The position numbers and the translations under genes are program-made. Positions 1 to 64,000 of a stretch of 64,000 nt of DNA are shown here, piece after piece. Below the pieces are notes generated by a model. The model had not been told where the DNA came from and searched no databases. It saw only the letters and a list, made by a program, of their open reading frames with translations. The DNA is from Patescibacteria group bacterium (GTDB taxonomy: Bacteria > Patescibacteriota > Gracilibacteria > BD1-5 > UBA6164), in assembly GCA_047637875.1 (NCBI GenBank), contig JBLJBH010000038.1, positions 1,969 through 65,968 on the forward strand. Reading direction: 5' to 3'. Numbering within the stretch: the first letter of the stretch is position 1; the number at the start of each line of letters is the position of its first letter.

Positions 1-64
1 TATTGAGTTCTACTCAAAATAATACTTTGATTTATATTTTTGTTATTTCATAATTTTACTAAAA

Positions 65-1045
65 ATGCATATTATACATAATATAATTTGAGTTCCAAAA
101 ATTTCTCAACAAGACTTAGAAGTAAATGTTTCTAAATTTACTTTAGGACCTTTACCAAAATGATATTGAGTAACTTTATGAAACTCTTTAAGAAGAGTAC
201 TTTTATCTTCTATACCTTGAACTAGAGTAACTTGAATAAAAGTAGCTTGAGTAAGTCATGAGTATTCAACTCTTCCATGAGTTAAAGATAGTGTGTTAGA
301 TATAATGTTAAACTTAAAAAGTTTAATTATTGATAAAAAAACTACAGATATTGAATGGATAAAGTTATCAAAAAATAAAGCTTGAAAAGTTTTAGCTTCT
401 GATATAAAAACTTCTGCTTGAATTGAAATTTTAAATAAAGACCTTTATATTACTGAAATTGATAAAGATGGTTTAGCTCTTGATATTGAAATCAGAGTAG
501 AAAAATCTGTTTGATATTTAAGTATTGAAGAACTTAAAAAAAGAGAAGATGATGTTAATGTTTTATTAGTTGATGCTAATTTTTCACCTGTAATAAGTGT
601 AAAATATGAAGTAAATGATACAAGATTTTGAGATATTACAAACTTAGATTCACTTGAAATGACTATTTCAACAAATTGAGTTATATCTCCTGTAGATTCT
701 TTAAAATTTTCTTCTAATATGTTATCATCATATTTTGGAATATTTAATGAAGAATCTCTACAAGTAGAATGACAATTTATTTCAAATGTAGCTGATTTAC
801 TTCAAAAAGAAAAAGAAGAAATTAAAGAAGAACTTGAAAAAGAAACATATACTCCAATCGAAATTATGTGACTTTCACCAAGAACTTTAAATGCTTTAAT
901 CAATTGAAATATACTTTCAATTGAACAACTTGTTAAATGTACAGAAACTAAACTTTCATCAATAAAATGATTCTGAAAGAAAGCTATGACAGAAATAAGA
1001 GAAGCACTTTGAGAAAGAGGTTTAAAACTTCTTTGAGACGATTAA
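65..1045 (+). CDS. rpoA: DNA-directed RNA polymerase subunit alpha
   Basis: 326 aa with TGA=Gly. N-terminal GYGVTLGNSLRRVLLSSIPG and C-terminal domain LSPRTLNALINGNI..IKGFGKKAMTEI. ATG 65, TAA 1043-1045, length divisible by 3. Confidence 0.93.
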
Positions 1046-1094
1046 AAAAATTGGTTTTTAACCAAAAAAATTATTAATTATTAATTTAATTACT

Positions 1095-1457
1095 ATGAGA
1101 CATAGAGTAAGGAAAAACTTAAAGTTTAACTGAAAAACATTCCAACATAGGAAAGCTATGGAAAGAAATCTTTTAACGAATTTATTTTTACATAAAGCTA
1201 TTAAAACTACTCCAAAAAAAGCTGCTTTAATTGCTCCAATGATAGATAAAATGATAAATGTTGTTAACTCAAAAGATGAAATGAATGCTATCAGATATGT
1301 TATGCAATATTTATTTACTAAAGAATCATCTTTAGAATTATTTAAAAATATAGCCCCAAAATTTAAATGAAATAAAACTTCTTGATTTACAAGAGTTACT
1401 CCTATAAAATATAGGGATTGAGATAATGCTAAATTAGTATTACTTGAATTACTTTAG
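1095..1457 (+). CDS. rplQ: 50S ribosomal protein L17
   Basis: [30 protein letters not shown] is a typical L17 N-terminus. In frame with track ORF 1158-1370. Confidence 0.9.
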
Positions 1458-1480
1458 TTATTATTTATAAAAAGCATATT

Positions 1481-1912
1481 ATGAAAACATTAATGCCAAA
1501 ACAATTATCAAATGATTCTAGAAAATGGTACGTAGTTGATGCAGAAGGTCAAACCCTTGGTAGACTTGCTACACAAATTGCTATAATCTTAAAATGAAAA
1601 AATAAAGTTTCATTTGCTCCACATTTAGATAATTGAGATTACGTTGTAGTAATCAATTCAGAAAAAATTTCTGTTACAGGAAATAAAATGGAGGGAAAAA
1701 TTTATTATAGACATACTGGATTTATGTGAGGGTTAAAACAAATTACTCTTGGTAAATTAATGGTTAAAAAACCAACTGAAGCTTTACATAAAGCAGTGTC
1801 TTGAATGTTACCAAAAAATAAATTAAGAGCTGATATGTTAGCAAGATTGAAACTAGTTGTTTGAAGTGAACACAGTTTTAAAGCTCAACAACCAGAAACA
1901 ATAACTTTATAA
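1481..1912 (+). CDS. rplM: 50S ribosomal protein L13
   Basis: [46 protein letters not shown]. 143 aa. Confidence 0.92.
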
Positions 1913-1930
1913 TAATTATACTTTAAAATT

Positions 1931-2323
1931 ATGGCTAATAAATATATTCATGCAATTTGAAGAAGAAAAACAGCTACTGCTCAAGTAAGATTATTTGAAT
2001 GAGCTGGTAATTCTACAATAAATTGAAAAGAAGTTTCAACTTATATAACAAGACAAGACTTATTTGAAACAGCTTTTGCTCCAGTAAAATTATGTTCTTT
2101 AAAAGATAAAGTTTTTTTTGAAGTTAAAGTAGAATGAAGCTGAATTTCAGCACAAGTTCAAGCTATTAGACATGGACTTTCTAGAGCTTTAGCTGAAAAA
2201 GAAGAAGGGTTTAAAAAAACTTTAAAAGCAGCTTGATTATTAACAAGAGATGCCAGAAAAGTTGAAAGAAAAAAACCAGGAAAGAAAAAAGCAAGAAAAT
2301 CTCCATCTTGGTCAAAAAGATAG
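1931..2323 (+). CDS. rpsI: 30S ribosomal protein S9
   Basis: GRRKTATAQVRL ... LLTRDARKVERKKPGKKKARKSPSWSKR C-terminus. 130 aa. Confidence 0.92.
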
Positions 2324-2358
2324 TTTATTCTTTTTTCTTAAACAATACTATTATATAT

Positions 2359-2386
2359 TTGACAAATGCTTATTTTTTAATAAAAT
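2359..2386 (+). promoter_or_regulatory. candidate sigma70-type promoter upstream of rpsL
   Basis: TTGACA (2359-2364), 16-nt spacer, TAAAAT (2381-2386), 31 nt before the rpsL ATG. -10-like hexamers are common in this AT-rich DNA, so this is weak. Confidence 0.35.
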
Positions 2387-2417
2387 TTTGTCGTTTTAAA
2401 TTAATAAATTACTAAAA

Positions 2418-2840
2418 ATGACTACTATAAATCAATTAGTAAAAAAGAGTAGAAAAGACAAAGTAAGAAAGAGTAAATCTCCAGCTTTACAAGTTATTAA
2501 AAACTCTATTAAAGGTAATAAACAAACTGAATTACCAAAAGGATGTCCACAAAAAAGATGAGTTTGTACAAAAGTTACAACAATGACTCCAAAAAAACCA
2601 AACTCAGCCCTTAGAAAAGTAGCTAAAGTTAGATTAACTAATGGTTATGAAGTAAATGCTTATATTGGATGAGAATGACACAATCTTCAAGAACACTCTG
2701 TAGTTGCTATTAGAGGTTGAAGAGTTAAAGATCTTCCATGAGTAAGATATCATATCGTTAGATGATTACTTGATACTGAAGGTGTAAAAAATAGAAAACA
2801 AGGTAGAAGTTTGTATTGAGCAAAAAGACCTAAAAAATAG
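2418..2840 (+). CDS. rpsL: 30S ribosomal protein S12
   Basis: [63 protein letters not shown]. 140 aa. Carries a ~16-aa insertion after PAL (2490-2543). Confidence 0.95.
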
Positions 2841-2846
2841 TAGCTT

Positions 2847-2901
2847 AAATCTGAAAGTTTAAAGCTAGAAGTTTTTCTTTAAGTTTTAAACTTTCAGATT
2901 T
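2847..2901 (+). promoter_or_regulatory. perfect 17-bp stem-loop in the rpsL-rpsG spacer
   Basis: AAATCTGAAAGTTTAAA (2847-2863) pairs with TTTAAACTTTCAGATTT (2885-2901), 21-nt loop, no T-tract after it. Confidence 0.5.
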
Positions 2902-2974
2902 CCTATCTATATTACATAAAGAGTAATCTAGCTTTTGTTAGGTGAAAATTTTACTTTATTATTTATAAAAAATT

Positions 2975-3412
<438 letters not shown>

Positions 3413-3440
3413 TTTAATTTTAATTCTTAAGTAAAAATAT

Positions 3441-3713
3441 ATGGCTCACAAGAAAGCTCAATGATCAACGAATAATGGTCGTGATTCCAATGCCAAAAGA
3501 CTCTGAGTGAAAATATTTGGAGGACTTGAAGCTAGAACTGGAAATATTATAATAAGACAAAAAGGAAATAAATTCTGGCCAGGTGAAGGTGTTTCACAAG
3601 GAAATGATTTTACTTTATATGCAAATAGAGACTGAATAGTTTCATTTCAAGAAAAAAGAAGAGTAAGATTTGATGGAAGAGTTTATAGAGATACTTATGT
3701 TTCAGTAAAATAA
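3441..3713 (+). CDS. rpmA: 50S ribosomal protein L27
   Basis: [28 protein letters not shown]...[16 protein letters not shown]. 90 aa. Confidence 0.92.
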
Positions 3714-3747
3714 TAAAAAAATCAAGCTTTAGCTTGATTTTTTTATT
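3714..3747 (+). terminator. rho-independent terminator after rpmA
   Basis: ATCAAGCT-TT-AGCTTGAT hairpin followed by a T-run. Confidence 0.8.
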
Positions 3748-3789
3748 ACATGATATAATATAACTTCTTATTTTGATAATATTATTTTT

Positions 3790-3984
3790 ATGAATACTAC
3801 TAAATTTTCTCATTGGAGAGATGAATTAAAAAAGAAGCCACAGGCAGAACCAGTTATTCTTGATGGAAATACTGGAAAGATTTTATCTGAAAAACAAATT
3901 AATGATGAAAAAATTGCATCTCTTCGTGCAGCATGAGCATCTGATTTTGAAACTATATTTAGGGAAATATTTCGTCATAGATAG
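3790..3984 (+). CDS. hypothetical small protein (64 aa)
   Basis: Open frame ATG 3790 to TAG 3982-3984 with one in-frame TGA. No recognisable motif. The stop lies inside a hairpin (ATATTTCGTC..GACGAAATAT). Confidence 0.4.
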
Positions 3985-5814
3985 ACGAAATATTATGCCA
4001 TTATAGCTCAGTTGGTAGAGCGTTCCCATGGTAAGGGAGAGGTCACGGGTTCAATTCCCGTTAATGGCACCATTTATGTTAAAAAAAAAATCTAATCCCT
4101 CGTTAAGCTCTAATATAACAGACTTACGAGGGGTTATTTTTATGTTCAAAAACAGAATTTCATTAATTTTTCTCTTTTGAACATAAGAAGCCTTTTTATA
4201 GATAGCAGAGGCATTTCTTAGTAAATCAGTGATAACTTCATATTTAAATAAAATATCATTATTTTTTTGATTTACATTGTTTACTTCTGAATTTAAATCA
4301 TTTAAAACTTTTTCTATTTTCTTTTTTTCTTCTTGATAAATCGTTTCTTCATTTTCATCTCTCATTTTTCAAAGATTATTTTTAATAAAATCTTTTAATT
4401 TGTTTTCCATTTTTCAAATTTGTATATTTAACAACCTTTTTTGCTCTTTTATATCAAAATCCCCCCTATCAATTCTTTCTTTGATAAGGATTAACAAATT
4501 TCAATAATCTTCCTCTGTTATTTTTATTTTTTTCAGTAATTTTAAGATTTCTTTTTCTATTTCTTCGTATGTAATACTTAATTTTACTTGATTACAAGCA
4601 TATTTTATTTGATGTGGTTGAACTATATCTCAATAATCCAAATTATTATTTCCTGTTTGTTGTTTTAATTCTTTAAGTTTAGGAACAAATCTTTTTTCGA
4701 AATTAGGTAAAGTACAATTAAAATTATACTTTCCATCTTCTGTAATAAGCATTTCATTATGTATCGCCATTATATCATCAATATGTGGTTTTACTTTATT
4801 TTGTGTTCTTACCAATTTTCATTCTCAAACTCCTCATATTTGATATATAAGTTGAGTAAATTCATCTTCTGTAATAAGAGGTTCATAATAATCATTTTTT
4901 TCTCTTAAATCTACTTCCTGTTTTCAATAGACAAAAACTCAATAATAAAAAGAGTCTCTCCAAACTTGATAAAGTTTCGTATCCATAGCTTTTCACTCTC
5001 TTCATTTATCATTTTTAAATTCCCTTTTAAATCAATTATCATTTAAATATTCGGCAATTCTTTCATCACTTTCATTTTTTAATTTCATCATAAAAGCTTC
5101 TCTCATAAGAGGAAAATTAACAGGATGTGGCATATGATATCCTGTTTCCTCATCTATATAATACCCCATTTTATAAATTCAAACTGCTTTTCACTTTGCG
5201 TGAGCAGAATAACTTCATCTTGCACTATCTTCACTTAACTTATCTGAATATTGTTTTGAGAATACAAACCACATTCATAGCATCATTTTTCCACTTGCAT
5301 TATTTTCAAAATGGAAATTTGTATATTTTAAATCAACTTTTCATTCATCTACCAAATTGATAATCTCTCATCATTCAACCATATTTCTTGCTTGTCTATC
5401 TGGTGAATATGATAAAATTCATTTAATTTTTCAGGTTTTAATAAGTGAAATAAGTTTTAACCATTTTTTTCTTATTCCTGGTGTTTTTCAAGACTTTTGT
5501 TCTTCTATGATAAATAAATTTTGAGTTTTTTCTCTTAAAACTTCATCTTCGATAGTTTCAGTACTGGTTTTCTTTTTTAGTCAAAGAAATTCGTTTTCTT
5601 TAAAATCAAAATGAGAAAAAGTTGAGTTTTTTTCCATTAATTTGATATTATTAACCAAAGCAAAATTATAACAAACTCTAATTTGGTCTTCGATTGATTG
5701 CGTTTGTTTTCCTGATGCCTCATCTGTTGATTTTCTGACATAAATTACATATTCTATTTCTTCTATATTTTCTATTTTTTTGATTTTAGTTCTCGATGTT
5801 TTTGATATAACCAT
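3883..5814 (-). CDS. large serine recombinase (integrase of the element)
   Basis: N-terminus YVRKSTDEASGKQTQSIEDQ (catalytic Ser motif), SPDRQARN, then a recombinase and coiled-coil region. Recognisable body is 4054-5814 (587 aa), with many in-frame TGA. Under code 25 the frame reads through TGA at 4051-4053 and across the tRNA to TAA 3883-3885. This 56-codon tail is probably an integration artefact. Confidence 0.8.
3997..4072 (+). tRNA. tRNA-Thr (anticodon GGU), CCA encoded
   Basis: Hand-folded cloverleaf. Acceptor GCCATTA/TAATGGC, D stem GCTC/GAGC, anticodon stem TTCCC/GGGAG with loop ATGGTAA, T arm ACGGG-TTCAATT-CCCGT, discriminator A plus CCA. 76 nt. Confidence 0.9.
4051..4077. repeat. 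attL: left copy of the direct repeat (core 4053-4068 AATTCCCGTTAATGGC)
   Basis: 16/16 identical to 20566-20581. Identity is about 22/27 over 4051-4077 versus 20564-20590. Covers the T-arm and acceptor 3' strand of tRNA-Thr. Confidence 0.65.
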
Positions 5815-5940
5815 AATAAATATAAATTAAATTATAAATTGCTCATCATTATACATATTTTCATATAAAAGTATAGATAATTTAAAAATTTTTGTGTGTT
5901 TAGAATATGTGACAACATTTATTTTTTAATTTTCTTAAAA

Positions 5941-6510
5941 ATGTGAAAAATTAATAAAAATACTTTTAATATAAGGCAAATATTATTTATCTCTAGTTTA
6001 AGAGAAAATATATTTAGAGAGCAACTTTTTGTAAACAGTGAAATTGATTTGATAATTTATTATGATAAAGATATAAATGACTTTAAATTCGGTAAATTTG
6101 AGGATATTAATGGAAAAAATATCGAAGTTATTTATACTTTACCGTGGTGATATTCTAGGATAAATGAAACCGTAGATTTTTCAAATATGTATATGGATAT
6201 TTATATAGATTTTTGCTCTAGTTCAAAAGATGAAATAAAGAAAATATTGTCAAAAGAAGTAAAATTTAGCAATGAAGACTTTGAAAAGTTTTATATCGAA
6301 TTATTAAAATTAAAAGAAAAAGATTACTGAGATGATTGGCTGATTTTTTATATTTTTATTTCAGATTTAAGTGAAAAAAGTAAGCTTTTTGATAACTACT
6401 TCGATATAGTTCGCTTTAAAGAATATATGAGGCAAAAAATTGAAAGCAACGAGCTAAAAGATATGGAAGATATTGTTTTAAATTTTAGATATGAAAATGT
6501 GTTTTCATAA
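5941..6510 (+). CDS. hypothetical protein (189 aa)
   Basis: Continuous frame ATG 5941 to TAA 6508-6510 with TGA=Gly. No motif recognised. Confidence 0.5.
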
Positions 6511-6522
6511 TATTTAAAACTG

Positions 6523-6550
6523 AAAAAGACCTAATTTCTAGGTCTTTTTT
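6523..6550. terminator. bidirectional hairpin terminator (end of the hsd operon and of 5941-6510)
   Basis: AGACCTA-ATTTC-TAGGTCT flanked by an A-run and a T-run. Confidence 0.75.
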
Positions 6551-6551
6551 G

Positions 6552-7976
6552 CTATTTTATAATCTTTCTCAATTCGCTAACCAAAACTTTTATCTCATCA
6601 TCATTTTTTTCTATATTTTCAATGATTTCGAGTGGACTTCTTAAATTTTCTTCTTTCGCTTTATTTGGATTTTTTGCTGATAAATCAAAGTCTTTTATAT
6701 CTTCAACTTTTACAATCCACGAATTTTCTCAAACAACTCTATTTTTTAGTAGATTTGGAATTTCTTTTATTTCATCGTAAGTGATAGGCTTGTTTTTTGT
6801 CAAAGTTCTTCCAAGATTTATTTCATAATACCAAATATCTTTTGTACTTCAATTTCTATCAAAAAATATTATGTTTGTTTTTACTCAGGCATAAGGTAAA
6901 AATACTCAGGCAGGAAGAGAAATAATACTATGTAAATTAAAATCTTCTAAAATCCATTTTTTAACATCTCAAAAAGCATTTCCTGTATTAAATAACACTC
7001 ATTCTGGAATTATAACTCAAACTTTTCATCAAAGTTTAACACTTTTAAGTATATGTTGTAAAAATAGTATTTCTGTTGCATTAGTTTTAATAGGAAAGTT
7101 TATTTGAACTTGTGATTTAATTATTCATCAAAATGGTGGATTTGCTAATACAACATCATATCTATCTTTTTCTTGAATATCTTTTATATTTTGTGCTAAT
7201 GTATCTGTTTTCTTTATATTTGGATTTGGAACTCAATGTAAAATCATATTCATCACTCACATAATGTATGCAAGTGGTGTTTTTTCATTTCAAAAAAAGC
7301 TATGTTTTTGTAAAAAATCTAGTTCTTTATCATTTTTTTCTTGTGCATTCATATGATTAAATGCTTCGATTAAAAATCAACAACTTCAAGTTGCAGGGTC
7401 ATAAACAGTTTGTCATATTTTAGGTTCTAAAACATCAACTACTATTTTAATAATACTTCTAGGAGTATAAAATTCTCAATTATTTCATCAAGCATTTCAC
7501 ATTTCTTTTAACAAATCTTCATATACTTGACTCAATTCAAATAAATCTTCTTGTTTTTGAAAACTTAAAGAATTAACTATATCAATAACTTCTCTTATAT
7601 TATTTCAATCTTCAATTCTATTATTAATAAAGAAAAATACTTCTCATATTTTATACTTTATTGAAGAAAAGTTTTCGGTTGAATTTCTAAAAGATTTTAA
7701 ATAAGGAAACAAAGAGTTATTAATAAAATCTTTTAAATCATCTCCATTAATATATCATTTTTGTAAATTAATCCAGTTAGCCCACCTATATTTTTCATCT
7801 AAAATATAAGTATAATTTTTTCAATCTAAAAATGCTTTATCATTTTCAGTAGTTTCAAAATCATCAAGGAATTTTAAAAATAATATCCAAGATATTTGTT
7901 CTGTATAGGACATTGCTCAAGATATTCCAGAGTCAGTACGAAGAACATCTTTAATTCTTGAAATTTGTTGTTTCAT
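6552..7976 (-). CDS. hsdM: type I restriction-modification system, DNA methyltransferase subunit M
   Basis: 474 aa. GEFYTPR, DPATGSCGFL and NPPFGG motifs. Confidence 0.93.
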
Positions 7977-7978
7977 AT

Positions 7979-8833
7979 TTATTTTTTAAAAGATAAAATA
8001 AAGTCATATATTTCTTCAAAATCAAACGAGAAATCATTATTCAAAACTGGTTTTAAGTCTGTCTCAACTTGTTTTTTTAGATTTTCAAAGTTTTCCTCTA
8101 GTGTATATTTATAATCAACTTCATTCAATTTTATTTCAAGTAATTTTTTAAACTCTTTATCTTCAAAATCAAAATTTCAAAATTGCTTTACATACCAAAT
8201 ATCGAAAAAATCTCTAATTGCTGGAACTCATCTTGTAAGACTTGCTCTTAATTTTTCAGCTATTGCTTCTTTTAAATCAATACAATTTATAAAATGAGCT
8301 CAAAAAATATTTTCTTCTAAAACAACATCTTTAAAAAATGATTTAATTTCTCCTGAAAAAGGTTCAATATATAATTTATTTTTAAGTGAAATATCTATTT
8401 TTATAGTTTGAGTTGAATTATCTATAATTGAGTTATATTCAAAAGTAAACATAGCAAGTTTATAACTATCATATTTTGTTCTTTCTTCTCTTAAATTTAT
8501 TCATAAGATTTTTAAATCTTCTATAAAATTATTTTCATATTCTTTAAGTAATGTTTTTCTAGCTCTTGCTCATAAATCAGTATTTAAAACAAAATCTAAA
8601 TCTTCTGAAAGTCTAAAATATGGAAAATATACTTTATTTAAGCAAGTTCATCATTTGAAAATTAAATCTGGATATTTTTCTCAAAATTTTACCAAAATAA
8701 TAGTCAGTAAAAAATCTTTTTCTACTTTATCTAAGGGAAAATCTTTATTTGATTTTTTTAAAATATTTAGATAATCTTCTTTTGATAAATTACTATATTC
8801 TTTTAAAAAATTATTAATTTTTTTAATATACAT
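7979..8833 (-). CDS. abiEii: nucleotidyltransferase AbiEii/AbiGii-family toxin
   Basis: 284 aa. FKGGTCLNKVYFPYFRLSEDLDF matches the hallmark of the DUF1814/AbiEii NTase family. Stop is 2 nt before the hsdM start. Verified codon by codon. Confidence 0.8.
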
Positions 8834-9413
8834 ACTTTTTTATTTTATTATTTACAGTAATTGAAGCATATTTTTTTGCTAATTTTTCTAATTTATTTTT
8901 ATCAACTCAATATGGAAGATTATTAAAATCTTTTCCTTCTTTTATCATCTGAATAAAAGCTCTTTCAATAGTCATAATTTTATATGGGTATCATTCAAAT
9001 TTTTCATTTTTTATACCATAAAAAAAACTTTCTCTTTGTTTTACGAATATAAATTTAGAATTTCAAATAATTTTTTTTCAAGATTTTTTAGTATTATAAA
9101 TAGTTTGCCATTCTGCTATTTGTTCAGTTAAACTATATCTATTATAAATTCATAATCATCCAAATACATATACATCATCTCACATATACAAATCTCAAAC
9201 TACAAAAGAATTTATAATTGCTTTTGTTTTATTGTTTATGTATATTTTTCACTTTTTTATAGGAGTTAAGAGTTCTAATTTGCATAAATCTTTAATAGAA
9301 TAGTTTGGAGCAAACTTATCTAATATTTTTTGTAAGTATCCACTTGTAATATATGGTTTTGAATATAATTCAAGTTTTTCTCTTATTATTGCTATTTTAT
9401 TTACTTGTTTCAT
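8823..9413 (-). CDS. abiEi: putative AbiEi-like antitoxin / wHTH protein
   Basis: 196 aa. Overlaps the abiEii start by 11 nt, as cognate pairs often do. The N-terminal region looks like a wHTH. The call rests mainly on position. Confidence 0.55.
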
Positions 9414-9477
9414 AAATATTTTGTGTGTAGTAAAGTGGTAATATTATATCTTTTCATACCACAAATGCAAATATTTT

Positions 9478-10674
9478 TTACTCTTTCACCAATCTTCATT
9501 CAAAAGCATCTTTTAATAAACTTTGTTTTAGTTCTTCTAATTCTTTTAATTGTAATTCATATTTTGTTTTTAATTCTTTGTTTTTTGCAAATACTTCATC
9601 TAAATATGAAACAATTTCTTTTTGTTTTTCTAGTGGTGGAAGTGGGATTTGAAAACTTCTTAAATATCATAATCAAACAAATTTTTGAGTTGCTCAATTT
9701 GCTTCATTTAACATCTTTTTGATAACTAAATCTGATAATAAATAATACTTTAAAAACTCCATTATAATAATTTCATTTTTTTTCTTGAATAATGCCACAT
9801 TTTTAATTGCAAAATTTGGTTCAAAATTTACAATTGTAGGATTTCATATTGTTCAAATCATAGCAAACAACAAATCTCATTTATCAACTTTACTTCTTTT
9901 ATTTATATTTATATAATCATTTTCACTTATTAGTTTTACATTTGTTAAATCTATTGAATTATCTATCAAATTTTTTGAGGTCACAAGAGGAAATCATTCT
10001 TTAAAAAACTTTGGAGAGTCGTGAGTTCAATCTCTAACATCAAATATTTCTCATAATTTCTTCATTTCATACTCTCACTCACTAAAAACTTTTTCTAAAA
10101 CACTTTTGTTTAATTCTTCAAGATTTTTGAGATTTTCTTTTGTGAGATTTATGTTTTTATCTATGTTTTCAAAAGCTGAGTCTAGTTTTTGAACTATGAG
10201 TTTTTGGGTTGAAAGTGGTGGAAGTGGGATTGGAATTTGTTCAACTTCTTTGATTTGCAAATTTGCTATTCAAGTTGTTTTCTTGGAAAATATTCTTACT
10301 GTTTTTTGGGTTTTATCTGAATTATAAAAATAATAAAAATAATTATAATCTATAAAATCTTTTAATGGTCTAAAACAAGATATAAATCATCATAATGTTG
10401 CTTTATATCATAGATTTTCTATTAAACAGCATTTTCATAATAATTCTAAACTATTTGCACTAGAAATAAGTAAATCTCAATCTTGTAAAAACTTTTCTTC
10501 ATTTTTTACTATTGATTTATCAATATAAATTATATCACTCTCATCTAATTTTGTTTGGATATTTTTAGTTCTAAAACAAGCTAATCAAGTTTTTACATCC
10601 AAAATATCAGATGGTTTATAAGTTACTCATCTTATAGTTTTTACTATTTCTCAAAGTTTTTTTGTTGGGTACAT
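9478..10674 (-). CDS. hsdS: type I restriction-modification system, specificity subunit S
   Basis: 398 aa. Two target-recognition halves, each followed by the conserved IPLPPL..Q..I...LD helix region. In frame with track ORF 10075-10260. Confidence 0.9.
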
Positions 10675-10681
10675 AATTATT

Positions 10682-11653
10682 TTATTTCATTGTAATTAAA
10701 AATTCATATAATTTAATTCAAGAGTCTATTCATTTTGCTCATAAATTTTTATCTATCTTATTTAAATTTTTATGAACTATATTATTTCTTATTCATCTTA
10801 AAATGTTTATATTGATTAAATCTTCTTTATATTTTAAATAATTATTTTTTTCTAAAATCAATGGTAAATATGTATTTAATAAAAGATTAAAGGTTAATTC
10901 TAGCTCTAAATCTTTTATTTTTTTATTACTTAATCATATTTCATTAAATTTATTTTTAATAAACTCTCAAAATAATATTTCCAAAATAATACTTGCTTCT
11001 AATAATGAAAATCTATCTCAGAATAGAACTCTTGACTTTAATTTAATTAATTTCAAAATATTTTCCTCTTCTAAAATATTCATATTAGTTACTTTTCGCA
11101 TCTTTTCCCACTTTTCTTTTGTTAACAATACATCATCAGAATAAATAGAATTTATAGTTTTTTTATCTTTTGATATTTTTTTTATCTCTTCAAATTTTAT
11201 TTTTCTAAAATCAATTCAATCATTTGAAATTTCTAATTTATATCAATCAATTAAAGAAAAACTATTATTATTTAAAAAACTTCAAATATATCAGGTTCTA
11301 AAATTTAAATATTCAAAGTTTCATATTCTATAAAATAATAATGAAATTTTTTTTATAACTTTTTCATAGATTAAATATATTTTTTTTCAAGTTTCAATAG
11401 TGATATTTTCACCTAATAGTTCATTATATAAATTATCATCTCAATTTATAGTTATAATCATAAATTGAGATGGTGATAAATCAATATAACCATTTACAGG
11501 TTTTTCTTCTTTTTTTATAAAATAATTGACTTCATAATTATCTAAATTTATTTTCAAAGGATTTTTTTCTAATTCATCCGACCAATATGAAGTTCAAAAA
11601 TCGCACAATCATTCAAGAGATGGAATATTTATTCTTAAATATATTTTTTTCAT
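10682..11653 (-). CDS. hypothetical protein with a C-terminal HEPN-like R-x4-H motif
   Basis: 323 aa, verified codon by codon. C-terminal helical region ends with LRGIRNNIVHKN (RNNIVH = Rx4H). Lies 7 nt upstream of hsdS. Confidence 0.55.
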
Positions 11654-11670
11654 TTTTTTATAAAAAATAA

Positions 11671-13608
11671 TTAATCTGTAATAAAGTAGTGTTTATCTTT
11701 TTTAAATAAGTATAAAAATATAATATCATTAATTTTTTTTCTAAAAATAAAATTTTTTAGATGAACTCATAAAATAATATATAAGATAAGAAAGAAAAAA
11801 GATATAAAATATAAAATTCATTCCCATAAATCCCAATTTTTTAATATAGGTGGTATAATGAAAATAACAAATAAACTACACAAAATAATAAAAATAATAA
11901 ATGAAATAACCCACGATAATATTCAAGCAATTTTTATATTTTTATTTTTTAACTTTTCCAATATATCTTTATTTTTTCTTTGTTTTTCTTCTTCTAATTT
12001 TTTTTCAATTTCAGATTTATGTCATTTTTTTACTTCCTCTAAAATCTCATTATGAATTGTAATTTCTAAATTCTTTTTAGATTTATCAATATTTGTAAAA
12101 ATAATATTTTTATCTATTTTTTCTCAAACTGAAATTGTTAAAAGTTCATTTTTTATTTCATTAGAAGAAATCAAGAGTGCAAAATCTTCATCTGTAATTT
12201 CTTTTTTTTCAACCATTTCATAACACAAAGCATAAAAGTTATTCCAAACATCTTTATTTATTAATCAATATGAAGTTAGTCATACAAAAACTGTTTCTAA
12301 TGGAATATCACTAGACCAATCAGGTTTTTTTAACCATAGGTAATTACTAAGATAATCTGGCAATATTATATTTGGTATTTTTTTGAAAAAACTTTTTTCA
12401 TTTATTTTACAATCAGCATTAAATAATCTTTTATCAGAGGTTAAAAAAATATATTTTGATTTTTCTAATAATCTTGGTGAAGAACTTCACCTTAAAAATT
12501 TAATAGACTCAATTGCATAAATATCGTGTTTTTTTGAATGGCGGGGTTTATGATTTATTTCTTCCTCATAATCATCTTCATTATAATCTAATTTACTAGT
12601 TTTTTGTTCATAAATCTCTACTCAAAATTTTTGAATAAGTATATTTTCAATTTTATATGTTAATTGTAATATATCTGATGTACCATATCATAAATTTTTG
12701 AAATTTTGGTAAATAGAGGCAACATTATATCATTTAAAATATTTATCTTTTTCAGTTTGGAAATTCTCTAAAACATTTATTGTCTCATCAATAGTAAATG
12801 TAAAAACTTTTACAGATATTCCTCTTTTTTGCATTAATTCTAATAATTCAAACGATGATTTTTCAAGTTCTTTTCAATGTCATCAAATTAATGAGAAAAT
12901 AATATTAGTATCTAAAAAAACTGTTAATGAATTTAAATTATACTCATTATTCACATCTTTAATTAAATTTTCTTTTGTAATTAAAGAACAAAGTAAGGCT
13001 CAATATACAATATTTTTAATTAGATTTTTAAATTCTAAATTATTATTAAGTTGATTTACAACAAATCTTGAAATTCAAACCTTTAAAACATTATCAACTC
13101 AATCAAGTTTTCAATTGATATAACTTTTACTAAAAGGAGAAAAAAATTCAAAAAAATTATAAAAATTATTATTTATAATATCTTGTAATGTTTTATATAT
13201 TATATCATCTTCATATCTAATATTATTATCTTTATATATATATAATCTAATAGACTCAAAAAGTCTTTCTAACTCAAAATATATATCCTTATTTAAATCA
13301 ATTGAGTCAATTTTCTCTTTTTTTCATTTCTCTGTTAATTGAATTATATCAGATTTTTCGTCATAAATAATTTTATTTTGTTTATCAAGTTTTTTTAATA
13401 TGTCTTTAATTGTGAAATTTGGTATATTTAAATAATACCTATTCTTTATATCATTTTGAATTTTTTTTAATTTAGTTCAATTAATTATATCAATAGAATT
13501 CATAATAAAAGGAAAAAAAGTTTCAAGATAACTTTTCTTTCATTCATACAGTGTTTGCATCATTGAATAAGTATAAAAATCTCTATATCAAATCTTACTA
13601 TTAGACAT
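11671..13608 (-). CDS. PIN-like domain protein with two C-terminal transmembrane helices
   Basis: 645 aa, verified codon by codon. TVFLDTNIIFSLIG (PIN strand 1 Asp) and YIFLTSDKRLF (PIN T-x-D). C-terminal hydrophobic segments ILSWVISFIIFIILCSLFVIFII and ILYFISFFFLILYIIL. Confidence 0.55.
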
Positions 13609-13637
13609 AAAATAAAATTAAAAATTAAACGTTTCTT

Positions 13638-15962
13638 CTATTTAACATATAAACTCTTTTGTAACTCATAATAAGCATTTTTTAACTCCTGCATTCACCC
13701 GAAAGTTTCTGCAATTTCCCTTGGTTGACCTTGGTTAAAGAGAGCAATTTTACTTGCTAGTCCATCTTTTCTAAATTCTAAAATTCCATTTTTTACATAA
13801 AGTCCCAACAAAAACTCTAAAAATTCTTTCGCTTTTAGACTTTGGTATTTTTCCACTGTTTCCTCTCAATACTGAGACCTTTCAGCCCTAAATTTAATAT
13901 CACTGTTAAAAGATATATGAGCCAAAATATCAAAAATATCAGACTTTTCAGCTTCAAACATCTTTTTTAAATCTTCCAGTTGCTCACTATCAAGTCAAAT
14001 ATTTGCTAAATTTTGAAGTAATTCTTCTCTGGTTTCAGGATTAGACCATAACATCCTGAGTTGATGTTCATCCTGGTAAATACTTGGTAAATCTCCAATA
14101 ATTCTTTTTAAAAAATCATTTGAATTTAAATGTTTCCCAGTCGTTGGGTCAAGATATCTCGTCTCAATATCAATAACTTTTACTTCTCTATTTGGTGCGA
14201 GTTTTACCACTAATCTTTCTTTTTTTTCAAAATCATTTTCTTTCGTATCTGTTGGGAAATCTTTTTTGGTATTTGGTCTGTATTCTTCTTTTTTTACTTC
14301 TACTTCATTAGATAAATCCTCTTCTGGTCATCCATCCCAAAGTTCATCACTAAAATCATTAGTAGCTCCAACAAAATCATAAATAGTGAAATAATCTTTT
14401 CCATCAAAAAGTCTTGTTCCTCTTCAAACAATTTGTTTGTACTCTACAATACTTCCAATATTTCTAACGAGTATAATATTTCTTACATTGAGTGCATCCA
14501 CTCAGGTAGTCAGCATTTGAGAGCTTGTTAAAATCACTGGAATATCTTTATCGTTGTCCTGAAATCTTTCGAGATATTTTCTTCATATTTCTCCTTCGTT
14601 ACTCGTCACACGAACACAATAATCTGGGTCTTTTACTTCTTTATACTTATTTATACTGTCTCTAATTCTCAGTGCGTGACCTTGGTCTACACAGAAAATA
14701 ATAGTTTTATCCATTTTGTTTATTTGTTGTAATATCGTTTGAGCAATTAAATCTGACCTTTCATCGATTATAATCTCTCTTTCCATATCTTTTGTGTAAT
14801 ACACTTCTTTTTTTATTTCTCACGAAACGACTTTATCTCAACTATTTAAAACTAATTCATCAATATTAAGTTTAATTCTTTTGATTTTAAACGGAGTCAG
14901 AAATCAGTCATCTATTCAAGTTTTTAGTGAATATTCATAAATTGGATTTCAAAAATACTTGTAAGTATCAACATTATCATTTCTTTTTGGTGTTGCCGTA
15001 AGTCCGATATGAACAGCAGAGTCAAAATATTTCAAAATCTCAGCCCAATTTCCGTCTTCTCTAGCTCATCATCTATGACATTCATCAATTATGATAGCAT
15101 CAAAAAAATCCCTATCATATCTATTGTAATAGGCTTCTAGTGTTTCACTAGGGTCATCTTCTGATACTCATCCTGCCAAAGCTTGATAAATAGCAAAGAA
15201 AATATTTGCGTTCGTTGGAACTTTTCATCATCTTTTTTTGATTTCAGTTCCGTTGATTTTGATGATATCTTTTTCCAAAGGATTAAAAGTATTCATTGCT
15301 TGGTCTACAAGGATATTTCTATCAGCCAAAAATAAAATTCTTGGTCTTCTCACTCATATACCATCTTTCGACCATCTTGCATTGAATAGTTTATAAACCG
15401 TTTGAAATGCAATAACGGTTTTACCAGTTCCAGTTGCAAGAGTGAGTAAAATCCTATTTTTTCAGTCTCAAATAGACTCCATTATCTTATTTATAGCAAT
15501 CTCTTGATAATATCTTGGTTTTCTTTCTGATAAATAAAATGGTTCTTGGAGTAAAGTTTCTTTTGTTTGATTGATTTCAGAAAATACTTTATTATAGAGT
15601 TCTTCTGGTGTTGGATAATTATCGATGTAATCACCTTTTCCAGTTTTTAGGTCAAATTCATAGGTTCTTTTTCAGTTTGATGAATATACAAATCTTAGAT
15701 TTAAAATACTCCCATATTCTTTTACTTGCTCTAAACCTTCTGTTGGTTCTAAACCTACCTTTTTAGCTTCAATAATCGCTAATTTTACTCATTTATAAGT
15801 CAAAACATAGTCAGCAAATTTTTGCTTTCCTCTTTTTCCTCAAAGCCCAATCCTTCCATCAGTAAAAGAATGTTCTCTGATGATATTGATATCATTCCAA
15901 CCATTATTTTTTAGTTGTGGGTCTATATAATTTGCTCTTGTATCGCTTTCTGAATATGACAT
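13638..15962 (-). CDS. hsdR: type I restriction-modification system, endonuclease subunit R
   Basis: 774 aa. LATGTGKT, IIIDECHRG, GLTATPKR and QIVGRGTR helicase motifs, plus an N-terminal nuclease region. In frame with track ORFs 13995-14210 and 14583-14804. Confidence 0.93.
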
Positions 15963-16046
15963 TTTTTATTAATTAAACAATATGAAATATATTTTGTTTA
16001 TTATAAGAAAAAAGTATTTTTTTCAAAATAAATTGATTTTTGGCAT

Positions 16047-16088
16047 AAAAAAGACCTCTAAGAATGTATCTCAGAGGTCTTTTTTTTA
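16047..16088. terminator. bidirectional hairpin terminator upstream of hsdR
   Basis: AAGACCTCT..AGAGGTCTT with an A-run on one side and a T7 run on the other. Confidence 0.7.
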
Positions 16089-16260
16089 CTTATTGGAGTT
16101 GGAAATATACCATCTTACCATATATTCGATGGTTTTACTTCTTTGAAGCCTAGAATAATATGGTCAATATATCTTTTTACTCTCACTATCAATCTTTCAC
16201 AATAAATTTTCGTCCACATTTAAACTAATCTTTTTCTTAATTCAAAACATAATATAAAAA

Positions 16261-16479
16261 TTATAAGGTAAAATTGTCATTTATTGAGATTTTCTCTCCG
16301 TTCCTTAATCAGGAAACTTTGTAATTTATCACAATTTTTCCATTTTGATTGAGTTTACTCACCAAATTGATATTAAAACTTCACAAGTAAAAATATTTAC
16401 TTATATCTATTAAAATCTTATTCACTTCCTCTTTAGTCAAGACTCTATTGGTTCTTGCAACATTATTCATATTTCCCAT
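16261..16479 (-). CDS. hypothetical small protein (72 aa)
   Basis: ATG (complement of 16477-16479) to TAA with two in-frame TGA. No motif recognised. Confidence 0.35.
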
Positions 16480-16597
16480 AATTATAAAAATTAAAAAATA
16501 AAAAGCTTTCGCAAAAAGAATACACACTTCCATTTTCGGTTCTTTTTTTATGATTTATCTATGTTTTTAATTCAAAAATACCAAATTAGGTATCAGA

Positions 16598-16716
16598 TTA
16601 GGTATAAATGTAGTATTACATTTATATTATTAAATATCGGTATAAAAATAGGTATTGAGTTAAATGATGAACTTAAGTGGTGACATCGGTGCAAATGTAG
16701 TATTACATTAATATTA
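16598..16716. repeat. two ~30-bp direct repeats with an identical 17-bp core AAATGTAGTATTACATT, plus GGTAT iterons
   Basis: Cores at 16606-16622 and 16693-16709 (87 bp apart). Each core is itself an inverted repeat, AATGTA-N4-TACATT. (A/C)GGTAT recurs four times between 16587 and 16655. Confidence 0.55.
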
Positions 16717-16860
16717 CAGTGATACTAATTTTGAAAAACTTTTGATTTTTTTTTAATATAAATTAAATTTAGTCACTTAAAAAAAGAAAATAAAAACGAA
16801 AAAAGTTTCTTTTTAATTTTTATTAAAATATATAAAAATTTAATATTTTCATTCTTCTCA

Positions 16861-16900
16861 AAAGACCTACTTAGAAAAATCTCAAAGTAGGTTTTTTTTT
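16861..16900 (+). terminator. orphan plus-strand hairpin with T9 run upstream of the rep gene
   Basis: ACCTACTT..AAGTAGGT followed by TTTTTTTTT. No plus-strand ORF precedes it. Confidence 0.6.
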
Positions 16901-17046
16901 GGTTATCAATTTTTTCATAAAACTACCAATAATAATAAAAAGCTCTATTTAATAAGTAAAACTAGGATTTTAAAAAATACGATATTCAGTGTGATACCAA
17001 ATATGTGTGTTGTTTCTTGTAGTTTATTTTTTAACCACATATAATT

Positions 17047-18804
17047 ATGAAAAACTGCAAGAAAGGTGATGCTACTTTAAGTATCGAAAATAATGCTAAC
17101 TACATTACTGAAAGAAGAATAAATCCTGAAGATTGTATATTATTTGTCAAAGATATGCAAACTGATGAATTTAGTTATATCGAGGAAAAATATATTACCT
17201 CTCAGATTGAGAATAATAATTTATATTTTCTTGTTAATTGATATTTGTTATGAAAAAGAAATGAGTCAAAATTGAGAAAAATATATGCTCTATGATTTGA
17301 TGTTGATACTTTAAAAGAATGAATAAGTGATAACGAATTATTCACTAGATTAGAAGAAATCGAAGAAGAATATTGATTAAGAGCTCATATAATCAATAAG
17401 ACTGGATGATGATATCATATTTATTATTTAATGGAAAAAACACCATATTTACCATTTAAAAAAGAATTTGATAAAATTTACGAAAGATTAATGAAGGATT
17501 TATCTGCTGATGAGGATTTTAGCTGGAAGGTAGGAATATTAAAAGTAGTTTGATGATATGATTTTAGAAGAAAAACTTGGATTATAAATATAAGAAATGA
17601 GTTTCATAATAATTATAAAATTACTGATTTTAATAAAATTACTGGAGATGAAGTATTTAAAAAATATGAAAAGATGAATTTTTCAGATGAATTTAGAAAA
17701 ATAGATGAGGAAGAGTTGAATTTGAAAAAAAGAATTAACAGTTATGTTTATAAAATAAATGATATTCCTTTTCCTATTATTTTAGAAAAATTAAATCAAA
17801 TATGATTTAAAATTACTATAATAAATAATAGAGTTCATATTGAAGGGAATGAATGACACGCAAAAGCATTATATTATCACGATAATACTGAAAGAGTTGT
17901 TGATTATGCGAGAAAAAATAGAATAAAAATATGAGAAACATCAAGAGGCTGAAATTATGGATTTTTATATTATATTTTTTCTATAGCAGACTCATTGAAA
18001 AACAAGGATTTGGAAGTTATTAAAGATAAAAAACTTATAAAAGATGAAATCAGGAAATTTGTTTGAAAATATTTTAATATCTACTATAGAAATCCAGATA
18101 ACTATATCAATACAAACAAGTTGATTTACAATGAATTTTTAAATGGAAAAGTAAGTTTTGATGAAATGGATAAAAGTTTTTTACTTGAAAATAATATCAT
18201 CAATAGTAATTATAAACTTTCTAGTATTTCAAAATTTGTATTATTAAATATTTTGAAGTGAAGCGAAATAGATATGAGCTGATATTTTAAGAATAAAACT
18301 ATTTATGAATTATTATCTTCCTCATCATTAAAGGAAAGTAATATAAAAAAACAAAATAAAAAATATAAATTAGTATTATTATGTTTATCAAAAATATATA
18401 AGGATATTTGCACTATCTCAAAAGATACTGAGAAAATAAGAGTTTTTTTGATTTCTGATTTAATTGAAGAAAATTATAGATTTTCATTCACTTTACTTAA
18501 AAATTACTTTAAACTTCAAAAATTTGAAAAATATATTTATAGAGGTATTTATATCTGATTTATTAATAACAAAAAACTAAATATTGAGAAACTAGATTTA
18601 TATTTTTACTTATTAAATCGTATTATTAATAAAACTGAAAAAATTAGCCTTGAGAGAGTATTAAAAGAGTTTTGATGACAAACATATCTAACAAATAAAA
18701 GTCTTTCTAAAAGTAATATTATTCGTGATATAAAGATATTTAAAAGCTTTCTAACGACTACTAATAGAAAGATAGATATTTGAAAAGATATGATTGTTTT
18801 TTAA
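17047..18804 (+). CDS. putative replication protein with an N-terminal AEP primase-polymerase-like domain
   Basis: 585 aa, verified codon by codon. ALGFDVD (D-x-D motif I) and KTGGGYHIYYL (G-x-G-x-H motif II). Confidence 0.6.
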
Positions 18805-18997
18805 AAAAAAGAAAGTGGAAATTAGTTTATATTTTTAGATAAAAAAGTAGAAAAATGTTTATATTATTTTACTTGATTATCCTCTTATTATAGACAGAAG
18901 TAAGAGAACTATTTATTCCAATATAAAAGAAAGAGGTTGATATATTTATAAATATCACTATTACTTATATAACATTTTATATTCTAATTAAAAAATT

Positions 18998-19459
18998 ATG
19001 ACAAAAATAATTGATATTATTGAAACAAATACATTTAAGGAGTTAAAAGAAAGAAAAATAAATTGAGAAGAATGAATTATATTTTATGATGACGAAAATA
19101 TATACTCTCCAGATGATGAATTAATTGAATGGCTAATAATTAATCCTGAAAATCCTGAACGCTATACATATCGTTATATATTAAAAAGCTCAATTCTCGG
19201 AGAAGAAATAGAAAAAGCTACTACTAAAAAATATTGAAAATATTGTAGCTGGAATAGTAACTTATATTCTGAAACGAAAGATAAAATTTACAAAGTATTT
19301 TATGATGATGAATTATATGAAAATGAAAAGGAAAATGAATATATAGAAATTATAAAAAATGCTAATAAAAAATTGGAAGATATAAAATATGCATATTCGT
19401 ATGAATGAAGTGAGACTTATAATATAGATTATTATTTTAAATTAAGTGATTTTTTATAA
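18998..19459 (+). CDS. hypothetical protein (153 aa)
   Basis: Continuous frame with TGA=Gly. No motif recognised. Confidence 0.55.
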
Positions 19460-19538
19460 TAAAAACTTAGCGACTCATAAATAAACAGTGTGTTAATAAA
19501 TGTAGACTTCTACATTTTATTTACTAACTTTTTATATT

Positions 19539-19997
19539 ATGAGTAAAAAAGACATTACTATTACTGAAATAACAGAAAATTACTTTTTACGTGAGAATAA
19601 AAAAATTAAGATTGTATTCAGCTATGACTACTTTCAAGACTTTATCCAAAGAAATTGACTTGAGGAAATTTTCCTAAAAAAACTTCATTTAGAATGATTT
19701 GACTTTGACATTGTAAAAATATCAAACCTAGATTTTAATCTTGATTTGGATAATACCGATTTTATTAATAAATTAAGAAATTATAAAGACCACTATATCT
19801 CAGAATGATTACTCTACTTGGGGAATGATAAGTCAAAAAGATATTGATTTTTCTTTTTTCCTGACTATCTAAAAAACTGAGAAATGAAAAATGATTTTTT
19901 AAAAATAAAAAGCACTGAAAATATTGATTTAACTGAATATGCAACTTTTAATTGATTGTATAACAGGGCTGGTGTTGTAATAGCATTAAAGATATAA
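19539..19997 (+). CDS. hypothetical protein (152 aa)
   Basis: Continuous frame with TGA=Gly. No motif recognised. Confidence 0.55.
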
Positions 19998-20010
19998 GAG
20001 TAATACGATA

Positions 20011-20051
20011 AAAAAGAGACTATTGGACTAAAATCCAGGTCTCTTTTTTTT
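20011..20051 (+). terminator. rho-independent terminator
   Basis: AAAAGAGAC..GTCTCTTTT followed by a T-run. Confidence 0.75.
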
Positions 20052-20128
20052 GTGCTTATTTTTTTAAAAACAATTTTAGCCCCAATTTGTGTGTATTCCT
20101 TTGTATTTTATTTTTTAACAATTTATAT

Positions 20129-20272
20129 ATGAAAAAAATACAAAGAGAACAAACATTAGCAACTACTAACAGCAATAAAGTTAGTGAAAATATACCTAAT
20201 AAAAAAGAGGTTAAAAAAGATTATAATAGACTGCTTGATTTAGTATTAGCATTAGATGAAATCAAAAAATAA
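20129..20272 (+). CDS. hypothetical small protein (47 aa)
   Basis: Internal ATG of track ORF 20087-20272. Weak. Confidence 0.3.
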   Translation: MKKIQREQTLATTNSNKVSENIPNKKEVKKDYNRLLDLVLALDEIKK

Positions 20273-20563
20273 TTATAAATACTTTTTAAGCAACTTTTCA
20301 TCATATTTTTTTCAAATAAAATCCATATTGAAATAAATAATACTTTTAAATAGAGAAAATTTAACTTTAGAAATTGCCAAAAAAAGTTGTTCAAAAGTTA
20401 CTCAAATCGATGCTCCATTTCTGAAATTTAGAAAAAAGTTATAGAAACATCTATAGCTTTTTTTGTGTAAAAGAAAAGGGAATTAAATGGAGGTTTTTTA
20501 TGAAATAAAAATAAAACTGCGATGAATAAGAACAATTTTAACGGATGACCGACCCGAAGGGCG

Positions 20564-20590
20564 TTAATTCCCGTTAATGGCTTCATTTTA
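20564..20590. repeat. attR: right copy of the tRNA-Thr 3'-end repeat (core 20566-20581)
   Basis: AATTCCCGTTAATGGC is identical to 4053-4068. Upstream AGGGCGTTAATT is a degenerate copy of the T arm. No tRNA 5' half is present. Confidence 0.65.
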
Positions 20591-20595
20591 AAATA

Positions 20596-20624
20596 AAAAA
20601 AGTATCTTGTAAGATGCTTTTTTC
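20596..20624. terminator. bidirectional hairpin terminator (marR 3' end and original tRNA terminator)
   Basis: AAGTATCTT-GT-AAGATGCTT with flanking A-run and T-run. Confidence 0.6.
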
Positions 20625-20635
20625 TGTATCAAGTA

Positions 20636-21064
20636 TTATTTCCATAAAAATTGTGTACCAATTTCTTTGAGTAATTGTGTAGTATTTTCTAATTCTTTTG
20701 TTTGTTTTTGTGTTATTTTATCATCGAGTTGTTCTTGCATTCTAATAAGAGCATCATCTAATTGTTTTTTTCCTCCAGATGCAATGCTCACTAAGCTTAC
20801 TCTTGCATCATTTGGATTTACTTTTTTCTCTACCAAACCTATTTTTTCCATAGGCAGTAAGAGTCTTGTAATTCCTGAAGCTGTAAGTCCAACCTTTTCT
20901 GCTAAATCTATTCTACGAAGGGTTTGTTCAGGTGCATTATGCAAATGATAGAGGACTATAAACTCATTGAGTCAGAGAAGTCATAGGGAAGAGTCAAAAT
21001 ATTTGCTTAGAATCATATTTAGTTTTGAAATATGAAGGATAAAATCGAGTTTGTTATTTCACAT
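20636..21064 (-). CDS. MarR-family transcriptional regulator
   Basis: 142 aa. wHTH RIDLAEKVGLTASGITRLLLPMEKIGLVEKKVNPNDARV. Extends track ORF 20636-20944 through three TGA codons. Confidence 0.85.
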
Positions 21065-21080
21065 AATAATATAAGTTAAT

Positions 21081-21128
21081 AAATAAATTGAATAATACTT
21101 GATTACTCAAATAATATTCAATTTATTT
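21081..21128. promoter_or_regulatory. 14-bp inverted repeat just upstream of marR (candidate operator)
   Basis: AAATAAATTGAATA (21081-21094) and TATTCAATTTATTT (21115-21128), starting 17 nt from the marR start. Confidence 0.4.
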
Positions 21129-21168
21129 TATTTGTCAAAAGTTTTTAAAAAGCATCATTGTGATGCTT

Positions 21169-22350
21169 TTATTTTACTATTTCTCCTGGGAGAGTGAAAC
21201 TATCATTTTCTATAATTCTTCCTGGGTAGGTCATGGTTTTTATTCAGGTTTTTGTATTATCTCAGATAATGACTCAAAGTTTATGAAGTCATGAGTCAAC
21301 AAGTTTTTCTTTTACCATAACTTTTATATTTACTTTGTCGTGTCTGAGATTGGCTGTAATCATTCCTCCTCAGATATTTACATTATTTCCTAAAATACTA
21401 TCTCAAATATAACTCAGATGAGCCACATTTGTTTTATTTCATATAGCAGTATTTTTTATCTCAACAGCATTTCATATATGACAATTATCTCAAATAATGG
21501 TTGATCATCTCAAATACGAATTTGGCCCAATTGAAGTATTTTTTCCGATATAAACATTTCATTCTATATAAGTTCCAGATTTAAGTATTGCTCATTCTTC
21601 TAAGATAATATTTCCTTTTATCGTAACTCAATTTTCCACCGTTCATTTTATTTCACTTGTTTTTAATTTATCTAAAAAATATTTATTTGCTGCTAAAATA
21701 TCCCAAGGGTATCAAACATCGATAAATGCTCAAGAAATCTCTCTGAGCTCAAATTTATAGTGTTTTAAAAAGGTGTTAATACTATCAGTAATTTCGTATT
21801 CTCATCTTTTTGAAAGAGGAATATTTTTTGATATTTCTATAATTTCTTCATTGAATTTATAGACTCAAAGATTTGCTAAATCTCAGATAAAAGTTTCTGG
21901 TTTTTCCACTATTTCTGTAGCAAATCAGTTTGAATCTTGTTTAAATACTCAGTATTTTGAAGGATCTTCTACTTTTTTTACTAAAGCTCAATATCAATTT
22001 AGTTTTATAATAGTTTCTAAATCTTTTTTATCAAAAATAGAATCTCCGTTGAGTATCAAAATATCATTTTTTCAGATATTTATTCCTCTAATAGCAGCTG
22101 CTGTTCATTTTTCATCTGATTGTTCTATGTAGGTAATTTTTGTATTTTTATAATCATTTCATAGTTTTTCTATAATGACTTCTTTTTTGTATTTTACCAC
22201 AATAATTATTTCATCAACATATGTATAAATACTTTCCAGATTGTGTTCTAGAATATATTTTCCAAATATTGAAATGAGTGGTTTTGGAGTTGTATTTGAA
22301 AGAGGTTTTAAACGAGTTCATTCTCAGGCTGCAAGGATTATAGCTTTCAT
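21169..22350 (-). CDS. sugar-1-phosphate nucleotidylyltransferase with a C-terminal left-handed beta-helix (GlmU-like)
   Basis: 393 aa. MKAIILAAGEGTRLKPLS..PKPL N-terminus. Hexapeptide repeats (IGKNTSIGPNS.., IGDNCHIGNAV..) in the C-terminal half. Confidence 0.85.
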
Positions 22351-22521
22351 ATAATTTGTTTAAAAAATATTTTTTTAAATATAATTTTATTTACTAAAAA
22401 TGCAATGTTTTTTCTTTTGACTTTATAAATTTATATTTATAATAAGCTCTTATTTTTTATCTATAATAATATGTCAGAACAATTTTCTTGATACGAAACT
22501 GAAGCTGCACAATCAGCTTTT

Positions 22522-23034
22522 TTGGAACTTTCAAAAGAAGATAGAGATTTTTTGATACATTATAAATATCACCTAGAAGCAAATAAAATGCAAGTAGATA
22601 GAATTTTAAATATAGATCATCCTGTTGCTTCTTTATTGCATAACTGGGTAAATTTAAATGCGGAAAATAAAAAATGGTATTTAAAAAATATAAATAAAAT
22701 AAAACTTGTTTCAGAAGGAATAGAATTATTTTGAGATGTATATGATTTGGAAGATATTCAACCTATAAAAGATATATTTCAAGATGGAAGATGGTCAAGA
22801 GAACAAGCAGAAAATTATGCAAAAAATATTGGGAAAGAAATTCCTGATTGGAGTAGGCTTTTATCTTTTTTTCCAGAAAATGTATGGATTACTTTTTTTG
22901 TTTATGTTATGGGGATGAATAGAACTTATTTATGAAATTCTACTCAAAGTATTATAGCAAGCAAAAATATTTTATCTTTTGGAAGTGTTCTTTCTAGCAA
23001 TGGAAAATTGAGATTGGTTCGTATTAAAAATTAA
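22522..23034 (+). CDS. hypothetical protein (about 170 aa, start uncertain)
   Basis: Track ORFs 22522-22734 and 22747-22935 join through TGA. The frame is open from 22429 with no in-frame ATG. TTG 22522 is taken as the start. Confidence 0.5.
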
Positions 23035-23045
23035 TATAAAAAAGT

Positions 23046-23570
23046 ATGTCAAAAATTTTATGAAAATGAGTTTTTCCTGATCATGGGAAAGTAAATCCTG
23101 AAAATTATAAGTTAGATTCGGCAAGTAAAAAAAAGATAATAAAACTCTCAACAGCTATGTCAATTGGAGAAAGAGAAAGTTTTGAAGTATATAAATTTGA
23201 AGCTCAAATACTTCGTAGAATTGAAGAAATTATAGAAAGATGAGTAAATTCTTATGTTGATTATAAAGAATCACTTGGTGAGGAAATTCACCTTAATAGA
23301 AATTTATATGAGGAAGCTTCTATAATATCTGATGAAATGTCTAAAGAAGTGAATGTTATAGTAAAAACCTTAGATGTAGTAGAGTGAATTGCTTGAGTAG
23401 AAATCGATGATAATACTAATAAAATCCAGATAATTGAAACTTATTTTGAAGATTATAGTGATAAAGTAGCTAATTTATTGATACAAAATGAAGTGAAACT
23501 AGAACAAAAAGCAAAATCAGCAAAAAGATTTAGAAGAAGACAAAATGCTAAAAAGAAAAAAAGAAGTTAG
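23046..23570 (+). CDS. hypothetical protein (174 aa, basic C-terminus)
   Basis: Continuous frame with TGA=Gly. Confidence 0.55.
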
Positions 23571-23688
23571 GAATGACTTCTTTATTTTTGACTTTAAAAT
23601 TAAAAGTATATAATGAGAGTATATTTTAAGTAACTCATCTCAACCTTCTCGCATAAACCTTAAGGGAAGGAGAAATAAGGAAAGTTTT

Positions 23689-23845
23689 GTAACCCACCCC
23701 TAACCCCTCCCTTAAGCCTAATGGAGGGGAAAAAGTAACCCCTCCTAATCTCCCCTTAATTCTAATGGAAGGAGAAATAAGGAGAATATGAATTAAATCC
23801 TTCCCTTAGGCTTAAGGGAAGGTGGTCGAAGACCGGATGGGTTAC
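23689..23845. repeat. GC-rich structured repeat, copy A (composite)
   Basis: Outer pairing GTAACCCA (23689-23696) with TGGGTTAC (23838-23845). Internal hairpins CCCCTCC..GGAGGGG and CCTTCCCTTA-GGCT-TAAGGGAAGG. Shares blocks with 62456-62565. A partial unit lies at 23655-23688. Confidence 0.6.
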
Positions 23846-23913
23846 GAAAAAGAGTTTGCTTTATAAAATTAAGTTTTTATAATTATGACATTATTTAATA
23901 AAAATATATCAAT

Positions 23914-24768
23914 ATGTGATATTGAAAAACAATTACAACTTATTTAGTTGATGGTAGTTCAACATGAATTAAAACAGTTGAGTTATCAAACTGGGTATGA
24001 AAAGCAATAATTATACCTAGGCAAAAACTAAAAGAAGCAAAAGATAGAAATGAAGTTTTACAACCTGCAATTTATTTTCTTTTTTGAATTAATGATGATT
24101 GAAATTGATTAGCATATATTTGAGAGGCTGAGAATCTTATAAATAGAATTTGAAACCATGATACAAATAAAGATTTCTGGGATGTGGTTATAGGATTTAT
24201 TTCAAAAGATAATAATTTAACTAAGGCTGATGTTAAATATTTAGAAGCAAAAGCCATTGAGAGAGCTAAAAAAGTAAATAGATTTGTTTTACAAAATTGA
24301 GTTGAGCCAATTCCTAATAATCTACCTGAATATCAATTGGCTTCAATGAATGAATTTTTAGATAATATAGATTTATTAATTTCTGCAATTTGATATCCTA
24401 TTATTAAAGAAATAAAAGAAAATTTCTCAAAAAATAATATTTATTTCTGTAAATGACCTAATGCTGATGCATTTTGATTTTATACGGATGAATGATTTTT
24501 GGTACAAAAATGATCAAAGGTTAGAAAACAGACAACTTTAACTGCATGAAGTTGGATTAATTGAATACAGAAAAAATTATTAGAAGAAAAAATATTAGAA
24601 TATTTATCTGATGAAGAATTAATTTTCTCTGTAGATTATTTATTTAATAGTCCTAGTGCTTCAGCATGATTAATTTTATGAAGAAGAGCTAATTGATGGT
24701 TGGAGTGGAAAAATAAAGAATGAAAAAGTTTAGATGAAATTGAGAGAAGAAATTTAAAAGATATCTAA
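23914..24768 (+). CDS. GIY-YIG nuclease-family protein with a DUF4357-like C-terminus
   Basis: 284 aa. N-terminus TYLVDGSSTGIKTVELSNWVGKAIIIPR, then IYFLFG..GLAYIGEAENLINRIGNH (GIY-YIG core). Confidence 0.7.
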
Positions 24769-24810
24769 AAATTTATCCTCTCCTACAAGCCAAAAAATCC
24801 ATATTCCCCA

Positions 24811-24841
24811 AAAAAATGCTCTAATTTAGAGCATTTTTTTA
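24811..24841 (+). terminator. rho-independent terminator
   Basis: AAAAATGCTCT-AATTT-AGAGCATTTTT followed by a T-run. Confidence 0.8.
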
Positions 24842-24950
24842 TTTTTCACAAAATTTTCCCTTAAAAATCACAAAAAAACGCATATTTTCTCTTGCTAAAA
24901 TAACAAAAATAAATATATTTAGAAAGTATTTTATCACTAAAATTTTAGAC

Positions 24951-27579
24951 AATGTCAGAAAACGAAAATCTAGACCCAGAAGAACTAGAAAATGATGAAG
25001 GTTCCGATGAAAACCAATCTCAAGAAAATGAGACTGAGACTGAATCTTGAGAACAAACTACTCTAGCAGTTCCAACATGAATAGTTTATGATTGAGATAT
25101 AAATAGAAACATAAACGATGAAATGGAAACTTGTTATCTTGATTATGCGATGAGTGTTATTGTATCTCGTGCTCTTCCAGATGTAAGAGATTGATTGAAA
25201 CCAGTTCATAGAAGAATACTTTACTCTATGCATGAACAAGGCTTAAGAGCTTCTGCAAAATTTAGAAAATCAGCAACAGTAGTCTGACATGTACTTTGAA
25301 ACTACCATCCACACTGAGATATTTCAGTTTATGAAGCTATGGTTCGTATGGCTCAAGATTTCTCTTTGAGATATCCTTTAGTTCATGGTCAATGAAACTT
25401 CGGTTCTATGGACTGAGATGGAGCTGCAGCTTACAGATATACTGAAGCAAAAATGACGAAATTAGCAGAATTTATGCTAAGTGATATTGAAAAAGAAACA
25501 GTATTATTTAGAGATAACTTTGATACTACAAAACAAGAACCATCAGTACTTCCAAACAGAATTCCAAACTTACTTATGAACTGAGTAATGTGAATCGCAG
25601 TTTGAATGGCTACAAATATCCCTCCACACAATTTAGGAGAACTTTGTGATGCTATTAACTATCTTTTAAAAGTTCCAAACGAAGAAGAAGTTACAGTTGA
25701 AGATTTAATGGAATTTGTAAAATGACCTGATTTCCCAACTGGATGAATCGTTTATGATAAAGAAGCATTACTTACGGCTTATTCTACAGGTAGATGATCT
25801 GTAATTATGAGATGAGTTGCTTCTATTGAAGAAACTGCAAAATGAAGAAAATATATAAATATTTCTGAAATCCCTTACTGATTAAATAAAGCAGCATTTG
25901 TAGAAAAAATTGCTGAACTTGTTAAAGAGAAAAAAATAGTTGGTATTTCAGACTTAAGAGATGAATCAAATAAAGACTGAGTAAGAATTATTGTTGAATT
26001 AAAAAAAGATGCATTTCCTAAAAAAATCTTAAATCAATTATATAAACTCACTCCACTTCAAACAAGTTTTGGTTATAACATGATTGCTCTTTGAGAAAGA
26101 GGAAAACAACCAAAATTACATAACTTAAAAGAAATTTTAGTTGAGTTTATAGCTCATAGAAAAGAAGTTGTTACCAATAGAACTATTTATGAATTAAAAA
26201 TTGCTCAAGCGAGAGCTCATATTTTAGAATGATTAAAAATCGCTTTAGATAATATCGATGAAGTTATAAAAGTTATTAGAGCAAGTTATGATGATGCTGA
26301 AGTACAACTTATGAAAGCATTTGGACTTTCTCAAATCCAAGCTGAAGCAATAGTTGAAATGAAATTAAGAAGATTACAATGACTTGAAAAAGAAAAAATT
26401 GAAAAAGAACTTTTAGAAAAATTAGCATTTATTGCTGATTGTCAAGATATTTTAGCGAAACCTGAAAGAGTAGTTGCAATAGTTATTTCTGAAGTTGAAG
26501 AAATAAAAGATATGTTTGGTGATAAAAGAAGAACTCAAGTTAATAATGCAAAAATCGGAGAATTTAATCCAAAAGATACAATTGCAAACGAAGAAGTAGT
26601 TATAACTATTTCAAAAAACTCTTACATAAAAAGAATGCTATCAAGTTCGTTTAGAACTCAAAGAAGAGGATGAGTTTGAGTGAATAATGCTACCAAAGAT
26701 GAAGATGAAATCAAATTAGTATTATCTACAAAAAATCATAATGACCTACTTTTCTTTACTTCAAGATGAAGAGTATTTACGCTTCCTGCTTATGAAATTC
26801 CAGAATCAAATAGAACTTCAAAATGACAACCAATTATAAATTTATTATCACTTGATAAAAATGAAGAAATCTCATCAGTTCTTGATATAACTGAAGAAAA
26901 AAATAAATATTTATTTTTCGTTACTTCGAAATGAACTTCAAAAAAATTATTAATGGATGAAGTTAAAAAAATCAGATCAAGTGGGCTTATAGTTCTAAAA
27001 ATAAAAGAAGATGATAATCTTGCTTGGGTAAAAACTACATCAGGAAATGATAATATATTCATAGCAACAAGAGAATGAAAAGCTATACAATTTGGTGAAG
27101 ATGACGTAAGACCAATGTGAAGAGCTGCAAGCTGAGTAAGATGAATTAGAATAAAATGAAATGACGAAGTAGTTGAAGTAGCTGTAGTTTGAGCGGGAGA
27201 AAAATACGTACTAGTTGTTACACAAAATGGTATGTGAAAAATCTCTGAAATCACTGAATATAGAGATCAAACTAGAGGATGATCTTGAGTAAAAGCTATG
27301 GCAGTTACTGCTAAAACTTGAAATGTAGTTTGAGCTATGATGCTAAGAGAAGAAGATAGAGATGATACGGATTTACTTTTAATGAGTAAATGAGGACAAA
27401 CTATTAGACTTCCACTAAAATGAATCAGAGTAACTTCAAGAGTAACTCAATGAGTAATTTTAACAAAAATTAGAGGTGAAGATGATGAAATAGTTAGAGC
27501 AAGTTTGATGAAATCATGAGAATGAGAAGAAACAGCAACTACATCTAGCGAAGTAGTTGAAGAAATAAGTGAAGAATAA
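24951..27579 (+). CDS. gyrA: DNA gyrase subunit A (5' end ambiguous)
   Basis: [47 protein letters not shown], and beta-pinwheel repeats in the C-terminus. The body frame is open from 24940 to TAA 27577-27579. ATG 24951 is one nt out of frame (A5 run 24958-24962). The first in-frame ATG is 25123. Confidence 0.9.
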
Positions 27580-27583
27580 AAAT

Positions 27584-27620
27584 AAAAGACTAAATCTTAT
27601 GATTTAGTCTTTTATTTTTT
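27584..27620. terminator. bidirectional terminator between gyrA and the TrmB-like gene
   Basis: AAAAGACTAAATC..GATTTAGTCTTTT, a 13-bp stem, followed by a T-run. Confidence 0.8.
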
Positions 27621-28346
27621 TAAAAATTTAAATAATAACAGAAAAATTTTTCTCTCAAAGTTTGCAAATATTGGGCTTTCAATTATAAAACTTTCAAAAG
27701 TGTTATAATCAATGATAGCGACTTTGTTTGCATAAATTATTTTTGTAATATTATCCTCAAATAAATCATATTTCTTTGGGATAACAACTACATCTTTTTC
27801 AAGTTTTTTTGGCTTTAAATCATTTAAATACTCATTTGTTATAACATATCTTTCCAGTTTTTTTTCTTCTCTGAGTTTTTTGTATTGTTCATAATCTTTT
27901 TTAGGAATTGAAGTTTGATTTATATCATTTCTTGAACTATATCTATAAAAAACATCTCCAGTTTTGAGAGTATTTCAAATATCTAGGAAAATATTTTTTA
28001 CTCCATTTTTTCATTGTAGGTGTTTAAAAACAGGTTTTGAAAAATTATTTTCATAAATTTTTTGAATTTCTGGAATATAAGTATCAAAATCATTTTTAAT
28101 ATTTTCTAAATAATTATTTAAAATTTTTGGATTTTCAGCTAAAAAATGAGTTCTTTTTCCTTTTATTACTTTTGAAATAAGTCAGTTTTCAACCATGCTT
28201 GGGATGATTTTATATAAATTTGGTCTATTAATCCCAGTTTGTTTTGATATATCAGAAAGAGTTTTATTTTGATTACTAAGTAAAAATAAATAAATCTCAG
28301 ACTCATTCTCAGAAAGTCATAAATGTTTTAATAAATTTGTATTCAT
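27612..28346 (-). CDS. TrmB-like HTH transcriptional regulator
   Basis: 244 aa. LGLSENESEIYLFLLSNQNKTLSDISKQTGINRPNLYKIIPSMVENGLI. Confidence 0.7.
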
Positions 28347-28513
28347 ATAAAAGTGTAAATAAATATTACACTTTTATTATATTTATTTTTTCTTTATTTA
28401 AAAGTAATTTTATTTTTTTATGATAATTTATCTTACACTTTAGTTTGAATTTTTGATAAAATATTTTTTTCTTTGTAATATCAAAATGTATTTTATTTCT
28501 TATCTATATTTAT

Positions 28514-29443
28514 ATGAAACTAGATATGCATTTTCATTCTACTGCTTCAGATGGACTTTTTACTCAAGAAAAACTTTTACAACAAGCAAAATTTAAAAAT
28601 CTTGATTTTATAGCTTTAACTGACCATGATGTTGTTTCTTATGGTTTTAGAGAGCAGGCAAAGAAACTTTGAATTCAAAGTTGTCAATCAGTTGAGATTT
28701 CTGCTTATAATGAGGAAAACGATAAAAGTTTACATCTAACTTTGTATGCAAAAAGTATTTCAAAAAATATTAGTCAAATTTTATCTTGAATTATAAAAAC
28801 AAAAGAAGATTTGATAGAAAAACAAATAGATTTTTTTGTTTCTATTGGATTTATTATAAATAAGTTTGAGTTTTATAGTTTTTTTGAAAAATTATGAAGA
28901 AAAAAAGATAGTTTAAATAAATTTGATATAGTAAAATTTATGTTTCTAACTTTGGAAAACACAATCATAGCTAAAAAACTAAATAATGGTATATGAATAA
29001 ATGAGGAAGAATTTTATATAAAATTTCTTAAAAGATGATGAGAAAAATTTGATGAATTTGCTGTGATAGTTGATAATTATGAGATATTAATTTCAGAATG
29101 TAGGAAATTTCAAAAACAAACTGAATGAATTTTAGCTCTCCCTCATCCAAATGTAACTTTTAGAAAATGATGAATAAAAGAATTTGAAAAAGTTTTACCA
29201 TTTTATATAGAAAATTGAGGAATTAATGCTATTGAAATAAATGCTAAAGCAACTAAAGAATGGGTAGAAACTATATTAAAAGCAAAATATAAGTATGGGC
29301 TTTATATAACTTTTTGAAGTGATTTTCATAAAGAAAATCACAATGATGGAAAACATTGAGAATTTTGAGATGTAAATCCTTTTATTTCACCAGATTGAGT
29401 GAGAAAATATTTCTGAGAATATAAAGATAAAATAATGTTATAA
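28514..29443 (+). CDS. PHP-domain metal-dependent phosphoesterase
   Basis: 309 aa. MKLDMHFHSTASDG...FIALTDHD. Confidence 0.75.
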
Positions 29444-29633
29444 CGACATTATTTTTTTATTATTTGCTTTTTAAAATAAATATCATACAATGATTTCGTA
29501 AGCTTAGGTTTTTAAAGTTCTCTTGTTAAATTTTCATTTTAAAGTTTTTTCTTTTAAATTCGGTTAATTTATGTTTAGAAATTTTTAAAAAATACTTTGG
29601 GTTTGCGCCTGTTTATTTTTTTATATTTATCCC

Positions 29634-29903
29634 ATGGGAAAAAAATTATTTGTTGGTAATATCAACTGGTCAGCTTCGAAAGAAGATTTAGAAAATATCT
29701 TCGGAGAATTCGGAGAATTAGAAGAAGCTATTTTAATTAAAGATGAAAATGGAAGATCAAAAGGTTTTGGTTTCATCTCTTACGTTAATGAAGCAGATGC
29801 TATGAAAGCTGCAGCTGAATTAAATGGATTCCAAATTGATGGTAGACCATTATTCGTTAATGAAGCTAGACCACAAGAAAAAAGAGAAAGAAATTTCAGA
29901 TAA
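29634..29903 (+). CDS. RRM-type RNA-binding protein
   Basis: Track ORF. RNP2 LFVGNI and RNP1 KGFGFISY. No TGA codons. Confidence 0.85.
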   Translation: MGKKLFVGNINWSASKEDLENIFGEFGELEEAILIKDENGRSKGFGFISYVNEADAMKAAAELNGFQIDGRPLFVNEARPQEKRERNFR

Positions 29904-29914
29904 TTTTTCAAAAA

Positions 29915-29947
29915 ACAAAAAAACTCACAAATTTGTGAGTTTTTTTG
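29915..29947 (+). terminator. rho-independent terminator
   Basis: AAACTCACAA-AT-TTGTGAGTTT followed by a T-run. Confidence 0.85.
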
Positions 29948-30012
29948 TTGCTAAAATTTGTAAAAATACTTTAAATATGCTAAAATTATATAAATACTTT
30001 TAATTTATTTTT

Positions 30013-30294
30013 ATGTTTGATAAAAAACAAATAATTTTAGAAATTTTAAATGAACTTATTTGAGTCTGGGATTTATCTGAGTGACTAAAAAATTTGATAA
30101 TTTTATCAAATGATAAAAATTTAATAAATTCAGTTTATGAAATAATAAAACATTCTATAAATCAAACTAAAAATAATATGGAAATAAATAAATTGAAAAT
30201 CATAGAAGAAAAAATGCAAAAAATTCAAAAAGAGGAATATTTAGAAAAAGAAAATGCAGAAAATTTTTTAGAAGAAAATTTAAATCTAATTTAA
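30013..30294 (+). CDS. hypothetical protein (93 aa)
   Basis: In frame with track ORF 30094-30294. Ends 4 nt before the next gene. Confidence 0.55.
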
Positions 30295-30298
30295 AAAT

Positions 30299-33200
30299 AT
30301 GGAAAATTTAAAACAAATAGTTTCAGAAAATTCTAATAATTGAAAAGAAATTTCTTTAGAAGAAATTCAAGCTCTTGATAAAAAAGAGCTTGTAAAAAGT
30401 TTGAAAGAAATATCTCCTGATTTAGAGAAAGATTTAAAAAATGGATTAAAAAATCTTATTTCAAATAATATTCAATCAGTAAATAATCTAGGTGAAACTT
30501 CTTCAAATAATCAAATAATAATCTATGCAATGCAGATTTATGCAAATCTTTGTTGAATGAAAATGCCAATTGATGGAGTATTTAACAAGGATTTAGTTAG
30601 TCCAGATTTCAAAAAATTATTTACCAAAAAACAAACAAATCTTTCAGAAAAACTAGGTTTGCCTATGGAAAAACTTAAAGATGCAAAAAATTTAAGTGAA
30701 TTTTTAGATACAACACTTGAAACTTTAATTAAAAAAATGCTTGGGAAACTTAATTCTCCTGAATGAATTCCTCTAAAAACTTGAGAAATTTATAAAGAAT
30801 TAGTTATTTTACTTGGGGAAATAGATAAAAATTTACCTGAGGGAAATATATATAAATGAAATATTCAACTGATTATTAATAATTTTTTAACTCCAAAAGA
30901 AAATGGGGAAAGATTGATTCAAGCAGTTGTTGATAAAATTATAAATCCAAATGAGAAACTTCTAAAATCACAAGATATAGAAGTTTTGAAAATTGCTATG
31001 AAGTGATGACTCTGAACTCTTATTGATATAGCAAAAACTGGAAATGATGATAGACTAAAAAGTTATATAAATGAATTTAAAAATATCCCAAAAATCAAAG
31101 AATATATTGATAAAGTTCCAGAATTTGATAAAATTTTTGATTTATTTATCTCACTTTTAAAAACGTTAGATAAAAATGAACTTAATTCTCAAATTGATAT
31201 ATTTTTCTCTAAAAATACTGATAATTTATTAAAACTATCAAATAAAAAACCTTGAGAAAAAGTAGATAATAAAGTTAAACTAGAAATTGTTAATTGAGCT
31301 TGGAGAATAGTTGATAGTTTGATAAACAAAGAAAGAGTTACTGTGGGGCTAAATAAAATCTCAGAATTTGATTTTTTACGTAAAAATCCACTTGCTTCTC
31401 AGATTTTAGATATAATAAATAGTTCAAAATTATCTCCAGATGATAAACTGAGATTATTTAAAGAAGTTTCAAAATTGGTTTTAGTTACGACTTCTCCAAA
31501 TTTTAAAGATAAAACCGAGCAGTCAGATGTTATCAGAGGCACTTTAAATAATTTAGTTGAAATGATATCACAACTCAATAAAGAGTGAAAACTAGATGAA
31601 CAAAAAGTTATTAAGTTAGTAAAAGAGATTATAAACGGTTGAGAAGAATCTTCACTGATAGAAAAAGTTAAAAAACTCAGAAATTTAAAAGATTTATCGA
31701 GTTTCCTTTCAGATAATTTTGATACTATTACGACGCTAGTTTGGTGAAAGCTAAAATGATGAGATGGATTGGAAGATGCGATAAAAGAATTTATTCGTAA
31801 ATATAAACTTTCAGATAATATTGCAAAAGCCGGATGAAATCTTATAGAAAGACTAGAAAAAGCTTTTAGTCTTAATACGGCAGATATGATTTTATCGATA
31901 AGAAAGACTTTACTTGAGTGAAATATTGCTGTTGATACAACATTTGATAGAAGAACTCAAACTCAAAAAGCGGCTCAAGACATAGGGGGAATTGTGATAG
32001 ATAAAATTTCAAAAAAATGATTTGAATTGATACAACAAAAACTATCATCACCTGATAATAGTCAGAAAAAATTAACTAAAGAAGATATTATTAATACTAT
32101 TTTTTCCTCTATTTGAGATATTTTTAATGAAAGAGAATTAAGAAATAAAATATTTGAAAATTCAAAAAAACTCTGAGCAAATATTGATAATAAAGAACAA
32201 TTTATTCAAAATCTTGTATCTTATTTTGTAAACAATAATGAATTTAAATCTATTATAAATAATATTTCTACTCTTATACTTTCTAGACTTTCAAATTCAA
32301 AAAATATTTCTGCAGAACTGGATAGTATAAAAAATGATATTAATAAATTGATAAGTGATTTTTCTAAAAATTATAAAAAAGATTGAATAAATGGGGCTAT
32401 CAGAACATTCAATGAGACCCAAATTATTGATCAAAATACAAAACAAGAGCTTATTGAAACTTCTTTAAGTATAGTGTATGATTATGTAGGGAAAAAGGAA
32501 AATATTTTAGTACTTTTAAAATCTTTTCCAGAAATTTCTCAGAAATTACCAAAATGAGTTTCAGATGAAAAAGCTACTAAAATATTAGGAGATTTTATAA
32601 AAGCAATTCCTAAAAATGTAGTTTGAGAAATTTTACAAAATGAATTACATTCTTGAATAAATATAAATGATTATAAAACACCAGAAAAGATTTTAGAATT
32701 ATTTAATAAATTAATTTCTCATAAAGATGTAAATAAAGATATATTATTACAAACTATTATTCAAGCAAATTTATGAGAAGTGATGAATTCTCAATGATGA
32801 TGAAATGAAAAAATACATATTTCCAAAGAAACTCTCTCATCTTGAGTTGATACTCTATATACACTACTTTCTCAAACTTCAAAAAACGAAATAAATACTC
32901 TTATTTCTAGTTTAGGATTAGATAAAATTTTCTCTGGAGTGATTGATACGACACTGAAAAATATTCCCAAAGAAACACTCAAAAGAAATCTTTTAGCAAA
33001 TTTTGATTTTGTGAATGATGCTATAAATGGAAATATTGATATGAATAAATCATTAAAATTTTCCTCTGAATTATATAAAGATATACCAGTGGGAAAAAGA
33101 CTTTTGGTAGTGGATGATTTGCTTTCAGGTTTTGATACTTCTGCTTCTTGATGAGAGAAATTACAAATTAATGCTTCAAATTCAAAATATATTTCAGATA

Positions 33201-34027
33201 TGGTTTATGCTACACTAGAAATAAATGATACTACTCAGTTATCAAATATTATTTGAAAAATAAATCCTGGACTTCAAGAAATTTTATCAAAAAAAGAATT
33301 TCTCTGACAAGATAATTTATCTTTGTGAATATGAGTTTTGAAATCTATTTCGAAAGAAAAATTTGAAAGTTTTTTAGCTAAAAATTCAAGTGATATAAAT
33401 AATTTTATGAATTCCAAAGATGAAAAAATCATTATAAAGTTATCTACTGAATTACTTTGAGATATAAGTACTACTCATTTAAGACAAAATCTTTCTCATG
33501 AAAATATGTCTCAAAATGAAACAGCTCTTTTAGATATGTCTGAATCTATTCAAAAATCTTTAGAAAAAAATAAATCAAAACTAGAAAATATACTAAGAGT
33601 TTGAGAAAAATTAAAAAACTATATTGACCCACCAGAAAAAGATTTTTCAAAAAGTGGACTTACTCAAAATGAGATCTTAAATTTTTCTTCTGATTTATTT
33701 GATATTATGAGTGATACTTTAAATTTAGAACTCAAAAGTATTATGGAAAAACAAGGTATTTCAAATATGGCTGATGCAAGAGTAAAACTTGCTGAAAAAT
33801 TTGAAATTCCTACTTCAAAATGAGATTCTAAAATAGATATGTCAAAGATAAGCTTTTTTGATTTCTTTATGAGTAATCCATGATTTTCTTTGTATTGGTG
33901 ATGAGCTTATATTTTTAAATGACAAGATTATACTTTGAAAAATGCTGGAATTGATTATTTTTTAGATACTTCAAGGAAGCAAGATTTTATAAATCTTACT
34001 TTAGGGTATTTTGATTTAAAAGGATAA
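30299..34027 (+). CDS. large hypothetical protein (1242 aa, probably all-helical)
   Basis: Track ORFs 30557, 31319 and 32939 are all in frame with ATG 30299. No TAA/TAG for 3.7 kb. No signal peptide or known motif recognised. Confidence 0.75.
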
Positions 34028-34054
34028 ATTTTATTGAAAAATTTATCCTTTTTA
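34020..34054 (+). terminator. rho-independent terminator
   Basis: AAGGATAAATT..AATTTATCCTT followed by a T-run. Confidence 0.8.
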
Positions 34055-34271
34055 TTATAATGAAAATCCAAGGTCTGTTTTAAAGGCATTTGATTAGATT
34101 AATTTTTTTCCTTACAAAAAAAATTACCTGAAAGTTTCTTGATTAGATATGACTATGAGAATTAATTTTTTCAGAACTTATATCGGGGCTTTCTAAATCC
34201 TTGTATTAAAAAGGAATACAAAAAACATCTATCTAACCTTAAAATGGATTTTTTATTAATAATTTTAAAAT

Positions 34272-34505
34272 ATGACTTTATTATCTGAAGAACAAAGAAA
34301 AAAATTAGCTGAGTCTTGAATAAGAGTTCCTTACGTAAATGAAACTTGTATTTGATGTAGTGCTTGTGTTGCTATTTGTCCAGATGTTTATGATCTTGAT
34401 GATAATGGACTTAGTGTTGTAAAAGAACTATGAAATTATGAAAATATGTGAGTTGATGATAGTATTTCAGCATGTCCAGTAAATGCAATTTCTTGGAAAA
34501 ACTAA
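34272..34505 (+). CDS. small 4Fe-4S ferredoxin
   Basis: 77 aa. CIGCSACVAICP ... SACP. Confidence 0.8.
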
Positions 34506-34534
34506 AAAATAGCTTTTATAAAAAGCTATTTTTT
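34505..34534 (+). terminator. rho-independent terminator
   Basis: AAAAATAGCTTTT-ATA-AAAAGCTATTTTT. Confidence 0.8.
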
Positions 34535-34690
34535 AGTTTTTAACATAAATATATAATTTTTAACATAAAAGCATTTAAGATAGTTTTTTGGCTTCAATAA
34601 AAGTTAAATCCAGTTTTTAACATTTTCTTAACAGAACTGTTCTATTTTTGTTAGCAAAAATCCAAAAAATTGTTACATTTAAAAAATATA

Positions 34691-34726
34691 AAAATTAATA
34701 ATTGTTTAAAAATAATTATTAATTTT
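34691..34726. promoter_or_regulatory. perfect 13-bp inverted repeat 35 nt upstream of nrdA
   Basis: AAAATTAATAATT (34691-34703), 10-nt spacer, AATTATTAATTTT (34714-34726). Confidence 0.35.
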
Positions 34727-34761
34727 TTATTTACACTTTATTATAAATAACAGCAAATTTT

Positions 34762-37374
34762 ATGAAAATTAAATTTATAAAAAATAGAGATGGAGATTTG
34801 GTTCCATTTGATAGATCAAGAATAGAAAGAGCTGTTGAAAAAGCAGCAGAAGTAGCAAAACATAGTGATTTTTCTTTTGTTGACGAATTAACTGATAATA
34901 TTATTGATACTTTAAAAACTACTTTAGTAGAGGCTGATAATGAAAAAGTTTTAACCATAGAAGAAATTCAAGATGTTGTTGAAAATAAATTAATGGAATT
35001 TTGATATTTTGATATTGCAAAAAAATATATTATTTATAGGGAAAAAAGAGCTTTTGAAAGAGATTTAAGAAAAAAAGAAATCCAAGAAAAATTATCTCAA
35101 AATACTCTAGAAGTAACAAAATCAAATTGAGAAAAAGAGTATTATGATATTGAAAAAATTAAAGAAACTTACAAAAGAGTATCTTTTTGATTGGCTCGCG
35201 TATGTAAGTTTGAAGAATTAGAAAGTGCTTTATCAAAATATCTCGTTGATGGAATAAAAACAAAAGATATTTTAAAAATGATGATAAAATCATCTATTGA
35301 CTTAATTACAGTTGAAAATACTTCTTGGCAATATATAGCTGGAAGATTAACTACTATTGATCTGTATAAAGAAGCTTCAAAAAATAGAAAAATAGATATT
35401 TCAGATATTTATAAACCTTCAAGTTATAAAGCATTATTTGATGAATATATAAAAAACGGATTATACTATAAAGATTTTTATAAATATTATTCTGAAGATG
35501 ATATTTTAGAAGCTGGGAAAAAGTTAAAAAAAGATACTGATTTTACATATAATTATACAACGCTTTTAATGTATAAAAAAAGATATCTTTTAAACCCAAA
35601 TAAAGTTATAAAAGAACTTCCACAAGAAATGTATATGAGTGCTGCTTTATTTTTAGCTATTCCTGAGGCAAAAGAAAATAGACTAGAAATTGCTTTCAAA
35701 ATATATGAATATTGTTCAAAAGCAATGATTTCTCTTCCAACTCCAACACTACTAAATGCGAGAACGAATTATCATCAATTATCAAGTTGTTTTAAATTGA
35801 ATATTGATGATGATCTTAGAGCTATTTATCATAGTATTGAAAATATGGCTCAAATATCAAAATTTGGTGGATGAATTTGAGTTTATTTATGAAATATCAG
35901 ATCAAAATGATGAACTATTAGATGAGTAAAATGAGTTTCTGGTTGAGTAAATCCTTGGATAAAAGTTATTAATGATACAGCCATTGCTGTAAATCAACTC
36001 GGAGCAAGAGCTGGAAGTATTTCTGTTACACTTGATATGTGGCATAGAGATATTTATGACTTTTTAGATCTTCAAACTGAAACTGGAGATATCAGAAGAA
36101 AAGCTTTTGATGTATTTCCTGCTGTTTCTATCCCAGATTTATTTATGAAAAGAGTAGAAAATAACGAGGATTGGACTTTATTTGATCCTAAAGAAGTTAA
36201 AGATGTAACAGGAAAATCTCTTCAAGACCATTTTTCTAAGGATTTTGAAAAGTTTTATACAGAATGTGAAAACAATCCAAAACTAGAATTAAAAGAAAAA
36301 ACTAACGCAAAGGAACTCTTTAAGAAATTTTTAAAATCAACAGTTGAAACTGGAATGCCATATGTTTTTTATAGAGATACAGTAAACGAATTAAATCCAA
36401 ATAAACATGCAGGAAACATTTATTCAACACAACTTTGTACAGAAATATGTCAAAATACTTCACCTTCAAAATATGTAGATGAAACTCTAGAAGACTGAGT
36501 AATTTCAATAAAATATACTCCTTGAGATAGTGTTGTTTGTAATTTAGCTTCTATTAATATTGCAAAAGTGAATGATGATAAAACTATTGAAAAAGTTATT
36601 CCAATTGTAATGAAGATTTTAGATAATGTAATTGATTTAAATTATTATCCAATGAAAGAATCAGAAATTACTGCAAAAAAATACAGATCAGTTGGGCTTT
36701 GATTTTTATGATTGGCTGAATATTTAGCTGTTAACAAGATAGCATATGATACTCCAGAAGCTCGTGAAATCGTTGATAAAATGATGGAAAAATTCGCTTA
36801 TGAAACATTTAAAGCATCAAATGATATAGCAATTGAAAGAGGTAAATATGAATTATTTGAATGAAGTGAGTATTCAAAATGAATTATTTTAGGTAAAGAC
36901 TTAAAATGGTTTAAAGAGAATTCTAAAACAAATTGTGATTGGGAAAGTTTACTAAAAAATATCAAAAAAGAATGATTAAGATTTGCTTATCATATAGCTC
37001 CAGCACCAAATACTTCAACAGCTTGAGTAGTTGGTACTACAGCTGCTATGCTTCCAATTTATAAAAAATATTTCGTTGAAACAAATTCTGTGGCACCAAG
37101 TGTTGTTGTTGCACCAAACTTAAATAGTGAAAATTTTTGGTACTATAAAGAATATGTAAATATGAATATGAATGATGTTATTGATATGGTTTCAGTAATT
37201 TACAAATGGGTAGATCAATCAATCAGTTTTGAATGGATAATAAATCCAGCAAAAGTTTCTCCAAGAGAATTATATGAATATTACATAAAAGCGCATAAAC
37301 AATGAATTAAAACTGTATATTATGTTAGAAGTATGAGTTTAGAAGTAAGTGAATGTGTAAGTTGTAGTGGGTAG
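34762..37374 (+). CDS. nrdA: ribonucleoside-diphosphate reductase, alpha subunit (class I, with ATP-cone)
   Basis: 870 aa. ATP-cone at the N-terminus, STQLCTEI active site, C-terminal CVSCSG. Track ORFs 34762, 35191, 36037 and 37048 are all in one frame. Confidence 0.93.
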
Positions 37375-37400
37375 TTTTATTAATTAACTAAAAAAATATT

Positions 37401-38444
37401 ATGACACAAGAAATGTTAGCAAATCCAATATTTAATCCAGCTTGAAATGATGAAGTTGGAGTAAGAACAATTATAAAATGAAATACTACTTGATTATTTC
37501 AACTTAATGCCACAAAATATTCTTGGGCAAAAAGTATGTACCAAGTAATGATTTGAAATTTCTGGGTTCCTGAAAAAGTTTCTGGACTTGGAGAAGATGC
37601 CGTTCAATTTAAAAATGCATTAAGCGAAGATGAGAGAAGAGCTTATAAATGAATTTTATCATTTTTAATATTTCTTGATTCTATTCAAACAGTGAATCTT
37701 CCAAATTTTAATGATTATATTACAGCTCCTGAAGTAAATCTTATTTTATCTATTCAAGCTTATCAAGAAGCTATTCATTCTCAATCTTATGCTACTATTT
37801 TAGAAACTGTAGTTGATAGTAAAGATAGAGATGGAATTTATTATTTTTGGAGAGAAGATAAACATTTACTTGAAAGAAATACATTTATCTGATGAATTTA
37901 CCAAGATTTTATAAATCATCCAACTGATGAAAATTTCTTTAGAGGTATAATTGCAAATTTCTTACTTGAAAGTATTTATTTTTATAATGGATTTGCATTT
38001 TTTGATACTTTGGCTGACCAAACAAAAATGGTTGCAACAGATAGAATGATAAATTATATAAGAAGAGATGAGTTAACTCACGTCACTATTTTTGCTAATA
38101 TTTTAAAAGAAATTAAAAAAGAATTTCCAAGTATTTATAATGAAAAAATGATTACTGATATGATGGCAGTAGCTGTTGATCAAGAAATCAAGTGGTCTAA
38201 ACACATTTTATGAAAGAATATAATTGGTATGAGTCATATAAATATAGAAAATTATACAAAATGGCTAGCTAATAATCGTCTGAGTATGCTTGGAATAAAT
38301 CCACTTTATCCAGATATAATAACGAATCCTTATAAACACCTTGATAGACTTCAAGATAATAATTCAGAAAAATGAAATTTCTTTGAATCAACAGTTACAA
38401 ATTATTCACAATCAAGTTCTATGAACTGAAGTTGGGAATTTTAA
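37401..38444 (+). CDS. nrdB: ribonucleoside-diphosphate reductase, beta subunit
   Basis: 347 aa. QEAIHSQSY and RRDELTH di-iron ligand motifs. Confidence 0.92.
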
Positions 38445-38471
38445 AAAAAAGATGCGAAGCATCTTTTTTTT
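38444..38471. terminator. bidirectional terminator (nrdB and the PKD protein)
   Basis: AAAAGATGC-GAA-GCATCTTTT. Confidence 0.8.
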
Positions 38472-41166
38472 ATTCAGTAATTTTTATTTCAATTTCTTCA
38501 GTCATTACATTATTATTTGCAAAATCAAGAGTTAGTTTTACTTTATATAATCAAGGTTTTTTAAAGGCATGACTTGGATTTGCTTCTGAAGAATATTCTC
38601 AATCTCAAAAATCCCAATGATATCATATTATTTGTCCCATAGATCAAGTAGATAAGAAATCTATTTCTTGGTTTATAGGAGCCTGTTTCATACTCACACT
38701 TATACTTGCTTTAGATTCAAAAGATTTTAATATTAAACTTTTAGAAGTTGAATATTCTTTTCATTTTTCAGTAACAATAGTTAATTTTACAATATAGTTT
38801 CATTCTTTTAAATATCTGTGTCATGGGTTTACAGCATCTCTTTCTTCTATAACTCAATCACCATAATCATAAATAAATTTAACTATGTTATCATTTTTTA
38901 CTTTACTTAAAGAAGAATCAAATGAAACAATTGTAGGAGCATATTCACTAGCAGGTTTTATTTCTAGGCTTAGATTTGCTTCTTTTTCAACAAAATCAAG
39001 ATTTATTTTTTCAATCATTTCAACTATATTTTCTTTATCTCTTCTATGAATAAATTTATATTTTACTAAAATTTCTTCAGTTCATTCAAATTCAAAACTT
39101 TTATTAAAAGATTTTCATTCTCAGTCTATTGTTCAATCTCATCAAAGATCCCATTTTATTTCCTCTAAAACATATAATGGATTATCTGACCTTACTAATT
39201 TTGCATCAAAATCCATATTTGTTGGAATTCAAATATCATATATAAAATAATCCATAGTTTTATTTTCATATTTTATATTTTCAATCTTTGTATTATTTTC
39301 ATAAATTTCAATTTTATTACTTAATTTAATTCTTTTAGCTGTAACTATTTTTTCTTCAATTTGAGATGATTTTCAATTAGAATTTGTTAAAATAACTTTA
39401 ACATCATAGCTTCCGTAATCTTTAAATAAATATTTTAAAGTAGAAGATTCTTCTAGATTTAATATATCGGCTTCTTTTTTTATTTCTTTTCCATCAATTA
39501 TCCAAGTAAAACTTTCAATAAATCAATCTCAAAAACTATTTTCAGTATCTAAAACTTTAAAAGTATAATCTAAATCATTATCAATAGAAACATCATAAAT
39601 TATATCTCATTTTATTTCTGAAGATTCTCAAGCTATTGTAAATATTCTATCCATTTGATTTCAAGCTGAAGAATTTTTTATTTTCATTCATATTAAATCA
39701 GTTTCAAAATATATTTTACTAGGTTGGAAAATATATCATACATAAGTTGGTTTAGATAAATCTTCTTTTAAATACCACTCTATTTCTCATAATGGTTTTA
39801 AATCGTTAGCATTAAAACTAATAGTTTTTCATCAATTATCTAAAGTTTTTTCAGTGATTCTTACTAAATAAGATACAGAAAGTTCTGGTATATCAGAAGC
39901 TGGTTTTGAAGTAATTTTTCCAGGAAATCTTGAATCAACTCACTCTAAAGTTAAAGAAACTTTATAATTTCATTTCTTATCGAAGCTGTTAATAATTTCG
40001 GGTATTTGAGTTTCTTTTTTTTCTCAATCTCAAAAATCCCAAATATATTTATTTATTTTAAATCATCTTCTCTCTTCATCTCTTTGTAAATATGTTACAT
40101 CAAATTTTAATTCAATAGGTCAAATTAAAGAAGCATATTGAGTAATTAAGGCTCAATTTTTTCAAATATCTTGATTTTTTAATAAATTATTATCATAAAT
40201 TTGTATTTTTCAATAAGACATTTCAAGCCAATTTGGTAGTGATTTTATGGCTTTATCTAAAGTAATCCATAATGTAGCTGTAGAAAAAGTTATTATTAGT
40301 AATATAGCTGAAACTACTGAAAAAATAGTTTTTTTTCTTTTAAGTTCCTTTTTTGTAAGTAGTGCTTTAAATAAAGAAATTATTAAAATTATAGATTCAA
40401 TAGTAATTATTATTGAAAAAACAAATGTAGTTAATTTCAATAAAAAGCTATTTATATCATTTAAGTTTATTCATAAATTAGCAAAAAAACTAACATCTTC
40501 TGGAGTTTGAGCGTTAAAAATTACAAATGTAATAAAAGCTCATCATAAAATTAAGGCTATAAATAAAATTGCTCATAAAAATCAAAAAGCCTGAGAAGCT
40601 GAAACTCATTTTTTTACTTGGGCTTTTTTTTCAGGTTTTTTATCACTAGGTTTTACTTTTAAAAATAAAGTTTCTCAAAAACTAGAAGGAACAGTTTTTG
40701 AAAGTAATTCTAAACTTTTATCTTTAAATTGATGAGGTCAAGATCATTTTTGCTCTTGAGAAGTTTCTTCTAATTTTAGGTTTGATATTTTTTTTGCTTG
40801 TAATAATAAATTTGAATAAATAGGAAATTTTATATTTTTTGTTTCTTTTAAAATAGAATCTTTTTTAAAAGAGATCTTTACATAATTATCATTTGGTTCA
40901 ATAGATAAAAAATCATATTCATTTTTTAGTAAAATATCTATTAAATCATCAATATTTTGGATATTTATATCAAAAATAGTTCATTCAACTTCTTTCTGTT
41001 CTTGTTTTAAAGTATTCTTTTCTTCATCTAATTTTTTTAATTCTTCAGGTCTAAATTCGCTATCTGTTAAAATAGTTGATAGAGTTTCAAGATCAATTTC
41101 ATCTTTTTTTGTAACTAATTCTCATAATATATCATTTTGAGAATTTTCTTGTTCGTTTTTAGTCAT
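38470..41166 (-). CDS. membrane protein with multiple PKD-like repeats
   Basis: 898 aa. Cytoplasmic N-terminus, several TM helices around 40200-40560, then at least five repeats with W-D-F/L-G-D-G (WDFGDGEKKETQ, WDLGGDGTIDG, YDYGDGVIEER, WDFGDGEYSSEANPSHAF). Confidence 0.8.
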
Positions 41167-41288
41167 AAGCAAATTAAATAATATTTAAAATTTCATAGAC
41201 ATTATATCATATTTTAGTTAAAATTTGCAAACTTTTTGATTGACTTTACAAAAAAAAAGCTCCTAATTTATTTAGGAAACTTTATTTT

Positions 41289-43871
41289 TTAAACTCTAAT
41301 TTTTTTCTTTTGGTTTTGATTTCAATTTTCTCTTTGAGGTTGAGCAAATAGAGGATTTGAGTTTGAAGATTTTCAAGAAATATTTAAACTCTCCTCATCA
41401 GTAGTAACTATGAAATTTTTCTCATTTAATTCTATTTGTTTTATTTCAATATCAGTTTTTACTGAGAATATTGCTTTTGTAGTTTTGTATTCTATTTCTG
41501 AAATTAATTCTTCAAATTTATAAAAAGCTTTTTCTTTATAAACTATTAGTGGATTTCTTTGTGCATATCATTCAAAAGCAACAGCTTCTCTTAGTTTACT
41601 CATAGCATCAATATGTCTCATCCAAAGTTCGTCAATTGATTGCAAAACTATTCTTCTTTCCATTTCAAAAAAATCTTCTTCTGATTTGAAATTTGCTTTT
41701 ATTTTATCTATTTCTTCTCCAGATTTTCAAGAAATAAATTCTCAAACTTCATTTTTTTCTTCTATTTCTAAACTTTTTAAAAGTTCAACTCAAACAAATT
41801 CATTTACTTTTGAAATAATTTCTTCAGTAGGAATGTTTTTAGTAAGTAATGATTCAACAAATCTTTGAATTTGTGATGTAACCATACCTTTTACATCAAT
41901 ATCTATGTTTTCACTATCCAAAATTTTATTTCTTTTTGCATATATGATTTCTCTGTGTTTATTCATAACATCATCATACTCTAAAACATGTTTTCTTGAA
42001 TCAAAATGGTATCATTCAACTTGTTTTTGAACAGAAGTAACTCTTGATGTTAACATTCCACTTTGTGCTAGAGGTTCATCATCTGGAAGTGTTGCAAACA
42101 TTGGTGAATTAAAAACTCCAAAAAGTTTATCTCAACCAAATATTCTCATTATTTCATCTTGAGGTGAAATTAAAAATTGAGTCATTCAAGGATCTCATTG
42201 TCTTCAAGCTCTTCATCTTAATTGGTTATCAATTCTTCTTGTTTCGTGTTTTTCAGTTCAAAGTATTACTAATCATCAAAGTTCTCTAACTCACTCTCAA
42301 AGTTTGATATCAGTTCATCTTCAAGCCATATTTGTAGCAATAGTTACAGCTCACTTTTGTCCAGCTTGTGACACTATTTCAGCCTCTCTTTCATGATGTT
42401 TAGCATTTAATACATTATGAGGAATTTTTTCTTGTTTTAGTCTTTCTGATAAATATTCTGATTTTTCTACAGAAATAGTTCAAACTAAAATTGGTTGCCC
42501 TTCTTTGTGAAGTTCTTTAATAAGTTTTATAGTATAATCAAATTTACCTTTTTCATTTTTGAAAAGTAAATCAGCTCTATCATCTCTGATAATTGGTTTA
42601 TTTGTAGGAATAACTAAGGTTTCAAGAGCATAAACTTTATAAAATTCTTCTTCTTCAGTTTTAGCAGTTCAAGTCATTCAAGCCAATTTCCAATACATTC
42701 TAAAATAATTTTGAAATGTAATTGAAGCTAGAGTTTTACTCTCTCTTTTTATTTCTACACCTTCTTTTGCTTCAATAGCTTGGTGAAGTCATTCTGAATA
42801 TCTTCTTCCTGATAATACTCTTCAAGTATGCTCATCAATTATTAAAACTTCTCCATTTTGGTCAACTAAATAATCTTTATCTTTTTTGTAAACAGCTTGT
42901 GCTTTCAGAGCATTTTCTATATGATGAAGGTCATTGTAATGATCTGAAATATAAATATTTTCAATTTTTAATAATTTTTCAATTTTTGTAATACCATCTT
43001 CAGTTAAAGTAGCTGTTTTTTGTTTCTCATCTATTTTATAATCTTGCCCAGAAACTAGTTCTTTGGCAATTAAAGCAAATTGCATATATTTGCTAGTTGG
43101 TTCATTATCAGGCATAGAAATAATTAAAGGAGTTCTTGCTTCATCAATTAAAATAGAGTCAACTTCATCGATAATTGCAAAAAATGGTTTACTCATAACT
43201 TTGTCTTCATTTTTGACAACCATATTATCTCTCAAATAATCAAATCACATTTCGTTATTTGTAGCATAAACTATATCGCAGTGGTAATTTGCATATTTTT
43301 CTCTAGTTTCTTGATTATGAGTAATTACTCAAACAGTTAATCATAAAGCTTTATACAAAACTCACATTTCTTCAGAGTCTCTTGATGCTAGGTAATCATT
43401 TACAGTTACTACATGAACTGGATTTCAAGAAAGTGCATTTAAATACGCTGGAAGTGTAGCAACAAGAGTTTTTCATTCTCCAGTTTTCATTTCAGCAATA
43501 TGTGCATCATGAATTGCCATTCAACCAATAAGTTGAACATCATATGGAACCATATTCCAAAGCATTTTTTTTCAAGAAGGAAGTTCAAATTCTTGTCAGT
43601 TTATAAGTTTACAAGCAGTTTTTAAGTTTGCAAAAGCTGGAACTAAAATTTCTTTTAAAGTTTCTTTTATTTTTATACTATCTTCTGGATTTCTAAAATC
43701 AAGTCAGTTAAACATTTGTTTGAATTCTAGAGTTTTATTTTTTACATCTTCAAGAGAAAAATTTTCAAATTCTTTTTCTTTTTCAATAATTTGGTTTACC
43801 AAAGTTTGATAATACTTTAATTTCTTTTTATCAGGATCTCCAAAAATGGCTTTAATTATGTTATCAATCAT
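41289..43871 (-). CDS. secA: preprotein translocase ATPase SecA
   Basis: 860 aa. [45 protein letters not shown]. Confidence 0.95.
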
Positions 43872-43989
43872 CTTATAAATATTTAAATTTTAAAACTAAA
43901 GTATTATATGAAAATATTAAAAAAAACAAACTTTTTGATTTTTAACTAATTTTTACTATGATAAAAATGATATATTTTAATTTTGAACT

Positions 43990-44589
43990 ATGCTTTCCTA
44001 TATAAAATGACAAATAAAAAATATTGAACTAAGTTCAGTTATAGTTTTAACTGAAAGCTGAGTTTGATATGAAATAGTTATAAACGAACTTGTTTATGCT
44101 AATATTTATGATAAAAAAGATATTGAAATGTTTGTTTATCACAATATTTCTGAAAACTGACAAACTCTTTTTGGGTTTTTAACTTTTGAAGATAGAAGTC
44201 TTTTTAAAGAACTTATAAAAATTTCTTGAGTTTGATGAAGAGTTGCACAAAACATACTTTCACTTTGAAGCTCAAGACTAAAAAAAGCAATTTTAGAAGA
44301 TGATAAAAAAACTATTGAATCAGTAAAATGAGTTTGAAAAAAAATGGCAGAAAAAATTGTTTTGGAATTATCAGATAAAGAAATAGTAAAATCTTTTGAA
44401 ATATCTCAAAACTCTACTAAAAAACAAAATAATGAATTTACACTAGAAAAAGATTTGAAAAATGAAATACTTTCAACTCTAACAATGATGTGATACAATT
44501 CAAGAAAAGTTGAAGAAATATTATCAAATTTGCCAGAGTGATTTGATAGTATTGATAAAATTATTCCTTATGTTATTAAAAACATATAA
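43990..44589 (+). CDS. ruvA: Holliday junction branch migration protein RuvA
   Basis: 199 aa. GVGYEI, FGF.TFEDRSLFKELIKISGVGGRVAQNIL (HhH), VKGVGKKMAEKIVLEL. Confidence 0.85.
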
Positions 44590-44617
44590 AAAATAGAGGT
44601 GTTACACTGCAACATCT

Positions 44618-45724
44618 CTACTTTTTCCCGTAAAAATAACACATTTCATTTCAGTTATAAAGTTTTCTTTTTTTGTATTTACTTAAATTTATCAAATTAT
44701 CAAAATCGGTATAAGCTGTAATTATTCAACCAGATAATTCTTTGTTTTTATCTAAAATCATATTTATATCTTTATACATTCATTTTATATCATCATCTTT
44801 TAGTCTCAGTCAATACGGAGGATTTGAAATAATAGTTCATGTCATTTTTTCCTTTTTATATTCTTTAAAGTCTTTTTTTAAAAAAGTTATACTATCATCC
44901 ACTTTCGCATTTTTTGCATTTATTCTTGCTTTCTCTAAAACTTCCTCATCAATATCTGAAGCAATAACACTATACTTTTTTGGAAAAATTTTTGCTTTAG
45001 CTTCATCTCTAATTTCATCAAAATATCATTTTGTAAGTAAATCCCAATTTTCAAAAGAAAAATATCTATAAAGTCCAGGAGCTATATTTCTTGCAAACAT
45101 CACAGCTTCAATTGCAATTGTTCAACTTCCACAAAATATATCGTAAAAATTTTCGCTATATTTCCAGTTTGAAAGTATCACTAAAGCTGCAGCAAGAGAT
45201 TCTTTAATTGGAGCTTCTCAAGTGTCTTCTTTGTATCATCTTTTATAAAGAGTTTCTCCAGAAGTATTTAGTAAAATATATGCGTTATCATCCATAAAAA
45301 ATGAAAATACTTCAAAAATAGGTTTATCAGATTCTTCTGGCATAGTATTTCCAGATTTATTTGTCATTTTATCAACAATTGCTTTTTTGGTAATTTTTTG
45401 AATTGCTGGAGTGCTTGAAAGTACTGATTTTATAGAAGTTGCTTTTACAATAACTGGATAATATCTATTTATATATTTTTTCCAATTTATATCATAAACT
45501 AGGTCATACAATTTATCAAAATTATCAATTTTTTTTTCTTCATTTAAAACTAAATACACTTTATTTCAAACTCTAGACCAAAGATTTAATTTTGCCATAA
45601 GTTCTATTTCTCACTCAAAAAAAACCAGTCTATCTTTCACTTCAACTATAGTTCAACCTTGTTTTATAATTTCATTTTTTGCAATTGCCTCGAGTCAAGC
45701 CGAGCAAGTAAGTAGGAATTTCAT
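44618..45724 (-). CDS. THUMP-domain class I SAM-dependent RNA methyltransferase
   Basis: 368 aa. [34 protein letters not shown]. Confidence 0.85.
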
Positions 45725-45788
45725 TTTTTCTTGTTTAATAATTAATTTTTATTATATTACTTAAAAAATACTTTTTTACAAAGGCTTT

Positions 45789-46781
45789 ATGAAAATTGCT
45801 GTTATGATGTCAGTTTGATGTCAAAATCTGTGAGATGAACTAATACTTAAAAATGAGATAAAATTACTTAAAGAAAAATATTGAAATGATACTAAATTCA
45901 AAGTATTCACTTATGATTTAGCTGATATTTTTTATATTGATGAAAATATTGAATATTTAGAATATTTTCCTATTTGAATAAAAAATCCAAAGAATTTATT
46001 TAGAAATTTGAGAAATTATTATCATTTTATAAAAACTATTAAGTGGGCAGATAAAGTTGTTATTGGTTGAGGATGAATTATGTTTGACAATGAAACAGGG
46101 AATTACTCAAATCCTTTAAATCAATGGCTTTTTAGAACAGAAATTATAAAAATGCTGAAAAAAGAAATCATAATTTTTTGAGTAAGTATTGATATAAAAC
46201 ACAATAAAAATTTAGAAAAAATTAAGAAAATATTTTCAAATGCTAAAGAAGTTTTTGTTAGAGATAATTCTAGTTTTGAGTTATTAAAAGATTTGTGAAT
46301 TAAATCAGAAATTATTTTAGATCCAGTTTTTTCTGATAACTTAGAAGTTTGACTTGAAAATTATAAAAAGAATTTTTTAGTCAAAAAAGTTGAAGCAAAA
46401 AAATTTTCTTTAAATGATTTAAAAGATATTGATTTTTCAGGTAAAAAGGTTTGATTAGCTTTCAGAAGTTGATATTTAAATAATGAAAAAGTTTTAATTA
46501 ATGAAATAATTGATTTTATTTTAAATGCTTGATGAAAAGTAATTTTACTTCCTCATAGTTTTCACACTTGAGATGAAGTTGCTAATGATTTAAAATTTTT
46601 GTCTCAATTTATAAAACCTTGAGTAGATATTACTATTTCTGTGAAAGAAACTTACGAAATATATAAACAAAAAAAGATAGACTTTTGTCTATCTATGAGG
46701 CTTCATTCTATGATTTTATCACAAGTTTATGGAATAAACTTTATCGCTATAAAATATGCAAAAAAAAGTGATTTAATGTAA
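45789..46781 (+). CDS. polysaccharide pyruvyl transferase-family protein
   Basis: 330 aa. NLGDELI and VVIGGGGI motifs. Family call is tentative. Confidence 0.65.
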
Positions 46782-46810
46782 AAAAAATCTTGGAATTTCC
46801 AAGATTTTTT
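46782..46810. terminator. bidirectional terminator
   Basis: AAAATCTTGGA-ATT-TCCAAGATTTT. Confidence 0.85.
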
Positions 46811-46818
46811 AATTGAAA

Positions 46819-47409
46819 TTATTCACAATTTCATCTAATTAACATATAATCAGCATCAGCTGTTAATGGGGTACAACTAGTACCACTAGTAATTTTTGTT
46901 ACAGCTGTATCTAATGAGCTTGCTATAGAAGTAGCTTTTAATCAAACTCAGATTTCATATCTATTATCCATTACTCAATTATCATTTTCAGCTTTTGATG
47001 AAACATTTCAAGAGTTTTCAAATCAAGTTGAAAGATTGTATACTTGATTTGGAACAGTGTTTTCATCATCACCTACGCTATATAAATAATCACAAGGAGT
47101 AGCTGTAGCTTCTGATCATTTATTACAAGATTGTTGACTTTTTGAATCAGTTGGAAATCTTTCTACATATTTTGCAACTCAACCACTACCAAAATCAGTA
47201 GAATTTTTTTCTGGGTAAGCTCAGTCATCTTGATAAAATTGTTCAATACCAGATTGTAAAGCTTTTACATCATTTACTCTAGTAGTATCTCTAGCTTTTT
47301 GAATTTGAGATGTATAAGTAGCAGTAGCACCAGTTGCTAGAATACCGATGATAGTAATAACTACTAAAAGTTCAATTAAGGTAAAACCTTTTGTATTTTG
47401 TAATTTCAT
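46819..47409 (-). CDS. type IV pilin / pseudopilin
   Basis: 196 aa. Prepilin leader MKLQNTKGFTLIELLVVITIIGILA. Two Cys pairs in the C-terminal part. Confidence 0.85.
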
Positions 47410-47589
47410 AAAATATTATGTTAAAAAATAAATTACGATTATAATTTTATAGTTTTTTTAAAAAATGTCAAAAAAAATACATTTTTAAAAACTTTTTAAC
47501 ATAAAAACAAAAAAACTTTCAAAAATTAATGTTCAGTTAATATATGGTTGTTATAATAAAATAATATTTTATTTTTTTATTATTTTATT

Positions 47590-50457
47590 ATGAAAAAAAT
47601 TTTGAGTTTTTTTATTATATTTTGTTTGTTTTTTAATAATTTTTTAGTATTTTCTCAAGAAAATTTTAAAGAAAATTATTTGTATTATTTAGATACGGAC
47701 AATAATTGAAAAATTGATAAACTTGAAATAGAGTTTAATAAAATTTTGACTTGAAGTTTAAATTTAGAAAAAATATTTTTTTATTCAAATACTTGATGAT
47801 TATCAACTTCAAAATTAGATAGTTTAGACTGAAATAATATGATTTCAAATTATTATTTATCTTGAAATATTTTGTTATTAAGTTTAATAGAGAAAGATAA
47901 TTATTTAACTTGACTCATTATAAACAATACAACTTTAAGTCATCTTAGAATTAAAACAAATGCTTGAGTTTGAATAAAAAGTATTGATAGTGAAGAAATA
48001 AAATTTTTATATACTACAAGTTTTGATAGTTATAAAAATGTTAGTTATAAGGAAAATTTACAGGAAAATACTGAGGAAGAAAATCAAGATATTGAGGAAA
48101 TTATAGAAGAAACTGAAAATGAAAATGAGGGAACTTGAAGTTGAGAAATTTTGGAAGAAATTGAAGATGAAGTTATAGATATAATAGAAGAAGAAACTGA
48201 GGTTTCAACTTGAGAAACTTTAGAAGAAAATACAAATTCTGGAGAAATATTACAAGAAGAAGATAATATTTTTCTTTATCAAATAAAACTACTTTTTCAA
48301 TCTCCAAGTTATTTACTAGAAAAAGATATAGAAACTCAAAATTATAATTGTGATAATTCAAAAACTGATTGTAAAGTAAATTTTAATTTAAACATTGATG
48401 AATGAAGTTGATTTAAAAGTATTTCAACTTCAAAATATATTTGTGAATGGGATTTTTGATTTAGTGAATTTGAAGAGGAAAAAAGTAAATGTAATCCAAA
48501 TACTATTGTTTATCCAATTTGATATTTTGAAACAAGATTTAAAGTTACAGAGAAATCAAGTTGAAAAATTTTTAAAAAAAGTTTTTTTGTAAAAAATGAG
48601 TGATTTAAAGAATCTTTAATTCCAACAAAAATAGTTTATGTTTCATCAAGTTCTTCAGTTTCAGATACTAATATTTCAAATCCTATAAATATTGAGATTC
48701 CAGAAATAATTATTCAATCATGACTTGATGAAAATAATAATTGTAAAAAAGAGGATTGTAGTGTAAATCTCATTTATAATCAAAATAATTCAAAGTTAGC
48801 GTGTTTATGGGATTTTTCTGGTGGAAGTTTTGATATTTGAGCTGACAAAAAATGTAATCCTTGATATGTAAAATATTGATTATGAGATTTTAAAGTAACT
48901 TTAAAGGTTTATCAAAAAGATAATCCGGCAAATTTTCAGGAAAGTTATCTATATTTTTCAAATAAAAAAGTTGAACAAATTTTATCAGAAATTGAGGAAA
49001 AAGAAACTACCAAAGAAGATTTAGAAGATGAAATAGATAAAGAATTATGAGAAGAAAAAATAAATATAAATACATGAGAAAATTTGCAAAATTACACTTT
49101 AAAAATCATAAAAGTTTCTCCAAATCCTATTTGAGCTGAAAATTTGGAATTTATTGAATTGCAAAATTTTTGAGATGAAGAAATTGATCTAAAAAATTGT
49201 AGTTTAGATGATATAGTTCCTGGCTGAAGTAAAGCTTTTATTTTTAAAGAAACTTTTATTTTAAAACCAAATCAAAAACAAAAATTTTATAAATTTGATA
49301 CAAAAATAAGTATAAATAATTCCTGAAAAGAAGAAGTTAATTTATTTTGTTTTGATACATTAATTGATAATTTATCTTTTGATTTTTCTATTCCAGAATG
49401 ATTTATTTTGACTAAAGAATTGAATTTAGATCAAATAAAAACTGTAAAAAAACAAAAAAATAAAAATATTTATGAAATAAATTATCTTTCTTGAGATAAA
49501 AAAATAGTTTCTTTTGATGAGAGTTTTGATGCAATAGATGATTTGATGAAAAAAGATTTATCACGTGAAGAGAAAAAACAAAAACTTTTTGAACTAGTAG
49601 AGAAATCATTTTATCAAAAAATCTCAAAACAAAAATCTTGAGTAAAAATTTATGGAACAACAATTCCAAACACAAAAATAATTTTTAAACTTGATGAGAA
49701 AATTGAGGATGATTTTAGTTTTTTGAATTTATTTTACCAAAAATCTTTTGCTTCAAATAACATATACGAAACAAAATCAGATAAATCTTGAAGTTATGAA
49801 TTTTATATAAAAGAGCCAAATATCTGAGAATTTGAACTGAAAACTTTTCTGAATTTTTGAGAAGATAATTTGTATGAATTACCTAAAAAATCTAGTTTAG
49901 AAATTGATAGTGATTATTTAGAATATATAAATTCTTCAAAAAATTCTACAAAACAAGAAAAACTTTATTTAGAGCCAAAATCAATTATAACTTTGCAGTG
50001 AAAATTAACTTCAAATAAGACTTTTAAAGATAATAAACTTGTTTGTTTTTGAGTTTTAGAATGTAGTGTAAATCTTGATTGAAGTCAGAGTTTGTGAGAA
50101 AAATTAAAATATTTTTGGGATTTTGGAAATGGAAAAACTTTTGATAAAAAAAATCCAGCCAGTTATAAATTTTGAGTTTGAAAACATATTATTTCTCTAA
50201 AAATAACTGATGGAAAAAATGAAGATATTAGTTTTTTTATAATTGAAGTTACTTGAAAAATACTCAAAGAAAAGCCAAAAAATACACAAGTTGAAAATAA
50301 AATTACCAAAAATAATAAAATAGATATAATACAAACTGCAAATGCCCAGGATATAAAAAAATACGATGTAAAAACTCACATAATTTTGAGTTTATCATTG
50401 ATTTTTATTTTTATATTGTGAGCTTTAATTTTATTAAAAAGAAAAAAAATAATTTAA
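47590..50457 (+). CDS. large surface protein with signal peptide, lamin-tail-like domain and C-terminal TM anchor
   Basis: 955 aa. MKKILSFFIIFCLFFNNFLVFSQ signal. ISPNPIGAENLEFIELQNFGDEEIDLKNCSL (LTD-like). WDFGNGKTFDKKNP (PKD-like). C-terminal ILSLSLIFIFILGALILLKRKK. Confidence 0.8.
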
Positions 50458-50458
50458 A

Positions 50459-51436
50459 ATGAAGATTTTAGCTATAGAAACAAGTTGTGATGATACATCA
50501 CTTGCCATATTTCAAGATGATAAATTGTTATCTCTTGATACAAAAAGTCAAATAAAAATTCACTCACAAACAGGTTGAGTTGTTCCAGAAGTTGCAGCAA
50601 GAGAGCACGCAAATGCTATTTTTGAAGTACTTGAAAATGTTTTAAGCTCATCAAATACTAAATTAGAAGAAATTGATTACATCGCTGTTACAAGTCATCC
50701 TTGACTTATTCCTTCTCTTTTAACTTGAATTACAATTGCTAGGACTCTTTGAAGAATATTAAATAAACCAGTTTTAGAATTAAATCATATAGAGTGACAT
50801 ATTTTTTCTAATTTTTTAGAAAGAAAAAAGGAAAATATAAATTTTCCACTTGTTTGTTTAACAGTTTCGGGTTGACATAATGATATTTATTTTATGAATT
50901 CAATGTGGAGTTTAGAAAAAATATGAAATTCGCAAGATGATGCAGCAGGGGAAAGTTATGATAAAGTTGCAAAAATGATGTGACTTGGGTATCCCTGAGG
51001 TCCAATAATTTCAAAACTTGCAAATGAGTATGAAAATAAAAATATCAAAGAATTATTTCCTAGAGTTTGGTTAAAAAAAGATGAATTTAATTTTTCATTT
51101 TCTTGACTTAAATCAGCAGTAAAAAGAGAAGTTGATAAAAGAATTATAGAAAATTCTCAGTTAACTTTAGAAGATAAAAGAGAAATCTCATATGAGTTTC
51201 AAAATGCTGTAAATGAAGTTTTAGCATATAAACTCATTTCTTGAGCCTTAGAAAGAAAAGTTAATACTATTATGCTTGCTGGAGGAGTAAGTGCAAATGA
51301 AGATTTAAAAAATAAAATTAAAATTTTAGCTTTGGAAAATAATTTAGAATTTATCCATCCAATTAAAAATTTATACTGCATGGATAATGCTGCTATGATT
51401 TGAATTTTGGCTTATTATAAAATAAAACACTGATAA
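50459..51436 (+). CDS. tsaD: tRNA N6-adenosine threonylcarbamoyltransferase
   Basis: 325 aa. ILAIETSCDDTS, GGVVPEVAAREH, LAGGVSAN. Confidence 0.92.
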
Positions 51437-51454
51437 ATCAGTGTTTTATTTTTT
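51424..51454. terminator. bidirectional terminator (tsaD and the S8 protease)
   Basis: AAAACACTGA-TAAA-TCAGTGTTTT. Confidence 0.8.
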
Positions 51455-54400
51455 CTTTTTTAATTCTTGGTTTAATTTCTTAATAGAATTTTTTAGTAAA
51501 ATAACTTGTTTATTATAATTATTTTTCAATTTAGTTGTTTTTTCTTTAGAATTATTTAATTCATATTTTGCAATTAAAAAATTATTTAAATTATTTACAA
51601 AATTTTTCTTAAAATTTTCATCTAATTTTTTATAGTTTATTATAGCTTTTGAAATTTTCTCAACTTTTTTACTTAAACCATATCAATCATATCTTACTAA
51701 AGCATATCAATTATATTCAATAACTTCTTTTTTTATTACTTTCTTTTCATTAGTTGTTATTTTATTTTCTTGAATAGTATTATTTTGAGTTGGTTGAATA
51801 TAAAAACTTCATCATCCTCCTCAACCTCCTCATCAAGATGATGAATTATTTGTAGTTTTAGGAACTTCTTGCATAAAAGCAAAATGAGAAAATTTTGTAG
51901 TTTCAAATTTACAAATAGAGTTACTTACAATACAACTTGTTAAGAATTCAAAGCTTTTTTGGTTATCTCAAGATCTATAAATTTTTAAAGTTTTTCAATT
52001 ATAAATACTTCAAATATTTAAACTTACTTCAACTTTTCATCAAGAAAAAATTAAATTATCTTTATCAGATCATATTTTAAAAGTTAAATTATTTATTCTT
52101 GTATATCAGTTTATATTTAAAGTTCAACTAGATGTAACTTTTTCTGGAGATTTAATCACTCAATCCCAGCTTCAACTTTGGGTTTTTATTTCTAATCAAT
52201 TAGTATTTATTTTTATATAATTACTATTATCTGTTTTTAAAATAATTACTCAAGTTTGAGTAAAAACTACTCAAGAACTTGTTGCATCTACTATATTTGT
52301 AGTTCAAGTTAAACTATATTCTCAAGAAATATTTGATTCTAGAAAAAATGGAGTTTTAAAACTTCAAGTATTTGATGTTAATGATTCAAATCAATTATTA
52401 ACAAAATAAGCTTTATAATAATAAGTAGTTTCAGGTAAAACTGATATCTCTAAACTTTCTGTAGTTTGTGTTCATCAAGTTAAAGTATTGTTTAAATCTC
52501 AAGTTCCATAAAGTATTACTCAAGTTCAGATAAATTCTTTAATTAAATTAAATTTTAATTTTCAAAAAGATAATTCGCTATTTACTATAGGGGATTTTCA
52601 AATACGAATAATTTCTTTTGAAACACTTCCAGTATTTCAAGCTTTATCTATAGTATTAAAAATTATATTATTTATTCAAGGTATTAAATTAATTTCTTTA
52701 GAAAAAGTTCCATTTGTATTTAAAGAAACATTTTGTGAATTTATAGTTAAAATATCATTATTTAATTCATTTACTTTCCCCGAAACTATAATAGTTCCAG
52801 AAGAAAATTTATCGTTATTTTCTATATTAATGTCTTCAAAAACTGGATTTGTTGTATCTAAAATAATACTTCCAGTTAATGTTTTTGTATTTTCATTTTC
52901 ATCAGTTATTTTTACTGAAATATTTTTTATTCAATCATCACTATTTATATTTATATCTAATGTTTCTTGAGAAATTAAACTTCAAGTTATTGATGATAAT
53001 ATATCTCAACTAATTAAATAAGTTCAAGTTTTAGTTGATGAAAAATTTATTTTTGTTATAGGGTTATTTGTGTAAGCTCAACTTAAAAAATTTAATTCTC
53101 AATCTGGATTTAAATCAAAATAAATGTTTTGAGAAGAAATTAATCATCAAGTACTATTATTTAATAATTGTGTATAAACTCAGAAGTTATAAAATCAAGT
53201 TTTATTTATATTTACTCAAGTTAAGAATTTATTTTGAGTATTTTCAGTAAGTAAAGTTTCTCAACTTCAATTTTTTACATTTAAAATATATCAACTAAAA
53301 ATATATGGATTTGTATCATCTGACCATTCAATATAAGGTGTAGAAGTTTTTGATAAAGTTGTTATTTCTTGTTGTTTAGTATTATCAGTATAAATTTTTA
53401 TATTATTTATATTTTCTACTTTAGCTAAATTTTGTAGAGTAGAATGTACATTAATTTTTTTTCAGGTGATTGTTTTTCAGTTTAAAGAAGTCATATCATC
53501 TCAAGAATTTAAAATAGCATTTTTTATATCTAAATAATTCAAATCTTGTCTATAATTCCAAGCTAAACTTGCTAATCAAGTAACATGAGGAGTTGCCATA
53601 GATGTTCAATTTGAAAATTGATATAAATGATTTCTCATATAATACATATAAATATTAGGGCTTACATTACATCATTCTGCTACATTTAAATCATTTCATG
53701 ATACCCAATTAAATCTAAATTTAAAATTTGATGTTTTGTATTCATCAGTTATTTCGAAACTATCAACTTTAAAACTATCTCAATTTCCATTATATCTAGT
53801 TATTTCTTCATACGTATTTCCTCAATCCTTTGAAAAAAGAAGTCTTAAATAATCGGCTCAATTATTATTTGTAGGTAATTTACATTCTGTAAGATATTTT
53901 ATATAAAGTTTATTTCAAAGAGGTAATGATGATAAGTCAAAATTTATAGAGTCAACTTTAAAATTACTATTTTGAGCATATGGATTATTCATATCTGGGT
54001 AAATATCATAATATACTCAAGGCCGTAAAGTATCACCTATTCACCAATTTCAAACAGCTCAAGTCAAATAATCTGGTAATACTAATCAAGTAGATGAATA
54101 AGAGTATAAACTTCAATCTAAAATATCAACTCAAGAATTATCTATATAAGTTGATAAAATATCACTTCATGGAGCTCAAATATGTACGCTTCCACTTCAA
54201 TAATCTGAAAAATAAGATATGCCTCAAGTATTATCTATCGATGCAACAGATATAATATTATCAAGTCAGGGAACTGATAAATTTCAACAACTAAAATCTT
54301 CTCAAAATCAAGCTGGGAAAAATCTATTTGTAGGATCTTCATGATTTTTTGTTCCATTTCAAGCAGCTGCAATAAATAATCATCAAACACTTTTAAAGTC

Positions 54401-55414
54401 ATTTATAGCATTATATAAAGAAAAATCAAAAAAAGGATTATCTCAAGGGTTACATGTTTGTCAATTTAAATAATAACCTCACCAACTAGCATTTATAATT
54501 TTAGCTTGATTATTTCTTGCAAAATTTATTGATTTAACAAGATTTGCAGTTGTTCAAGTTGCTCAAATTCATTTTATTGCCATTATTTTTGTATTTGGAT
54601 TAACTCAAACTATTCAAATATTATCTAATTCTGCAGCTATAGTTCCAGATACATGTGTTCAGTGTCAGTGAGTATCCATAGGATCTTTGTCACCATCATG
54701 AAAATCATATCAATATTTACATCCTCATAATAAGCTACCATTTTCACTTAAACAATTATTTCCATCCCATAATTTATTTTTTAAATCTAGGTGATTATAA
54801 TTTATTCAAGTATCAATAACTGCAACTATATTTCCTGTTCAAGCAGTACTTCAAGAGAAAACATTCATAGCTAAATTCCAGTCAATATCAATATTTTCAA
54901 CTCAATTAATTCAGTTAATATTTTGTCAATTATTTTCAAGTCACCATAAATTGTTATAAAACTCATCATTTGCTGAAAAGCTTTGAGTTTTGTAGATAAA
55001 ATTTGGTTGAACATATTCTATGTTAGAATCATTTTTTAATTCATTTATTAATTGTTTAGTTGTTTTATTTGACGCTCTTAACATTTGTATTTCATTATCA
55101 AGTTTTTTTGAATTAACTTCAAATCAATCTTTTTTTAAACTTGATAATTTTTTATCAAAAGATTTTTCTTTTCATTTTTTATATTTAATGATTAAATCTC
55201 ATTCAATATATGCTAAATCTTCATTATTTACCGAACTTTGGATAGAATTATCTTTATAGTCTTTTTTCAAAGAAGATAATCAATTTTTTTTATTTTCAAT
55301 TGATTTTTCTACTAAATTATTTTCTGCAAAAGAGGAGTTTATAAAAAAACTTCAACTTAAATTTATTATTAAACTAGTAATTAATAAGCTTGAATATATT
55401 TTGTTTCTATTCAT
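51446..55414 (-). CDS. secreted subtilisin-family (S8) serine protease with a long C-terminal extension
   Basis: 1322 aa. Signal-like N-terminus. VAVIDTGINYNH (Asp), HGTHVSGTIAA (His), GTSMATPHVTGLASLAW (Ser). Length divisible by 3, but not every codon was re-verified. Confidence 0.85.
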
Positions 55415-55477
55415 AAAATTAAATTAAAAAAATAATACCAATAAATGGTATCATATTTTTCTTTTTAAAGCAAAATT

Positions 55478-56083
55478 TTATTTTATAAAATTATCTATTC
55501 AAATATTATCTTTTAAGAATATATTTCATTTTTGTTTTATTATATTGAAAATAAGTTTATCATTATACTCAAGTCTTTTTTGAAAATCATCTTTTGTTAT
55601 AATAGCATATTTAATTTTTCTATTAAAAAAAGTTTTAGCTAAGAAATCATTAAAAGCAATTTTATTCATTTCTCATATTAGAAATATATCAACTATATTA
55701 TTTGTATTTCCTACAAGTCTTTTTGATAATTCTTCATTTATAATTATTAAATCAAGAAAGTCTTCTCACTTAAAAAATTTTTTAATACTTTCATAAGGAT
55801 TATACGTTTTTAGAAAAATATTTTTAAATTCTTCTAATAATAAAAAATTTTTGTTTAAATAAAAAAATTTCTTTTTTGCTTCTTCTCTGCTTTTTAAAAT
55901 ATTTAATTCTTCTAAACTATCTAGTTCTCTCTTTATAGAATTGATTTGCTCTTCCAGATCACGAGATAAAGCTCTCATATGAAATCAGTCATTATTTCAA
56001 GATTCATATTCTAAAAAAAATTTTTCTAAAAGCTTTGTTCTAGTTTTTGAACCAAATAATTTAGTTAAATCTATACTCTTCAT
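55478..56083 (-). CDS. putative wHTH transcriptional regulator
   Basis: 201 aa. N-terminus LFGSKTRTKLLEKFFLE...FHMRALSRDLEEQINSIKRELDSLEE. Confidence 0.6.
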
Positions 56084-56171
56084 ATTTTTTTAAAAATAAT
56101 ATTTTTTTAAATATATGTGTTTTATTTTAAAAATCAACTAAAGAATAAAAAAACTTACTTTAAAGTAAGTT

Positions 56172-58280
56172 TTATCAAATAGATTTTATATCTTTTAAAA
56201 TTCACATTTCTATTTCATCAGAAAATTTTATATAAAGTTTTGGAGTAATTATTTCTTTTGAGAATAAATCTTTTATAACATTTTCTTCAAGTTTTAAAAG
56301 TGATTTATCAACAAGTTTTCATTCAACAACAGATATTGCGCTTTTATTTTCTTCAAAAATCATATCTTTTTTCTCATTTGCAACTTTGTTGAATTTTTCA
56401 TATAAAGAAATAACTTCATCAAACATTTTTTTATCAAATCAAAAATCAATTTCAGATAATTTTTTAAGTTCTTTTATAACTTTTCTTGTTATAATTGCTT
56501 TTGTTCTATTTGTTACATAACTATCAACAAAAGTATGTTCTTCTTTTCCAAAAAATACAACTATTTTTTGGAAAAGATCATATTCAATTTTATCTTCAGC
56601 TATATCTTTTAATTGTGGTTTTCCTGACTCAAGTCTTTCTATTTGTCTATTTATTTTATTTAAAATATATTTAAAGTTTTTTTCTTCAATTTCATTGTAA
56701 GCAAATAAATCTCTTAAATATTGTTTTTCTATTCAAAGTGCATGAAGTGATAATGCTCTTCTAATCAGATTATTTCCATTTTCAACTCATAGAGAGTTTA
56801 TTAATTGTTTTACGCTTTCAACTGCTTTTTTAAGTTCAGTTTCATATTTATTTTTTAGATTATTTACTTCACTTATAGTTAAATAATTTTTTTGGTATAA
56901 ATTATCAAGTTTTTCAAGCATTTTAAGATATGAAAGTATTTTTCATTCTTGTTCTTCAAATTGTTCAAGTTCATGAAGTTTTGTTGTTCATAATTTTCTC
57001 ATCATAAAGCCAATAGTTGTAGCTTTTATAAAAAGTGTAAACATTATACTTCAAATAGTTATAACTGTTAAGAAATCTTTTATAGAAAAATTTAAAGTCC
57101 AGTTTGGAAGTGTTAAATTATCAGGAACCATTAAAACCATCATTAAAGCTAAAGCTCATCTTAAACTTCACCAAGATAAAAGATGTTGCCAAGAATTAGG
57201 AATATATTCTTCCATCTTGAATTTATTTATTACCCAAATTGGAGTATAAACACTTATTGCTCTTGAAATCATAACAACAAGAATTACAACAAATATTGGT
57301 AAAATAAATGAAGTAAAATCTACTTTTATGTGTGATAAAATTAGTCACATTAAAATAAAAACTAGTGAGTTAGCAATAAACGCAAAAAATTCCCAAAATT
57401 GATTCATATGTGCTTCTACTTTTGGGGAGATCTTGTATCTACCATAATTTCAAATAATTATTCAGGCAACAGAAGTAGCTATTACTCAAGATATTTTTAA
57501 ATCAAATCATCATATATGAACATGATGAGAAATAACTTCTGATAAGATAAAAGTTACGTGAGCTAAAATCATAGTTAATGTTATTTCAACCATTTCATTA
57601 TTTTTAACTTTTCATATAATTTTTGAAAATAAAACTCAAGTTAAACTTCAAAATAATATTCAACCTATCATCATTGAAGAAAATGAGCTAAATCATTCTA
57701 TATAAGTTCAAAAGTTTAAATCTCAACTTAAAATAATTCCTAAAATTACTAGAAAAAGTGCTAAAGAAGTTCAGTCATTAAATAAACTTTCTCATTCAAA
57801 AATTAGTGTTAATCTTCTAGGAGCTCATATACTTTTAAATATTGATAAAACAGCAACAGGGTCAGTAGCAGAAATAAGACTTCAGAAAAGTAAACAAACT
57901 AAAAAAGGTATACTTAGTCATAATAATGGAAATATGAAATACATTCAAATCGCTATTAAAACTGCAGAAATTAAAAGCCCAAAAATTGCAAGTCAGCTTA
58001 TAGATTTCCAGTTTTTTATAACTTGTCTATAATTCATATTATAAGCTGATTCAAACAGCAAAATTGGTAAGAATACATAAAAAAGTATATCTGGCGTTAA
58101 TTCAAAATGATTAATGAATCAGAAAAATTCTATTTTTGACAATGGAATTAATAGTAATCCAACAATTAAAAGTAAAACAGTATATGGGAAATTTATCTTT
58201 TTAGATAAAATATAAGTGAAAACACTAGTTGTTAAAAGAAAAAAAAGTGACAATGCTGCACTTAAGAAAGTTACTTCCAT
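56172..58280 (-). CDS. CPA1-family Na+/H+ (cation:proton) antiporter with a cytoplasmic C-terminal domain
   Basis: 702 aa. About 12 hydrophobic segments. LFESAYN and ATDPVAVLSIFK motifs. Confidence 0.85.
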
Positions 58281-58446
58281 GATTTTAAAATTTACAAAAT
58301 AAAATAATACAAATTTATATTATTTTTTGTAGGGAGGAGGAATAGCGTAACTTCTATATAATACAACAATTTTCATATTTTTTAATTTTAGGAAACTTGC
58401 TGATTATATTCTTTTTTTTTATGTGTCAATTTTTTGATAAAAAATC

Positions 58447-58479
58447 AAAAAACTTCCTGAAATTTTTCAGGAAGTTTTT
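58447..58479. terminator. hairpin terminator at the tyrS 3' end
   Basis: AAAACTTCCTGAAA-TT-TTTCAGGAAGTTTT, a 14-bp stem. Confidence 0.8.
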
Positions 58480-59683
58480 ATCTAACCATTTTAAATTTTT
58501 TCTTTCCAACTTGTAGAAGTGTATAGTTTTTTTTATCAAGTTTTATTATAAACTTTGGATCACTTTGTACTTCATTATTTACTTTTACTGAGTTTCCAGA
58601 AAGTGCGTTTCTTGCTTCAGAAGAATTATTACACATTCCAGATTTTACTAAAATAGTAACGATTGGTAATTCTCAAGTTTCTGACTTAATATCCATTTTC
58701 TCAATATCTTTTTCATCAGGAACAATTCATTCTTTTAAAACTCTTTCAAAATAAGCATGTGCTTCAATTGAAGCTTGTTCTCCATGATAAAGTTTTACTA
58801 TTTCTTTGGCTAAATCAATTTTTACGTTTCTTGGATTTTCTCAAGATTCAAGTCTTTTTTTATAAACTTCAATTTCATCTATATACAGATCAGTACAATG
58901 TTCAAAATATTTCATTATCAAATCGTCGTTTATTTCCATGAGTTTTACAAACATATCATTTGCTGAAAAATTAAGTCATATAAAATTTCCATATGTTTTA
59001 CTCATTTTTCTTCCATCAGTTCCTTCTATAAGGTTAAACATCATAATATCTTGTTTTTCTTGTCCTAAAGCTTCTTGTATTTTTCTTCCAGCTAATAGAT
59101 TGAAATATTGATCATTTCCTCAAAGTTCTACATCTGCTTCTAAACAATAACTATCATATCATTGCATGATTGGATATAAAAATTCTTGCAAAGAAATTCT
59201 TAATCACTCTTTAAATCTTTTTGAGAAATTGTCTCTATCAAGCATTTCTGCAACAGAAAAAAGTTTTGCAAGTTCTCCAACTCAGTTGAAATTTACTTTA
59301 TCCAACCCCTCAGAATTATAATAAATTCTTACATTATTTATATCAATAATTTTAGCAAATTGATTTACATAATTTTCCGCATTCTTTCTAGTTTCTTCTC
59401 TTTTTAACATTGGTCTTTCTGCATTTTTATCAGAAGTATCTCCAACTTGTGCTGTTGAATCTCAGATAAGAATAATGATTTCATGTCAGAGTTTTTGAAA
59501 TTCTCTTAGTTTTAATATAGGAACAGCATGTCATATATGAACTTGTGTTCCGGTTGGGTCTATTCAAAATTTTACTTTTAATTTTTTTCCTGATTTTAAT
59601 TTTTTTTCTAAACTTTCTTTATCAATAATTCTTGAAACTCATTTTTCAAGTAAATTTTTTATGATTTTGTCTTTATTTTCCAT
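58478..59683 (-). CDS. tyrS: tyrosine--tRNA ligase
   Basis: 401 aa. GIDPTGTQVHIGHAV (HIGH), KMSKTYGN (KMSKS), C-terminal S4-like domain. Confidence 0.92.
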
Positions 59684-59685
59684 TT

Positions 59686-60081
59686 TTAGTAATTATTTTT
59701 TAAATTTTGTTCTAATCTATTCATGATATCTTTATTTATAGTTTCATTTCAATTATTAATCATTTCAATTAATGTATCTTGAGATAAAACAATTGTTTCT
59801 ACATCTGAAATTGCTTTTATAGTAGCAGTTCTTTCTTCTTCATTTAACAAAGCTATTTCTCAAAAAATTTCTCAATCTCAAAGTTTTGCTACTTTTTTTC
59901 ATCATATTTCAACTTCTACTTCTCAAGATAATATAATATATCATTTTCAATTTGATTCTTCTCATTGTGATATTATTTTTTCTCAAAATGAAAATTTTTC
60001 TTTAGCTGAATTATTTACTATATAATCAATAGTTTCTTTTTCTAATCAATTAAAAATTTTAAGAGAATATATATTTTGCAT
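59686..60081 (-). CDS. cyclic-nucleotide-binding domain protein
   Basis: 131 aa. GEIFGEIALLNEEERTATIKA. Stop is 2 nt before the tyrS start. Confidence 0.75.
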
Positions 60082-60243
60082 AAATTTATTTATTAATAAA
60101 TATTTGAGTTTAATATAGTTATTTTCTAAAAATAATCAATTTTTTGTTTTAAAATAAGCTATTTATATAAAAAATTAAAATTATAATTTACATTTTTAAA
60201 ATAAAAATACAATAAAATTAAATATAAATTATAAATTATTTTT

Positions 60244-60477
60244 ATGTATAAAAATTTTATTCGCATTTCTATTATGATTTTAGCAAATTTATTTGCTTTT
60301 TTACTTTTTGCAGTTATACTCGGGGCGCTTTTTTGAAATAAAGGGCAATTTTTAATTTGGTCAGTGGTGGCTTCAGTAATACCACTTATCATTATTCTCT
60401 TTCGAGAAATCAAGAGAATACAAAAAGAATTTGATACTATTTCTAAACAAACAAAAGATGACACCAATGGAAAATAA
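60244..60477 (+). CDS. small two-TM membrane protein (AtpI/AtpZ-like position)
   Basis: 77 aa, two hydrophobic helices, overlaps the atpB start by 20 nt. The call rests on position only. Confidence 0.4.
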
Positions 60478-61267
60478 AGAAGTTCAAACCGAACAACATG
60501 CATGACCACATATTCCAAAAATTCAATGAGAAACCGTATATGGTCCAATTAGTAATACGAATATTGCCACTTTTGTATTTTTGATATTTGTAGTTATTTT
60601 TGCTTTTTTTGCCAATAGAGCATTAAAAAAAGAAACTTCAAGATTAAAAACAGCACTTTTGAATATTATATCAGGATTGGATAAAAATATGACCGATTCG
60701 TTTCATCATGATAAAAAATTTTCAAGAGCAGCGTTTCCTTTAGTAGCATGATTTTTTGTAGTGATACTTTTTGGAAATCTTTTCGGATTACTTATTGACT
60801 GGGTAGGGACTTCGATTTCTCCTACTATACTTCATTATGTAAGACCAATCAATAGTGATCTCAATACTACTTTAGTACTTGGACTGATTACTGTGGTTAC
60901 TTTTCTCGGGATCGCTATAAAATCATCTGGAGTATGAGGAGCCGCAAAATGATATTTATTTAACTTTTCAGGAAATAACTTAACGGAAAAATGTATTAAT
61001 GTATTTGTTGGATGGTTACACTTAGTGTCAGTTCCATCAACGGTAGCATCTCTTTCTCTGAGACTTTTTGGGAATATCTTTGCCGGAGTAATTCTTATCT
61101 GAGTTATTACCTATTTATGAGTTCTTATGAGTGCTTCACTTTTTGAAGTAGGAAGACTTATATCTATCCCATTTTGGTTCTTTGAAGTCTTTGTAGCATT
61201 TATCCAAGCAGCAGTATTTTACATGCTGATGATATCATACTTCAACCAAAGTAAAGAACATCATTAA
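60458..61267 (+). CDS. atpB: F0F1 ATP synthase subunit a
   Basis: 269 aa. SLSLRLFGNIFAG and the C-terminal FVAFIQAAVFYMLMISY. Confidence 0.9.
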
Positions 61268-61351
61268 AATAAAGTATATATGTGAAGTTTTGGATGAAGC
61301 AAAACTCATCCAAGATTTTCATTTATATTTTATATTTTAACATAAGAGATT

Positions 61352-61573
<222 letters not shown>

Positions 61574-61603
61574 TTTTATTTTATTTACAACAAAACAATA
61601 ATT

Positions 61604-62095
61604 ATGACAGAAGGATTACACGACTTCCAGTTCTTTACATTAGAAACACTCGTAATTCAAACTATAATATTAGTTTTAATATTATGGGTTTTAAATCGTT
61701 TTGTTTTTAAACCTTACTTGGTTTATCTTGATAAAGAGGCTGAAAAAAGAAAAAAACTAGAAACAGATTATAATAATATTGAGAAGCTTAATAAAGAAGC
61801 AGTAGAAGCTAAAGAAGCGCTACTTGCTGAGGCAAGAACAGATGCTGCAACTATTAGAAAAGATGCAACTGAAATTGCAAAAAAAGAAGCTCAAGTTATT
61901 AAAGATTCTGCAATATTAGAGGCTGCAAGTATAAAAAATTCAGCTTTAAGCGAGATTGCAAAAGAGAAAGAAACAATGTTAAATGACGTAAAAGCAAAAT
62001 CTATTGATTTAATTTTAAAATTTAACGCAAAGCTTTTTTCTAGAGAGAAAGTGAATAAAGATTTTATAGAAACTGAATTATCTTCTATTAAATAG
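61604..62095 (+). CDS. atpF: F0F1 ATP synthase subunit b
   Basis: Track ORF, 163 aa. N-terminal TM helix then a long charged helix. No TGA codons. Confidence 0.85.
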   Translation: MTEGLHDFQFFTLETLVIQTIILVLILWVLNRFVFKPYLVYLDKEAEKRKKLETDYNNIEKLNKEAVEAKEALLAEARTDAATIRKDATEIAKKEAQVIKDSAILEAASIKNSALSEIAKEKETMLNDVKAKSIDLILKFNAKLFSREKVNKDFIETELSSIK

Positions 62096-62104
62096 TAATA
62101 AAAA

Positions 62105-62458
62105 ATGATTATGAATATTACGAATTTAGATAAAAAAGAGTTAGTAGCTCTTAATAAAAAATTAAAGCTTTTAAGTTCCTTAAAGAAATCTTTATGAAAC
62201 AGAGGTACTAAAGAATATCACAAGATAGTTGATGGAAAAGATATTTATAAAGTAGAATATTTTGATTTTGGTGCTGATGCTTTAAATTATGTAGAGGATA
62301 AAGCTCTTGAAAGTTTTAAAAAATTATTTTGATTGAATCTTCAATTAACACAAATTGAATTTACAAAAAATCAAAATTTACAAGGATGAATGAGAGTTTT
62401 TTATAACGATAATATGTTTGATTTAAGTTATAACAGATTTCAAAATTTATTAAAATAA
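62105..62458 (+). CDS. atpH: short ATP synthase delta (OSCP)-like subunit
   Basis: 117 aa. C-terminus LQGGMRVFYNDNMFDLSYNRFQNLL resembles the delta C-terminus. Called from position between atpF and atpA. About 60 aa shorter than usual. Confidence 0.6.
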
Positions 62459-62565
62459 CCCACCCTATCCCTCCCTTAATTCTAATGGAGGGGAAAATAA
62501 GGAAAAGATTTTCGTAATTGCTCCCCTTAGATTTAAGGGAAGCTGTCTGAAGGACTGATGGGTTA
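62456..62565. repeat. GC-rich structured repeat, copy B (atpH-atpA spacer)
   Basis: Outer pairing TAACCCA (62456-62462, starting on the atpH stop codon) with TGGGTTA (62559-62565). Hairpins CCCTCC..GGAGGG and GCTCCCCTTA..TAAGGGAAGC. Shares blocks with 23689-23845. Confidence 0.6.
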
Positions 62566-62595
62566 ATTATTTTTATATTTATAAAAAATTTATAT

Positions 62596-64000
62596 ATGTC
62601 AAATGACTTATTAAATGGAATTATAAGTGACATTGAAAAACAAATCGATACTCTTGATTCTACTCCTTCAATGGAGAATGTTTGAGAAGTATTTTATTTG
62701 TGAGACTGAGTAGCGAAAGTTTCTGGTCTTAGAAATGTTGCTTACAATGAATTAGTTGAATTTGAATCAGGATGAGTTTGAATTGCTTTAAATCTTGAAG
62801 AACACTATGTATGAGTTGTAGTTTTAACTGGATTTAATAAAATTAAAGAATGACAAACAGCAAAATGTACATGAAGAACTTTAGAAGTTCCAGTTGGTGA
62901 AGGGCTTATCGGAAGAGTAGTTGACTCTCTTTGAAATCCTATTGACGGACTTGGTGATGTAAAATCAAAAGAATTTTATCCAATTGAAAGAGTTGCTACT
63001 TGAGTAATGGATAGAAAATCAGTTCATGAACCAATGCAAACTGGTATTAAAGCGTTAGATGCTTTAGTTCCTGTATGAAGAGGGCAAAGAGAATTAATTA
63101 TCTGAGATAGACAAACTGGGAAAACTCAAGTTGCTATTGATGCTATCGTAAACCAAAAAGGTCAAAATGTTATTTGTGTATATGTTGCTATAGGACAAAA
63201 AGAGTGAAAAATTGCTAGAGTAGTAGAAGAATTAAGAAATAGATGAGCTATGGACTATACTATCGTAGTTTCCGCATGAGCTTCTGATCCTGCTTCTATG
63301 CAATATTTAGCTCCATATGCTGGATGTGCTATGGCTGAATATTTCATGTTTAATGGTAAACATTCTTTAATAGTTTATGATGATTTAACTAAACAAGCAA
63401 ATGCTTATAGAGAAATGTCATTACTTTTAAGAAGACCACCAGGAAGAGAAGCATATCCAGGGGATGTATTTTATCTTCACTCAAGATTACTTGAAAGAGC
63501 TTCAAAATTAAATGATGAATTAGGTGCTGGATCAATGACTGCTCTACCAATTATTGAAACACAAGCTTGAGATGTTTCTGCTTATGTTCCAACAAACGTA
63601 ATTTCTATTACTGACGGTCAAATTTTCCTTGAATCTGACTTATTTAATGCTGGTCAAAAACCTGCTATTAACGTATGATTGTCAGTTTCAAGAGTTTGAG
63701 GGTCTGCTCAAATTAAAGCCATGAAAAAAGTTTCAGGTACTTTAAAACTAGATTTAGCTCAATATAGAGAATTAGCAGCATTTTCACAATTTGCATCTGA
63801 CTTAGATGCTTCAACTAGAAAACAACTTGAAAGAGGTAAAAGAATGATGGAACTTTTAAAACAATGAGTTTTTGAACCAATAACAGTTGAAAAACAAGTC
63901 GCTTCTATTTATGCTTGATCAAAAGGATATTTAGATGCAGTTGATGTTTCAAAAATTAGAAAAGTTGAAAAAGAATTATACTTAGCACTTGATGAAGAAA
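62596..64000 (+). CDS. atpA: F0F1 ATP synthase subunit alpha (3' partial, runs off the window)
   Basis: Walker A GDRQTGKT with its first Gly encoded by TGA 63103-63105. Track ORF 63298-63570 is in frame. Confidence 0.95.

Follow-up and report, generated by a model that had tools for sequence, protein, structure and literature searches.

This locus is a 64,000-nucleotide stretch of DNA, called the window below, from a Patescibacteria group bacterium (GCA_047637875.1 JBLJBH010000038.1:1969-65968), with a block of defense genes lodged against the 3' end of a tRNA-Thr gene. The question it raises is which enzyme put the block there, and between which nucleotides, in a niche usually ascribed to tyrosine integrases. 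We hold with good confidence that it is an island of a recoded host, mobilized by its own large serine recombinase (LSR) into the acceptor stem of tRNA-Thr(GGT), with the exchange at a GC dinucleotide and with defense cargo aboard.

The target gene is at 3997-4072 on the + strand, found by ARAGORN and scoring 71 bits in Rfam, and it is still intact with the island inserted. In 4 related Gracilibacteria/Patescibacteria genomes (L001 to L004), ribosomal genes, tRNA-Thr, and MarR are contiguous, the tRNA standing directly before MarR with the island absent. Because these empty sites exist, which the original prediction had proposed as a check, its claim that an island has integrated into the tRNA-Thr 3' end is borne out. 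Profile searches also agree with it that ribosomal-protein genes and a MarR gene lie outside the island. The host is recoded, with TGA as a sense codon for Gly: the ORFs add up to 12 kb when called under table 11 and to 79 kb once TGA no longer counts as a stop, and all 7 of the 7 TGA codons in S12 align with an E. coli Gly. TGA accounts for 71% of Gly codons inside the island and 67% outside, so the island is fully adapted to code 25, as had been anticipated from its in-frame TGA codons.

The recombinase and its relatives

The LSR is encoded at 3883-5814 on the - strand as an ORF of 643 aa in the integrated state, with Pfam matches to Resolvase (PF00239, 9e-18) and Recombinase (PF07508, 1.8e-10). 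Within the catalytic-serine motif YxRKS, R27, K28, and S29 are invariant across 24 family sequences. The model of a homolog, P0006, with a pLDDT of 80.9, has an aE helix (153-186) followed by an alpha/beta recombinase domain and a coiled-coil insert, the predicted coiled coil (helices 410-456 and 463-509) being set in a beta-rich domain. Foldseek with this model finds serine integrases, serine-integrase-att complexes among them, for all of the best 12 matches, with E down to 3e-14 at about 10-16% sequence identity across the aligned regions. Judged by its Pfam domains and predicted fold, the protein is a genuine member of the large serine recombinases. Zinc binding by its C-terminal domain is doubtful; there is no match to Pfam Zn_ribbon_recom, and by sequence the domain has only 2 cysteines and lacks the four-cysteine zinc site. 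Profile searches detected no second recombinase, serine or tyrosine, among the scanned island ORFs, and the LSR is very probably the integrase of the island.

The conserved protein stops near residue 581 (about 4072), and the final 62 or so codons cross attL and run antisense through the tRNA. Because the reading frame spans the crossover point, the C-terminal tail differs between the two states, the computed ORF length being 643 aa integrated and 628 aa excised. This arrangement is general in the family. The LSR clade gave 297 matches, mostly in recoded Gracilibacteria-like genomes, and the family was not found in IMG/VR. Of the 53 related metagenome loci, 43 have the 3' end of a tRNA or tmRNA gene adjoining the convergent LSR 3' end; the RNA ends at the equivalent of LSR residues 580-587 in 42 of 42 loci, and the LSR ORF continues into the RNA gene in every one of the 41 scorable loci. 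There are 11 kinds of tRNA at the metagenome loci of the family, with Thr and Phe bringing the total to at least 13, plus tmRNA (ssrA) genes at 13 or more family loci. Two enzymes that are 92% identical are located one in tRNA-Thr and the other in tRNA-Phe. These LSRs form a large and apparently undescribed group with tRNA and tmRNA genes as its targets.

Junctions and the site of exchange

Placed by comparison with related loci, the junctions bound a mobile unit of 16,345 bp at window 4069-20413. The original prediction was right that an island exists and wrong about its right end, giving in effect 4069-20565, where the end is 152 bp inside the start of the right-hand 16-bp copy (20566) discussed below. 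On the left, host homology to L001-L004 reaches 4068, with the host-type G at 4066, and element homology to L005 and L006, which are at tRNA-Phe, comes from the right as far as 4066, with the element-type A at 4069. On the right, element homology to L090 and L093-L095 stops at the GC or in a common CCATTT (stops range over 20413-20422), and host homology to L001 and L003 resumes from 20412-20414. The crossover dinucleotide, annotated without strand, is thus bracketed as GC at 4067-4068 in attL (tRNA positions 71-72, context aatg-GC-accattt) and GC at 20412-20413 in attR (context cgat-GC-tccattt), where the mobile unit ends.

The bases beside the GC are swapped reciprocally: position 73 is A at attL, like L005/L006, and T at attR, like the native tRNAs (4/4), and the base 5' of GC is the host G at attL and the element T at attR. 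Since the flanks are exchanged between host type and element type, the crossover is confined to 2 bp. By these alignments, the exchange is a 2-bp crossover without extended homology, which is a hallmark of a serine recombinase. The same GC is the breakpoint in the tRNA-Phe copies (L005/L006) and, on the right, in four independent ends (L090, L093/94, L095), and GC-N-CCATTT is common to four right ends and three left ends. An imperfect 7-bp match, (A/T)CCATTT, directly follows the GC at both junctions, the true-junction repeat amounting to 2 bp plus 6 bp; the 9-bp motif GCWCCATTT also occurs twice in 12% of shuffles and alone is not significant, so that the case rests on its location. To the left of the GC in attR is the P arm of attP, GTTCAAAAGTTACTCAAATCGAT (20389-20411, + strand), whose first bases, GTTCAA, are 17 nt away from the crossover. 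The arm is conserved in the 4 independent right ends, with a sharp onset of conservation at GTTCAA in L095, the copy that has diverged most.

In the mechanism that we propose, the LSR inserted its own non-viral 16,345-bp defense island of a code-25 Gracilibacterium into the last acceptor-stem base pairs of tRNA-Thr(GGT). The junctions show attP (..GTTCAAAAGTTACTCAAATCGAT-GC-ACCATTTATG..) recombined with attB (..GGTTCAATTCCCGTTAATG-GC-TCCATTT..) within the 2-bp GC at tRNA positions 71-72. With the crossover there, only the discriminator, CCA, and terminator are replaced, the element bringing its own A73-CCA and a strong hairpin terminator, and the LSR gene is at the attL end, convergent on the tRNA, with its frame running over the crossover point. 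The rebuilt tRNA has host-derived positions 1-72 and an element-derived discriminator A73 and CCA (4069-4072), where the four relatives have T73. A hairpin and U-run supplied by the element at 4093-4136 on the + strand (-19.8 kcal/mol, z = -4.5, then UUAUUUUUAU) is kept in L005/L006, and is predicted to be the replacement terminator of the rebuilt tRNA, lying antisense within the recombinase coding region.

The other candidate for the exchange site is the 16-bp sequence AATTCCCGTTAATGGC, which occurs exactly at 4053-4068 and 20566-20581. The original prediction correctly reported this recurrence and took it as the recombination core bounding the island in the style of SCCmec/Ccr. There is no third place in the window even with 2 mismatches allowed, and 0 are expected. 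An exact, unique, and non-random repeat invites that reading, and what directly follows the tRNA in L002 and L004 is the sequence that here lies beyond the second copy. The repeat is nevertheless not the att core, because L001 and L003, though free of the island, have both copies, separated by a spacer of about 145 nt that is homologous to window 20414-20565. Related elements, moreover, have right ends at 20413-20422 and not at 20565, and the base differences beside the GC fit a crossover at 4067-4068/20412-20413, leaving the 16-bp core hardly credible. By these comparisons, the repeat flanks an older, nearly wholly decayed insertion at the same tRNA, whose scar of about 165 bp is outside the island at 20414-20581 (+ strand). 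The scar is made up of the tail TCCATTT and the terminator of the native tRNA, together with a spacer, a T-arm that has degenerated, and the right-hand copy of the 16-bp sequence. L001 and L003, which lack the island, carry this scar (133 and 126 identical columns of 168, respectively), and it is missing from L002 and L004. With the repeat belonging to the scar, the SCCmec analogy drawn from it falls away, and the older event behind the 16-bp fragment does look like the classical tDNA island type.

A closer rival keeps the same island and LSR but moves the crossover into the common CCATTT, at CC, CA, or TT, with a native host A73 and with T in the P arm of this copy. The identity of GC-N-CCATTT reaches that far at the four right and three left ends. 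GC is palindromic, and a palindromic dinucleotide such as this would leave orientation unfixed in the canonical LSR model, whose polarity a non-palindromic core suits better. This placement needs two coincident polymorphisms, however, namely A73 in the host against T73 in 4/4 relatives and T in the P arm against A in 3/3 elements, while a crossover at GC accounts for both position-73 differences without extra change, so we consider it unlikely. Less likely again, to the point where we give it very little weight, is an immobile relic whose LSR had no part in the arrival of the island, being a resolvase, an invertase, or a gene in decay. It would suit the odd read-through tail on the ORF, and the excised circle was not seen: the search for a circular junction, a step that the original prediction recommended, came back empty, with no copy of the reconstructed attP sequence in viral contigs or in any of the loci retrieved. 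Against a relic, the reading frame of the LSR is unbroken, with TGA as frequent in it as in the host, and the island ORFs that were scanned yielded no other integrase. A geometry of LSR and tDNA that stays invariant in 42/42 family loci is also difficult to account for if the two have no functional connection. Copies with 87-93% DNA identity exist, moreover, in tRNA-Phe and three other host contexts, which implies recent mobility.

Returning to the GC crossover made by the LSR, a further point is what the enzyme reads. In one element lineage, the distance between the T-loop hexamer GTTCAA and the crossover is 12 nt for attB and 17 nt for attP, an offset without independent support in L085/L086. 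In the LI-integrase model, the motif for the zinc-ribbon domain is reportedly displaced between attP and attB half-sites of LSRs, and the 5-bp outward shift of GTTCAA matches this. The LSR may accordingly recognize the T-loop/acceptor region of the tDNA on the B side. Only tentatively, and with the odds somewhat against it, do we extend this to an LSR clade largely of TGA-recoded Gracilibacteria-like bacteria that specializes in tRNA and tmRNA genes, reads the universally conserved T-loop (GTTCRA), always equally far from a crossover that falls on acceptor positions 71-72, and has state-dependent C-terminal tails. If that is true, reading the T-loop would let close relatives hop among different tRNAs, and gene calling with the standard code likely fragments the genes of this recoded clade.

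Cargo and backbone genes

The profile searches that identified the serine recombinase next to attL also agree with the predicted type I R-M system, toxin-like genes (AbiEii plus AbiEi), and hypotheticals. By these matches, a type I R-M operon makes up the cargo, and set within it are an AbiEi/AbiEii pair, which belongs to AbiE (type IV toxin-antitoxin/abortive infection), and a variable slot of two genes, all on the - strand. It has hsdM (methyltransferase, 6552-7976; Pfam N6_Mtase 2.7e-60, HsdM_N), the AbiEii nucleotidyltransferase toxin (7979-8833; Pfam 8e-28, PADLOC 1.2e-37) and the adjacent AbiEi antitoxin (8823-9413; PADLOC AbiEi 1.2e-10) with an 11-nt overlap (8823-8833), the specificity subunit hsdS (9478-10674; two stretches of Pfam Methylase_S, 2.4e-31), and the restriction subunit hsdR (13638-15962; Pfam ResIII 8.7e-41, EcoEI_R_C, HSDR_N), which has 87-89% nucleotide identity in L093-L095. 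HsdR, HsdM, and HsdS are thus all aboard. The slot is the hsdS-hsdR interval (10682-13608), with ORF323 (10682-11653) and ORF645 (11671-13608), neither of which has family matches; ORF645 has C-terminal TM helices. In related elements, the slot holds a KAP NTPase (L093) or Abi_C plus DUF8370/8371 (L095).

Divergent from the recombinase is a 189-aa ORF (5941-6510, + strand), which has no family matches and is called at the same length only in L006. The block holding it is common to L005 (partial) and L006 at 87-93% nucleotide identity, and the ORF is a candidate regulator or directionality factor. At the other end, also on the + strand, there is encoded a conserved 585-aa backbone ORF (17047-18804) with only 5 homologs. 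The original prediction called it AEP-primase-like, a label that finds no match in Pfam, PHROG, PADLOC, NCBIfam, or PDB; the resemblance of DxD and GGxH to AEP, from the motifs FDVD and GGGYH, is by eye, and the AF2 model has a pLDDT of 39.5, too poor for a fold search. After that come, again on the + strand, a 153-aa ORF (18998-19459), missing from the relative L090, and the conserved right-end pair (19539-20272) of a 152-aa ORF (19539-19997) and a 47-aa ORF (20129-20272), with 11 homologs and the order kept in L090 and L092-L095. Together, the 585-aa, 152-aa, and 47-aa ORFs form a conserved right-end module that may have a part in replication or in regulation.

Comparison with known systems

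Phage integrases such as phiC31, Bxb1, and LI/A118 resemble the present LSR in domain architecture, fold, 2-bp crossover, short att sites, and coiled-coil insert. The present enzyme differs from them in its roughly 10-16% identity, the lack of the four-Cys zinc site, a non-viral element, a tDNA target, an apparently palindromic GC core, and an ORF that spans its own att site. SCCmec with CcrAB is likewise driven by serine recombinases at the 3' end of a conserved housekeeping gene, whereas the present island has a single LSR with no CcrA/CcrB pair, targets a tRNA and not rlmH, and lacks repeats of about 15 bp at its true junctions. Among Prochlorococcus tycheposons, 27 of 937 have a large serine instead of a tyrosine recombinase (bioRxiv 10.1101/2020.12.28.424599). 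As described there, tycheposons too are small and tRNA-associated, with an integrase and defense or adaptive cargo, and carry replication-type genes; compared by description, host phylum and genetic code differ, and that description gives no junction-level characterization of the LSR-bearing minority.

Classical tDNA islands use tyrosine integrases, as in the Islander/Williams sublocation scheme (PMC4383910). Like the present island, they have an intact tRNA regenerated by the element, an integrase adjoining the tDNA, and variable cargo, and their integrase families, like this LSR family, frequently switch tRNA targets. The enzyme here is instead serine, with a tyrosine recombinase undetected in the scanned island ORFs, and the displaced tRNA fragment is missing at the far end, where attR matches the tRNA only by GC-N-CCATTT; a 2-bp crossover would leave no such fragment. 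The ssrA islands of Dehalococcoides carry DsiB, a large serine recombinase that resembles CcrB (McMurdie et al. 2011, PMC3146451). These islands share with ours an LSR gene at the attL end, an integrative and non-conjugative nature, the 3' end of a tRNA-like gene as target, variable cargo, and an att site embedded in the LSR gene 3' end, and many members of the present family are also at ssrA. The DsiB islands are at ssrA only, with a 20-bp direct repeat and an insertion mapped to the T-loop; besides further module genes, they have a second, small serine recombinase, DsiA (PMC3146451). Compared by description, the present family occupies at least 13 tRNA kinds plus tmRNA, and the exchange here falls on positions 71-72 of the acceptor and leaves almost no repeat.

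Genetic code and island contents

TGA is a sense codon in the window (24% GC), where long ORFs total 12 kb with TGA counted as a stop and 79 kb without. In ribosomal protein S12, every TGA codon (7/7) falls opposite a glycine in the E. coli sequence, and TGA also stands at conserved glycine positions in genes of the island, such as NPPF-GG in HsdM; the code is therefore 25, not 4, and gene content was read from code-25 translations. The only RNA gene that ARAGORN and Rfam find in the whole window is tRNA-Thr(GGT) at 3997-4072, with rpoA, L17, L13, S9, S12, S7, and L27 to its left. The first gene of the island (mobile unit 4069-20413) is the large serine recombinase (LSR; ORF 3883-5814, reverse strand), convergent with the tRNA and matching Pfam Resolvase and Recombinase, and a divergent 189-aa ORF lies next to it. 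Then come hsdM, AbiEii and AbiEi (Pfam and PADLOC), hsdS, 2 ORFs of 323 and 645 aa with no assigned function, hsdR, and, in the right part, ORFs of 585, 153, 152, and 47 aa. MarR and a sugar-nucleotidyltransferase lie to the right of the island, and the remainder of the window is ordinary chromosome. A Logan contig from SRR27295040 (L089) is 100% identical to window 16507-19822.

The original prediction had named ribosomal and MarR-type genes outside the island and a type I restriction-modification (R-M) system with extra toxin-like genes inside it, and the annotation bears out both; the defence cargo is supported. It had also named an AEP-primase-like gene, which finds no such backing: searched both singly and as a profile, the 585-aa ORF matches nothing in Pfam, PHROGs, PADLOC, NCBIfam, or PDB, its AlphaFold model is too poor to use (pLDDT 39.5), and the DxD/GGxH resemblance is seen by eye only. 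Its expectation of in-frame TGA adapted to the recoded host, and the comparison of composition that it proposed, hold up well. TGA makes up 71% of glycine codons inside the island vs 67% outside, GC is 0.232 vs 0.254, and codon-usage divergence is small; the island is recoded to the same degree as the host.

Within the island, hsdR (13638-15962) is a compositional outlier, with GC of 0.306 vs about 0.17-0.25 in the other island genes and TGA in only 43% of glycine codons vs 60-100% in most of them, which hints at a different or more recent origin. The small ORF at 16261-16533 is also low in TGA (40% of glycine codons). About 3.3 kb to the right of the island, a 284-aa protein containing DUF4357 is encoded at 23914-24768 amid small hypothetical ORFs. 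A striking case of heavy TGA use for glycine in this genome is a secreted subtilase of 1322 aa (51446-55414), having 100 in-frame TGA codons and 9 glycines in a row.

Empty sites, an older scar, and the crossover

Scanning species-representative genomes with the tRNA 3' end as query found 4 Gracilibacteria/Patescibacteria MAG contigs (L001-L004), in all of which the MarR region follows the ribosomal genes and an identical tRNA-Thr, without the 16-kb segment. These unoccupied sites make the island an insertion, located in the 3' end of tRNA-Thr as had been proposed, and they are what the suggested search for an empty site in related genomes was after. The exact recurrence of a 16-mer, AATTCCCGTTAATGGC, at 4053-4068 and 20566-20581 is likewise confirmed, with no further site in the window even at 2 mismatches (expected, zero). 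Where the original prediction does not stand is in taking this repeat as the island boundary and att core. The match of the window to the right end of a related element, L090 (86-91% identical), ends at 20422, some 143 bp short of the second 16-mer. L001 and L003, alignable to the window leftwards from about 20479, have tRNA-Thr, a spacer of about 145 nt, and then GGGCGTTAATTCCCGTTAATGGC-TTCATTTT, which is to say both 16-mer copies with no island between. The spacer and second copy are homologous to window 20414-20581, with 133/168 identical columns in L001 and 126/168 in L003.

As these island-free sites hold both copies and the spacer, the segment 20414-20581 (about 165 bp) is, on alignment, a scar older than the island. 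It consists of the native tail and terminator, the spacer, a degenerate T-arm, and the 16-bp tRNA fragment, and is found in 3 of 5 related genomes, L002 and L004 being without the spacer and second copy; in L001 and L003 it occupies the ~162 nt after the tRNA end. A tRNA-fragment repeat starting in the T-loop is the classical tyrosine-integrase pattern, and the scar is bounded by a 16-23-bp repeat that begins there. It looks like the relic of a classical island, perhaps of tyrosine type, or a miniature element. The caution is that a perfect repeat of a tRNA fragment close to an island does not necessarily mark its boundary.

The junctions themselves are attL, tcccgttaatg-GC-accatttatgtt, with GC at 4067-4068, and attR, ctcaaatcgat-GC-tccatttctgaa, with GC at 20412-20413. 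Hence the island put at about 16.5 kb is there, but its boundaries are corrected to a mobile unit of 16,345 bp ending at 20413. The base 5' of GC is G (host type) at attL and T (element type) at attR, and the base 3' of it, tRNA position 73, is A (element type) at attL and T (host type) at attR; position 73 is T in 4/4 native tRNAs of L001-L004. The reconstructed attP is ..CTCAAATCGATGC|ACCATTTATGTT.. and the restored attB is ..CCCGTTAATGGC|TCCATTTCTGAAATTT.. On the left, 2 related LSR genes (92% and 80% protein identity; 93% and 87% DNA identity over 2.3-2.4 kb) have the same element left end beside them up to window 4066, but joined to tRNA-Phe(GAA). On the right, 4 independent ends (window, L090, L093/L094, and L095) have in common the element-side P arm GTTCAAAA.T..CTCA.A.C.ATGC followed by N-CCATTT, after which they diverge into different host flanks, each with its own terminator.

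A crossover confined to GC accounts for the reciprocal swap at position 73 without extra assumption, whereas a crossover located within CCATTT requires 2 coincident polymorphisms. GCWCCATTT occurs in the window only at the 2 junctions, although 12% of shuffles also give 2 matches. Exchange over 2 bp, with no homology on either side, is what marks serine recombinases. The oddity in a GC crossover is that the dinucleotide is palindromic; in the canonical model, a palindromic dinucleotide does not set orientation. The corrected attP junction was not found in viral contigs or in the fetched loci.

Integration exchanges just the discriminator (U73 in the 4 relatives to A73, window 4069), CCA, and terminator of tRNA-Thr. 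The element supplies a strong hairpin and U-run at 4093-4136 (−19.8 kcal/mol, z = −4.5) that is antisense inside the LSR coding region. No TAA or TAG interrupts the LSR frame before 3883. As integrated, the ORF is therefore 643 aa long, with ~62 final codons that extend across attL and, in antisense, through the tRNA; in the circle reconstructed with the correct attP, it would be 628 aa with another tail. A reading in which the excised form meets a TAA stop immediately behind the core was withdrawn, having come from the 16-bp-core attP; the correct attP shows no neat stop-codon switch.

A serine integrase family at tRNA and tmRNA genes

The recombinase said to adjoin the tRNA is upheld by fold as well as by Pfam. 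A modelled family member (pLDDT 80.9) has the catalytic domain, long αE helix, recombinase domain, and a β-rich domain with a long coiled-coil insert, and its 12 best PDB matches by fold comparison are all large serine integrases, several in att-site complexes, with E down to 3 × 10−14; the LSR profile had no PDB match by sequence. The catalytic motif is invariant in the family, and no second recombinase was detected among the island ORFs scanned. A serine-recombinase mechanism for the island is supported.

Of the 297 LSR homologs found, most come from Gracilibacteria or "gcode 4" sources; IMG/VR has no member of the family, and GenBank phages essentially none. Targets were surveyed in the 53 metagenome loci where the LSR 3' end is complete. 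ARAGORN places a convergent tRNA or tmRNA there in 34/53, Rfam adds 8 tmRNAs and 1 truncated tRNA, and most remaining loci either run out at the contig end or have a T-arm that can be seen by eye. The genes targeted are those for Ala, Arg(CCT), Arg(TCG), Gln, Glu, His, Ile, Lys, Met, Trp, Val, and tmRNA, to which the window lineage adds Thr and Phe. In 42/42 loci, the RNA gene has its 3' end at LSR residue-equivalent 580-587, and the LSR ORF extends 12-173 nt into the RNA gene in 41/41. This family evidence is the strongest support for the LSR as the predicted integrase, and the apparent family-level tDNA specialisation is the result of greater interest.

As to target recognition, the end of the T-loop hexamer GTTCAA is 12 nt away from GC in attB and 17 nt away in the P arm (chance about 4 × 10−4 at one given offset, about 1% at any offset in the arm), and in the most diverged element copy, conservation starts exactly at GTTCAA. 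In work on LI integrase-attP, the LSR model reportedly predicts that the outer motif lies 5 bp further out in attP than in attB, as GTTCAA does here. We hypothesize that recognition could proceed via GTTCAA at these 2 offsets. P-arm-like GTTCRA-N17-dinucleotide sites were sought in L085 and L086, with none found.

Some individual loci deserve description. In L017 (4698-5005), the LSR is followed by a tRNA-Met-like 3' fragment, with a complete tRNA-Met 231 nt further; this may represent tandem or accreted insertions, or else an element that integrated into a displaced fragment. In L088 (5456-5600), a 21-kb contig of small ORFs of no assigned function, LSR P0006 adjoins only a ~35-nt tRNA 3' fragment (T-arm, acceptor, and CCA); it is a doubtful candidate for a natural attP, its GTTCAA spacing being B-type (12 nt) and its large ORFs being without PHROG matches. 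In L086, a lone CCACCA at a distance of 2.6 kb from tRNA-Lys was considered as attR, but it is no better than chance and went unused. The ssrA-integrated L085 (1095-7998) has cargo unlike that of the window island: a reverse transcriptase (RVT_1), a small resolvase-type serine recombinase recalling DsiA, an HTH protein, and a C5 DNA methylase.

Related elements L093 (contig JACFNZ010000006.1) to L095 retain hsdS, an hsdR with 87-89% nt identity, and ORFs of 570-585, 152, and 47 aa. Between hsdS and hsdR, these otherwise 87-89% identical elements vary: the window (10682-13608) has its 2 unassigned ORFs, L093 (366-4621) a KAP NTPase and other ORFs, and L095 (1455-4672) Abi_C and DUF8370/8371. 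Such unrelated genes mean that the R-M operon has a slot for exchangeable cargo. In L092 (794-9249), homologs of the 585-, 152-, and 47-aa right-end ORFs lie beside an unrelated LSR (26% identity in the catalytic domain, CxxC zinc ribbon), suggesting that a backbone module may swap integrases; with its recombinase from a different LSR family, L092 was rejected as an unintegrated attP form.

Relation to known systems

Here a serine integrase family occupies the tRNA/tmRNA niche, covering at least 13 tRNA kinds plus tmRNA, with a base-resolved 2-bp crossover that swaps only discriminator, CCA, and terminator. The island further illustrates how defence genes travel in code-25 bacteria, in a type I R-M operon with its slot. 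A literature search of incomplete coverage found neither an LSR clade described as targeting a broad range of tRNAs nor such mobile elements described in code-25 bacteria. Serine integrases do not need host factors and have short att sites; as the targets here are near-universal tRNA 3' ends, the family could supply integration tools, including for Candidate Phyla Radiation bacteria, for which genetic tools are very few.

Genomic islands classically insert at tRNA and tmRNA genes, a niche that the field ascribes to tyrosine integrases. According to the Islander paper (PMC4383910), tRNA genes are not a known target of serine-family integrases. The exceptions we found are just 2, the LSR-bearing minority of Prochlorococcus tycheposons, given as 27/937 (bioRxiv 10.1101/2020.12.28.424599), and the Dehalococcoides ssrA islands. 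The latter, with the CcrB-like DsiB, have a 20-bp repeat, T-loop insertion, an attL that lies within dsiB, and a second, small recombinase beside it, DsiA (PMC3146451), and are the closest precedent to the window island.

Follow-up and report, generated by a model that had tools for sequence, protein, structure and literature searches.

Restriction systems are the commonest form of bacterial defence and, to our knowledge, PrrC is almost the sole fail-safe toxin wired to one of them that has been worked out. The type I hsd loci of Campylobacter jejuni are also said to contain intervening rlo genes, as Miller and colleagues reportedly described in 2005. A 2013 catalogue includes HEPN genes within restriction-modification (R-M) operons (PMC3710099) and one from 2017 includes PIN genes linked to type I R-M (PMC5499597); the latter survey, devoted to PIN-like domains, reported a type II R-M context as unobserved. 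The original prediction for the locus analysed here drew attention to genes for a PIN-like membrane protein of 645 residues (X645) and a HEPN protein of 323 residues (X323) lying within a type I hsd operon, an arrangement that it could not name. Set against these catalogues the locus is less unprecedented than was suggested; the general arrangement is known, and it is the X645 family, also present inside other restriction systems, that is undescribed.

The window is a 64,000-nucleotide stretch of contig JBLJBH010000038.1 from a Patescibacteria group bacterium. Translation of the operon region with table 11 yields only fragments of at most 105 aa, whereas recognition of TAA and TAG as the sole stop codons gives seven minus-strand ORFs whose coordinates (6552-15962) and spacing are exactly those first proposed. 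TGA codons encode invariant catalytic glycines in HsdM (NPPF-GG and DPAT-G-SC-G-F), AbiEii (K-GG) and HsdR (QIV-G-RG), such that the reassignment of TGA to glycine can be read directly from the genes, and TGA also aligns with conserved glycines of non-recoded homologues (e.g. LTEKG). Code 25 and a GC content of about 24% are consistent with a CPR-type host. The features of the operon are as follows.

16047-16088, both strands: strong bidirectional terminator hairpin (dG -26 kcal/mol, and sequence)
16000-16026, minus strand: candidate promoter of hsdR (TTGAAA-15 nt-TATAAT), 37 nt before the ATG (a regular-expression consensus match only)
13638-15962, minus strand: hsdR, restriction/translocase subunit, 774 aa (ResIII 9e-41, EcoEI_R_C 4e-20, HSDR_N 2e-7, PADLOC REase_I 8e-149)
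11671-13608, minus strand: X645, PIN-like membrane protein, 645 aa (family alignment, AF2, Foldseek, hydropathy)
10682-11653, minus strand: X323, two-domain HEPN protein, 323 aa (family alignment, PF18735 match at family level, AF2)
9478-10674, minus strand: hsdS, specificity subunit with two target-recognition domains, 398 aa (Methylase_S 2.4e-31, PADLOC Specificity_I 2e-57)
9435-9471, minus strand: predicted internal AbiE promoter and operator (promoter scan 10/12, and spacer sequence)
8823-9413, minus strand: abiEi, antitoxin/repressor, 196 aa, overlapping abiEii by 11 nt (PADLOC AbiEi 1.2e-10)
7979-8833, minus strand: abiEii, DUF1814 nucleotidyltransferase toxin, 284 aa (PF08843 8e-28, PADLOC AbiEii 1e-37)
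6552-7976, minus strand: hsdM, type I N6-adenine methyltransferase, 474 aa (N6_Mtase 2.7e-60, HsdM_N 2.4e-13, PADLOC MTase_I 1e-158)
6521-6551, both strands: bidirectional terminator hairpin, 1 nt past the hsdM stop codon (terminator scan and sequence, dG -12 kcal/mol)

A complete type I R-M system is thus interleaved, on a single strand and between terminators, with three predicted toxin modules, as had been proposed. The intergenic distances from hsdR to hsdM are 29, 17, 7, 64, -11 and 2 nt. Both bracketing terminators are real, and the earlier statement that there are no internal ones is essentially right: the lone terminator-like inverted repeat, within the X323 ORF (11437-11472, dG -15.9), is AT-rich and is not kept in the sister locus L004 (dG -5.7), and the count of two terminator-like sites in the region is at the level of shuffled sequence (1.3 +/- 1.3). 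On the minus strand, the hairpin at 16047-16088 terminates a 64-aa ORF (16086-16280), parting it from hsdR. The tight co-directional spacing and absence of terminators suggest that the genes are co-transcribed. They probably do not form the one simple transcription unit that had been envisaged; the 64-nt spacer between hsdS and abiEi contains a predicted promoter and operator, and so the block probably comprises more than one such unit.

The subunits of the R-M system appear canonical and intact. HsdR, which also matches Helicase_C in Pfam, combines a PD-(D/E)xK nuclease (D..IIEAKK) with SF2 helicase motifs (Walker A TGTGKT, DECH and motif VI QIVGRGTR). Methylase_S matches HsdS in two stretches, corresponding to two target-recognition domains, while Specificity_I matches over its full length, and methyltransferase motifs I (DPATGSCGF) and IV (NPPFGG) are intact in HsdM.

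AbiEi and AbiEii likewise appear intact, and would form a canonical type IV toxin-antitoxin/Abi pair under its own autoregulated promoter. AbiEii carries KGG-x15-DLD at residues 60-80, in agreement with the motif hG[G/S]x15DhD (PMC3985639), and the gene for the antitoxin lies upstream of and overlaps that for the toxin; AbiEi itself is matched by the PADLOC AbiEi profile alone, searches of Pfam and NCBIfam giving no match. AbiEi is known to autoregulate via inverted repeats (PMC7319586, PMC3985639), and the predicted promoter (-35 TTTGCA, 9466-9471; 17 nt; -10 TATAAT, 9443-9448) has putative operator arms, GTGGTA (9457-9462) and TACCAC (9435-9440), that flank the -10 box. The equivalent spacer in L004 has the same layout, its promoter having a -10 box within an inverted repeat of 11 nt that differs from the one here. 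Since hsdM begins only 2 nt downstream of abiEii, the AbiE promoter probably helps to transcribe hsdM too.

The operon lies within a putative mobile element, defined by the following features.

3883-5814, minus strand: large serine recombinase adjoining the tRNA (Pfam Resolvase 1.3e-17, Recombinase 2.4e-10)
3997-4072, plus strand: tRNA-Thr(GGU) (ARAGORN)
4053-4068, plus strand: left att-like direct repeat, 16 nt, the last 16 nt of tRNA-Thr(GGU) (repeat D10)
20566-20581, plus strand: right att-like repeat, AATTCCCGTTAATGGC, which closes an element of ~16.5 kb (4053-20581) containing the operon

An exact-match search finds two copies of the repeat where none is expected. The 3' end of the recombinase ORF overlaps tRNA-Thr in antisense because TGA is not a stop codon. 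Judged from these sequence features, the whole operon block is cargo of an element at tRNA-Thr, which AbiE would probably help to stabilise. The reading that we favour, and consider reasonably probable, is that the bacterium, in which TGA is read as glycine, carries on this element an intact type I R-M system whose operon gained three separately evolving second-line toxin modules.

X323 has two domains. The N-terminal one (about residues 1-190) is new and predicted to be beta-rich; the C-terminal one (about 195-323) is a HEPN domain, which bears out the original assignment of the protein. Its motif LRGIRNNIVH contains R286, R289, N290 and H294. We found 73 relatives, and these four residues together with E219, E225 and N260 are invariant across the 46 that were aligned, so that the RNxxxH or Rx4H signature of HEPN catalytic sites (R289-N290-x3-H294) is without exception. 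PF18735 (RiboL-PSP) is matched at E<0.01 by 29 of the 46 and by the family consensus (29.9 bits, the cut-off being 28.4); the window protein itself falls below threshold. An AF2 model of a 95%-identical database entry, in which 16 TGA codons are rendered as Trp instead of Gly, has a pLDDT of 84, and is all-helical across residues 179-322 (pLDDT about 90) with a predicted beta-rich N-terminal domain. Its only match in the PDB with Foldseek is Csm6 (prob 0.25). X323 would be a HEPN ribonuclease of the RiboL-PSP / AbiD-AbiF-related clade with an N-terminal domain of its own.

The gene for X323 adjoins hsdS, nearly end to start, in three diverged hsd operons with differing gene orders, at distances of 7 nt (window), 5 nt (L004) and 3 nt (L096). 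X323 diverges in step with HsdR and HsdM, the respective identities being 43.7, 44.9 and 46.3% in one comparison and 80, 75 and 73% in another, and it would be a long-standing member of this operon lineage. Given this position and its nuclease superfamily, X323 could act in the manner of PrrC, with the Hsd complex keeping it latent until a phage that disables restriction causes its release and the cleavage of RNA. Such dependence on R-M is not family-wide, since distant relatives (L009-L011) stand alone, without hsd genes beside them.

X645 comprises a winged helix (about residues 1-105), a helical linker, a PIN-like core (about 225-440), a coiled coil (about 500-560) and two C-terminal TM helices (567-585 and 597-615 by hydropathy), as was first proposed for the core and the tail; the TM tail is present in 15 of 16 family members. 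No Pfam, NCBIfam or PADLOC family was matched above threshold. The top relevant Pfam matches of the consensus are PIN_3 (4.6e-4; 21.4 bits, below the Pfam cut-off of 27) and PIN (5e-3), and PIN_3 is matched, again below threshold, by 2 of 16 members. The acidic residues D233, E275, D362 and D392 are conserved in 57-59 of 59 relatives, in which N235 and T272 are also near-invariant, and they are displayed (hhDTN ... E ... TxD) on a beta-alpha-beta core with a strand-helix order that fits AF2. The AF2 model used (pLDDT 80) is that of a 31%-identical homologue. Foldseek identifies its winged helix with a probability of 1.0 and, for PIN, a phage 'PIN like domain' protein (prob 0.91) and AF1683 (prob 0.66), the E-values for the whole model being weak (0.1-0.7). 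X645 is predicted to be a metal-dependent, nucleic-acid-guided nuclease tethered to the membrane by a coiled-coil stalk and 2-TM anchor.

A DNA methyltransferase, the top neighbour family of X645, lies within two genes of it in 9 of 50 de-replicated loci (a raw count). In about 80% of X645 loci, many of which lie on short contigs that make this fraction approximate, the nearest two genes on either side include no R-M gene. Where X645 is embedded in R-M cassettes, its position is well defined. Five type II cassettes (L016, L017, L018, L043, L089) have the order M1, X645, DpnII-like REase, M2 with junctions of -17 to +14 nt, and their X645 proteins are only 39-52% identical. In L003, X645 sits between a methyltransferase and an MwoI-like gene, and it is also embedded in the cassettes of L006 and L008. 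The type II cassettes bearing X645 belong to standard-code organisms. The 29 nt between hsdR and X645 hold no VapBC-type small antitoxin gene, and the relatives are mostly solo or R-M-flanked. X645 may be a single-gene module that passes from one R-M cassette to another, of type I in this locus and of type II in others, acting as an independent abortive-infection or defence effector.

Neither X645 nor X323 has a housekeeping homologue and both are R-M-associated elsewhere, as the original prediction required. It had also read the two as a pair, a candidate R-M-coupled abortive-infection module, and had asked whether their homologues co-occur. The two genes are neighbours in the window and in L012, with 17 nt between them, and each of the four loci with the closest X323 relatives encodes a protein with at least two TM helices within one or two genes, which would be compatible with a HEPN-plus-membrane-partner logic. 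None of 80 X645 loci, however, encodes an X323 relative, X323 occurs without X645 in L004 and L096, and the membrane proteins near X323 relatives are not homologous to one another. In the sister operon L004 the HEPN gene is kept and the X645 slot is filled by two unrelated genes, A275 and B343, while L096 retains HEPN-hsdS and has PemK. The slot is variable and the families do not co-occur across the 80 loci, so we largely reject a conserved pair and regard a two-gene system as very improbable. The same variation in the X645 slot and in the toxin-antitoxin cargo would be expected if the three modules were independent defence or addiction genes that pile up in R-M operons and mobile elements, with co-transcription incidental and no mechanistic link. 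Solo genes account for most relatives of X645 and for the distant ones of X323; this, the cargo status of the block and the predicted promoter of AbiE all point the same way, as does the observation that such arrangements are unconserved between close species (Matelska et al. 2017, PMC5499597). This account is possible but on the unlikely side; it fits poorly with an X323 that stays 3-7 nt from hsdS and, to identities as low as 44% and across an operon rearrangement, has diverged together with HsdR and HsdM, and with an X645 that in all five diverged DpnII-like cassettes holds the slot between M1 and the REase, where the codons overlap or nearly abut.

X645 might instead be an R-M accessory and not a toxin, either as a membrane-tethered winged-helix regulator resembling a C-protein or as an extra methylation-sensitive restriction nuclease from which the linked methyltransferase gives protection. 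Its N-terminal winged helix, its fixed position and coupled junctions between methyltransferase and REase, and lack of a neighbouring antitoxin gene would suit these roles, and the remark that PIN-like nucleases had yet to be demonstrated as restriction modules (PMC5499597) counts on the same side. We nevertheless consider these roles improbable: the near-invariant acidic active site speaks against a role in regulation alone, each X645-bearing cassette comes with an REase of its own, and for most relatives there is no methyltransferase close by. A bolder proposal, which we hold to be doubtful, is that X645 represents a new class of accessory effector for R-M, a PIN-like nuclease anchored in the membrane, guided by its winged helix and wired to type I, DpnII-like and MwoI-like type II complexes; it might, for instance, respond as a guard once restriction is blocked, or attack DNA or RNA where these enter. 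X323 would in parallel be a PrrC-like type I guard that derives from another HEPN clade and works with a membrane partner that varies.

The locus supplies two fresh candidates for fail-safe toxins, X323, which has kept its place beside hsdS through deep divergence, and X645, with its fixed slot in type II cassettes. The standard code of the organisms with those cassettes means that E. coli testing would be possible without recoding. Bacteria that read TGA as glycine evidently share their stock of defence genes with standard-code bacteria, and carry these genes on mobile elements.

The hsd/rlo loci of Campylobacter jejuni share with this operon the presence of variable extra genes between hsdR, hsdS and hsdM, although the inserted families differ. 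In the prr locus (EcoprrI type Ic R-M and PrrC) and with RloC, as here, a type I hsd operon contains, between its hsdS and hsdR, the gene for an RNase of the HEPN superfamily (in L004 and L096, too, the X323 gene is embedded in an hsd locus), the HEPN motif is C-terminal, the nuclease gene is conserved with the hsd genes, and the proposed logic is that the R-M complex stands guard over a latent RNase. X323 differs in having no ABC-type NTPase domain (no ATPase family was matched in Pfam, NCBIfam or PADLOC, and the sequence has no Walker A), with an unrelated beta-rich N-terminus of ~190 aa in its place, and in its RiboL-PSP / AbiD-F-related HEPN clade. It shares with the RiboL-PSP-HEPN family (PF18735; Anantharaman et al. 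2013, PMC3710099) an invariant Rx4H with Asn after Arg and a C-terminal domain that is predicted to be all-helical, but not the L-PSP fusion or ParB operon, and the hsdS-linked subfamily of TGA-recoded bacteria is absent from that work. The AbiE genes correspond to the described system (Dy et al. 2014, PMC3985639) in their overlapping bicistronic organisation, DUF1814 NTase motifs I and II and inverted-repeat-flanked promoter, except that the pair is inserted between hsdS and hsdM. Finally, X645 resembles the PIN-like toxins linked with type I R-M (Matelska et al. 2017, PMC5499597, section 17) in being apparently co-transcribed with Hsd subunits with no obvious antitoxin, but it is a multidomain membrane protein and not of VapC size, lies outside the Pfam PIN families at threshold, and has relatives inside type II R-M cassettes as well.

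Read with the standard bacterial code, the region yields short ORF fragments only. When TAA and TAG alone are taken as stops, translation recovers exactly the seven minus-strand ORFs of the original prediction (6552-15962), with the intergenic spacing it had described (29, 17, 7 and 64 nt, an overlap of 11 nt and a final gap of 2 nt), and both hairpins that flank the block are real (dG -26 and -12 kcal/mol). In their order along the minus strand the genes are as follows.

hsdR, 13638-15962, minus strand: ResIII, HSDR_N and EcoEI_R_C domains; PADLOC REase_I, 8e-149
X645, 11671-13608, minus strand: 645-aa predicted PIN-like protein
X323, 10682-11653, minus strand: 323-aa predicted HEPN protein
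hsdS, minus strand: Methylase_S in two stretches
abiEi, minus strand: PADLOC match, 1e-10
abiEii, minus strand: PF08843, 8e-28
hsdM, minus strand: N6_Mtase, 3e-60

In-frame TGA accounts for 4-8% of codons and encodes the invariant catalytic glycines of HsdM motif IV (NPPF-GG) and motif I (DPAT-G-SC-G-F), together with invariant glycines of AbiEii motif I (K-GG) and HsdR helicase motif VI (QIV-G-RG). Because these never-varying catalytic glycines are TGA codons, the reading of TGA as glycine is directly demonstrated. Conserved glycine in standard-code homologues of X645 also aligns with TGA of the window lineage. The share of glycine codons written as TGA is lowest in the window for hsdR (0.43, as against 0.69-1.00 for the other six operon genes), a gene whose GC content (0.31; others 0.17-0.24) is also the operon's highest. 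A mosaic origin of hsdR was considered on account of its low TGA usage and rejected: the next-lowest genes of the window stand at 0.46-0.51, GGN codons are interspersed, and TGA usage tracks GC. A 14-bp perfect inverted repeat within the X323 coding sequence (11437-11472, minus strand; dG -15.9 kcal/mol), AT-rich and flagged as terminator-like, was likewise rejected as an internal terminator, being neither conserved in the sister hsd operon (L004) nor more frequent than chance would give; it is probably a chance occurrence. An Rfam scan of the locus returned nothing real, the sub-threshold His_leader match being the terminator hairpin.

The catalytic motifs of the named hsd and abiE genes are intact on inspection, and the window AbiEii carries the hG[G/S]x15DhD signature defined for that family by Dy et al. 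2014 (PMC3985639). The 64-nt spacer between hsdS and abiEi contains a predicted promoter (TTTGCA-17-TATAAT), with one arm of the inverted repeat GTGGTA/TACCAC to each side of its -10 box; the L004 spacer has an equivalent layout but a different, 11-nt repeat. The abiE genes are known to be autoregulated, with AbiEi binding inverted repeats in the abiE promoter (PMC7319586, PMC3985639), and the predicted elements fit this scheme. AbiE is best read as a regular toxin-antitoxin/Abi pair that has a control region to itself. It follows from the spacer promoter that the block would have at least one internal promoter, which probably feeds hsdM too, because hsdM begins 2 nt past abiEii.

X645 itself had no match among the families of Pfam, NCBIfam, PHROGs and PADLOC. 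A word-indexed search underestimated its family, giving 16 matches as against 95 by metagenome search. The structure was modelled on P0004, a standard-code database homologue 31% identical to X645 (pLDDT 80). The N-terminal domain of this model is a winged helix (Foldseek probability ~1.0 to STIV F93, MarR and PadR), and is followed in the layout by a central beta-alpha-beta core with the motifs FLDTN, FTIDE, HD and FLTSD, a long coiled coil and two C-terminal hydrophobic helices (567-585 and 597-615), which 15/16 members have. Four acidic residues are near-invariant among full-length relatives (D233 in 59/59, E275 in 58/59, D362 in 59/59 and D392 in 57/59). Among the Pfam matches of the family consensus, PIN_3 and PIN are the leading relevant ones, both sub-threshold, and a sub-threshold PIN_3 match recurs in 2/16 individual members. 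By Foldseek, a phage 'PIN like domain' protein matches (probability 0.91), as does AF1683, which is a PIN protein (0.66). A PDB profile search with the family returned winged-helix proteins only, F93 at the top, and no PIN match. On the conserved residues, the Pfam matches and the Foldseek matches together, a PIN-like fold for the core is probable, not proven. Literature searches turned up no name for the architecture, and X645 apparently represents an undescribed protein family.

The 80 loci kept from the 95 metagenome relatives fall into 60 clusters at 85% identity, 50 of which have at least one neighbour of at least 100 aa and were used for neighbour analysis. DNA methyltransferases are by far the commonest family among the 128 neighbours (14 N6_N4_Mtase matches) and lie within two genes of X645 in 9/50 loci; DpnII, BanI, TdeIII and DpnI endonucleases also occur. 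A PADLOC census of the neighbours was dominated by redundant methyltransferase models. Three loci with relatives inside type II R-M cassettes are arranged as follows.

L003: methyltransferase, X645, MwoI-like REase, with overlaps of 4-8 nt
L006: X645, DpnII-like REase, methyltransferase, SIR2
L008: methyltransferase, X645, DpnII-like REase, methyltransferase

The layout M1-X645-DpnII-like R-M2 is common to five of the 50 loci, with junctions of -17 to +14 nt and X645 proteins that share 39-52% mutual identity. Matelska et al. 2017 (PMC5499597) described coupling of PIN-like genes to type I R-M and reported seeing none with type II systems. SIR2_2-domain genes lie next to X645 relatives on three unrelated contigs (L006 5402-7189, L013 2198-3217 and L015 2547-4493). 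SIR2 as a general partner was rejected, since the association is confined to a few loci and, within the 80 metagenome loci, local searching re-found L006 only (as L018). X645 is best described as a single-gene module that is mobile and has a recurrent affinity for R-M cassettes.

The original prediction had joined X645 and X323 in one R-M-coupled abortive-infection module, and this pairing is not borne out. X323 relatives occur in 0/80 of the metagenome X645 loci, as do Hsd subunits and AbiEii, and the two other hsd operons with X323, L004 and the TGA-recoded L096, have other genes instead of X645.

L004, 8156-9995: the slot between hsdR and X323, with two genes unrelated to X645
L004, same slot: 275-aa protein, weak HEPN match (PF05168, 5e-4)
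L004, same slot: B343, a 343-aa multi-TM protein, weak 8xMP match (PF24838, 1e-4)
L096, 1925-2311: PemK/MazF-type toxin, flanked by hsdM and the X323 homologue
L096, 4553-5089: 179-aa protein with 2-3 TM between hsdS and hsdR

The two L004 genes make up a different predicted nuclease-plus-membrane cassette in the position that X645 has in the window. Neither X645 nor X323 had relatives in scans of viral contigs.

For X323, scans of the protein itself against Pfam, NCBIfam, PHROGs and PADLOC gave nothing usable, and a word-indexed search again underestimated the family, with 2 close relatives as against 73, mostly of ~320 aa, by exhaustive search. An alignment of 46 members shows E219, E225, N260, R286, R289, N290 and H294 to be invariant, and R289-N-x3-H294 is, by sequence, a textbook HEPN Rx4H motif. 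Pfam PF18735 (HEPN_RiboL-PSP) is matched by 29/46 members and by the family consensus (29.9 bits; gathering score 28.4), the window protein alone being sub-threshold, so that predicted membership is clear at family level. Anantharaman et al. 2013 (PMC3710099) count the RiboL-PSP clade among the active HEPN families, as a distant relative of AbiD and AbiF. An AlphaFold model made on the database protein P0017 (95% identity; Trp at the TGA positions; pLDDT 84, pTM 0.80) has a beta-rich N-terminal and an all-helical C-terminal domain; Foldseek against the PDB found no significant analogue, the best relevant match being the HEPN RNase Csm6 at probability 0.25.

The genomic context of X323 differs from that of the other inserted genes, which vary from operon to operon.

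L004: X323 75% identical to that of the window; window gene order, X323 5 nt before hsdS
L096: X323 45% identical; hsdM-PemK-X323-hsdS-179 aa-hsdR, X323 3 nt before hsdS

Identities between window and L004 are 80% for HsdR, 75% for X323 and 73% for HsdM, and between window and L096 43.7%, 44.9% and 46.3%, respectively. The divergence of X323 matches that of the core subunits, and it therefore behaves as a stable operon member. A GTDB scan gave 3 loci only, all of them solo genes without hsd neighbours, from more distant relatives in Nitrospirota, Zixibacteria and one unclassified genome. Long-term integration in the hsd operon, alone among the three modules, is the best-supported reading for X323. 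Some protein with 2 or more TM helices, not homologous between loci, lies one or two genes from X323 in 4/4 loci with its closest relatives (X645 in the window, B343 in L004, u179 in L096 and 271-810 in the locus L097), directly upstream in 3/4; the HEPN protein might have a variable membrane partner, although n=4 is suggestive only.

The whole operon lies within a putative integrated mobile element of ~16.5 kb (~4053-20581), delimited on sequence grounds. A tRNA-Thr(GGU) gene (3997-4072) adjoins a large serine recombinase gene, and the final 16 nt of the tRNA body are repeated exactly at 20566-20581, where 0 matches are expected by chance. The recombinase ORF crosses the tRNA antisense (3883-4072), continuing through it because TGA does not stop it, and its true C-terminus is uncertain. 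The L004 operon has a different chromosomal setting, with BRO-N, RhuM and ribosomal protein genes adjacent. Also within the window element are several small ORFs and a 585-aa protein (17047-18804) without a Pfam match, in which primase-polymerase-like motifs were judged by eye. Upstream of hsdR are two small minus-strand ORFs without Pfam matches (16086-16280, 64 aa; 16261-16533, 90 aa), the first of which, by eye, resembles a ribbon-helix-helix protein and runs up to the strong terminator. Between the terminator upstream of hsdR and the 585-aa gene, ~1 kb without an ORF of at least 100 aa holds two 29-nt direct repeats (16601-16629 and 16688-16716; 90% identical), each with the palindrome AATGTAGTATTACATT; these repeats might serve the element as iterons or operators. 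Immediately ahead of the 585-aa gene lies a 58-nt segment (16997-17054) with a 72%-identical copy ~3 kb on (20081-20138), perhaps a promoter or leader that was duplicated within the element.

Taken together, the locus is best read as a type I R-M system that is carried by a mobile element and would have gained three mutually independent second-line modules. That R-M loci can harbour toxins is an established idea (PrrC, RloC, and the HEPN and PIN surveys); what is new here is one apparently undescribed protein family, X645, and one new hsd-linked HEPN subfamily, X323. The latter is like PrrC of the prr locus in position and nuclease superfamily, but the NTPase domain of PrrC is absent from it, so it is not a member of the PrrC family, and it is a PrrC-like role that we infer.

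Follow-up and report, generated by a model that had tools for sequence, protein, structure and literature searches.

The gene at positions 10682–11653 (minus strand) of the 64,000-nucleotide stretch of Patescibacteria group DNA analysed here (hereafter the window) is located within a type I restriction-modification (R-M) operon, directly upstream of hsdS, which raises the question of what an additional 323-aa protein does at this place. A sequence-only reading had proposed that it is a HEPN protein, on the basis of an R-x4-H motif close to the C-terminus, and had linked it to an upstream gene described as PIN/TM. The analysis presented below indicates that the protein (hereafter the target) is probably a latent, metal-independent HEPN endoribonuclease serving as an anti-phage (abortive-infection type) effector in a type I R-M operon, and that its conserved neighbour is hsdS/R-M, not the PIN/TM gene.

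Genetic code and organization of the operon

The DNA of the window is very AT-rich. Translated with the standard bacterial code it contains almost no long ORFs; with TGA as a sense codon a dense gene map is obtained. Within positions 10682–11653, translation table 11 yields no ORF of at least 60 aa. Under table 25 (TGA = Gly), the minus strand of this region constitutes a 323-aa ORF with 16 in-frame TGA codons. The readings according to tables 11 and 4 were dropped in favour of table 25; table 4 turns conserved glycines into tryptophans, as observed in RpoA (65–1045) and in ribosomal proteins.

Inspection of the target ORF revealed that its TGA codons 20, 111, 146, 240 and 308 correspond to glycine in homologues from unrecoded genomes (39 of 41 sequences at position 240 and 34 of 41 at position 308). 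TGA accounts for 16 of the 18 glycine codons, and both near-invariant tryptophans (positions 24 and 182) are encoded by TGG. Since TGA coincides with the glycines of the homologues and TGG with Trp 24 and Trp 182, code 25, not code 4, operates within this gene, which, judged by its codon usage, demonstrates the distinction cleanly on its own.

The target is the third gene of a same-strand array, whose components are as follows (all on the minus strand, in the order of transcription):

13638..15962, minus strand: hsdR, first gene of the operon (Pfam ResIII, EcoEI_R_C, HSDR_N)
11671..13608, minus strand: second gene of the operon, encoding a 645-aa membrane-anchored protein (the PIN/TM gene of the sequence-only reading)
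10682..11653, minus strand: target, encoding a 323-aa two-domain protein, third gene of the array, code 25
9478..10674, minus strand: hsdS (Pfam Methylase_S, 2.4e-31), 7 nt downstream of the target
7979..9413, minus strand: AbiEi and AbiEii genes, located between hsdS and hsdM and forming a module of their own within the operon
6552..7976, minus strand: hsdM, last gene of the operon (Pfam N6_Mtase, 2.7e-60; HsdM_N)

Within the AbiE module, AbiEi occupies positions 9413–8823 (PADLOC AbiEi, 1.2e-10) and AbiEii positions 8833–7979 (Pfam AbiEii, 8e-28; PADLOC AbiEii, 1.2e-37). The intergenic gaps, in order from hsdR to hsdM, are 29, 17, 7, 64, −11 and 2 nt. The two distances given earlier for the target, 17 nt from the stop (11671) of the 645-aa gene and 7 nt from the start of hsdS at 10674, proved to be exact. 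Terminator-like sites were not detected between the genes of the operon, and the sole clean one is located 3′ of hsdM (6521–6551). A promoter scan of the AT-rich DNA of the window returned 91 sites, compared to 86.8 expected. In this bacterium, whose 1.26-Mb genome is read in code 25 (TGA = Gly), four modules of defence or toxin type are stacked in a single 9.4-kb operon.

A terminator-like element, consisting of a 14-bp inverted repeat with a T-rich stretch behind it, was identified inside the target ORF (11437–11472, minus strand; codons about 61–73). The predicted RNA fold has a free energy of −15.9 kcal/mol (z = −5.0 compared to shuffled sequences). This repeat has no counterpart in the 72%-identical orthologue of locus L001 and, since it is not kept there, it is probably incidental; it could conceivably act as an attenuator of the downstream hsdS.

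A gene encoding a large serine recombinase (Resolvase and Recombinase domains) is located a few genes past the hsdM end of the operon, with a 204-aa gene in between (coordinates recorded with the recombinase: 3883–5814, minus strand, and 17047–18804, plus strand, of the window). Its presence is consistent with an R-M/HEPN/AbiE block riding on an integrative element. Locus L001 contains the same operon without an adjoining recombinase.

Conserved residues and the C-terminal domain

A word-index homology search identified only two close relatives of the target, and it was an exhaustive search of representative sequences that opened up the family. Of the 79 clusters that this HMMER search of 1.84 billion representatives revealed, 60 had E≤1e-10; most are about 320 aa in length and were matched over their full length. 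With clustering at 50% identity, the family is thus taken to comprise about 80 clusters. Wherever a member has a source name, that name is “hypothetical protein”. Conservation was analyzed in an alignment of 47 full-length homologues, which are about 21–72% identical to the target, with a mean column identity of 35%. The domains and sites distinguished within the target gene are listed below.

11144..11653, minus strand: N-terminal domain (residues 1 to about 170), predicted small α/β unit
10685..11131, minus strand: C-terminal all-helical HEPN-like domain (residues 175–323), from the domain model, PF18735 matches of the family and hhalign
10979..10999, minus strand: acidic residues E219 and E225 in predicted HEPN helix 2, invariant in 47/47
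10772..10789, minus strand: predicted catalytic motif R289-N-N-I-V-H294 (R-x4-H), with R289, N290 and H294 invariant in 47/47

The segment LRGIRNNIVHKN corresponds to residues 285–296 of the target protein, and the RNNIVH motif it contains, correctly placed near the C-terminus by the sequence-only reading, is encoded by positions 10772–10789. An Rx4-6H pattern was found in 8.3% of shuffled versions of the target protein and R[NDH]x3H in 0.5%. Judged by these shuffles, the motif alone is not rare and its weight comes from conservation: it is meaningful because none of the 47 full-length homologues in the alignment deviates at R289, N290 or H294. Just seven columns of the alignment are invariant (E219, E225, N260, R286, R289, N290 and H294), and H294 is the sole histidine of the target protein. 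Variability of the R and H residues, which had been named beforehand as an argument against a HEPN protein, was therefore not observed.

As defined by Anantharaman et al. 2013 (PMC3710099), HEPN domains are four-helix up-down bundles with (i) an Rx4-6H motif at the end of helix 3 or the start of the H3–H4 loop, (ii) a polar residue (N, D or H) directly after the R, and (iii) a conserved acidic residue upstream, in helix 2, typically within Ex3[KR]; inserts between helices 2 and 3 are frequent. The corresponding sequence features are present in the family, i.e. Rx4-6H, N290 following the R, and E225 with R or K at +4 in 37 of the 47 homologues. AlphaFold2, supplied with the 47-sequence alignment, produced a full-length model with a mean pLDDT of 86.6 and a pTM of 0.78, and a model of residues 172–323 with a pLDDT of 90.6. 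The predicted helices comprise residues 193–210, 214–238 (containing E219 and E225), 276–295 and, after a loop, 302–322. Short helices at 243–274, which hold N260, form a predicted insert between helices 2 and 3, and the R-x4-H motif is placed at the C-terminal end of the penultimate helix (276–295) in the AlphaFold models. This helix order fits the published definition; the three-dimensional comparison with Foldseek was non-significant (best E 0.8).

Glycine, encoded by TGA, is found in the window protein at position 229 (E225+4), the [KR] site of the family motif E225-x3-[KR]. Codon 287 is likewise TGA (Gly) where R or K is present in 42 of the 47 family members, and the L001 orthologue (72% identity) also has TGA at codons 229 and 287. 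TGA is one substitution away from the arginine codons AGA and CGA. These glycines may represent a simple loss of basic residues or odd decoding at the two codons. Despite Gly at 229 and 287, the invariant residues are all intact in the window protein.

Comparison with curated models gave a graded picture. The window protein produced no Pfam match at E≤1, HEPN models included, and was not picked up when its genome was searched with the PF18735 model; scans of the whole protein in PADLOC, NCBIfam and PHROGs were equally empty. Among the 47 homologues, 32 weakly match the Pfam family HEPN_RiboL-PSP (PF18735), with the matches mapping to the C-terminal domain; fewer match HEPN_Cthe2314, Swt1, MAE_28990, pEK499_p136 and Apea, and the non-HEPN Pfam matches are singletons or doubletons only. 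The cut-off of PF18735 is 28.4 bits, a level that is approximately reached by only two of the 47 homologues and not by the window protein, so that, on these scores, the C-terminal domain is outside PF18735 by that model's own criteria. Bona fide PF18735/PF18737 proteins were gathered and 38 of them aligned as a profile. In hhalign, the C-terminal domain matched this profile with a probability of 55% (P 1.2e-4), centred on the catalytic helix; matches to single bona fide PF18735 sequences were too weak (16% and 1%).

A Foldseek comparison, as suggested in the sequence-only reading, returned nothing significant from the PDB for either the full-length or the C-terminal model, but the highest TM-scores of the C-terminal domain, themselves non-significant in Foldseek, were obtained with HEPN structures: Csm6 (6tug, 0.51), AF_0298 (2hsb, 0.40/0.45), 4nqf (0.38/0.40) and HepT (6m6w, 0.34/0.37). 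Sequence searches of the PDB with the single protein and with two family profiles were empty. Four-helix bundles are easily mis-assigned. Since no curated model is passed and Foldseek is non-significant, the HEPN call is made at the superfamily level, from convergent weak evidence: the C-terminal domain very probably belongs to the HEPN superfamily, with the RiboL-PSP/MAE_28990 clade as the nearest. The invariant R and H, the position of the motif where the penultimate helix ends, and the matches of homologues to Pfam HEPN families all support the original HEPN reading.

The N-terminal domain and comparison with known systems

The model of the N-terminal domain consists of strands at residues 3–10, 33–37, 40–47 and 62–70 and a long helix at 86–109, followed by a poorly ordered linker at 160–169. 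It contains the near-invariant W24, but its conservation is otherwise lower, with a mean top-residue frequency of 0.35 compared to 0.50 in the C-terminal domain. No recognizable motif had been seen in the N-terminal part from the sequence, and the approximately 170 residues indeed match no family or fold among those searched: no match was found in Pfam, NCBIfam, PADLOC or PHROGs, there was no PDB sequence match, and Foldseek searches of the PDB and BFVD gave nothing at E<0.5. ABC ATPase and other NTPase families were matched neither by the window protein nor by its relatives. Ferredoxin-like folds (CutA, PII), which were weak top Foldseek matches of the full model, were not accepted for this domain. 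An L-PSP identity was also rejected, with Ribonuc_L-PSP matched by 0 of the 47 members. By comparison with HEPN effectors from other systems, the domain would constitute the regulatory or sensing part of the protein. Because the family falls below the Pfam, NCBIfam and PADLOC thresholds and its N-terminal domain has no recognizable relatives, it would escape the defence-system finders now in use.

Among Pfam families, PF18735 is matched best and most often by the target family, whose catalytic helix is nearly the same as that of PF18735/PF18737 proteins (LRKiRNDIVHgN in the target family, LL..RN.IAHG in the latter). However, bona fide PF18735/PF18737 proteins are single-domain proteins of ~215 aa with invariant WRKKEL and AHWEGFIK, which are absent from the target family. 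Some PF18735 members are fused to an endoRNase L-PSP domain, whereas the target family has an extra N-terminal domain of ~170 aa and no L-PSP fusion. For RiboL-PSP HEPN proteins, the 2013 table gives ParB operons, not R-M (Anantharaman et al. 2013, PMC3710099).

PrrC, of the EcoprrI type Ic R-M system, resembles the target in having a C-terminal HEPN RNase domain and a gene in the hsd operon beside hsdS. In PrrC and RloC, an N-terminal ABC/Rad50-like NTPase regulates the nuclease, whereas the target has an unrelated α/β domain and no recognized NTPase; there is no detectable sequence similarity, and the target family also occurs away from R-M genes.

ApeA and HepS are single-protein HEPN anticodon nucleases in which a non-catalytic domain performs autonomous sensing, the triggers being deoxydinucleotide ligands (ApeA) and a phage tail-tip protein (HepS). 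The target shares with them the combination of a sensing or regulatory part and a HEPN nuclease in one polypeptide, encoded in defence islands or prophages. However, only one of the 47 relatives matches Apea, marginally (E 0.055), and no ApeA or HepS structure was among the best 50 Foldseek matches listed for the C-terminal domain. HepT of the HepT/MntA system has a HEPN fold with Rx4-6H and is among the weak structural matches (6m6w), but the target is more than twice as long, belongs to a different clade and has no MNT partner: it is flanked by the 645-aa membrane protein and hsdS, and the only nucleotidyltransferase of the operon is AbiEii, paired with AbiEi.

HEPN RNases in R-M operons are already established, and the target is a new, unnamed member of a well-known class of second-line anti-phage effectors, not a new system. 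Since at least 16 HEPN clades linked to R-M operons were already listed in 2013, with PrrC/EcoprrI as the paradigm (PMC3710099), the finding leaves this picture unchanged. What is new is an unnamed family of about 80 clusters with an N-terminal domain without recognizable relatives.

Genomic neighbourhoods and possible function

A search with a tighter sub-alignment for related loci gave three genome loci and seven metagenome loci. In total, 24 homologue loci were recovered, representing about 15 distinct neighbourhoods; the counts that follow are a small tally and not a random sample. Five of these neighbourhoods (the window, L001, L003, L015 and L033/L034) are in or beside type I R-M genes and two (L013 and L030–L032) are beside type III mod/res. 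The homologue of L001 (72% identity) is located in the same operon, AbiE included, and that of L003 (43%) within the array hsdM-PemK-homologue-hsdS-179 aa-hsdR. In L015 (32%), hsdS begins at the stop codon of the homologue, and in L033/L034 (27%) the homologue is placed just upstream of hsdM-...-hsdS-...-Fic-hsdR.

The window, L001, L003 and L015, all four of them code-25 loci, have the homologue directly upstream of hsdS, separated by at most 7 nt or overlapping it, and around this pair both gene order and cargo differ. The pair has thus survived in a TGA-recoded clade despite rearranged operons, which suggests that the homologue is functionally tied to HsdS or to the core of the R-M system. 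Such conserved pairing offers a simple test case for a possible ATPase-free coupling of an RNase effector to a restriction enzyme.

The upstream PIN/TM gene behaves differently. Homologues of the 645-aa protein, which has no match in curated families, were found near members of the target family in 0 of the 24 loci. The proposed link between the two genes, for which a co-occurrence check had been suggested, was not borne out even in the 72%-identical locus L001, where the PIN/TM gene is replaced; it is therefore ruled out as a partner conserved with the target. In L001, the space from hsdR to the homologue (8156–9995, plus strand) contains genes for two unrelated proteins: one of 275 aa, with a weak HEPN (PF05168) match, and a membrane protein of 343 aa, with a weak 8xMP match. 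Because unrelated genes stand in place of the PIN/TM gene, the position behind hsdR behaves as an exchangeable cargo slot, which in both cases holds a membrane-associated candidate effector.

The remaining homologues occur without nearby R-M genes (L004, L005, L007, L016–L019 and L035). Their neighbours include a convergent gene for an OLD-family ATPase-nuclease beside the homologue (L016), Band_7 (L017), Fic, in an island rich in TA genes that adjoins smpB (L018/L019), an AbiU2-type HEPN gene and a transposase-like gene (L007), DUF2321 (L004) and SEC-C (L035); no obvious defence neighbour was found in L005. The family is scattered over Nitrospirota and Zixibacteria MAGs and recoded genomes, and a single full-length copy was identified in 401 genomes of the phylum of the window. 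Such a scattered and rare distribution is characteristic of mobile accessory defence cargo.

In the mechanism proposed for a latent RNase, the target would be co-transcribed with hsdS and possibly translationally coupled to it. The predicted RNase site, formed by R289, N290 and H294 with E219/E225 in residues 175–323, would probably be assembled across a dimer interface, by analogy with other HEPN enzymes. The N-terminal domain (about residues 1–170) would keep the nuclease off until infection, whereupon the activated RNase would arrest translation. The usual target of such HEPN enzymes is the tRNA anticodon loop. Metal-independent endoRNase activity leaving 2′,3′-cyclic phosphate is a trait of the HEPN superfamily (PMC3710099). 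For the target, RNase activity and its RNA substrate, as well as dimerisation, toxicity and trigger, are inferred.

As regards the trigger, our tentative choice is a self-contained sensor-effector, frequently accompanying R-M genes. It is favoured over direct guarding of the R-M complex because many relatives occur without R-M genes and the PrrC-type ATPase is missing. The adjacency to hsdS in the recoded clade keeps guarding as an option, although a rather unlikely one. This specific version of the latent-RNase explanation holds that the N-terminal domain binds HsdS/HsdM (and possibly HsdR) and that the complex keeps the protein inactive until a phage anti-restriction factor disables the R-M system, whereupon the freed HEPN RNase cuts host tRNA and aborts infection. 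The position directly upstream of hsdS in four differing operons agrees with it; PrrC holds the equivalent place in EcoprrI, where it is expected to provide a second-line defence once restriction has failed (PMC3710099). On the other hand, there are more distant members that have no R-M genes nearby or are located beside type III genes, and the target lacks the ABC-ATPase domain that regulates PrrC/RloC.

A still more speculative, less probable extension is that the N-terminal ~170 aa represent a new sensor fold docking on HsdS/HsdM, with the homologue-hsdS cassette as an ATPase-free analogue of PrrC-EcoprrI. If such docking occurs, the restriction enzyme would be directly guarded by its own RNase, and this would be the first guard of this kind described in bacteria of the candidate-phyla-radiation type, with genomes of ~1.3 Mb.

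Two explanations that dispense with a latent effector appear improbable. According to the first, the target would be a constitutively active HEPN toxin, neutralised by the product of an adjacent gene and mainly stabilising the island or the R-M operon. TA systems frequently include HEPN toxins (PMC3710099), and other TA modules are present in the related operons (AbiEi/AbiEii in the window, PemK in L003). However, no conserved small partner gene and no MNT-type antitoxin was found, the upstream neighbour is a different gene in each locus (PIN/TM, the 343-aa membrane protein, PemK, Fic, S24 peptidase or SEC-C), and a protein of 323 aa with an extra domain of its own is unlike the ~130-aa HepT toxins.

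According to the second, equally improbable explanation, the target would be an inert or non-HEPN helical factor (an R-M accessory, regulatory or RNA- or DNA-binding protein) whose R-x4-H is merely HEPN-like, as might be expected from the lack of a significant structural or curated-model match and of the basic residue of Ex3[KR] in the window protein; but the weak profile matches are specifically to HEPN families, R, N, H and two Glu residues are invariant across about 21–72% identity, in the manner of a catalytic site, and HEPN domains that are inactive have typically lost it (PMC3710099).

Several of the islands are located close to ribosomal-protein genes. In L030–L032 (homologue P0014, from another small-genome lineage), an island containing DUF3800, MazE, type III mod/res, an S24 peptidase gene and the homologue directly follows rpsI, between ribosomal-protein genes. 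The island of the window is placed a few genes after rplM-rpsI (window 1–3500) and that of L001 just upstream of infA-rpoA-rplQ-rplM. Ribosomal-protein clusters may be recurrent insertion neighbourhoods in these genomes.

A further arrangement was observed in L018 (6022–13167), downstream of smpB, where three CRS1_YhbY genes of near-identical length (90 aa) are interspersed with modules comprising Fic and the homologue, PIN/DUF3368, an HTH-M78 peptidase and HipA. This region resembles a tandem array in which each integrated element has duplicated the gene that it targets.

Follow-up and report, generated by a model that had tools for sequence, protein, structure and literature searches.

The stretch of DNA analyzed here, called the window (64,000 nucleotides), encodes on its minus strand an operon with the gene order hsdR-X645-p336-hsdS-AbiEi-AbiEii-hsdM. 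X645, named for the length of its product, begins with an ATG at position 13608, ends with a TAA at positions 11673 to 11671, and contains 22 in-frame TGA codons, which make it invisible under the standard bacterial code; a standard-code listing of open reading frames (ORFs) contained none at the locus. TGA was a sense codon across the whole window, as ORF coverage rose from 0.19 with table 11 to 1.23 with table 4, a figure that takes in both strands as well as overlapping and antisense frames and that is not a coding fraction. Reading TGA as tryptophan (code 4) was rejected because catalytic motifs of HsdM need glycine there. The motifs NPPF-GG and DPAT-G-SC-G-F of HsdM, encoded next door, are spelled with TGA at glycine positions, and TGA was therefore read as glycine (code 25). 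The 645-aa ORF that an earlier note had placed at 11671 to 13608 was thus recovered, on the minus strand and under code 25 only, and the reading given there ("SLIG") evidently presupposed that code. Recoded genomes hide families like this one from standard pipelines, and X645 was seen only after translation with code 25.

Consistent with a type I restriction-modification (R-M) system, the hsdR orthologue of a related genome (L015) carries ResIII, SWI2_SNF2, and EcoEI_R_C. AbiEii matched both Pfam (E = 8e-28) and PADLOC (E = 1e-37), and AbiEi matched PADLOC (E = 1e-10). The operon sits on a tRNA-Thr integrative island of approximately 16.5 kb that also carries AbiE. The DNA of the window is AT-rich, and a promoter scan gave matches no more frequent than in shuffled sequence. 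The product of p336 was considered as a HEPN RNase, for which the AlphaFold2 (AF2) model was poor (pLDDT 48.7), and was rejected as an obligate partner of X645 because L001, which is from the same species, was the only other locus to pair it with X, and L015 has it without X. Moreover, the same slot of the hsd operon in L015 holds an unrelated pair, a weak HEPN-like protein and a multi-TM (transmembrane) membrane protein. We conclude that the slot occupied by X645 is a variable cargo slot. The embedding of X645 in a type I R-M operon was the most informative feature absent from the earlier note.

Features of the X645 locus, with positions in the window
Feature	Position	Strand	Basis
Hairpin terminator after hsdM	6521-6551		
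hsdM (474 aa), last operon gene	6552..7976	-	translation motifs
AbiEi-like (196 aa) and AbiEii (284 aa), between hsdS and hsdM	7979..9413	-	Pfam, PADLOC
hsdS (398 aa)	9478..10674	-	L015 orthologue carries Methylase_S
p336 (323 aa), 17 nt downstream of X645; R-x4-H (RNNIVH) near C terminus	10682..11653	-	translation, searches
X645 coding sequence	11671..13608	-	645 aa plus TAA; only with code 25 (22 TGA = Gly)
Basic C-terminal tail helix, aa 616-645 (7 K/R), predicted cytoplasmic	11674..11763	-	AF2, charges
Transmembrane helix 2 (TM2), aa 597-615, after 11-aa loop	11764..11820	-	hydropathy, flank charges
Transmembrane helix 1 (TM1), aa 561-585	11854..11928	-	hydropathy, flank charges
K/E-rich stalk helix (probable coiled coil), aa 500-555, runs into TM1	11944..12111	-	AF2 single helix aa 500-590
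Post-core helical extension, aa 437-491, with W455 and F458 invariant in family	12136..12300	-	AF2, conservation
PIN-like alpha/beta nuclease core (predicted), aa 225-430	12319..12936	-	AF2, Foldseek, Pfam PIN/PIN_3 sub-threshold
D392 codon (FLTSD, after strand 4)	12433..12435	-	97% in 155 homologues
D362 codon (HDxxAIE, helix N terminus)	12523..12525	-	100% in 155 homologues
E275 codon (FTIDE, helix after strand 2)	12784..12786	-	99% in 155 homologues
D233 codon (FLDTN, end of strand 1), putative metal ligand	12910..12912	-	100% in 155 homologues
Helical linker, aa 104-219	12952..13299	-	AF2 helices 104-128, 134-156, 173-210, 213-219; no family match
Winged helix (PadR-like), aa 9-102	13303..13584	-	AF2, Foldseek, PDB profiles, HTH_45
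hsdR (774 aa), first operon gene, 29 nt upstream of X645	13638..15962	-	helicase motifs in translation

Predicted domains and active site of X645

The AF2 model of X645 was of high confidence (pLDDT 87.7, pTM 0.77) and was built with a sequence, P0001, that carries tryptophan at the 22 TGA sites, replacements of glycine that may slightly degrade it. The model began with a PadR-like winged helix at the N terminus, followed by a helical linker and a PIN-like core; a long stalk helix then led into a membrane hairpin of two helices. The N-terminal ~200 aa had been described earlier as a separate helical or winged-helix-like domain, and the winged helix was recovered by several searches. The family consensus matched HTH_45 at E = 1e-5 (25.9 bits, above the gathering score of 25.5) and a PadR profile at E = 0.006, while profile matches in the PDB were to F93 (E = 0.004), S19e, and Sso10a. 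Foldseek paired the domain with LmrR, a PadR-like factor, and F93 (prob 0.91 to 0.97; TMt 0.53 to 0.65). Foldseek matches to O-methyltransferases were rejected, as they had a TM of 0.15 to 0.17 and an rmsd of 16 to 20 Å and reflected a generic arrangement of winged helix and Rossmann-like fold. We conclude that the N-terminal domain, as modeled, is a PadR-like winged helix of the DNA-binding type.

The model alternated strands and helices from aa 229 to 430 in a three-layer alpha/beta/alpha arrangement with a parallel sheet, in which the strands lie at aa 229 to 232, 265 to 269, 331 to 333, and 386 to 389 and a helical insert of ~60 aa separates the E275 helix from strand 3. The top compact matches in the PDB were the VapC-type PIN proteins 2fe1 (PAE0151) and 7vwo_A (Mycobacterium tuberculosis VapC), each with a Foldseek prob of 1.00 and a target-normalized TM of 0.60 to 0.61, with E-values that were 0.06 to 0.1 for the PIN matches and at least 0.06 throughout. 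Utp24, AF1683, and HARP came next, and the DNA-acting FEN1 and Exo1 came far lower (prob ≤0.33). The sole high-probability match in BFVD was a phage "PIN like domain" protein of 366 aa (prob 0.99). No PIN-clan profile matched the family at a curated cut-off, and when PDB sequences were searched by profile, the matches were to winged helices only, with no PIN among them. Below threshold, Pfam PIN_3 matched the member P0004 at E = 6e-4 (21.1 bits, cut-off 27), and the family consensus matched Pfam PIN (E = 0.012) and PIN_3 (E = 0.019). The sub-threshold matches share a register, which sets profile positions 1 to 53 against the segment from the FLDTN strand to the FTIDE helix. Structure prediction thus supported the PIN-like reading first made from the sequence, with VapC-type PIN domains as the best compact matches and no placement in a non-PIN fold by profiles. 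The DUF4935 type mentioned with that reading was checked as PF16289, which was absent at E ≤ 10 for the consensus core and 8 members and at E ≤ 1 for 17 members.

The two motifs on which the PIN-like reading had been based, TVFLDTNIIFSLIG (aa 229 to 242) and YIFLTSDKRLF (aa 386 to 396), were present in the order claimed, but D233 and D392 are separated by 159 aa rather than about 165. The acidic stretches said to lie between them were also found, as ELEKSSFELLE (aa 247 to 257) and TIDETI (aa 272 to 277), the latter containing E275. Conservation was determined in 155 homologue representatives at ≤50% mutual identity, in which D233, E275, D392, and a further acidic residue not in the original set, D362, were each kept in 97 to 100% of sequences. 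H361, just before D362, was 98% conserved. We conclude that D233, E275, D362, and D392, as aligned and modeled, are the canonical PIN D-E-D-D set in the right predicted topological positions. Moreover, both the ORF and its motifs are beyond chance because there are thousands of full-length homologues, in which the motif residues hardly vary. X645 and its recoded relatives carry K, N, and P in place of H405, E413, and D417, with D418 shifted by one position; the remainder of the family keeps each of these three residues at 91% or more, and the X645 clade may therefore differ in activity. Taken with the structural matches, the conserved tetrad makes a PIN-like fold with a functional active site highly probable.

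Two strongly hydrophobic segments (aa 561 to 585 and 597 to 615; Kyte-Doolittle 19-aa means up to 3.4 and 2.6) follow a K/E-rich stretch at the C terminus of X645, as the earlier note had described, and 153 of the 155 family members have a C-terminal hydrophobic helix. Among the 127 members with two helices, the average number of K plus R residues was 4.2 ahead of TM1 and 4.0 behind TM2, with 1.3 in the loop between them, a positive-inside pattern by which both ends, and hence the nuclease, are predicted to lie in the cytoplasm. The accompanying claim that membrane-tethered PIN proteins are unusual was overstated, as proteins of the COG4956 PIN-TRAM family carry four TM helices at the N terminus (PMC5499597). 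Weak matches to DUF2207_C and 60KD_IMP covered the stalk and TM region only and were dismissed as composition driven. We conclude that X645 is very likely anchored in the membrane.

The hairpin could itself be the effector if stalk-driven oligomerization permeabilized the membrane to cause abortive infection, in which case the PIN-like domain would chiefly sense nucleic acid. Effectors with two TM helices are frequent among abortive-infection systems (2TM effectors of CBASS, Pycsar, and retrons), the long stalk helix is continuous with TM1, and the alternative cargo in L015 includes a multi-TM protein. The near-perfect conservation of the D-E-D-D set, H361, and R373, however, favors catalysis over mere binding, whereas the TM sequences are poorly conserved, with hydrophobicity alone kept, and P0016, an R-M-embedded member, is without a strong TM helix. 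An effector role for the hairpin is accordingly rated as improbable.

Family size and genomic context

An exhaustive HMM search at E ≤ 1e-30 recovered at least 1,844 clusters of the X family at 50% identity, with full-length homologues in the thousands, and overturned the tiny family of ~19 clusters indicated by a word-indexed search. Members are labeled "hypothetical" and are scattered over bacterial and archaeal metagenome-assembled genomes with a patchy spread across Firmicutes, CPR, Acidobacteriota, Planctomycetes, Bathyarchaeia, and Methanofastidiosa. Scans of X645 against Pfam, NCBIfam, PADLOC, and PHROGs gave nothing at or above a curated cut-off, and PADLOC-DB v2, including its PDC candidates, contained no family matching at E ≤ 1. 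A phage-encoded origin was considered, and the patterns used picked out no full-length member among the viral contigs searched. We conclude that X is a large, unnamed, and unannotated family and a good candidate for an undescribed bacterial defense module.

Related loci placed X with R-M systems of several kinds. X lies within or next to type I hsd operons in the window, L019, L021, and L096; in an operon of the form MTase-X-DpnII/BanI REase-MTase in L006 to L010, L012, L016, L023, L037, L101, and L105; in an MTase-X-MwoI-like REase operon in L002; and beside a BglII-like REase with an opposite-strand C5-MTase in L028. Embedding between R-M subunit genes recurred across systems, as it was seen in the window, L019, L096, the DpnII/BanI-like loci, and L002, whereas L021 (beside a partial HsdS) and L028 showed adjacency only, without R-M genes on both flanks. 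R-M proteins of the conserved DpnII/BanI-like operon were 73 to 86% identical across loci, and genes next to X were often closely spaced or overlapping.

The commonest immediate neighbor, in 62 non-redundant metagenome loci, was an N6_N4 DNA methylase (8 of 68 neighbors), and further neighbors included AbiJ_NTD4, AAA_15/21 ATPases, Zeta toxin, TCAD9, and SIR2. Neighbors changed between loci, and no small gene was conserved upstream. R-M linkage was seen in just ~20 to 25% of loci in a sample that was drawn with a 22-sequence subfamily alignment (A4) and is biased towards that subfamily, and housekeeping genes adjoin many members. The case for defense is thus one of enrichment and not of obligate association. 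Genes inside R-M, BREX, or Hma systems are usually defense genes (bioRxiv 10.1101/2024.01.29.577857; PMC11411939). We conclude that X645 probably has a role in defense.

The neighborhood also bears on whether X serves the R-M system itself, either as a tethered winged-helix protein that controls R-M expression in the manner of a C protein or as an organizer that holds R-M complexes at the membrane, with a PIN-like domain that is vestigial or processes operon mRNA. Such a role would account for the PadR-like domain at the N terminus and for the fixed place between MTase and REase genes in the conserved type II operon. Start and stop codons that overlap also point to translational coupling. The majority of the family, however, has no R-M neighbor, and the function of X therefore cannot depend on R-M. 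Moreover, one family is shared by four R-M types that are unrelated and have different promoters, purifying selection on the catalytic tetrad is strong, and the hsd operon of the L015 relative functions without X. We regard regulation or organization of R-M as very improbable.

Alternatively, X could be a housekeeping membrane RNA-processing enzyme, comparable to PIN-TRAM YacL/COG4956, that came to lie near R-M genes by hitchhiking on mobile islands. Membrane-bound PIN proteins with unknown housekeeping roles do exist (PMC5499597), and several X loci have housekeeping neighbors. This explanation fits poorly with the extremely patchy distribution across phyla, the location of X645 on an integrative island, its exchange for unrelated cargo in a close relative (L015), the enrichment of R-M and defense genes among neighbors, and the lack in X of a TRAM or other RNA-binding module. 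A housekeeping function is hard to credit.

Proposed function

We tentatively propose, at just short of an even chance, that X645 works inside an R-M operon as an accessory module against phages or plasmids, in the form of a membrane-anchored, PIN-like nuclease made of a single polypeptide. Its nuclease activity, substrate, and trigger are all predicted. X645 probably dimerizes, as is typical of PIN domains, PadR winged helices, and coiled coils, and would be held in a restrained state at the inner face of the membrane, where the tether would keep a potentially toxic nuclease off bulk cellular substrates. Upon infection, the putative metal-binding tetrad would cut nucleic acid, and the long stalk helix may couple activation to membrane events. 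RNA would be the likelier substrate because the close structural neighbors are all RNases. A point against this choice is that the winged helix suggests binding of double-stranded DNA, and a DNA target therefore fits better than RNA in that respect. The result would be growth arrest or abortive infection that backs up the co-transcribed, DNA-targeting R-M system. Single-protein PIN defenses have been validated (PMC13092281), and membrane tethering prevents nuclease autoimmunity in SNIPE (PMC13190303). The triggered-RNase mechanism as a whole is plausible but somewhat doubtful.

X645 could instead defend directly in the manner of SNIPE, such that the anchored nuclease cuts entering DNA, the winged helix binds the duplex, the cells survive, and non-self is told by confinement at the membrane and not by sequence or methylation. 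SNIPE (PD-lambda-1) likewise joins an anchor, a DNA-binding domain, and a nuclease in one protein, and its TM sequence is poorly conserved (PMC13190303), as is that of X and as would be expected of a mere anchor. X occurs in operons with DNA-targeting R-M systems, and the PIN-like superfamily includes DNA nucleases, of which FEN1 and Exo1 appeared low in the Foldseek list. The nearest structural neighbors, however, were all RNases of the VapC group. SNIPE differs further in having a GIY-YIG nuclease with DUF4041 and an N-terminal anchor and in not being reported as R-M embedded, whereas X645 gave no Pfam or PADLOC match to GIY-YIG or DUF4041, and its C-terminal anchor with an 11-aa loop has no periplasmic or adapter region to contact the injection apparatus. 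Direct cleavage of incoming DNA is rather unlikely.

A broader version of the preferred reading is that the X family is a widespread and so far unrecognized class of immune effectors with a membrane-resident PIN nuclease, in which the stalk relays a signal from the hairpin, such as DNA injection or envelope perturbation, and X co-operates physically with the host R-M system. Co-operation could occur if restriction complexes were held at the site of DNA entry or if X fired when restriction was blocked. We consider this extension decidedly unlikely. If true, SNIPE or PrrC would have a PIN-based counterpart in X, one that serves type I and type II R-M alike, and X would be the first case of a functional tie between a PIN-like nuclease and type II R-M; a 2017 census of PIN domains contained none in a type II R-M context (PMC5499597). 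If the main defense reading is right, even without this extension, X would carry "embedded" accessory defenses over from type I to type II R-M operons and provide a PIN-based example for the very recent idea that membrane confinement can control an immune nuclease. X would then also be a large unannotated defense family, confined almost wholly to uncultured lineages (CPR bacteria and archaea among them), and it would have been out of sight of screens based on Escherichia coli or RefSeq genomes. The defense repertoires of such lineages are poorly known.

Comparison with known systems

The anticodon nucleases PrrC/RloC and other R-M-embedded defenses, namely TgvAB (PMC11411939) and the HEC/PDC candidates (bioRxiv 10.1101/2024.01.29.577857), resemble X in that an effector gene, of RNase or other type, lies between type I R-M subunit genes as a second layer of defense. 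PrrC/RloC, however, are soluble ABC-ATPase-HEPN-like proteins almost exclusively of type I systems, whereas X is PIN-like, membrane bound, found with three kinds of type II system as well, and often solitary. DS-3 and DS-5 (PMC13092281) and HEC-03 (bioRxiv 10.1101/2024.01.29.577857) share with X the use of a PIN nuclease as defense effector, with catalytic residues required in those systems; compared by description, they are not described as membrane anchored or as having an N-terminal winged helix. DS-3 is a single protein without an antitoxin (PMC13092281), and HEC-03 requires an ABC ATPase partner (bioRxiv 10.1101/2024.01.29.577857).

Among other PIN families, DUF4935/PIN_12 (PF16289; PMC5499597) has a VapC-group core in which a long helical insert follows strand 2 and additional helices follow strand 3, and like X it is usually monocistronic and of unknown function. 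DUF4935 proteins are ~350 aa and, unlike X, have no N-terminal winged helix, stalk, or TM hairpin. COG4956 PIN-TRAM (YacL-like) proteins also join a PIN domain to the membrane (PMC5499597), but with a C-terminal TRAM domain and their anchor at the N terminus, whereas X645 has two C-terminal TM helices, a winged helix instead, and a mobile, defense-type context. X645 had no TRAM match, and its hydrophobic segments were confined to the last ~90 aa.

Identity with a VapBC type II toxin was rejected because X645 is a 645-aa multidomain protein without an adjacent cognate antitoxin gene. VapC is a soluble toxin of ~130 aa with an upstream antitoxin, whereas X645 has four extra modules, no conserved partner, and the insert of ~60 aa in its core. 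Sequence profiles gave X no significant VapC-type match, and an hhalign comparison with one VapC sequence as template (Neff 1) was too poor in information to count either way. The likeness to VapC RNases (PAE0151, 2fe1; M. tuberculosis, 7vwo; Shigella, 3tnd) lies in the core structure match and the four acidic positions, and the X motif HDxxAIE...FLTSDxxL parallels FDQMIAGHA...IIVTNNTREF of VapC.

Recoded reading frame and predicted fold

Under the standard bacterial code, no open reading frame (ORF) longer than 73 aa was listed between 9 and 17 kb of the window, the GC content of which is 22-30%. In the frame of 11671-13608 on the minus strand, TGA occurs 22 times and TAA once, at the end, and ORF coverage of the window rose from 0.19 to 1.23 (both strands, overlaps counted) once TGA was treated as sense. 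The HsdM methyltransferase motifs NPPFGG and DPATGSxGF are universally conserved, and in hsdM of the window (6552-7976) TGA fills Gly positions of both (the latter reading DPATGSCGF here), which indicates that TGA encodes Gly and not Trp. We conclude from these codon positions that the genetic code of the whole window is code 25 (TGA = Gly; Gracilibacteria/Absconditabacteria type), under which the X645 gene runs from an ATG at 13608 to the TAA at 11671 and encodes 645 aa. Tools that use table 11 all misread the window, and the public protein collection stores these genes as code 4 translations with W at each TGA.

An AlphaFold2 model was built from a 137-sequence alignment with P0001 (X645 with W at TGA sites) as the query and had a mean pLDDT of 87.7 and a pTM of 0.77. 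Foldseek comparison with the PDB returned nothing below an E value of 0.06. The best compact matches were PIN domains, PAE0151 (2fe1) and M. tuberculosis VapC (7vwo_A), each with a probability of 1.00 and a target-normalized TM of 0.60-0.61, followed by Utp24, AF1683, and HARP RNase P, with FEN1 and Exo1 far weaker. O-methyltransferase matches interleaved with the PIN matches were discounted (TM of ~0.15, rmsd of 16-20 Å). Among viral structure models, the sole high-probability match was a phage "PIN like domain" protein (probability 0.99). Positions 1-53 of the PIN (PF01850) and PIN_3 profiles map onto the segment from the FLDTN strand through the FTIDE helix, an alignment that is subthreshold but coherent (E values of 0.012 and 0.019 for the family consensus, 6e-4 for homologue P0004, and 0.14 for homologue P0007). 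The PIN core claimed in the earlier note stood in the structural comparison, but no curated PIN sequence threshold was reached by X645 or its family. We conclude that, in its modeled structure and catalytic residues, the X645 core is a PIN-like domain of the VapC group. X645 is not a VapBC toxin, a COG4956 PIN-TRAM protein, or SNIPE, nor is it a DUF4935 member by profile.

The wHTH-like N terminus proposed earlier was recovered as a modeled winged helix resembling LmrR, other PadR proteins, and the F93 winged helix, and the family consensus exceeded the HTH_45 gathering threshold. Because all close structural neighbors are RNases, we tentatively favor a reading, by analogy, in which X645 would be an infection-triggered RNase that causes growth arrest or abortive infection. 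The main rival, SNIPE-like cutting of entering DNA, draws on the winged helix and seems to us rather unlikely. A minor alternative is that the winged helix acts as a regulator.

Features of the window and of the X645 protein
Feature	Position	Strand	Remark
tRNA-Thr(GGT)	3997-4072		adjoins large serine recombinase
Large serine recombinase	5826 to ~4080	minus	beside tRNA-Thr
AbiEi-like/AbiEii pair	7979-9413	minus	toxin-antitoxin (abortive infection), between hsdS and hsdM
p336 (323 aa)	10682-11653	minus	17 nt downstream of X645
X645 winged helix	aa 9-102		AlphaFold2 model
X645 helical region	aa 104-219		AlphaFold2 model
X645 alpha/beta core	strands aa 229-232, 265-269, 331-333, 386-389, with intervening helices, to aa ~430		AlphaFold2 model
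X645 further helices	to aa 491		AlphaFold2 model
X645 single continuous 90-residue helix, stalk then TM1	aa 500-590		AlphaFold2 model
X645 second TM helix, then basic terminal helix	after TM1		AlphaFold2 model

Putative active site and predicted membrane hairpin

The motifs quoted in the earlier note were all located in X645: the strand 1 Asp motif TVFLDTNIIFSLIG at aa 229-242, ELEKSSFELLE at aa 247-257, TIDETI at aa 272-277, and YIFLTSDKRLF at aa 386-396. Three of the four PIN acidic residues had already been picked there, and D362 (of "HD") is the fourth. Among 155 representatives with at most 50% mutual identity, the four are D233 (100%) at the end of strand 1, E275 (99%) in the helix after strand 2, D362 (100%) at a helix N terminus, and D392 (97%) in a T/S-x-D motif after strand 4, and these topological positions are exactly those of the four acidic residues of PIN domains. 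Also conserved were N235 (99%), E254 (95%), T272 (98%), H361 (98%), R373 (99%), L395 (99%), W425 (99%), P429 (97%), and W455 (99%). We conclude that the PIN-type acidic tetrad of the family is intact and strongly selected. Separately, four residues with at least 91% conservation in the family are replaced in X645 and in its recoded relatives P0002, P0003, and P0018 (H405 by K, T410 by K, E413 by N, and D417 by P), and in the same clade an Asp has moved to position 418 (region aa ~405-418 of X645, window 12319-12400).

The lysine/glutamate-rich stretch and two C-terminal hydrophobic helices described earlier correspond to aa ~500-555 and to aa 561-585 and 597-615, the latter two segments being very hydrophobic. 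Of the 155 members, 153 have one or more hydrophobic 19-mers (KD of ≥1.6) within the last 130 residues, and most members have two; the sequences of the TM helices are not conserved across the family. Lys and Arg are plentiful before TM1 and after TM2 and scarce in the short loop (5/1/7 before TM1, in the loop, and after TM2 in X645; mean of 4.2/1.3/4.0 in 127 members), a distribution that by the positive-inside rule predicts an N-in/C-in hairpin and, therefore, a cytoplasmic putative nuclease on a stalk of ~55 residues. We conclude that the membrane hairpin is conserved, with the catalytic domain predicted on the cytoplasmic side. X645 is probably a metal-dependent nuclease kept at the membrane, where it would add a further layer of defense; that the hairpin instead forms a pore is a minor alternative. 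One homologue, P0016 (locus L002, 10001-11899), encoded between a methyltransferase and an MwoI-like endonuclease, has no segment at the hydropathy threshold and may be a soluble variant. At another locus (L017, 6001-8652), in a metagenome-assembled genome, the family ORF is 883 aa under table 11, ~240 aa above the usual length, and is followed by a Zeta-toxin gene; the extra length could reflect either fusion at the C terminus or an artifact of gene calling.

Family distribution and restriction-modification contexts

Word-indexed searches found only ~19 clusters, which ranged from 580 to 660 aa and lacked Pfam domains. When 1.84 billion cluster representatives were searched exhaustively with a profile, 4,814 matched at an E value of ≤1e-3 and 1,844 at ≤1e-30, and the best 150 were nearly all full length (610-690 aa), which argues for a large family of fixed architecture. 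Searches of Pfam, NCBIfam, PADLOC, and PHROGs with X645 gave no significant match; the majority of members are unnamed, and all public names retrieved were "hypothetical protein." Reference-genome members retrieved were without exception from metagenome-assembled genomes, of Syntrophomonadaceae and other Firmicutes, Stahlbacteria, Acidobacteriota, Saccharibacteria, Nomurabacteria, Ignavibacteriales, Pirellulales, Zixibacteria, and Bathyarchaeia, with one member also in a Methanofastidiosa archaeon. Patchiness of this kind is typical of genes that move horizontally; the sequence patterns searched for on viral contigs brought up no full-length member. We conclude that the components (PIN nuclease, winged helix, TM anchor, restriction-modification [R-M] embedding) are familiar, that they are combined in a new and unannotated way, and that the family is large.

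At loci L006-L010, L012, L016, L023, L037, L101, and L105, the family gene has an N6/N4 methyltransferase on one side and, on the other, a DpnII/BanI-like endonuclease and then a second methyltransferase; the MwoI-type arrangement occurs at L002, and at L028 the gene is beside, not flanked on both sides by, a BglII-like endonuclease and a C5-methyltransferase. Other type I systems carry the gene inside the operon (L019, ordered HsdM, Fic, AbiJ_NTD4, X, HsdS, AAA_14, HsdR; and L096) or have it adjacent to a partial HsdS (L021). Overlaps between start and stop codons are frequent in these operons, and additional neighbors include AAA_15/21 ATPases, Zeta toxin, a TCAD9 kinase-like protein, SIR2_2, and a PLD-SNF2 helicase. 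With at least four unrelated kinds of R-M involved, a single inherited operon cannot explain the association. In 62 nonredundant metagenome loci, DNA methylase was the commonest immediate-neighbor family (8 of 68 neighbors), and R-M or AAA_15-type neighbors were recognized at 11 of the 50 metagenome loci having any neighbor. At the remaining metagenome loci the gene is solitary or beside housekeeping genes, and thus the association is strong but not obligate; a housekeeping role for X645 is a minor alternative. We conclude that the family is recurrently embedded in R-M systems, defense islands, and mobile elements. A 2017 census found PIN genes near type I systems and none in type II contexts (PMC5499597), and the family supplies the missing type II cases.

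Published work backs each mechanistic step by analogy: a gene found inside an R-M, BREX, or Hma locus is usually a defense gene (bioRxiv 10.1101/2024.01.29.577857; TgvAB, PMC11411939), a PIN nuclease can be the sole defense effector (PMC13092281), and the membrane anchor of SNIPE stops the nuclease from attacking self DNA (PMC13190303).

Operon and putative island in the window

Seven minus-strand genes (hsdR, X645, p336, hsdS, AbiEi-like, AbiEii, hsdM) make up a tight operon, in which the successive gaps are 29, 17, 7, 64, −11, and 2 nt and which is closed by a hairpin terminator at 6521-6551. Since the AbiE pair is embedded between hsdS and hsdM, the number of independent cargo modules in the type I operon is at least two. 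The p336 product had no family match; its C-terminal half is all-helical and contains, at aa 289-294, the HEPN-like R-x4-H motif RNNIVH, and its AF2 model was poor (pLDDT of 48.7). The only p336 homologue outside its own species (72% identity) occupies the same position in the same operon of a related recoded genome (L015). There, the X645 slot (8156-9995) instead holds two unrelated genes, encoding a 275-aa protein with a weak HEPN match (E value of 5.5e-4) and a 343-aa multi-TM protein with a weak 8xMP match (E value of 1.4e-4), which argues that the slot is exchangeable cargo. As with X645, a putative RNase is combined with a membrane component, and the pair may be a functional counterpart of X645 split over two genes.

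The 3′ end of the tRNA-Thr, AATTCCCGTTAATGGC, has an exact 16-bp copy at 20566-20581 (chance expectation of ~3e-4), which suggests that the two are attL/attR of an integrative island of ~16.5 kb bearing the entire R-M/AbiE/X645 operon. Within the putative island, three plus-strand ORFs at 17035-19997 (589, 155, and 163 aa) may serve in replication or mobility of the element; the 589-aa ORF, the one scanned, had no significant Pfam match. Upstream of hsdR, an AT-rich noncoding stretch of ~1.07 kb (15966-17034) holds two near-identical copies of the motif (A)AATGTAGTATTACAT(T), each with GGT ahead of it; the island could use these copies as operators or as sites for replication or recombination.

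Follow-up and report, generated by a model that had tools for sequence, protein, structure and literature searches.

What is the GC-rich block of hairpins that lies in an AT-rich spacer of this bacterial genome, and how did it get there? The block is part of the window, the stretch of 64,000 nt analysed here, which comes from a 1.26-Mb genome (G000) with 24% GC and genetic code 25; its GC content is 40-45% versus 15-26% in the flanks. A preliminary description proposed a pair of copies (A and B) of either a MITE/REP-like element or a structured RNA. The features it was built on are indeed there: the closing repeat (GTAACCCA from 23689, TGGGTTAC to 23845), the hairpin CCCCTCC...GGAGGGG at about 23704-23729 and the perfect hairpin CCTTCCCTTA-GGCT-TAAGGGAAGG were all located, and the sub-block said to occur about three times was found at 23705, 23749 and 23799, and once more in copy B at 62469 (family D1). 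In-frame copies in essential genes, a distribution across phyla, a DUF559 partner and the match to the architecture of PIT/TMECO/BoxC repeats were not part of that description. Taken together, the block is probably a selfish, non-coding tandem composite of nested palindromes of about 110 nt, which would be ORF-less miniatures of a DUF559 hairpin cassette and would have been mobilised by it.

Copy A spans 23630-23845 and comprises three units (Table 1): two 5' halves, the first degenerate and the second intact, and one complete unit of 111 nt. The suspected nested or tandem expansion of this copy is thus seen in units 0, 1 and 2, and of the limits 23655-23845 first given for the block the end holds, whereas the start does not, since the array already begins at 23630 with the degenerate half. 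Unit 0 has GTAACTCATC where the terminal repeat is expected, followed by a decayed hairpin (CCTTCTCGCA...CCTTAAGGGAAGG) and then AGAAATAAGGAAAG. Unit 1 is made up of the terminal repeat GTAACCCACCCC, TAA and hairpin 1 (CCCCTCCCTTAAGCCTAATGGAGGGG; one C/T mismatch), and unit 2 of the terminal repeat GTAACCCCTCC, an imperfect hairpin 1, a spacer with ATAAGGAG, hairpin 2, a GAA mini-hairpin and the terminal repeat GGATGGGTTAC. The imperfect terminal inverted repeats noted before are present. In copy B, the first TAA of the element is the stop codon of atpH. When folded as single-stranded DNA, copy A reached z = -6.1, which none of 200 shuffles equalled, and copy B z = -3.3, with 1 of 200 shuffles as good. 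The neighbourhood of copy A is specific to G000: upstream of gyrA, six congeners carry another gene and no GC-rich element. The GIY-YIG/DUF4357 gene that adjoins copy A was considered as a mobiliser and rejected, being single-copy and not recurring near other copies.

Table 1 Features of copies A and B, in window coordinates.
Feature	Position	Strand	Basis or remark
Copy A unit 0, degenerate 5' half-module	23630..23688	+	Sequence reading; weak nhmmer match, family-1 profile positions 1-46 (C38:25599-25647)
Copy A unit 1, 5' half-module	23689..23734	+	nhmmer E = 2.3e-5, profile positions 1-42
Copy A unit 2, full 111-nt element	23735..23845	+	nhmmer E = 1.8e-19, entire family-1 profile; alignment with six other full copies
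Copy A hairpin 2, perfect 10-bp stem CCTTCCCTTA-GGCT-TAAGGGAAGG	23799..23822	+	5' arm all pyrimidine, 3' arm all purine
Copy A GAA mini-hairpin GGTC-GAA-GACC	23824..23834	+	Joins hairpin 2 to 3' terminal repeat
Copy A 3' terminal repeat GGATGGGTTAC	23835..23845	+	Complementary to 5' terminal repeat
Copy B, single full 110-nt family-1 element	62456..62565	+	nhmmer E = 2e-28; atpH-atpA operon junction

Copies A and B are not a pair but members of a genome-wide repeat family, in keeping with the MITE/REP-like appearance: G000 has 40 element sites, 13 of family 1 and 27 of sister families, 3.5 kb in total. The common layout is a terminal repeat, a pyrimidine/purine hairpin, an AT spacer, a second hairpin, the GAA mini-hairpin and a terminal repeat, and family 1 always ends TAACCC...GGGTTA. 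Covariation was assessed by pair counts on the aligned copies. In family 1, 95.5% of cells kept paired, compared to 29-59% in controls with partners slid by 1-3 columns, and both-sided changes were found in six pairs, more than in any of 500 shuffles. The compensatory change described at the base of the last hairpin is among the variation seen (columns 116/139: GC 5, CG 1, UA 1, GU 1), and the strongest co-variation of the family is in the GAA mini-hairpin (helix 4), with both sides changed in three of four pairs. For family 2, RNAalifold favoured one long hairpin, in which hairpin 1 is paired with hairpin 2, over two local hairpins; as predicted structures these are alternative folds, between which the sequences do not discriminate. 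Identity between copies within G000 has a median of 72-77% and a maximum of 89%, and the copies appear to be old, with no sign of current activity.

Comparison with relatives points to insertion. At the atpH stop codon, G000 reads AAAA[TA]ACCC...GGGT[TA]ATT, as opposed to ...AAAATAA... in G009 and G007; this is the one clean family-1 comparison with an empty site, and it fits the TA target that the TA flanks of both copies had suggested. The atpH-atpA site is empty in G009, G007, G004 and G005, and the sister species G003 holds an element of another family there; the groES-groEL junction is without an element in most congeners. ClpB is 69 nt longer in G000 than in 10 relatives and UvrC exactly 96 nt longer than in 7 congeners. 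These sites demonstrate, at the level of aligned loci, that copies are lineage-specific insertions. Clean target-site duplications were not seen for the ClpB and UvrC inserts, whose flanks are AT-rich or diverged, and in family 2 the flanks are simply AT-rich with no consistent TA. Three sites are filled in both sister species by different families, and such double occupancy would require either hot spots or homogenisation within the genome. Abundance is uneven: hairpin cores number 43 in G000, 30 in G003 and 60 in G013, whereas most others have 1-8 (controls with the reversed pattern, 0-5), and in the family of the window itself the range is 0-60. Intergenic copies are found where the genes of highly expressed operons lie close together (atpH-atpA, groES-groEL, rpsA-rpsB). 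Split genes, translational bypass or splicing were dropped as readings of these copies, as the flanking ORFs are distinct, intact genes.

Copies are also found inside genes. Thirteen to 14 of the 40 sites lie within ORFs and in frame, in genes for UvrC, ClpB, Tex, MutL, CysS, a GalE-like and a TilS-like protein, POR and pilin leader peptides. All of them fall between Pfam domains, in the inter-domain linkers of housekeeping proteins, and the ClpB insert is in a naturally variable loop; family 1 encodes the peptide (T/I)HPNLPLSLRE. The in-frame copies contain not a single TAA or TAG. Several do contain TGA, which is read through: in G000 TGA encodes glycine, and this permits the read-through of some in-frame copies. 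Table 25 was chosen over table 4 (Mollicutes), which was dropped, because TGA falls on conserved glycines. Copies have evidently persisted both at the junctions of operons and within genes, where they are in frame, free of stops and placed in inter-domain linkers.

The half-module has a counterpart among known repeats. In families 1 to 4 a pyrimidine arm, a loop, a purine arm, a linker and a purine terminal repeat follow each other, the linker being TTA in families 3 and 4 and the GAA mini-hairpin of 11-13 nt in families 1 and 2. By the antiparallel purine-motif triplet rule (G.G-C, A.A-T, T.A-T) family 1 scores 8/9 and 9/10, the latter for the 3' terminal repeat of copy A against the purine arm of hairpin 2; family 2 scores 8/8 in types a, b and c, and family 3 scores 7/7. 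Modules with their own segments score 97.5%, those with segments swapped between families 76% and the parallel register 25-78%, and in family 2 changes in the third block track the hairpin rather than the 5' terminal repeat. By layout and predicted triplet pairing the half-module matches the published class of intrastrand-triplex repeats, PIT, BoxC and TMECO, which likewise consist of a C-rich and a G-rich arm around a loop of 3-6 nt, followed by a short linker (often TTA) and a second G-rich segment that obeys the triplet rules, occur frequently as inverted pairs without strand bias, and are patchy between strains and species with no transposase nearby (PMC4666352). TMECO oligonucleotides form an intramolecular triplex in vitro, as seen by CD and NMR (Holder et al. 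2015, PMC4666352); earlier work on PIT and BoxC is that of Hoyne, Maher and Bergler, as cited there. The G000 elements differ from TMECO in three respects: their stems include A/T (CCTTCCCTTA), the 3-nt linker is replaced by the GAA mini-hairpin in families 1 and 2, and a third of the copies are in frame inside genes, whereas TMECO is reported to be always intergenic. The published consensus CCCTCNCCC-N3-6-GGGNGAGGG-N3-GGGNGAGGG had no exact match in G000; as a positive control, it gave one match in the ycjD-fabI spacer of E. coli K-12. There the canonical TMECO lies 170 nt downstream of ycjD, which is a DUF559 gene.

DUF559 is also the candidate partner that emerges from the comparison across phyla. 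The exact 19-base 5' module of the element was found in at least 118 stretches from many phyla, and 55 of 135 module matches had the matching 3' terminus, with a modal length of 111-112 nt. The only protein family that recurs beside the module is DUF559 (8-9 loci at a median distance of 37 nt, with Pfam E values down to 1e-40), as neighbour of only about 7% of the cross-phylum module matches. Two Bacteroidota loci (L213 and L172) read TTAACCCATCCCC-hairpin-ATG DUF559 TAA-hairpin-GGGGGATGGGTTAA, and their termini are those of copies A and B. Closer to G000, family-4 termini enclose DUF559 in G012, G007, G003 and G013 and match ORF-less copies of G003; hairpins bracket 18 of the 20 DUF559 loci in relatives, where units of DUF559 and hairpins are found in frame within RecG, RecQ, RarA, TsaD and ELP3-like genes, with termini identical to those of ORF-less miniatures of G003. 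G000 itself has a single DUF559 gene (C35:82803-83150), whose stop codon TAA is the first triplet of a family-2 half-element, and a full element comes next; the chance that a random point in G000 is at most 10 nt from the edge of an element site is about 6e-4. Its protein matches PDB 3hrl and keeps the core motif. DUF559 and Vsr belong to one clade, together with a homing endonuclease of a group I intron (PMC3424549); by family membership, DUF559 is a Vsr-like PD-(D/E)XK endonuclease. The copies of about 100 nt therefore appear, from their shared ends, to be miniatures that lack the ORF of a longer unit, in which the termini are the same and a DUF559 gene lies between the hairpins. Neither the DUF559 link nor the full-length, ORF-bearing form is described in Holder et al. 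(PMC4666352).

We infer from these arrangements that DUF559 mobilised the elements. The single DUF559 nuclease of G000, or others gained and lost, would target either empty sites or the ends, which are prone to form hairpins or triplexes, and would thereby start copying by repair in a homing-like manner, or excision and reinsertion, with the miniatures moved in trans. Changes that preserve the structure would then reflect selection on single-stranded or cruciform ends that are recognised by DUF559, not a free-standing RNA function. Against this reading stand the age of the copies, the three doubly occupied sites, the small share of module matches beside DUF559 and the absence of a consistent target duplication. 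The Vsr-like EDxHD homing endonuclease I-Bth0305I, of the nuclease clade that includes DUF559, may serve as a precedent for a selfish, homing-type role (PMC3424549). However, I-Bth0305I belongs to a phage group I intron that is spliced at the RNA level, whereas the DUF559 unit has neither intron nor intein; DNA hairpins form its boundaries, and translation runs through it.

Could the nuclease be an unrelated passenger, and the repeat a structural DNA or RNA element of the PIT/TMECO kind that is useful or neutral to its host? Hairpins and triplex-prone ends would then have their effect at operon junctions, be it on replication, recombination, mRNA stability or translation, and the repeat would have spread by illegitimate recombination or gene conversion with no dedicated enzyme. 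The position of intergenic copies at the three operon junctions would suit such a role, as would purine arms and a spacer that resemble Shine-Dalgarno sequences (AAGGAGG, ATAAGGA), one arm being identical to the anti-SD tail of 16S rRNA. The age of the copies points the same way, and TMECO has been tied to local genomic instability with no mobility genes found nearby (PMC4666352). DUF559 is also found in congeners almost without elements (e.g. G004, G005 and G007); carrying the gene is therefore no predictor of expansion, and a passenger nuclease with a preference for the same sites is conceivable. But the same junctions are empty in most congeners with no compensating feature, and the orientation of the elements is unbiased. 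According to an earlier study, as cited by Holder et al. (PMC4666352), PIT motifs lacked promoter and terminator activity, and an intrinsic terminator or promoter role was also rejected here, with one weak antisense terminator-like site and no excess over shuffles. Moreover, DUF559 is enclosed by these termini in distant phyla as well, and gene and ends move together as one in-frame block into unrelated genes. We therefore regard a purely structural element as unlikely, though it is the strongest competitor of the mobilised cassette.

A functional structured RNA, that is, a cis-regulatory leader or small RNA conserved for its fold, is less probable still. It would account for the strong predicted folding and the compensatory changes, and copies A and B are both sense relative to the downstream gene. 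Across the genome, however, orientation is mixed (roughly 8 sense and 5 antisense), and, the element being near-palindromic with profile matches on both strands, one strand folds as well as the other. The 40 copies, their patchy numbers among relatives, the third of them that is in frame in coding sequence and the empty orthologous sites in congeners all speak against a dedicated RNA. The suggested Rfam scan gave no family for the element: at the gathering threshold of Rfam 15 a tRNA alone passes in the window, and below it the element has only generic miRNA-precursor hairpin matches, at least 50 bits under the cut-offs.

Equally improbable is a classical MITE of IS630/Tc1-mariner with a TA target, as proposed initially, or a REP/REPIN that owes its movement to a tyrosine transposase of the RAYT type. 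Terminal inverted repeats, TA at both ends of family 1 and the empty site at the atpH stop are consistent with the former, and the latter shares with G000 the many-copy doublets of short GC-rich palindromes that form a long hairpin, as in REPINs and BIMEs, and a single-copy partner gene flanked by repeats, as elements follow the one DUF559 gene of G000. However, the cognate transposase that was searched for did not turn up in G000: PF13358 (DDE_3) is missing in G000, in G003 and G013 and in 22 further relatives, and present in one of 26 genomes, G020, which is not element-rich; PF01797 (Y1_Tnp) gave a single match in G000, below the cut-off (E = 0.006, 16.7 bits). Both were rejected as mobilisers. 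All-against-all clustering of 1133 ORFs revealed no multi-copy transposase-like family, the largest paralogue families being pilin-like proteins, PilT/PilB ATPases, ABC ATPases and genes of integrative islands. Across phyla the termini are conserved beside DUF559, not beside a transposase; the partner is a PD-(D/E)XK (Vsr-like) nuclease instead of a Y1 HUH transposase, and REPs are extragenic, whereas the G000 elements are also in frame inside genes.

Short GC-rich palindromes in an AT-rich genome, also inside coding regions, are familiar from yeast mitochondria, with their mobile GC clusters and the translational-bypass elements derived from them. Yeast bypass elements are skipped by the ribosome, whereas the G000 copies are open in frame and presumably translated; the yeast clusters belong to another domain of life and have no sequence relation to the G000 elements. 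A close parallel for the in-frame copies is found in the Rickettsia palindromic elements, compared here by their description: palindromes of about 100-150 bp, several families per genome, in frame in unrelated housekeeping genes to which they add a conserved, function-compatible peptide, and with no known cognate transposase (PMC10969869). They are from another phylum and of another sequence, and the G000 elements have, unlike them, cross-phylum termini, a candidate partner nuclease and a full-length form, and their read-through depends in part on TGA encoding glycine.

It is tempting to speculate, although this wider reading is tentative and rather doubtful, that DUF559 with triplex-prone double-hairpin ends is an unrecognised class of selfish elements across phyla, whose miniatures include BoxC, PIT and TMECO, and that TGA as glycine aids the colonisation of genes. 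If true, such an element could do without promoter, intron and intein, since, once inserted in frame, it would be translated as part of a host protein, in the form of an additional domain. The reassignment of TGA to glycine would remove one of three stops and so make a wider set of frames readable for GC-rich elements, which would help them to colonise essential genes; stop-codon reassignment and the tolerance of in-frame mobile DNA may in this way be concretely linked. The finding offers a testable origin and a candidate enzyme for BoxC, PIT and TMECO, catalogued for about 30 years in hundreds of genomes and unexplained, and it suggests what DUF559, a very common domain that lacks an assigned function, might do. 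The in-frame copies show that streamlined, host-dependent CPR bacteria tolerate selfish DNA even within essential proteins such as UvrC, ClpB, CysS and RecG. For annotation, the extra loops and domains are thus not host inventions, which also bears on tolerance maps in protein engineering.

The preliminary description named two copies, A and B; a genome-wide search gives 40 sites in the genome of the window (G000), 3.5 kb in total. Sensitive blastn and profile searches place thirteen of these, seven of them full length, in family 1, to which copies A and B belong, and 27 in sister families. The layout is common to all families: a 5′ terminal repeat, an optional mini-hairpin, then hairpin 1, an AT-rich spacer that often holds TAATAAGGAAA, hairpin 2, a GAA mini-hairpin and a 3′ terminal repeat. 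There are also half copies, "minimal" copies with one hairpin only, and composites of nested or tandem units. GC-rich perfect hairpins were called 153 times in the genome, with overlapping stem/loop variants counted separately; in 89 of these calls the 5′ arm consists of pyrimidines only, and these 89 are part of elements. The G000 copies are not recent, since their identity has a median of 72-77% and a maximum of 89%.

The features first noticed in copy A are all present, but the block begins at 23630, not 23655, and is longer and more structured than described. Its complete element runs from a terminal repeat over hairpin 1, a spacer with ATAAGGAG, hairpin 2 and the GAA mini-hairpin to the terminal repeat GGATGGGTTAC. 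The GC content of the block is 40-45%, that of its surroundings 15-26%. Both copies, folded as single-stranded DNA, score far better than their dinucleotide shuffles (z = −6.1 for copy A, −3.3 for copy B). In the family-1 alignment, 95.5% of the cells are paired, and in six pairs both partners have changed; all 500 shuffles and the slid controls fell well short of this. The compensatory change suspected between the two copies is therefore real, and variation in the family preserves structure.

Coordinates of the features discussed (bare numbers, window positions; C, G000 contigs; L, extracted loci)
Feature	Location	Basis or remark
Copy A, decayed 5′ half	23630-23688	sequence
Copy A, intact 5′ half	23689-23734	sequence; terminal repeat GTAACCCACCCC, TAA, hairpin 1
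Copy A, complete 111-nt element	23735-23845	sequence
Perfect hairpin 2 of this element	23799-23822	
GAA mini-hairpin of this element	23824-23834	
Copy B, single 110-nt element	62456-62565	its first TAA serves as the stop codon of atpH
Accessory segment upstream of gyrA	22471-24768	
GIY-YIG/DUF4357 gene	23914-24768	
DUF559 gene	C35:82803-83150	
tRNA-Ser(GGA) 3′ end	C35:83182-83288 (L230 1891-1978)	GGTTCGAATCCCATCCCTTCCGCCA
CopA-type P-type ATPase ORF	C27:112305-115397 (−)	
Pilin-like loci, half-element in leader	C32:41921-43339; C29:2915-6130; C16:7880-9424; also L124, L129, L159, L174, L148	
(CTTGTGG)n heptamer arrays	C15:1-71; C29:6373-6428; C32:14061-14128; C34:10156-10221	
(GCTTGTTGGA)n decamer array	C16:9690-9765	
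Kilobase-scale stretches of ~50% GC	C16:36127-38073; C23:17112-18550	
Y1_Tnp-like match	C17:23551-23757 (L001)	E = 0.006
Hairpin arrays around DUF559, relative G011	L226, 1203-2348	
Tandem family-1-type units, Ignavibacterium album MAG	L177, 3336-4058	
RecG DUF559 unit, relative G007	L217, about 1300-1900	

The window covers C38:1969-65968 of G000 (1.26 Mb, 43 contigs, ~24% GC). G000 uses code 25, the Gracilibacteria/Absconditabacteria type, because TGA lies on conserved glycines of AtpA and, read as glycine, also restores the GIY-YIG motif. Under table 11 almost no ORFs remain; dense genes return once TGA is sense, and a simple ORF caller with code 25 gave 1133 genes in G000 at 91% coding density. 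Two stretches reach about 50% GC, which may point to recent horizontal acquisition or to mis-binning.

Full copies lie between intact genes at operon junctions, in very tight gaps that leave 4-60 nt per side (groES/groEL, rpsA/rpsB, atpH/atpA, argS/pilT, ruvB/methyltransferase, csoR/copA), with no orientation bias (about 8 sense, 5 antisense). About one third of the copies are inside ORFs, all in frame and all free of TAA and TAG. Full copies occur in UvrC (32 extra residues), ClpB and Tex, half copies in MutL, CysS, a GalE-like epimerase, a TilS-like PP-loop protein and a pyruvate:ferredoxin oxidoreductase subunit. Pfam confirmed the host identities, and every insert falls between domain matches, in ClpB in the length-variable loop from TSNxGS to FRPEFLNRID. 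In-frame copies of family 1 share one reading frame, which gives the peptide (T/I)HPNLPLSLRE. Five in-frame copies carry a TGA codon (e.g. GAC-TGA-TGG in UvrC, GAC-TGA-AAG in ClpB) and are open only because TGA is glycine in G000. The CopA-type ORF is stop-free up to a family-1 element and reads through it into a downstream ORF of ~260 residues, an apparent fusion of 1030 amino acids.

Type-IV-pilin-like proteins are the largest paralogue family of G000 (22 members), and the leader peptides of three carry copies. In several pilin-like proteins a half-element lies within the cleavable leader, just ahead of the (G/A)FTLVEL motif; this placement is seen again in an alphaproteobacterial MAG, UBA3637 (L124, L129, L159, L174: NPSYTFPYALREGQTGRSMVEMLGVL). 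Heptamer and decamer arrays are found 100-300 nt upstream of several pilin-like paralogues, beside family-2 and family-3 elements (sister families), and also where contigs end. These arrays could belong to phase-variable promoters, or could be what interrupts the assembly.

Orthologous sites demonstrate lineage-specific insertion of repeat copies. The ClpB site measures 258 nt in G000 and 189 nt in 10 relatives (8 of them congeners), and the excess DNA is the element; UvrC is exactly 96 nt longer than in seven congeners. The groES-groEL site is empty in six congeners and holds a decayed remnant in the relative G009. Between atpH and atpA, the relatives G009, G007, G004 and G005 have an AT spacer of ~30 nt directly after the stop; G000 reads AAAA[TA]ACCC...GGGT[TA]ATT, consistent with a TA duplication at the atpH stop codon. 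Copy A has no comparable orthologous site because its segment, with two small ORFs lacking Pfam matches and a GIY-YIG/DUF4357 gene, is specific to G000; G003 and G001 have a different gene there. G003, the sister of G000 (four-locus tree, support 1.0; nucleotide identity ~80%), is also occupied at three of these sites, but by family 4 (CCCTCACCCC..., CCCCTCTCC hairpins). Such sites could be hot spots, or ancestral insertions later replaced or homogenised in each genome. Descent with divergence appears the better reading, because in their 5′ parts copies A and B stand between family 1 and family 4.

Counts of the hairpin core CCCTT-N4-8-AAGGG are 43 in G000, 30 in G003, 10 in G002, 60 in G013 and 19 in G017, with 1-8 in each of the 21 remaining relatives; a reversed-pattern control in the same AT-rich genomes gave 0-5. 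Among 401 genomes of the class, counts range from 0 to 60 within the taxonomic family to which the window belongs, and several other taxonomic families show a large excess over the control. A search for exact matches to the 19-base 5′ module of family 1, AACCCATCC-N2-5-CCTTCCCTTA, in one genome per GTDB species found it in at least 118 stretches. The matches listed include Bacteroidota (Saprospiraceae, Balneola, Ignavibacteria, Bacteroidales), Melainabacteria, Alpha-, Gamma- and Deltaproteobacteria, Clostridia, Calditrichaceae, several CPR groups and one Bathyarchaeota MAG. These cross-phylum copies have the same architecture, including the GAA mini-hairpin; among those listed the 3′ terminus matches in 55 of 135, the modal length is 111-112 nt and five lie in prepilin leader peptides. 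The termini are conserved across phyla.

What moves such elements? An IS630/mariner-derived MITE, as originally suggested, is not supported: DDE_3 transposase is absent from G000 and every element-rich relative. A PF01797 search found no Y1/RAYT transposase in G000; a sub-threshold Y1_Tnp-like match with five TGA codons, 2 kb from a family-1 copy, is probably chance. G000 has no multi-copy transposase-like family, and the GIY-YIG/DUF4357 gene beside copy A is single-copy and not associated with other copies. As for a functional structured RNA, the other initial suggestion, no Rfam family matched. Terminator signals did not exceed chance.

The termini are physically linked to DUF559 (PF04480, E down to 1e-40), a Vsr-like PD-(D/E)XK endonuclease domain. 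ORF clustering of all module loci listed showed that this family alone recurs beside the module, at 8-9 of them in several phyla (median distance 37 nt). At two Bacteroidota loci both form a single unit, TTAACCCATCCCC-GG-[hairpin]-...ATG DUF559 TAA...-[hairpin]-GGGGGATGGGTTAA, with the termini of copies A and B and the nuclease gene in place of the miniatures' spacer. The only DUF559 gene of G000 follows tRNA-Ser(GGA) directly. A family-2 half-element starts with the TAA stop codon of this gene, and a full element comes next; a point chosen at random would fall within 10 nt of an element-site edge with a probability of about 6e-4. The protein aligns to PDB 3hrl and keeps the core DF.C...KLI.E.DG..H. 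The 3′ end of this tRNA resembles the element 5′ terminal repeats AATCCCTCC and AACCCATCC...CCTTCCC, which could reflect a tRNA-derived origin or targeting of tRNA 3′ ends.

In relatives, pyrimidine/purine hairpins bracket DUF559 at 18 of 20 loci, and DUF559 with hairpin-encoded linkers (...SPLPKGEG / ... / PLPLGEVRGG...) is in frame within several proteins: RecG (G003, G007, G012; between the Walker A motif and motif Ia), RecQ (G003, G013), RarA (G024), TsaD (G017) and an ELP3-like enzyme (G017, G023). The RecG unit of G012, GCCCTCACCC-TAA-[CCCTCTCCC AAA GGGAGAGGG]-GATAATA-ATG...-[CCTCTCCC TTT GGGAGAGG]-TTA-GGTGAGGGC, has the ends of the ORF-less copies of G003, and the purine arm of hairpin 1 is at Shine-Dalgarno distance from the internal ATG. 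The RecG unit of G007 is flanked on both sides by a direct host duplication of ~28 nt (aaaaaataaatcaaaa[a/g]attcaaactt, read twice as KINQKIQT), which could represent either a long target duplication or the footprint of a repair event. In G011, CCTCCCC hairpin arrays with a strict 55-nt period, at least nine units on one side, lie on both sides of a DUF559 gene; in the Ignavibacterium album MAG, tandem units with a 163-nt period lie beside one. In a survey of PD-(D/E)XK nucleases, DUF559 groups with both Vsr and the homing endonuclease of a group I intron (PMC3424549). In our literature search on DUF559, no paper named the domain in its title or abstract, and none appeared to describe a hairpin-ended DUF559 unit.

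Several observations speak against a simple story. No target duplication is consistent across copies, the copies are old, most cross-phylum copies listed lack a DUF559 neighbour, and the sister species share sites with different families. The presence of DUF559 by itself does not predict expansion, because G004, G005 and G007 carry the gene yet have few elements.

The elements of G000 are identical in architecture to PIT/TMECO repeats. In the family-2 alignment the 5′ repeat is constant and the 3′ terminal repeat changes in step with hairpin 2 (CTCCC to GAGGG, CCCCC to GGGGG, CCTCC to GGAGG); the 3′ repeat is therefore the mirror image of the hairpin's purine arm. Placed antiparallel to its own hairpin arm, the terminal segment obeys purine-motif triplet rules at 97.5% of positions, compared with 76% for segments swapped between families and 25-78% in parallel register. 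This is the relation that defines PIT/BoxC/TMECO repeats. The TMECO consensus is CCCTCNCCC-N3-6-GGGNGAGGG-N3(TTA or CCG)-GGGNGAGGG (Holder et al. 2015, PMC4666352). According to these authors, 3610 copies are patchily distributed over 262 proteobacterial genomes, commonly as inverted pairs and without strand bias; an intrastrand triplex forms in vitro (CD and NMR) but was not observed in vivo, the search for mobility genes found none, and both function and origin were reported as unknown (PMC4666352). An endonuclease or ORF is not mentioned there (PMC4666352). The DUF559 gene of E. coli K-12, ycjD, has a pyrimidine/purine hairpin at its end, and a canonical TMECO, preceded by a duplicated fragment of the ycjD 3′ end, lies 170 nt downstream in the spacer adjoining fabI, with zero chance matches expected.

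We propose that the 100-nt copies may derive from DUF559 units through loss of the ORF and that DUF559 would mobilise them, with the element ends acting as single-stranded hairpins or triplexes.
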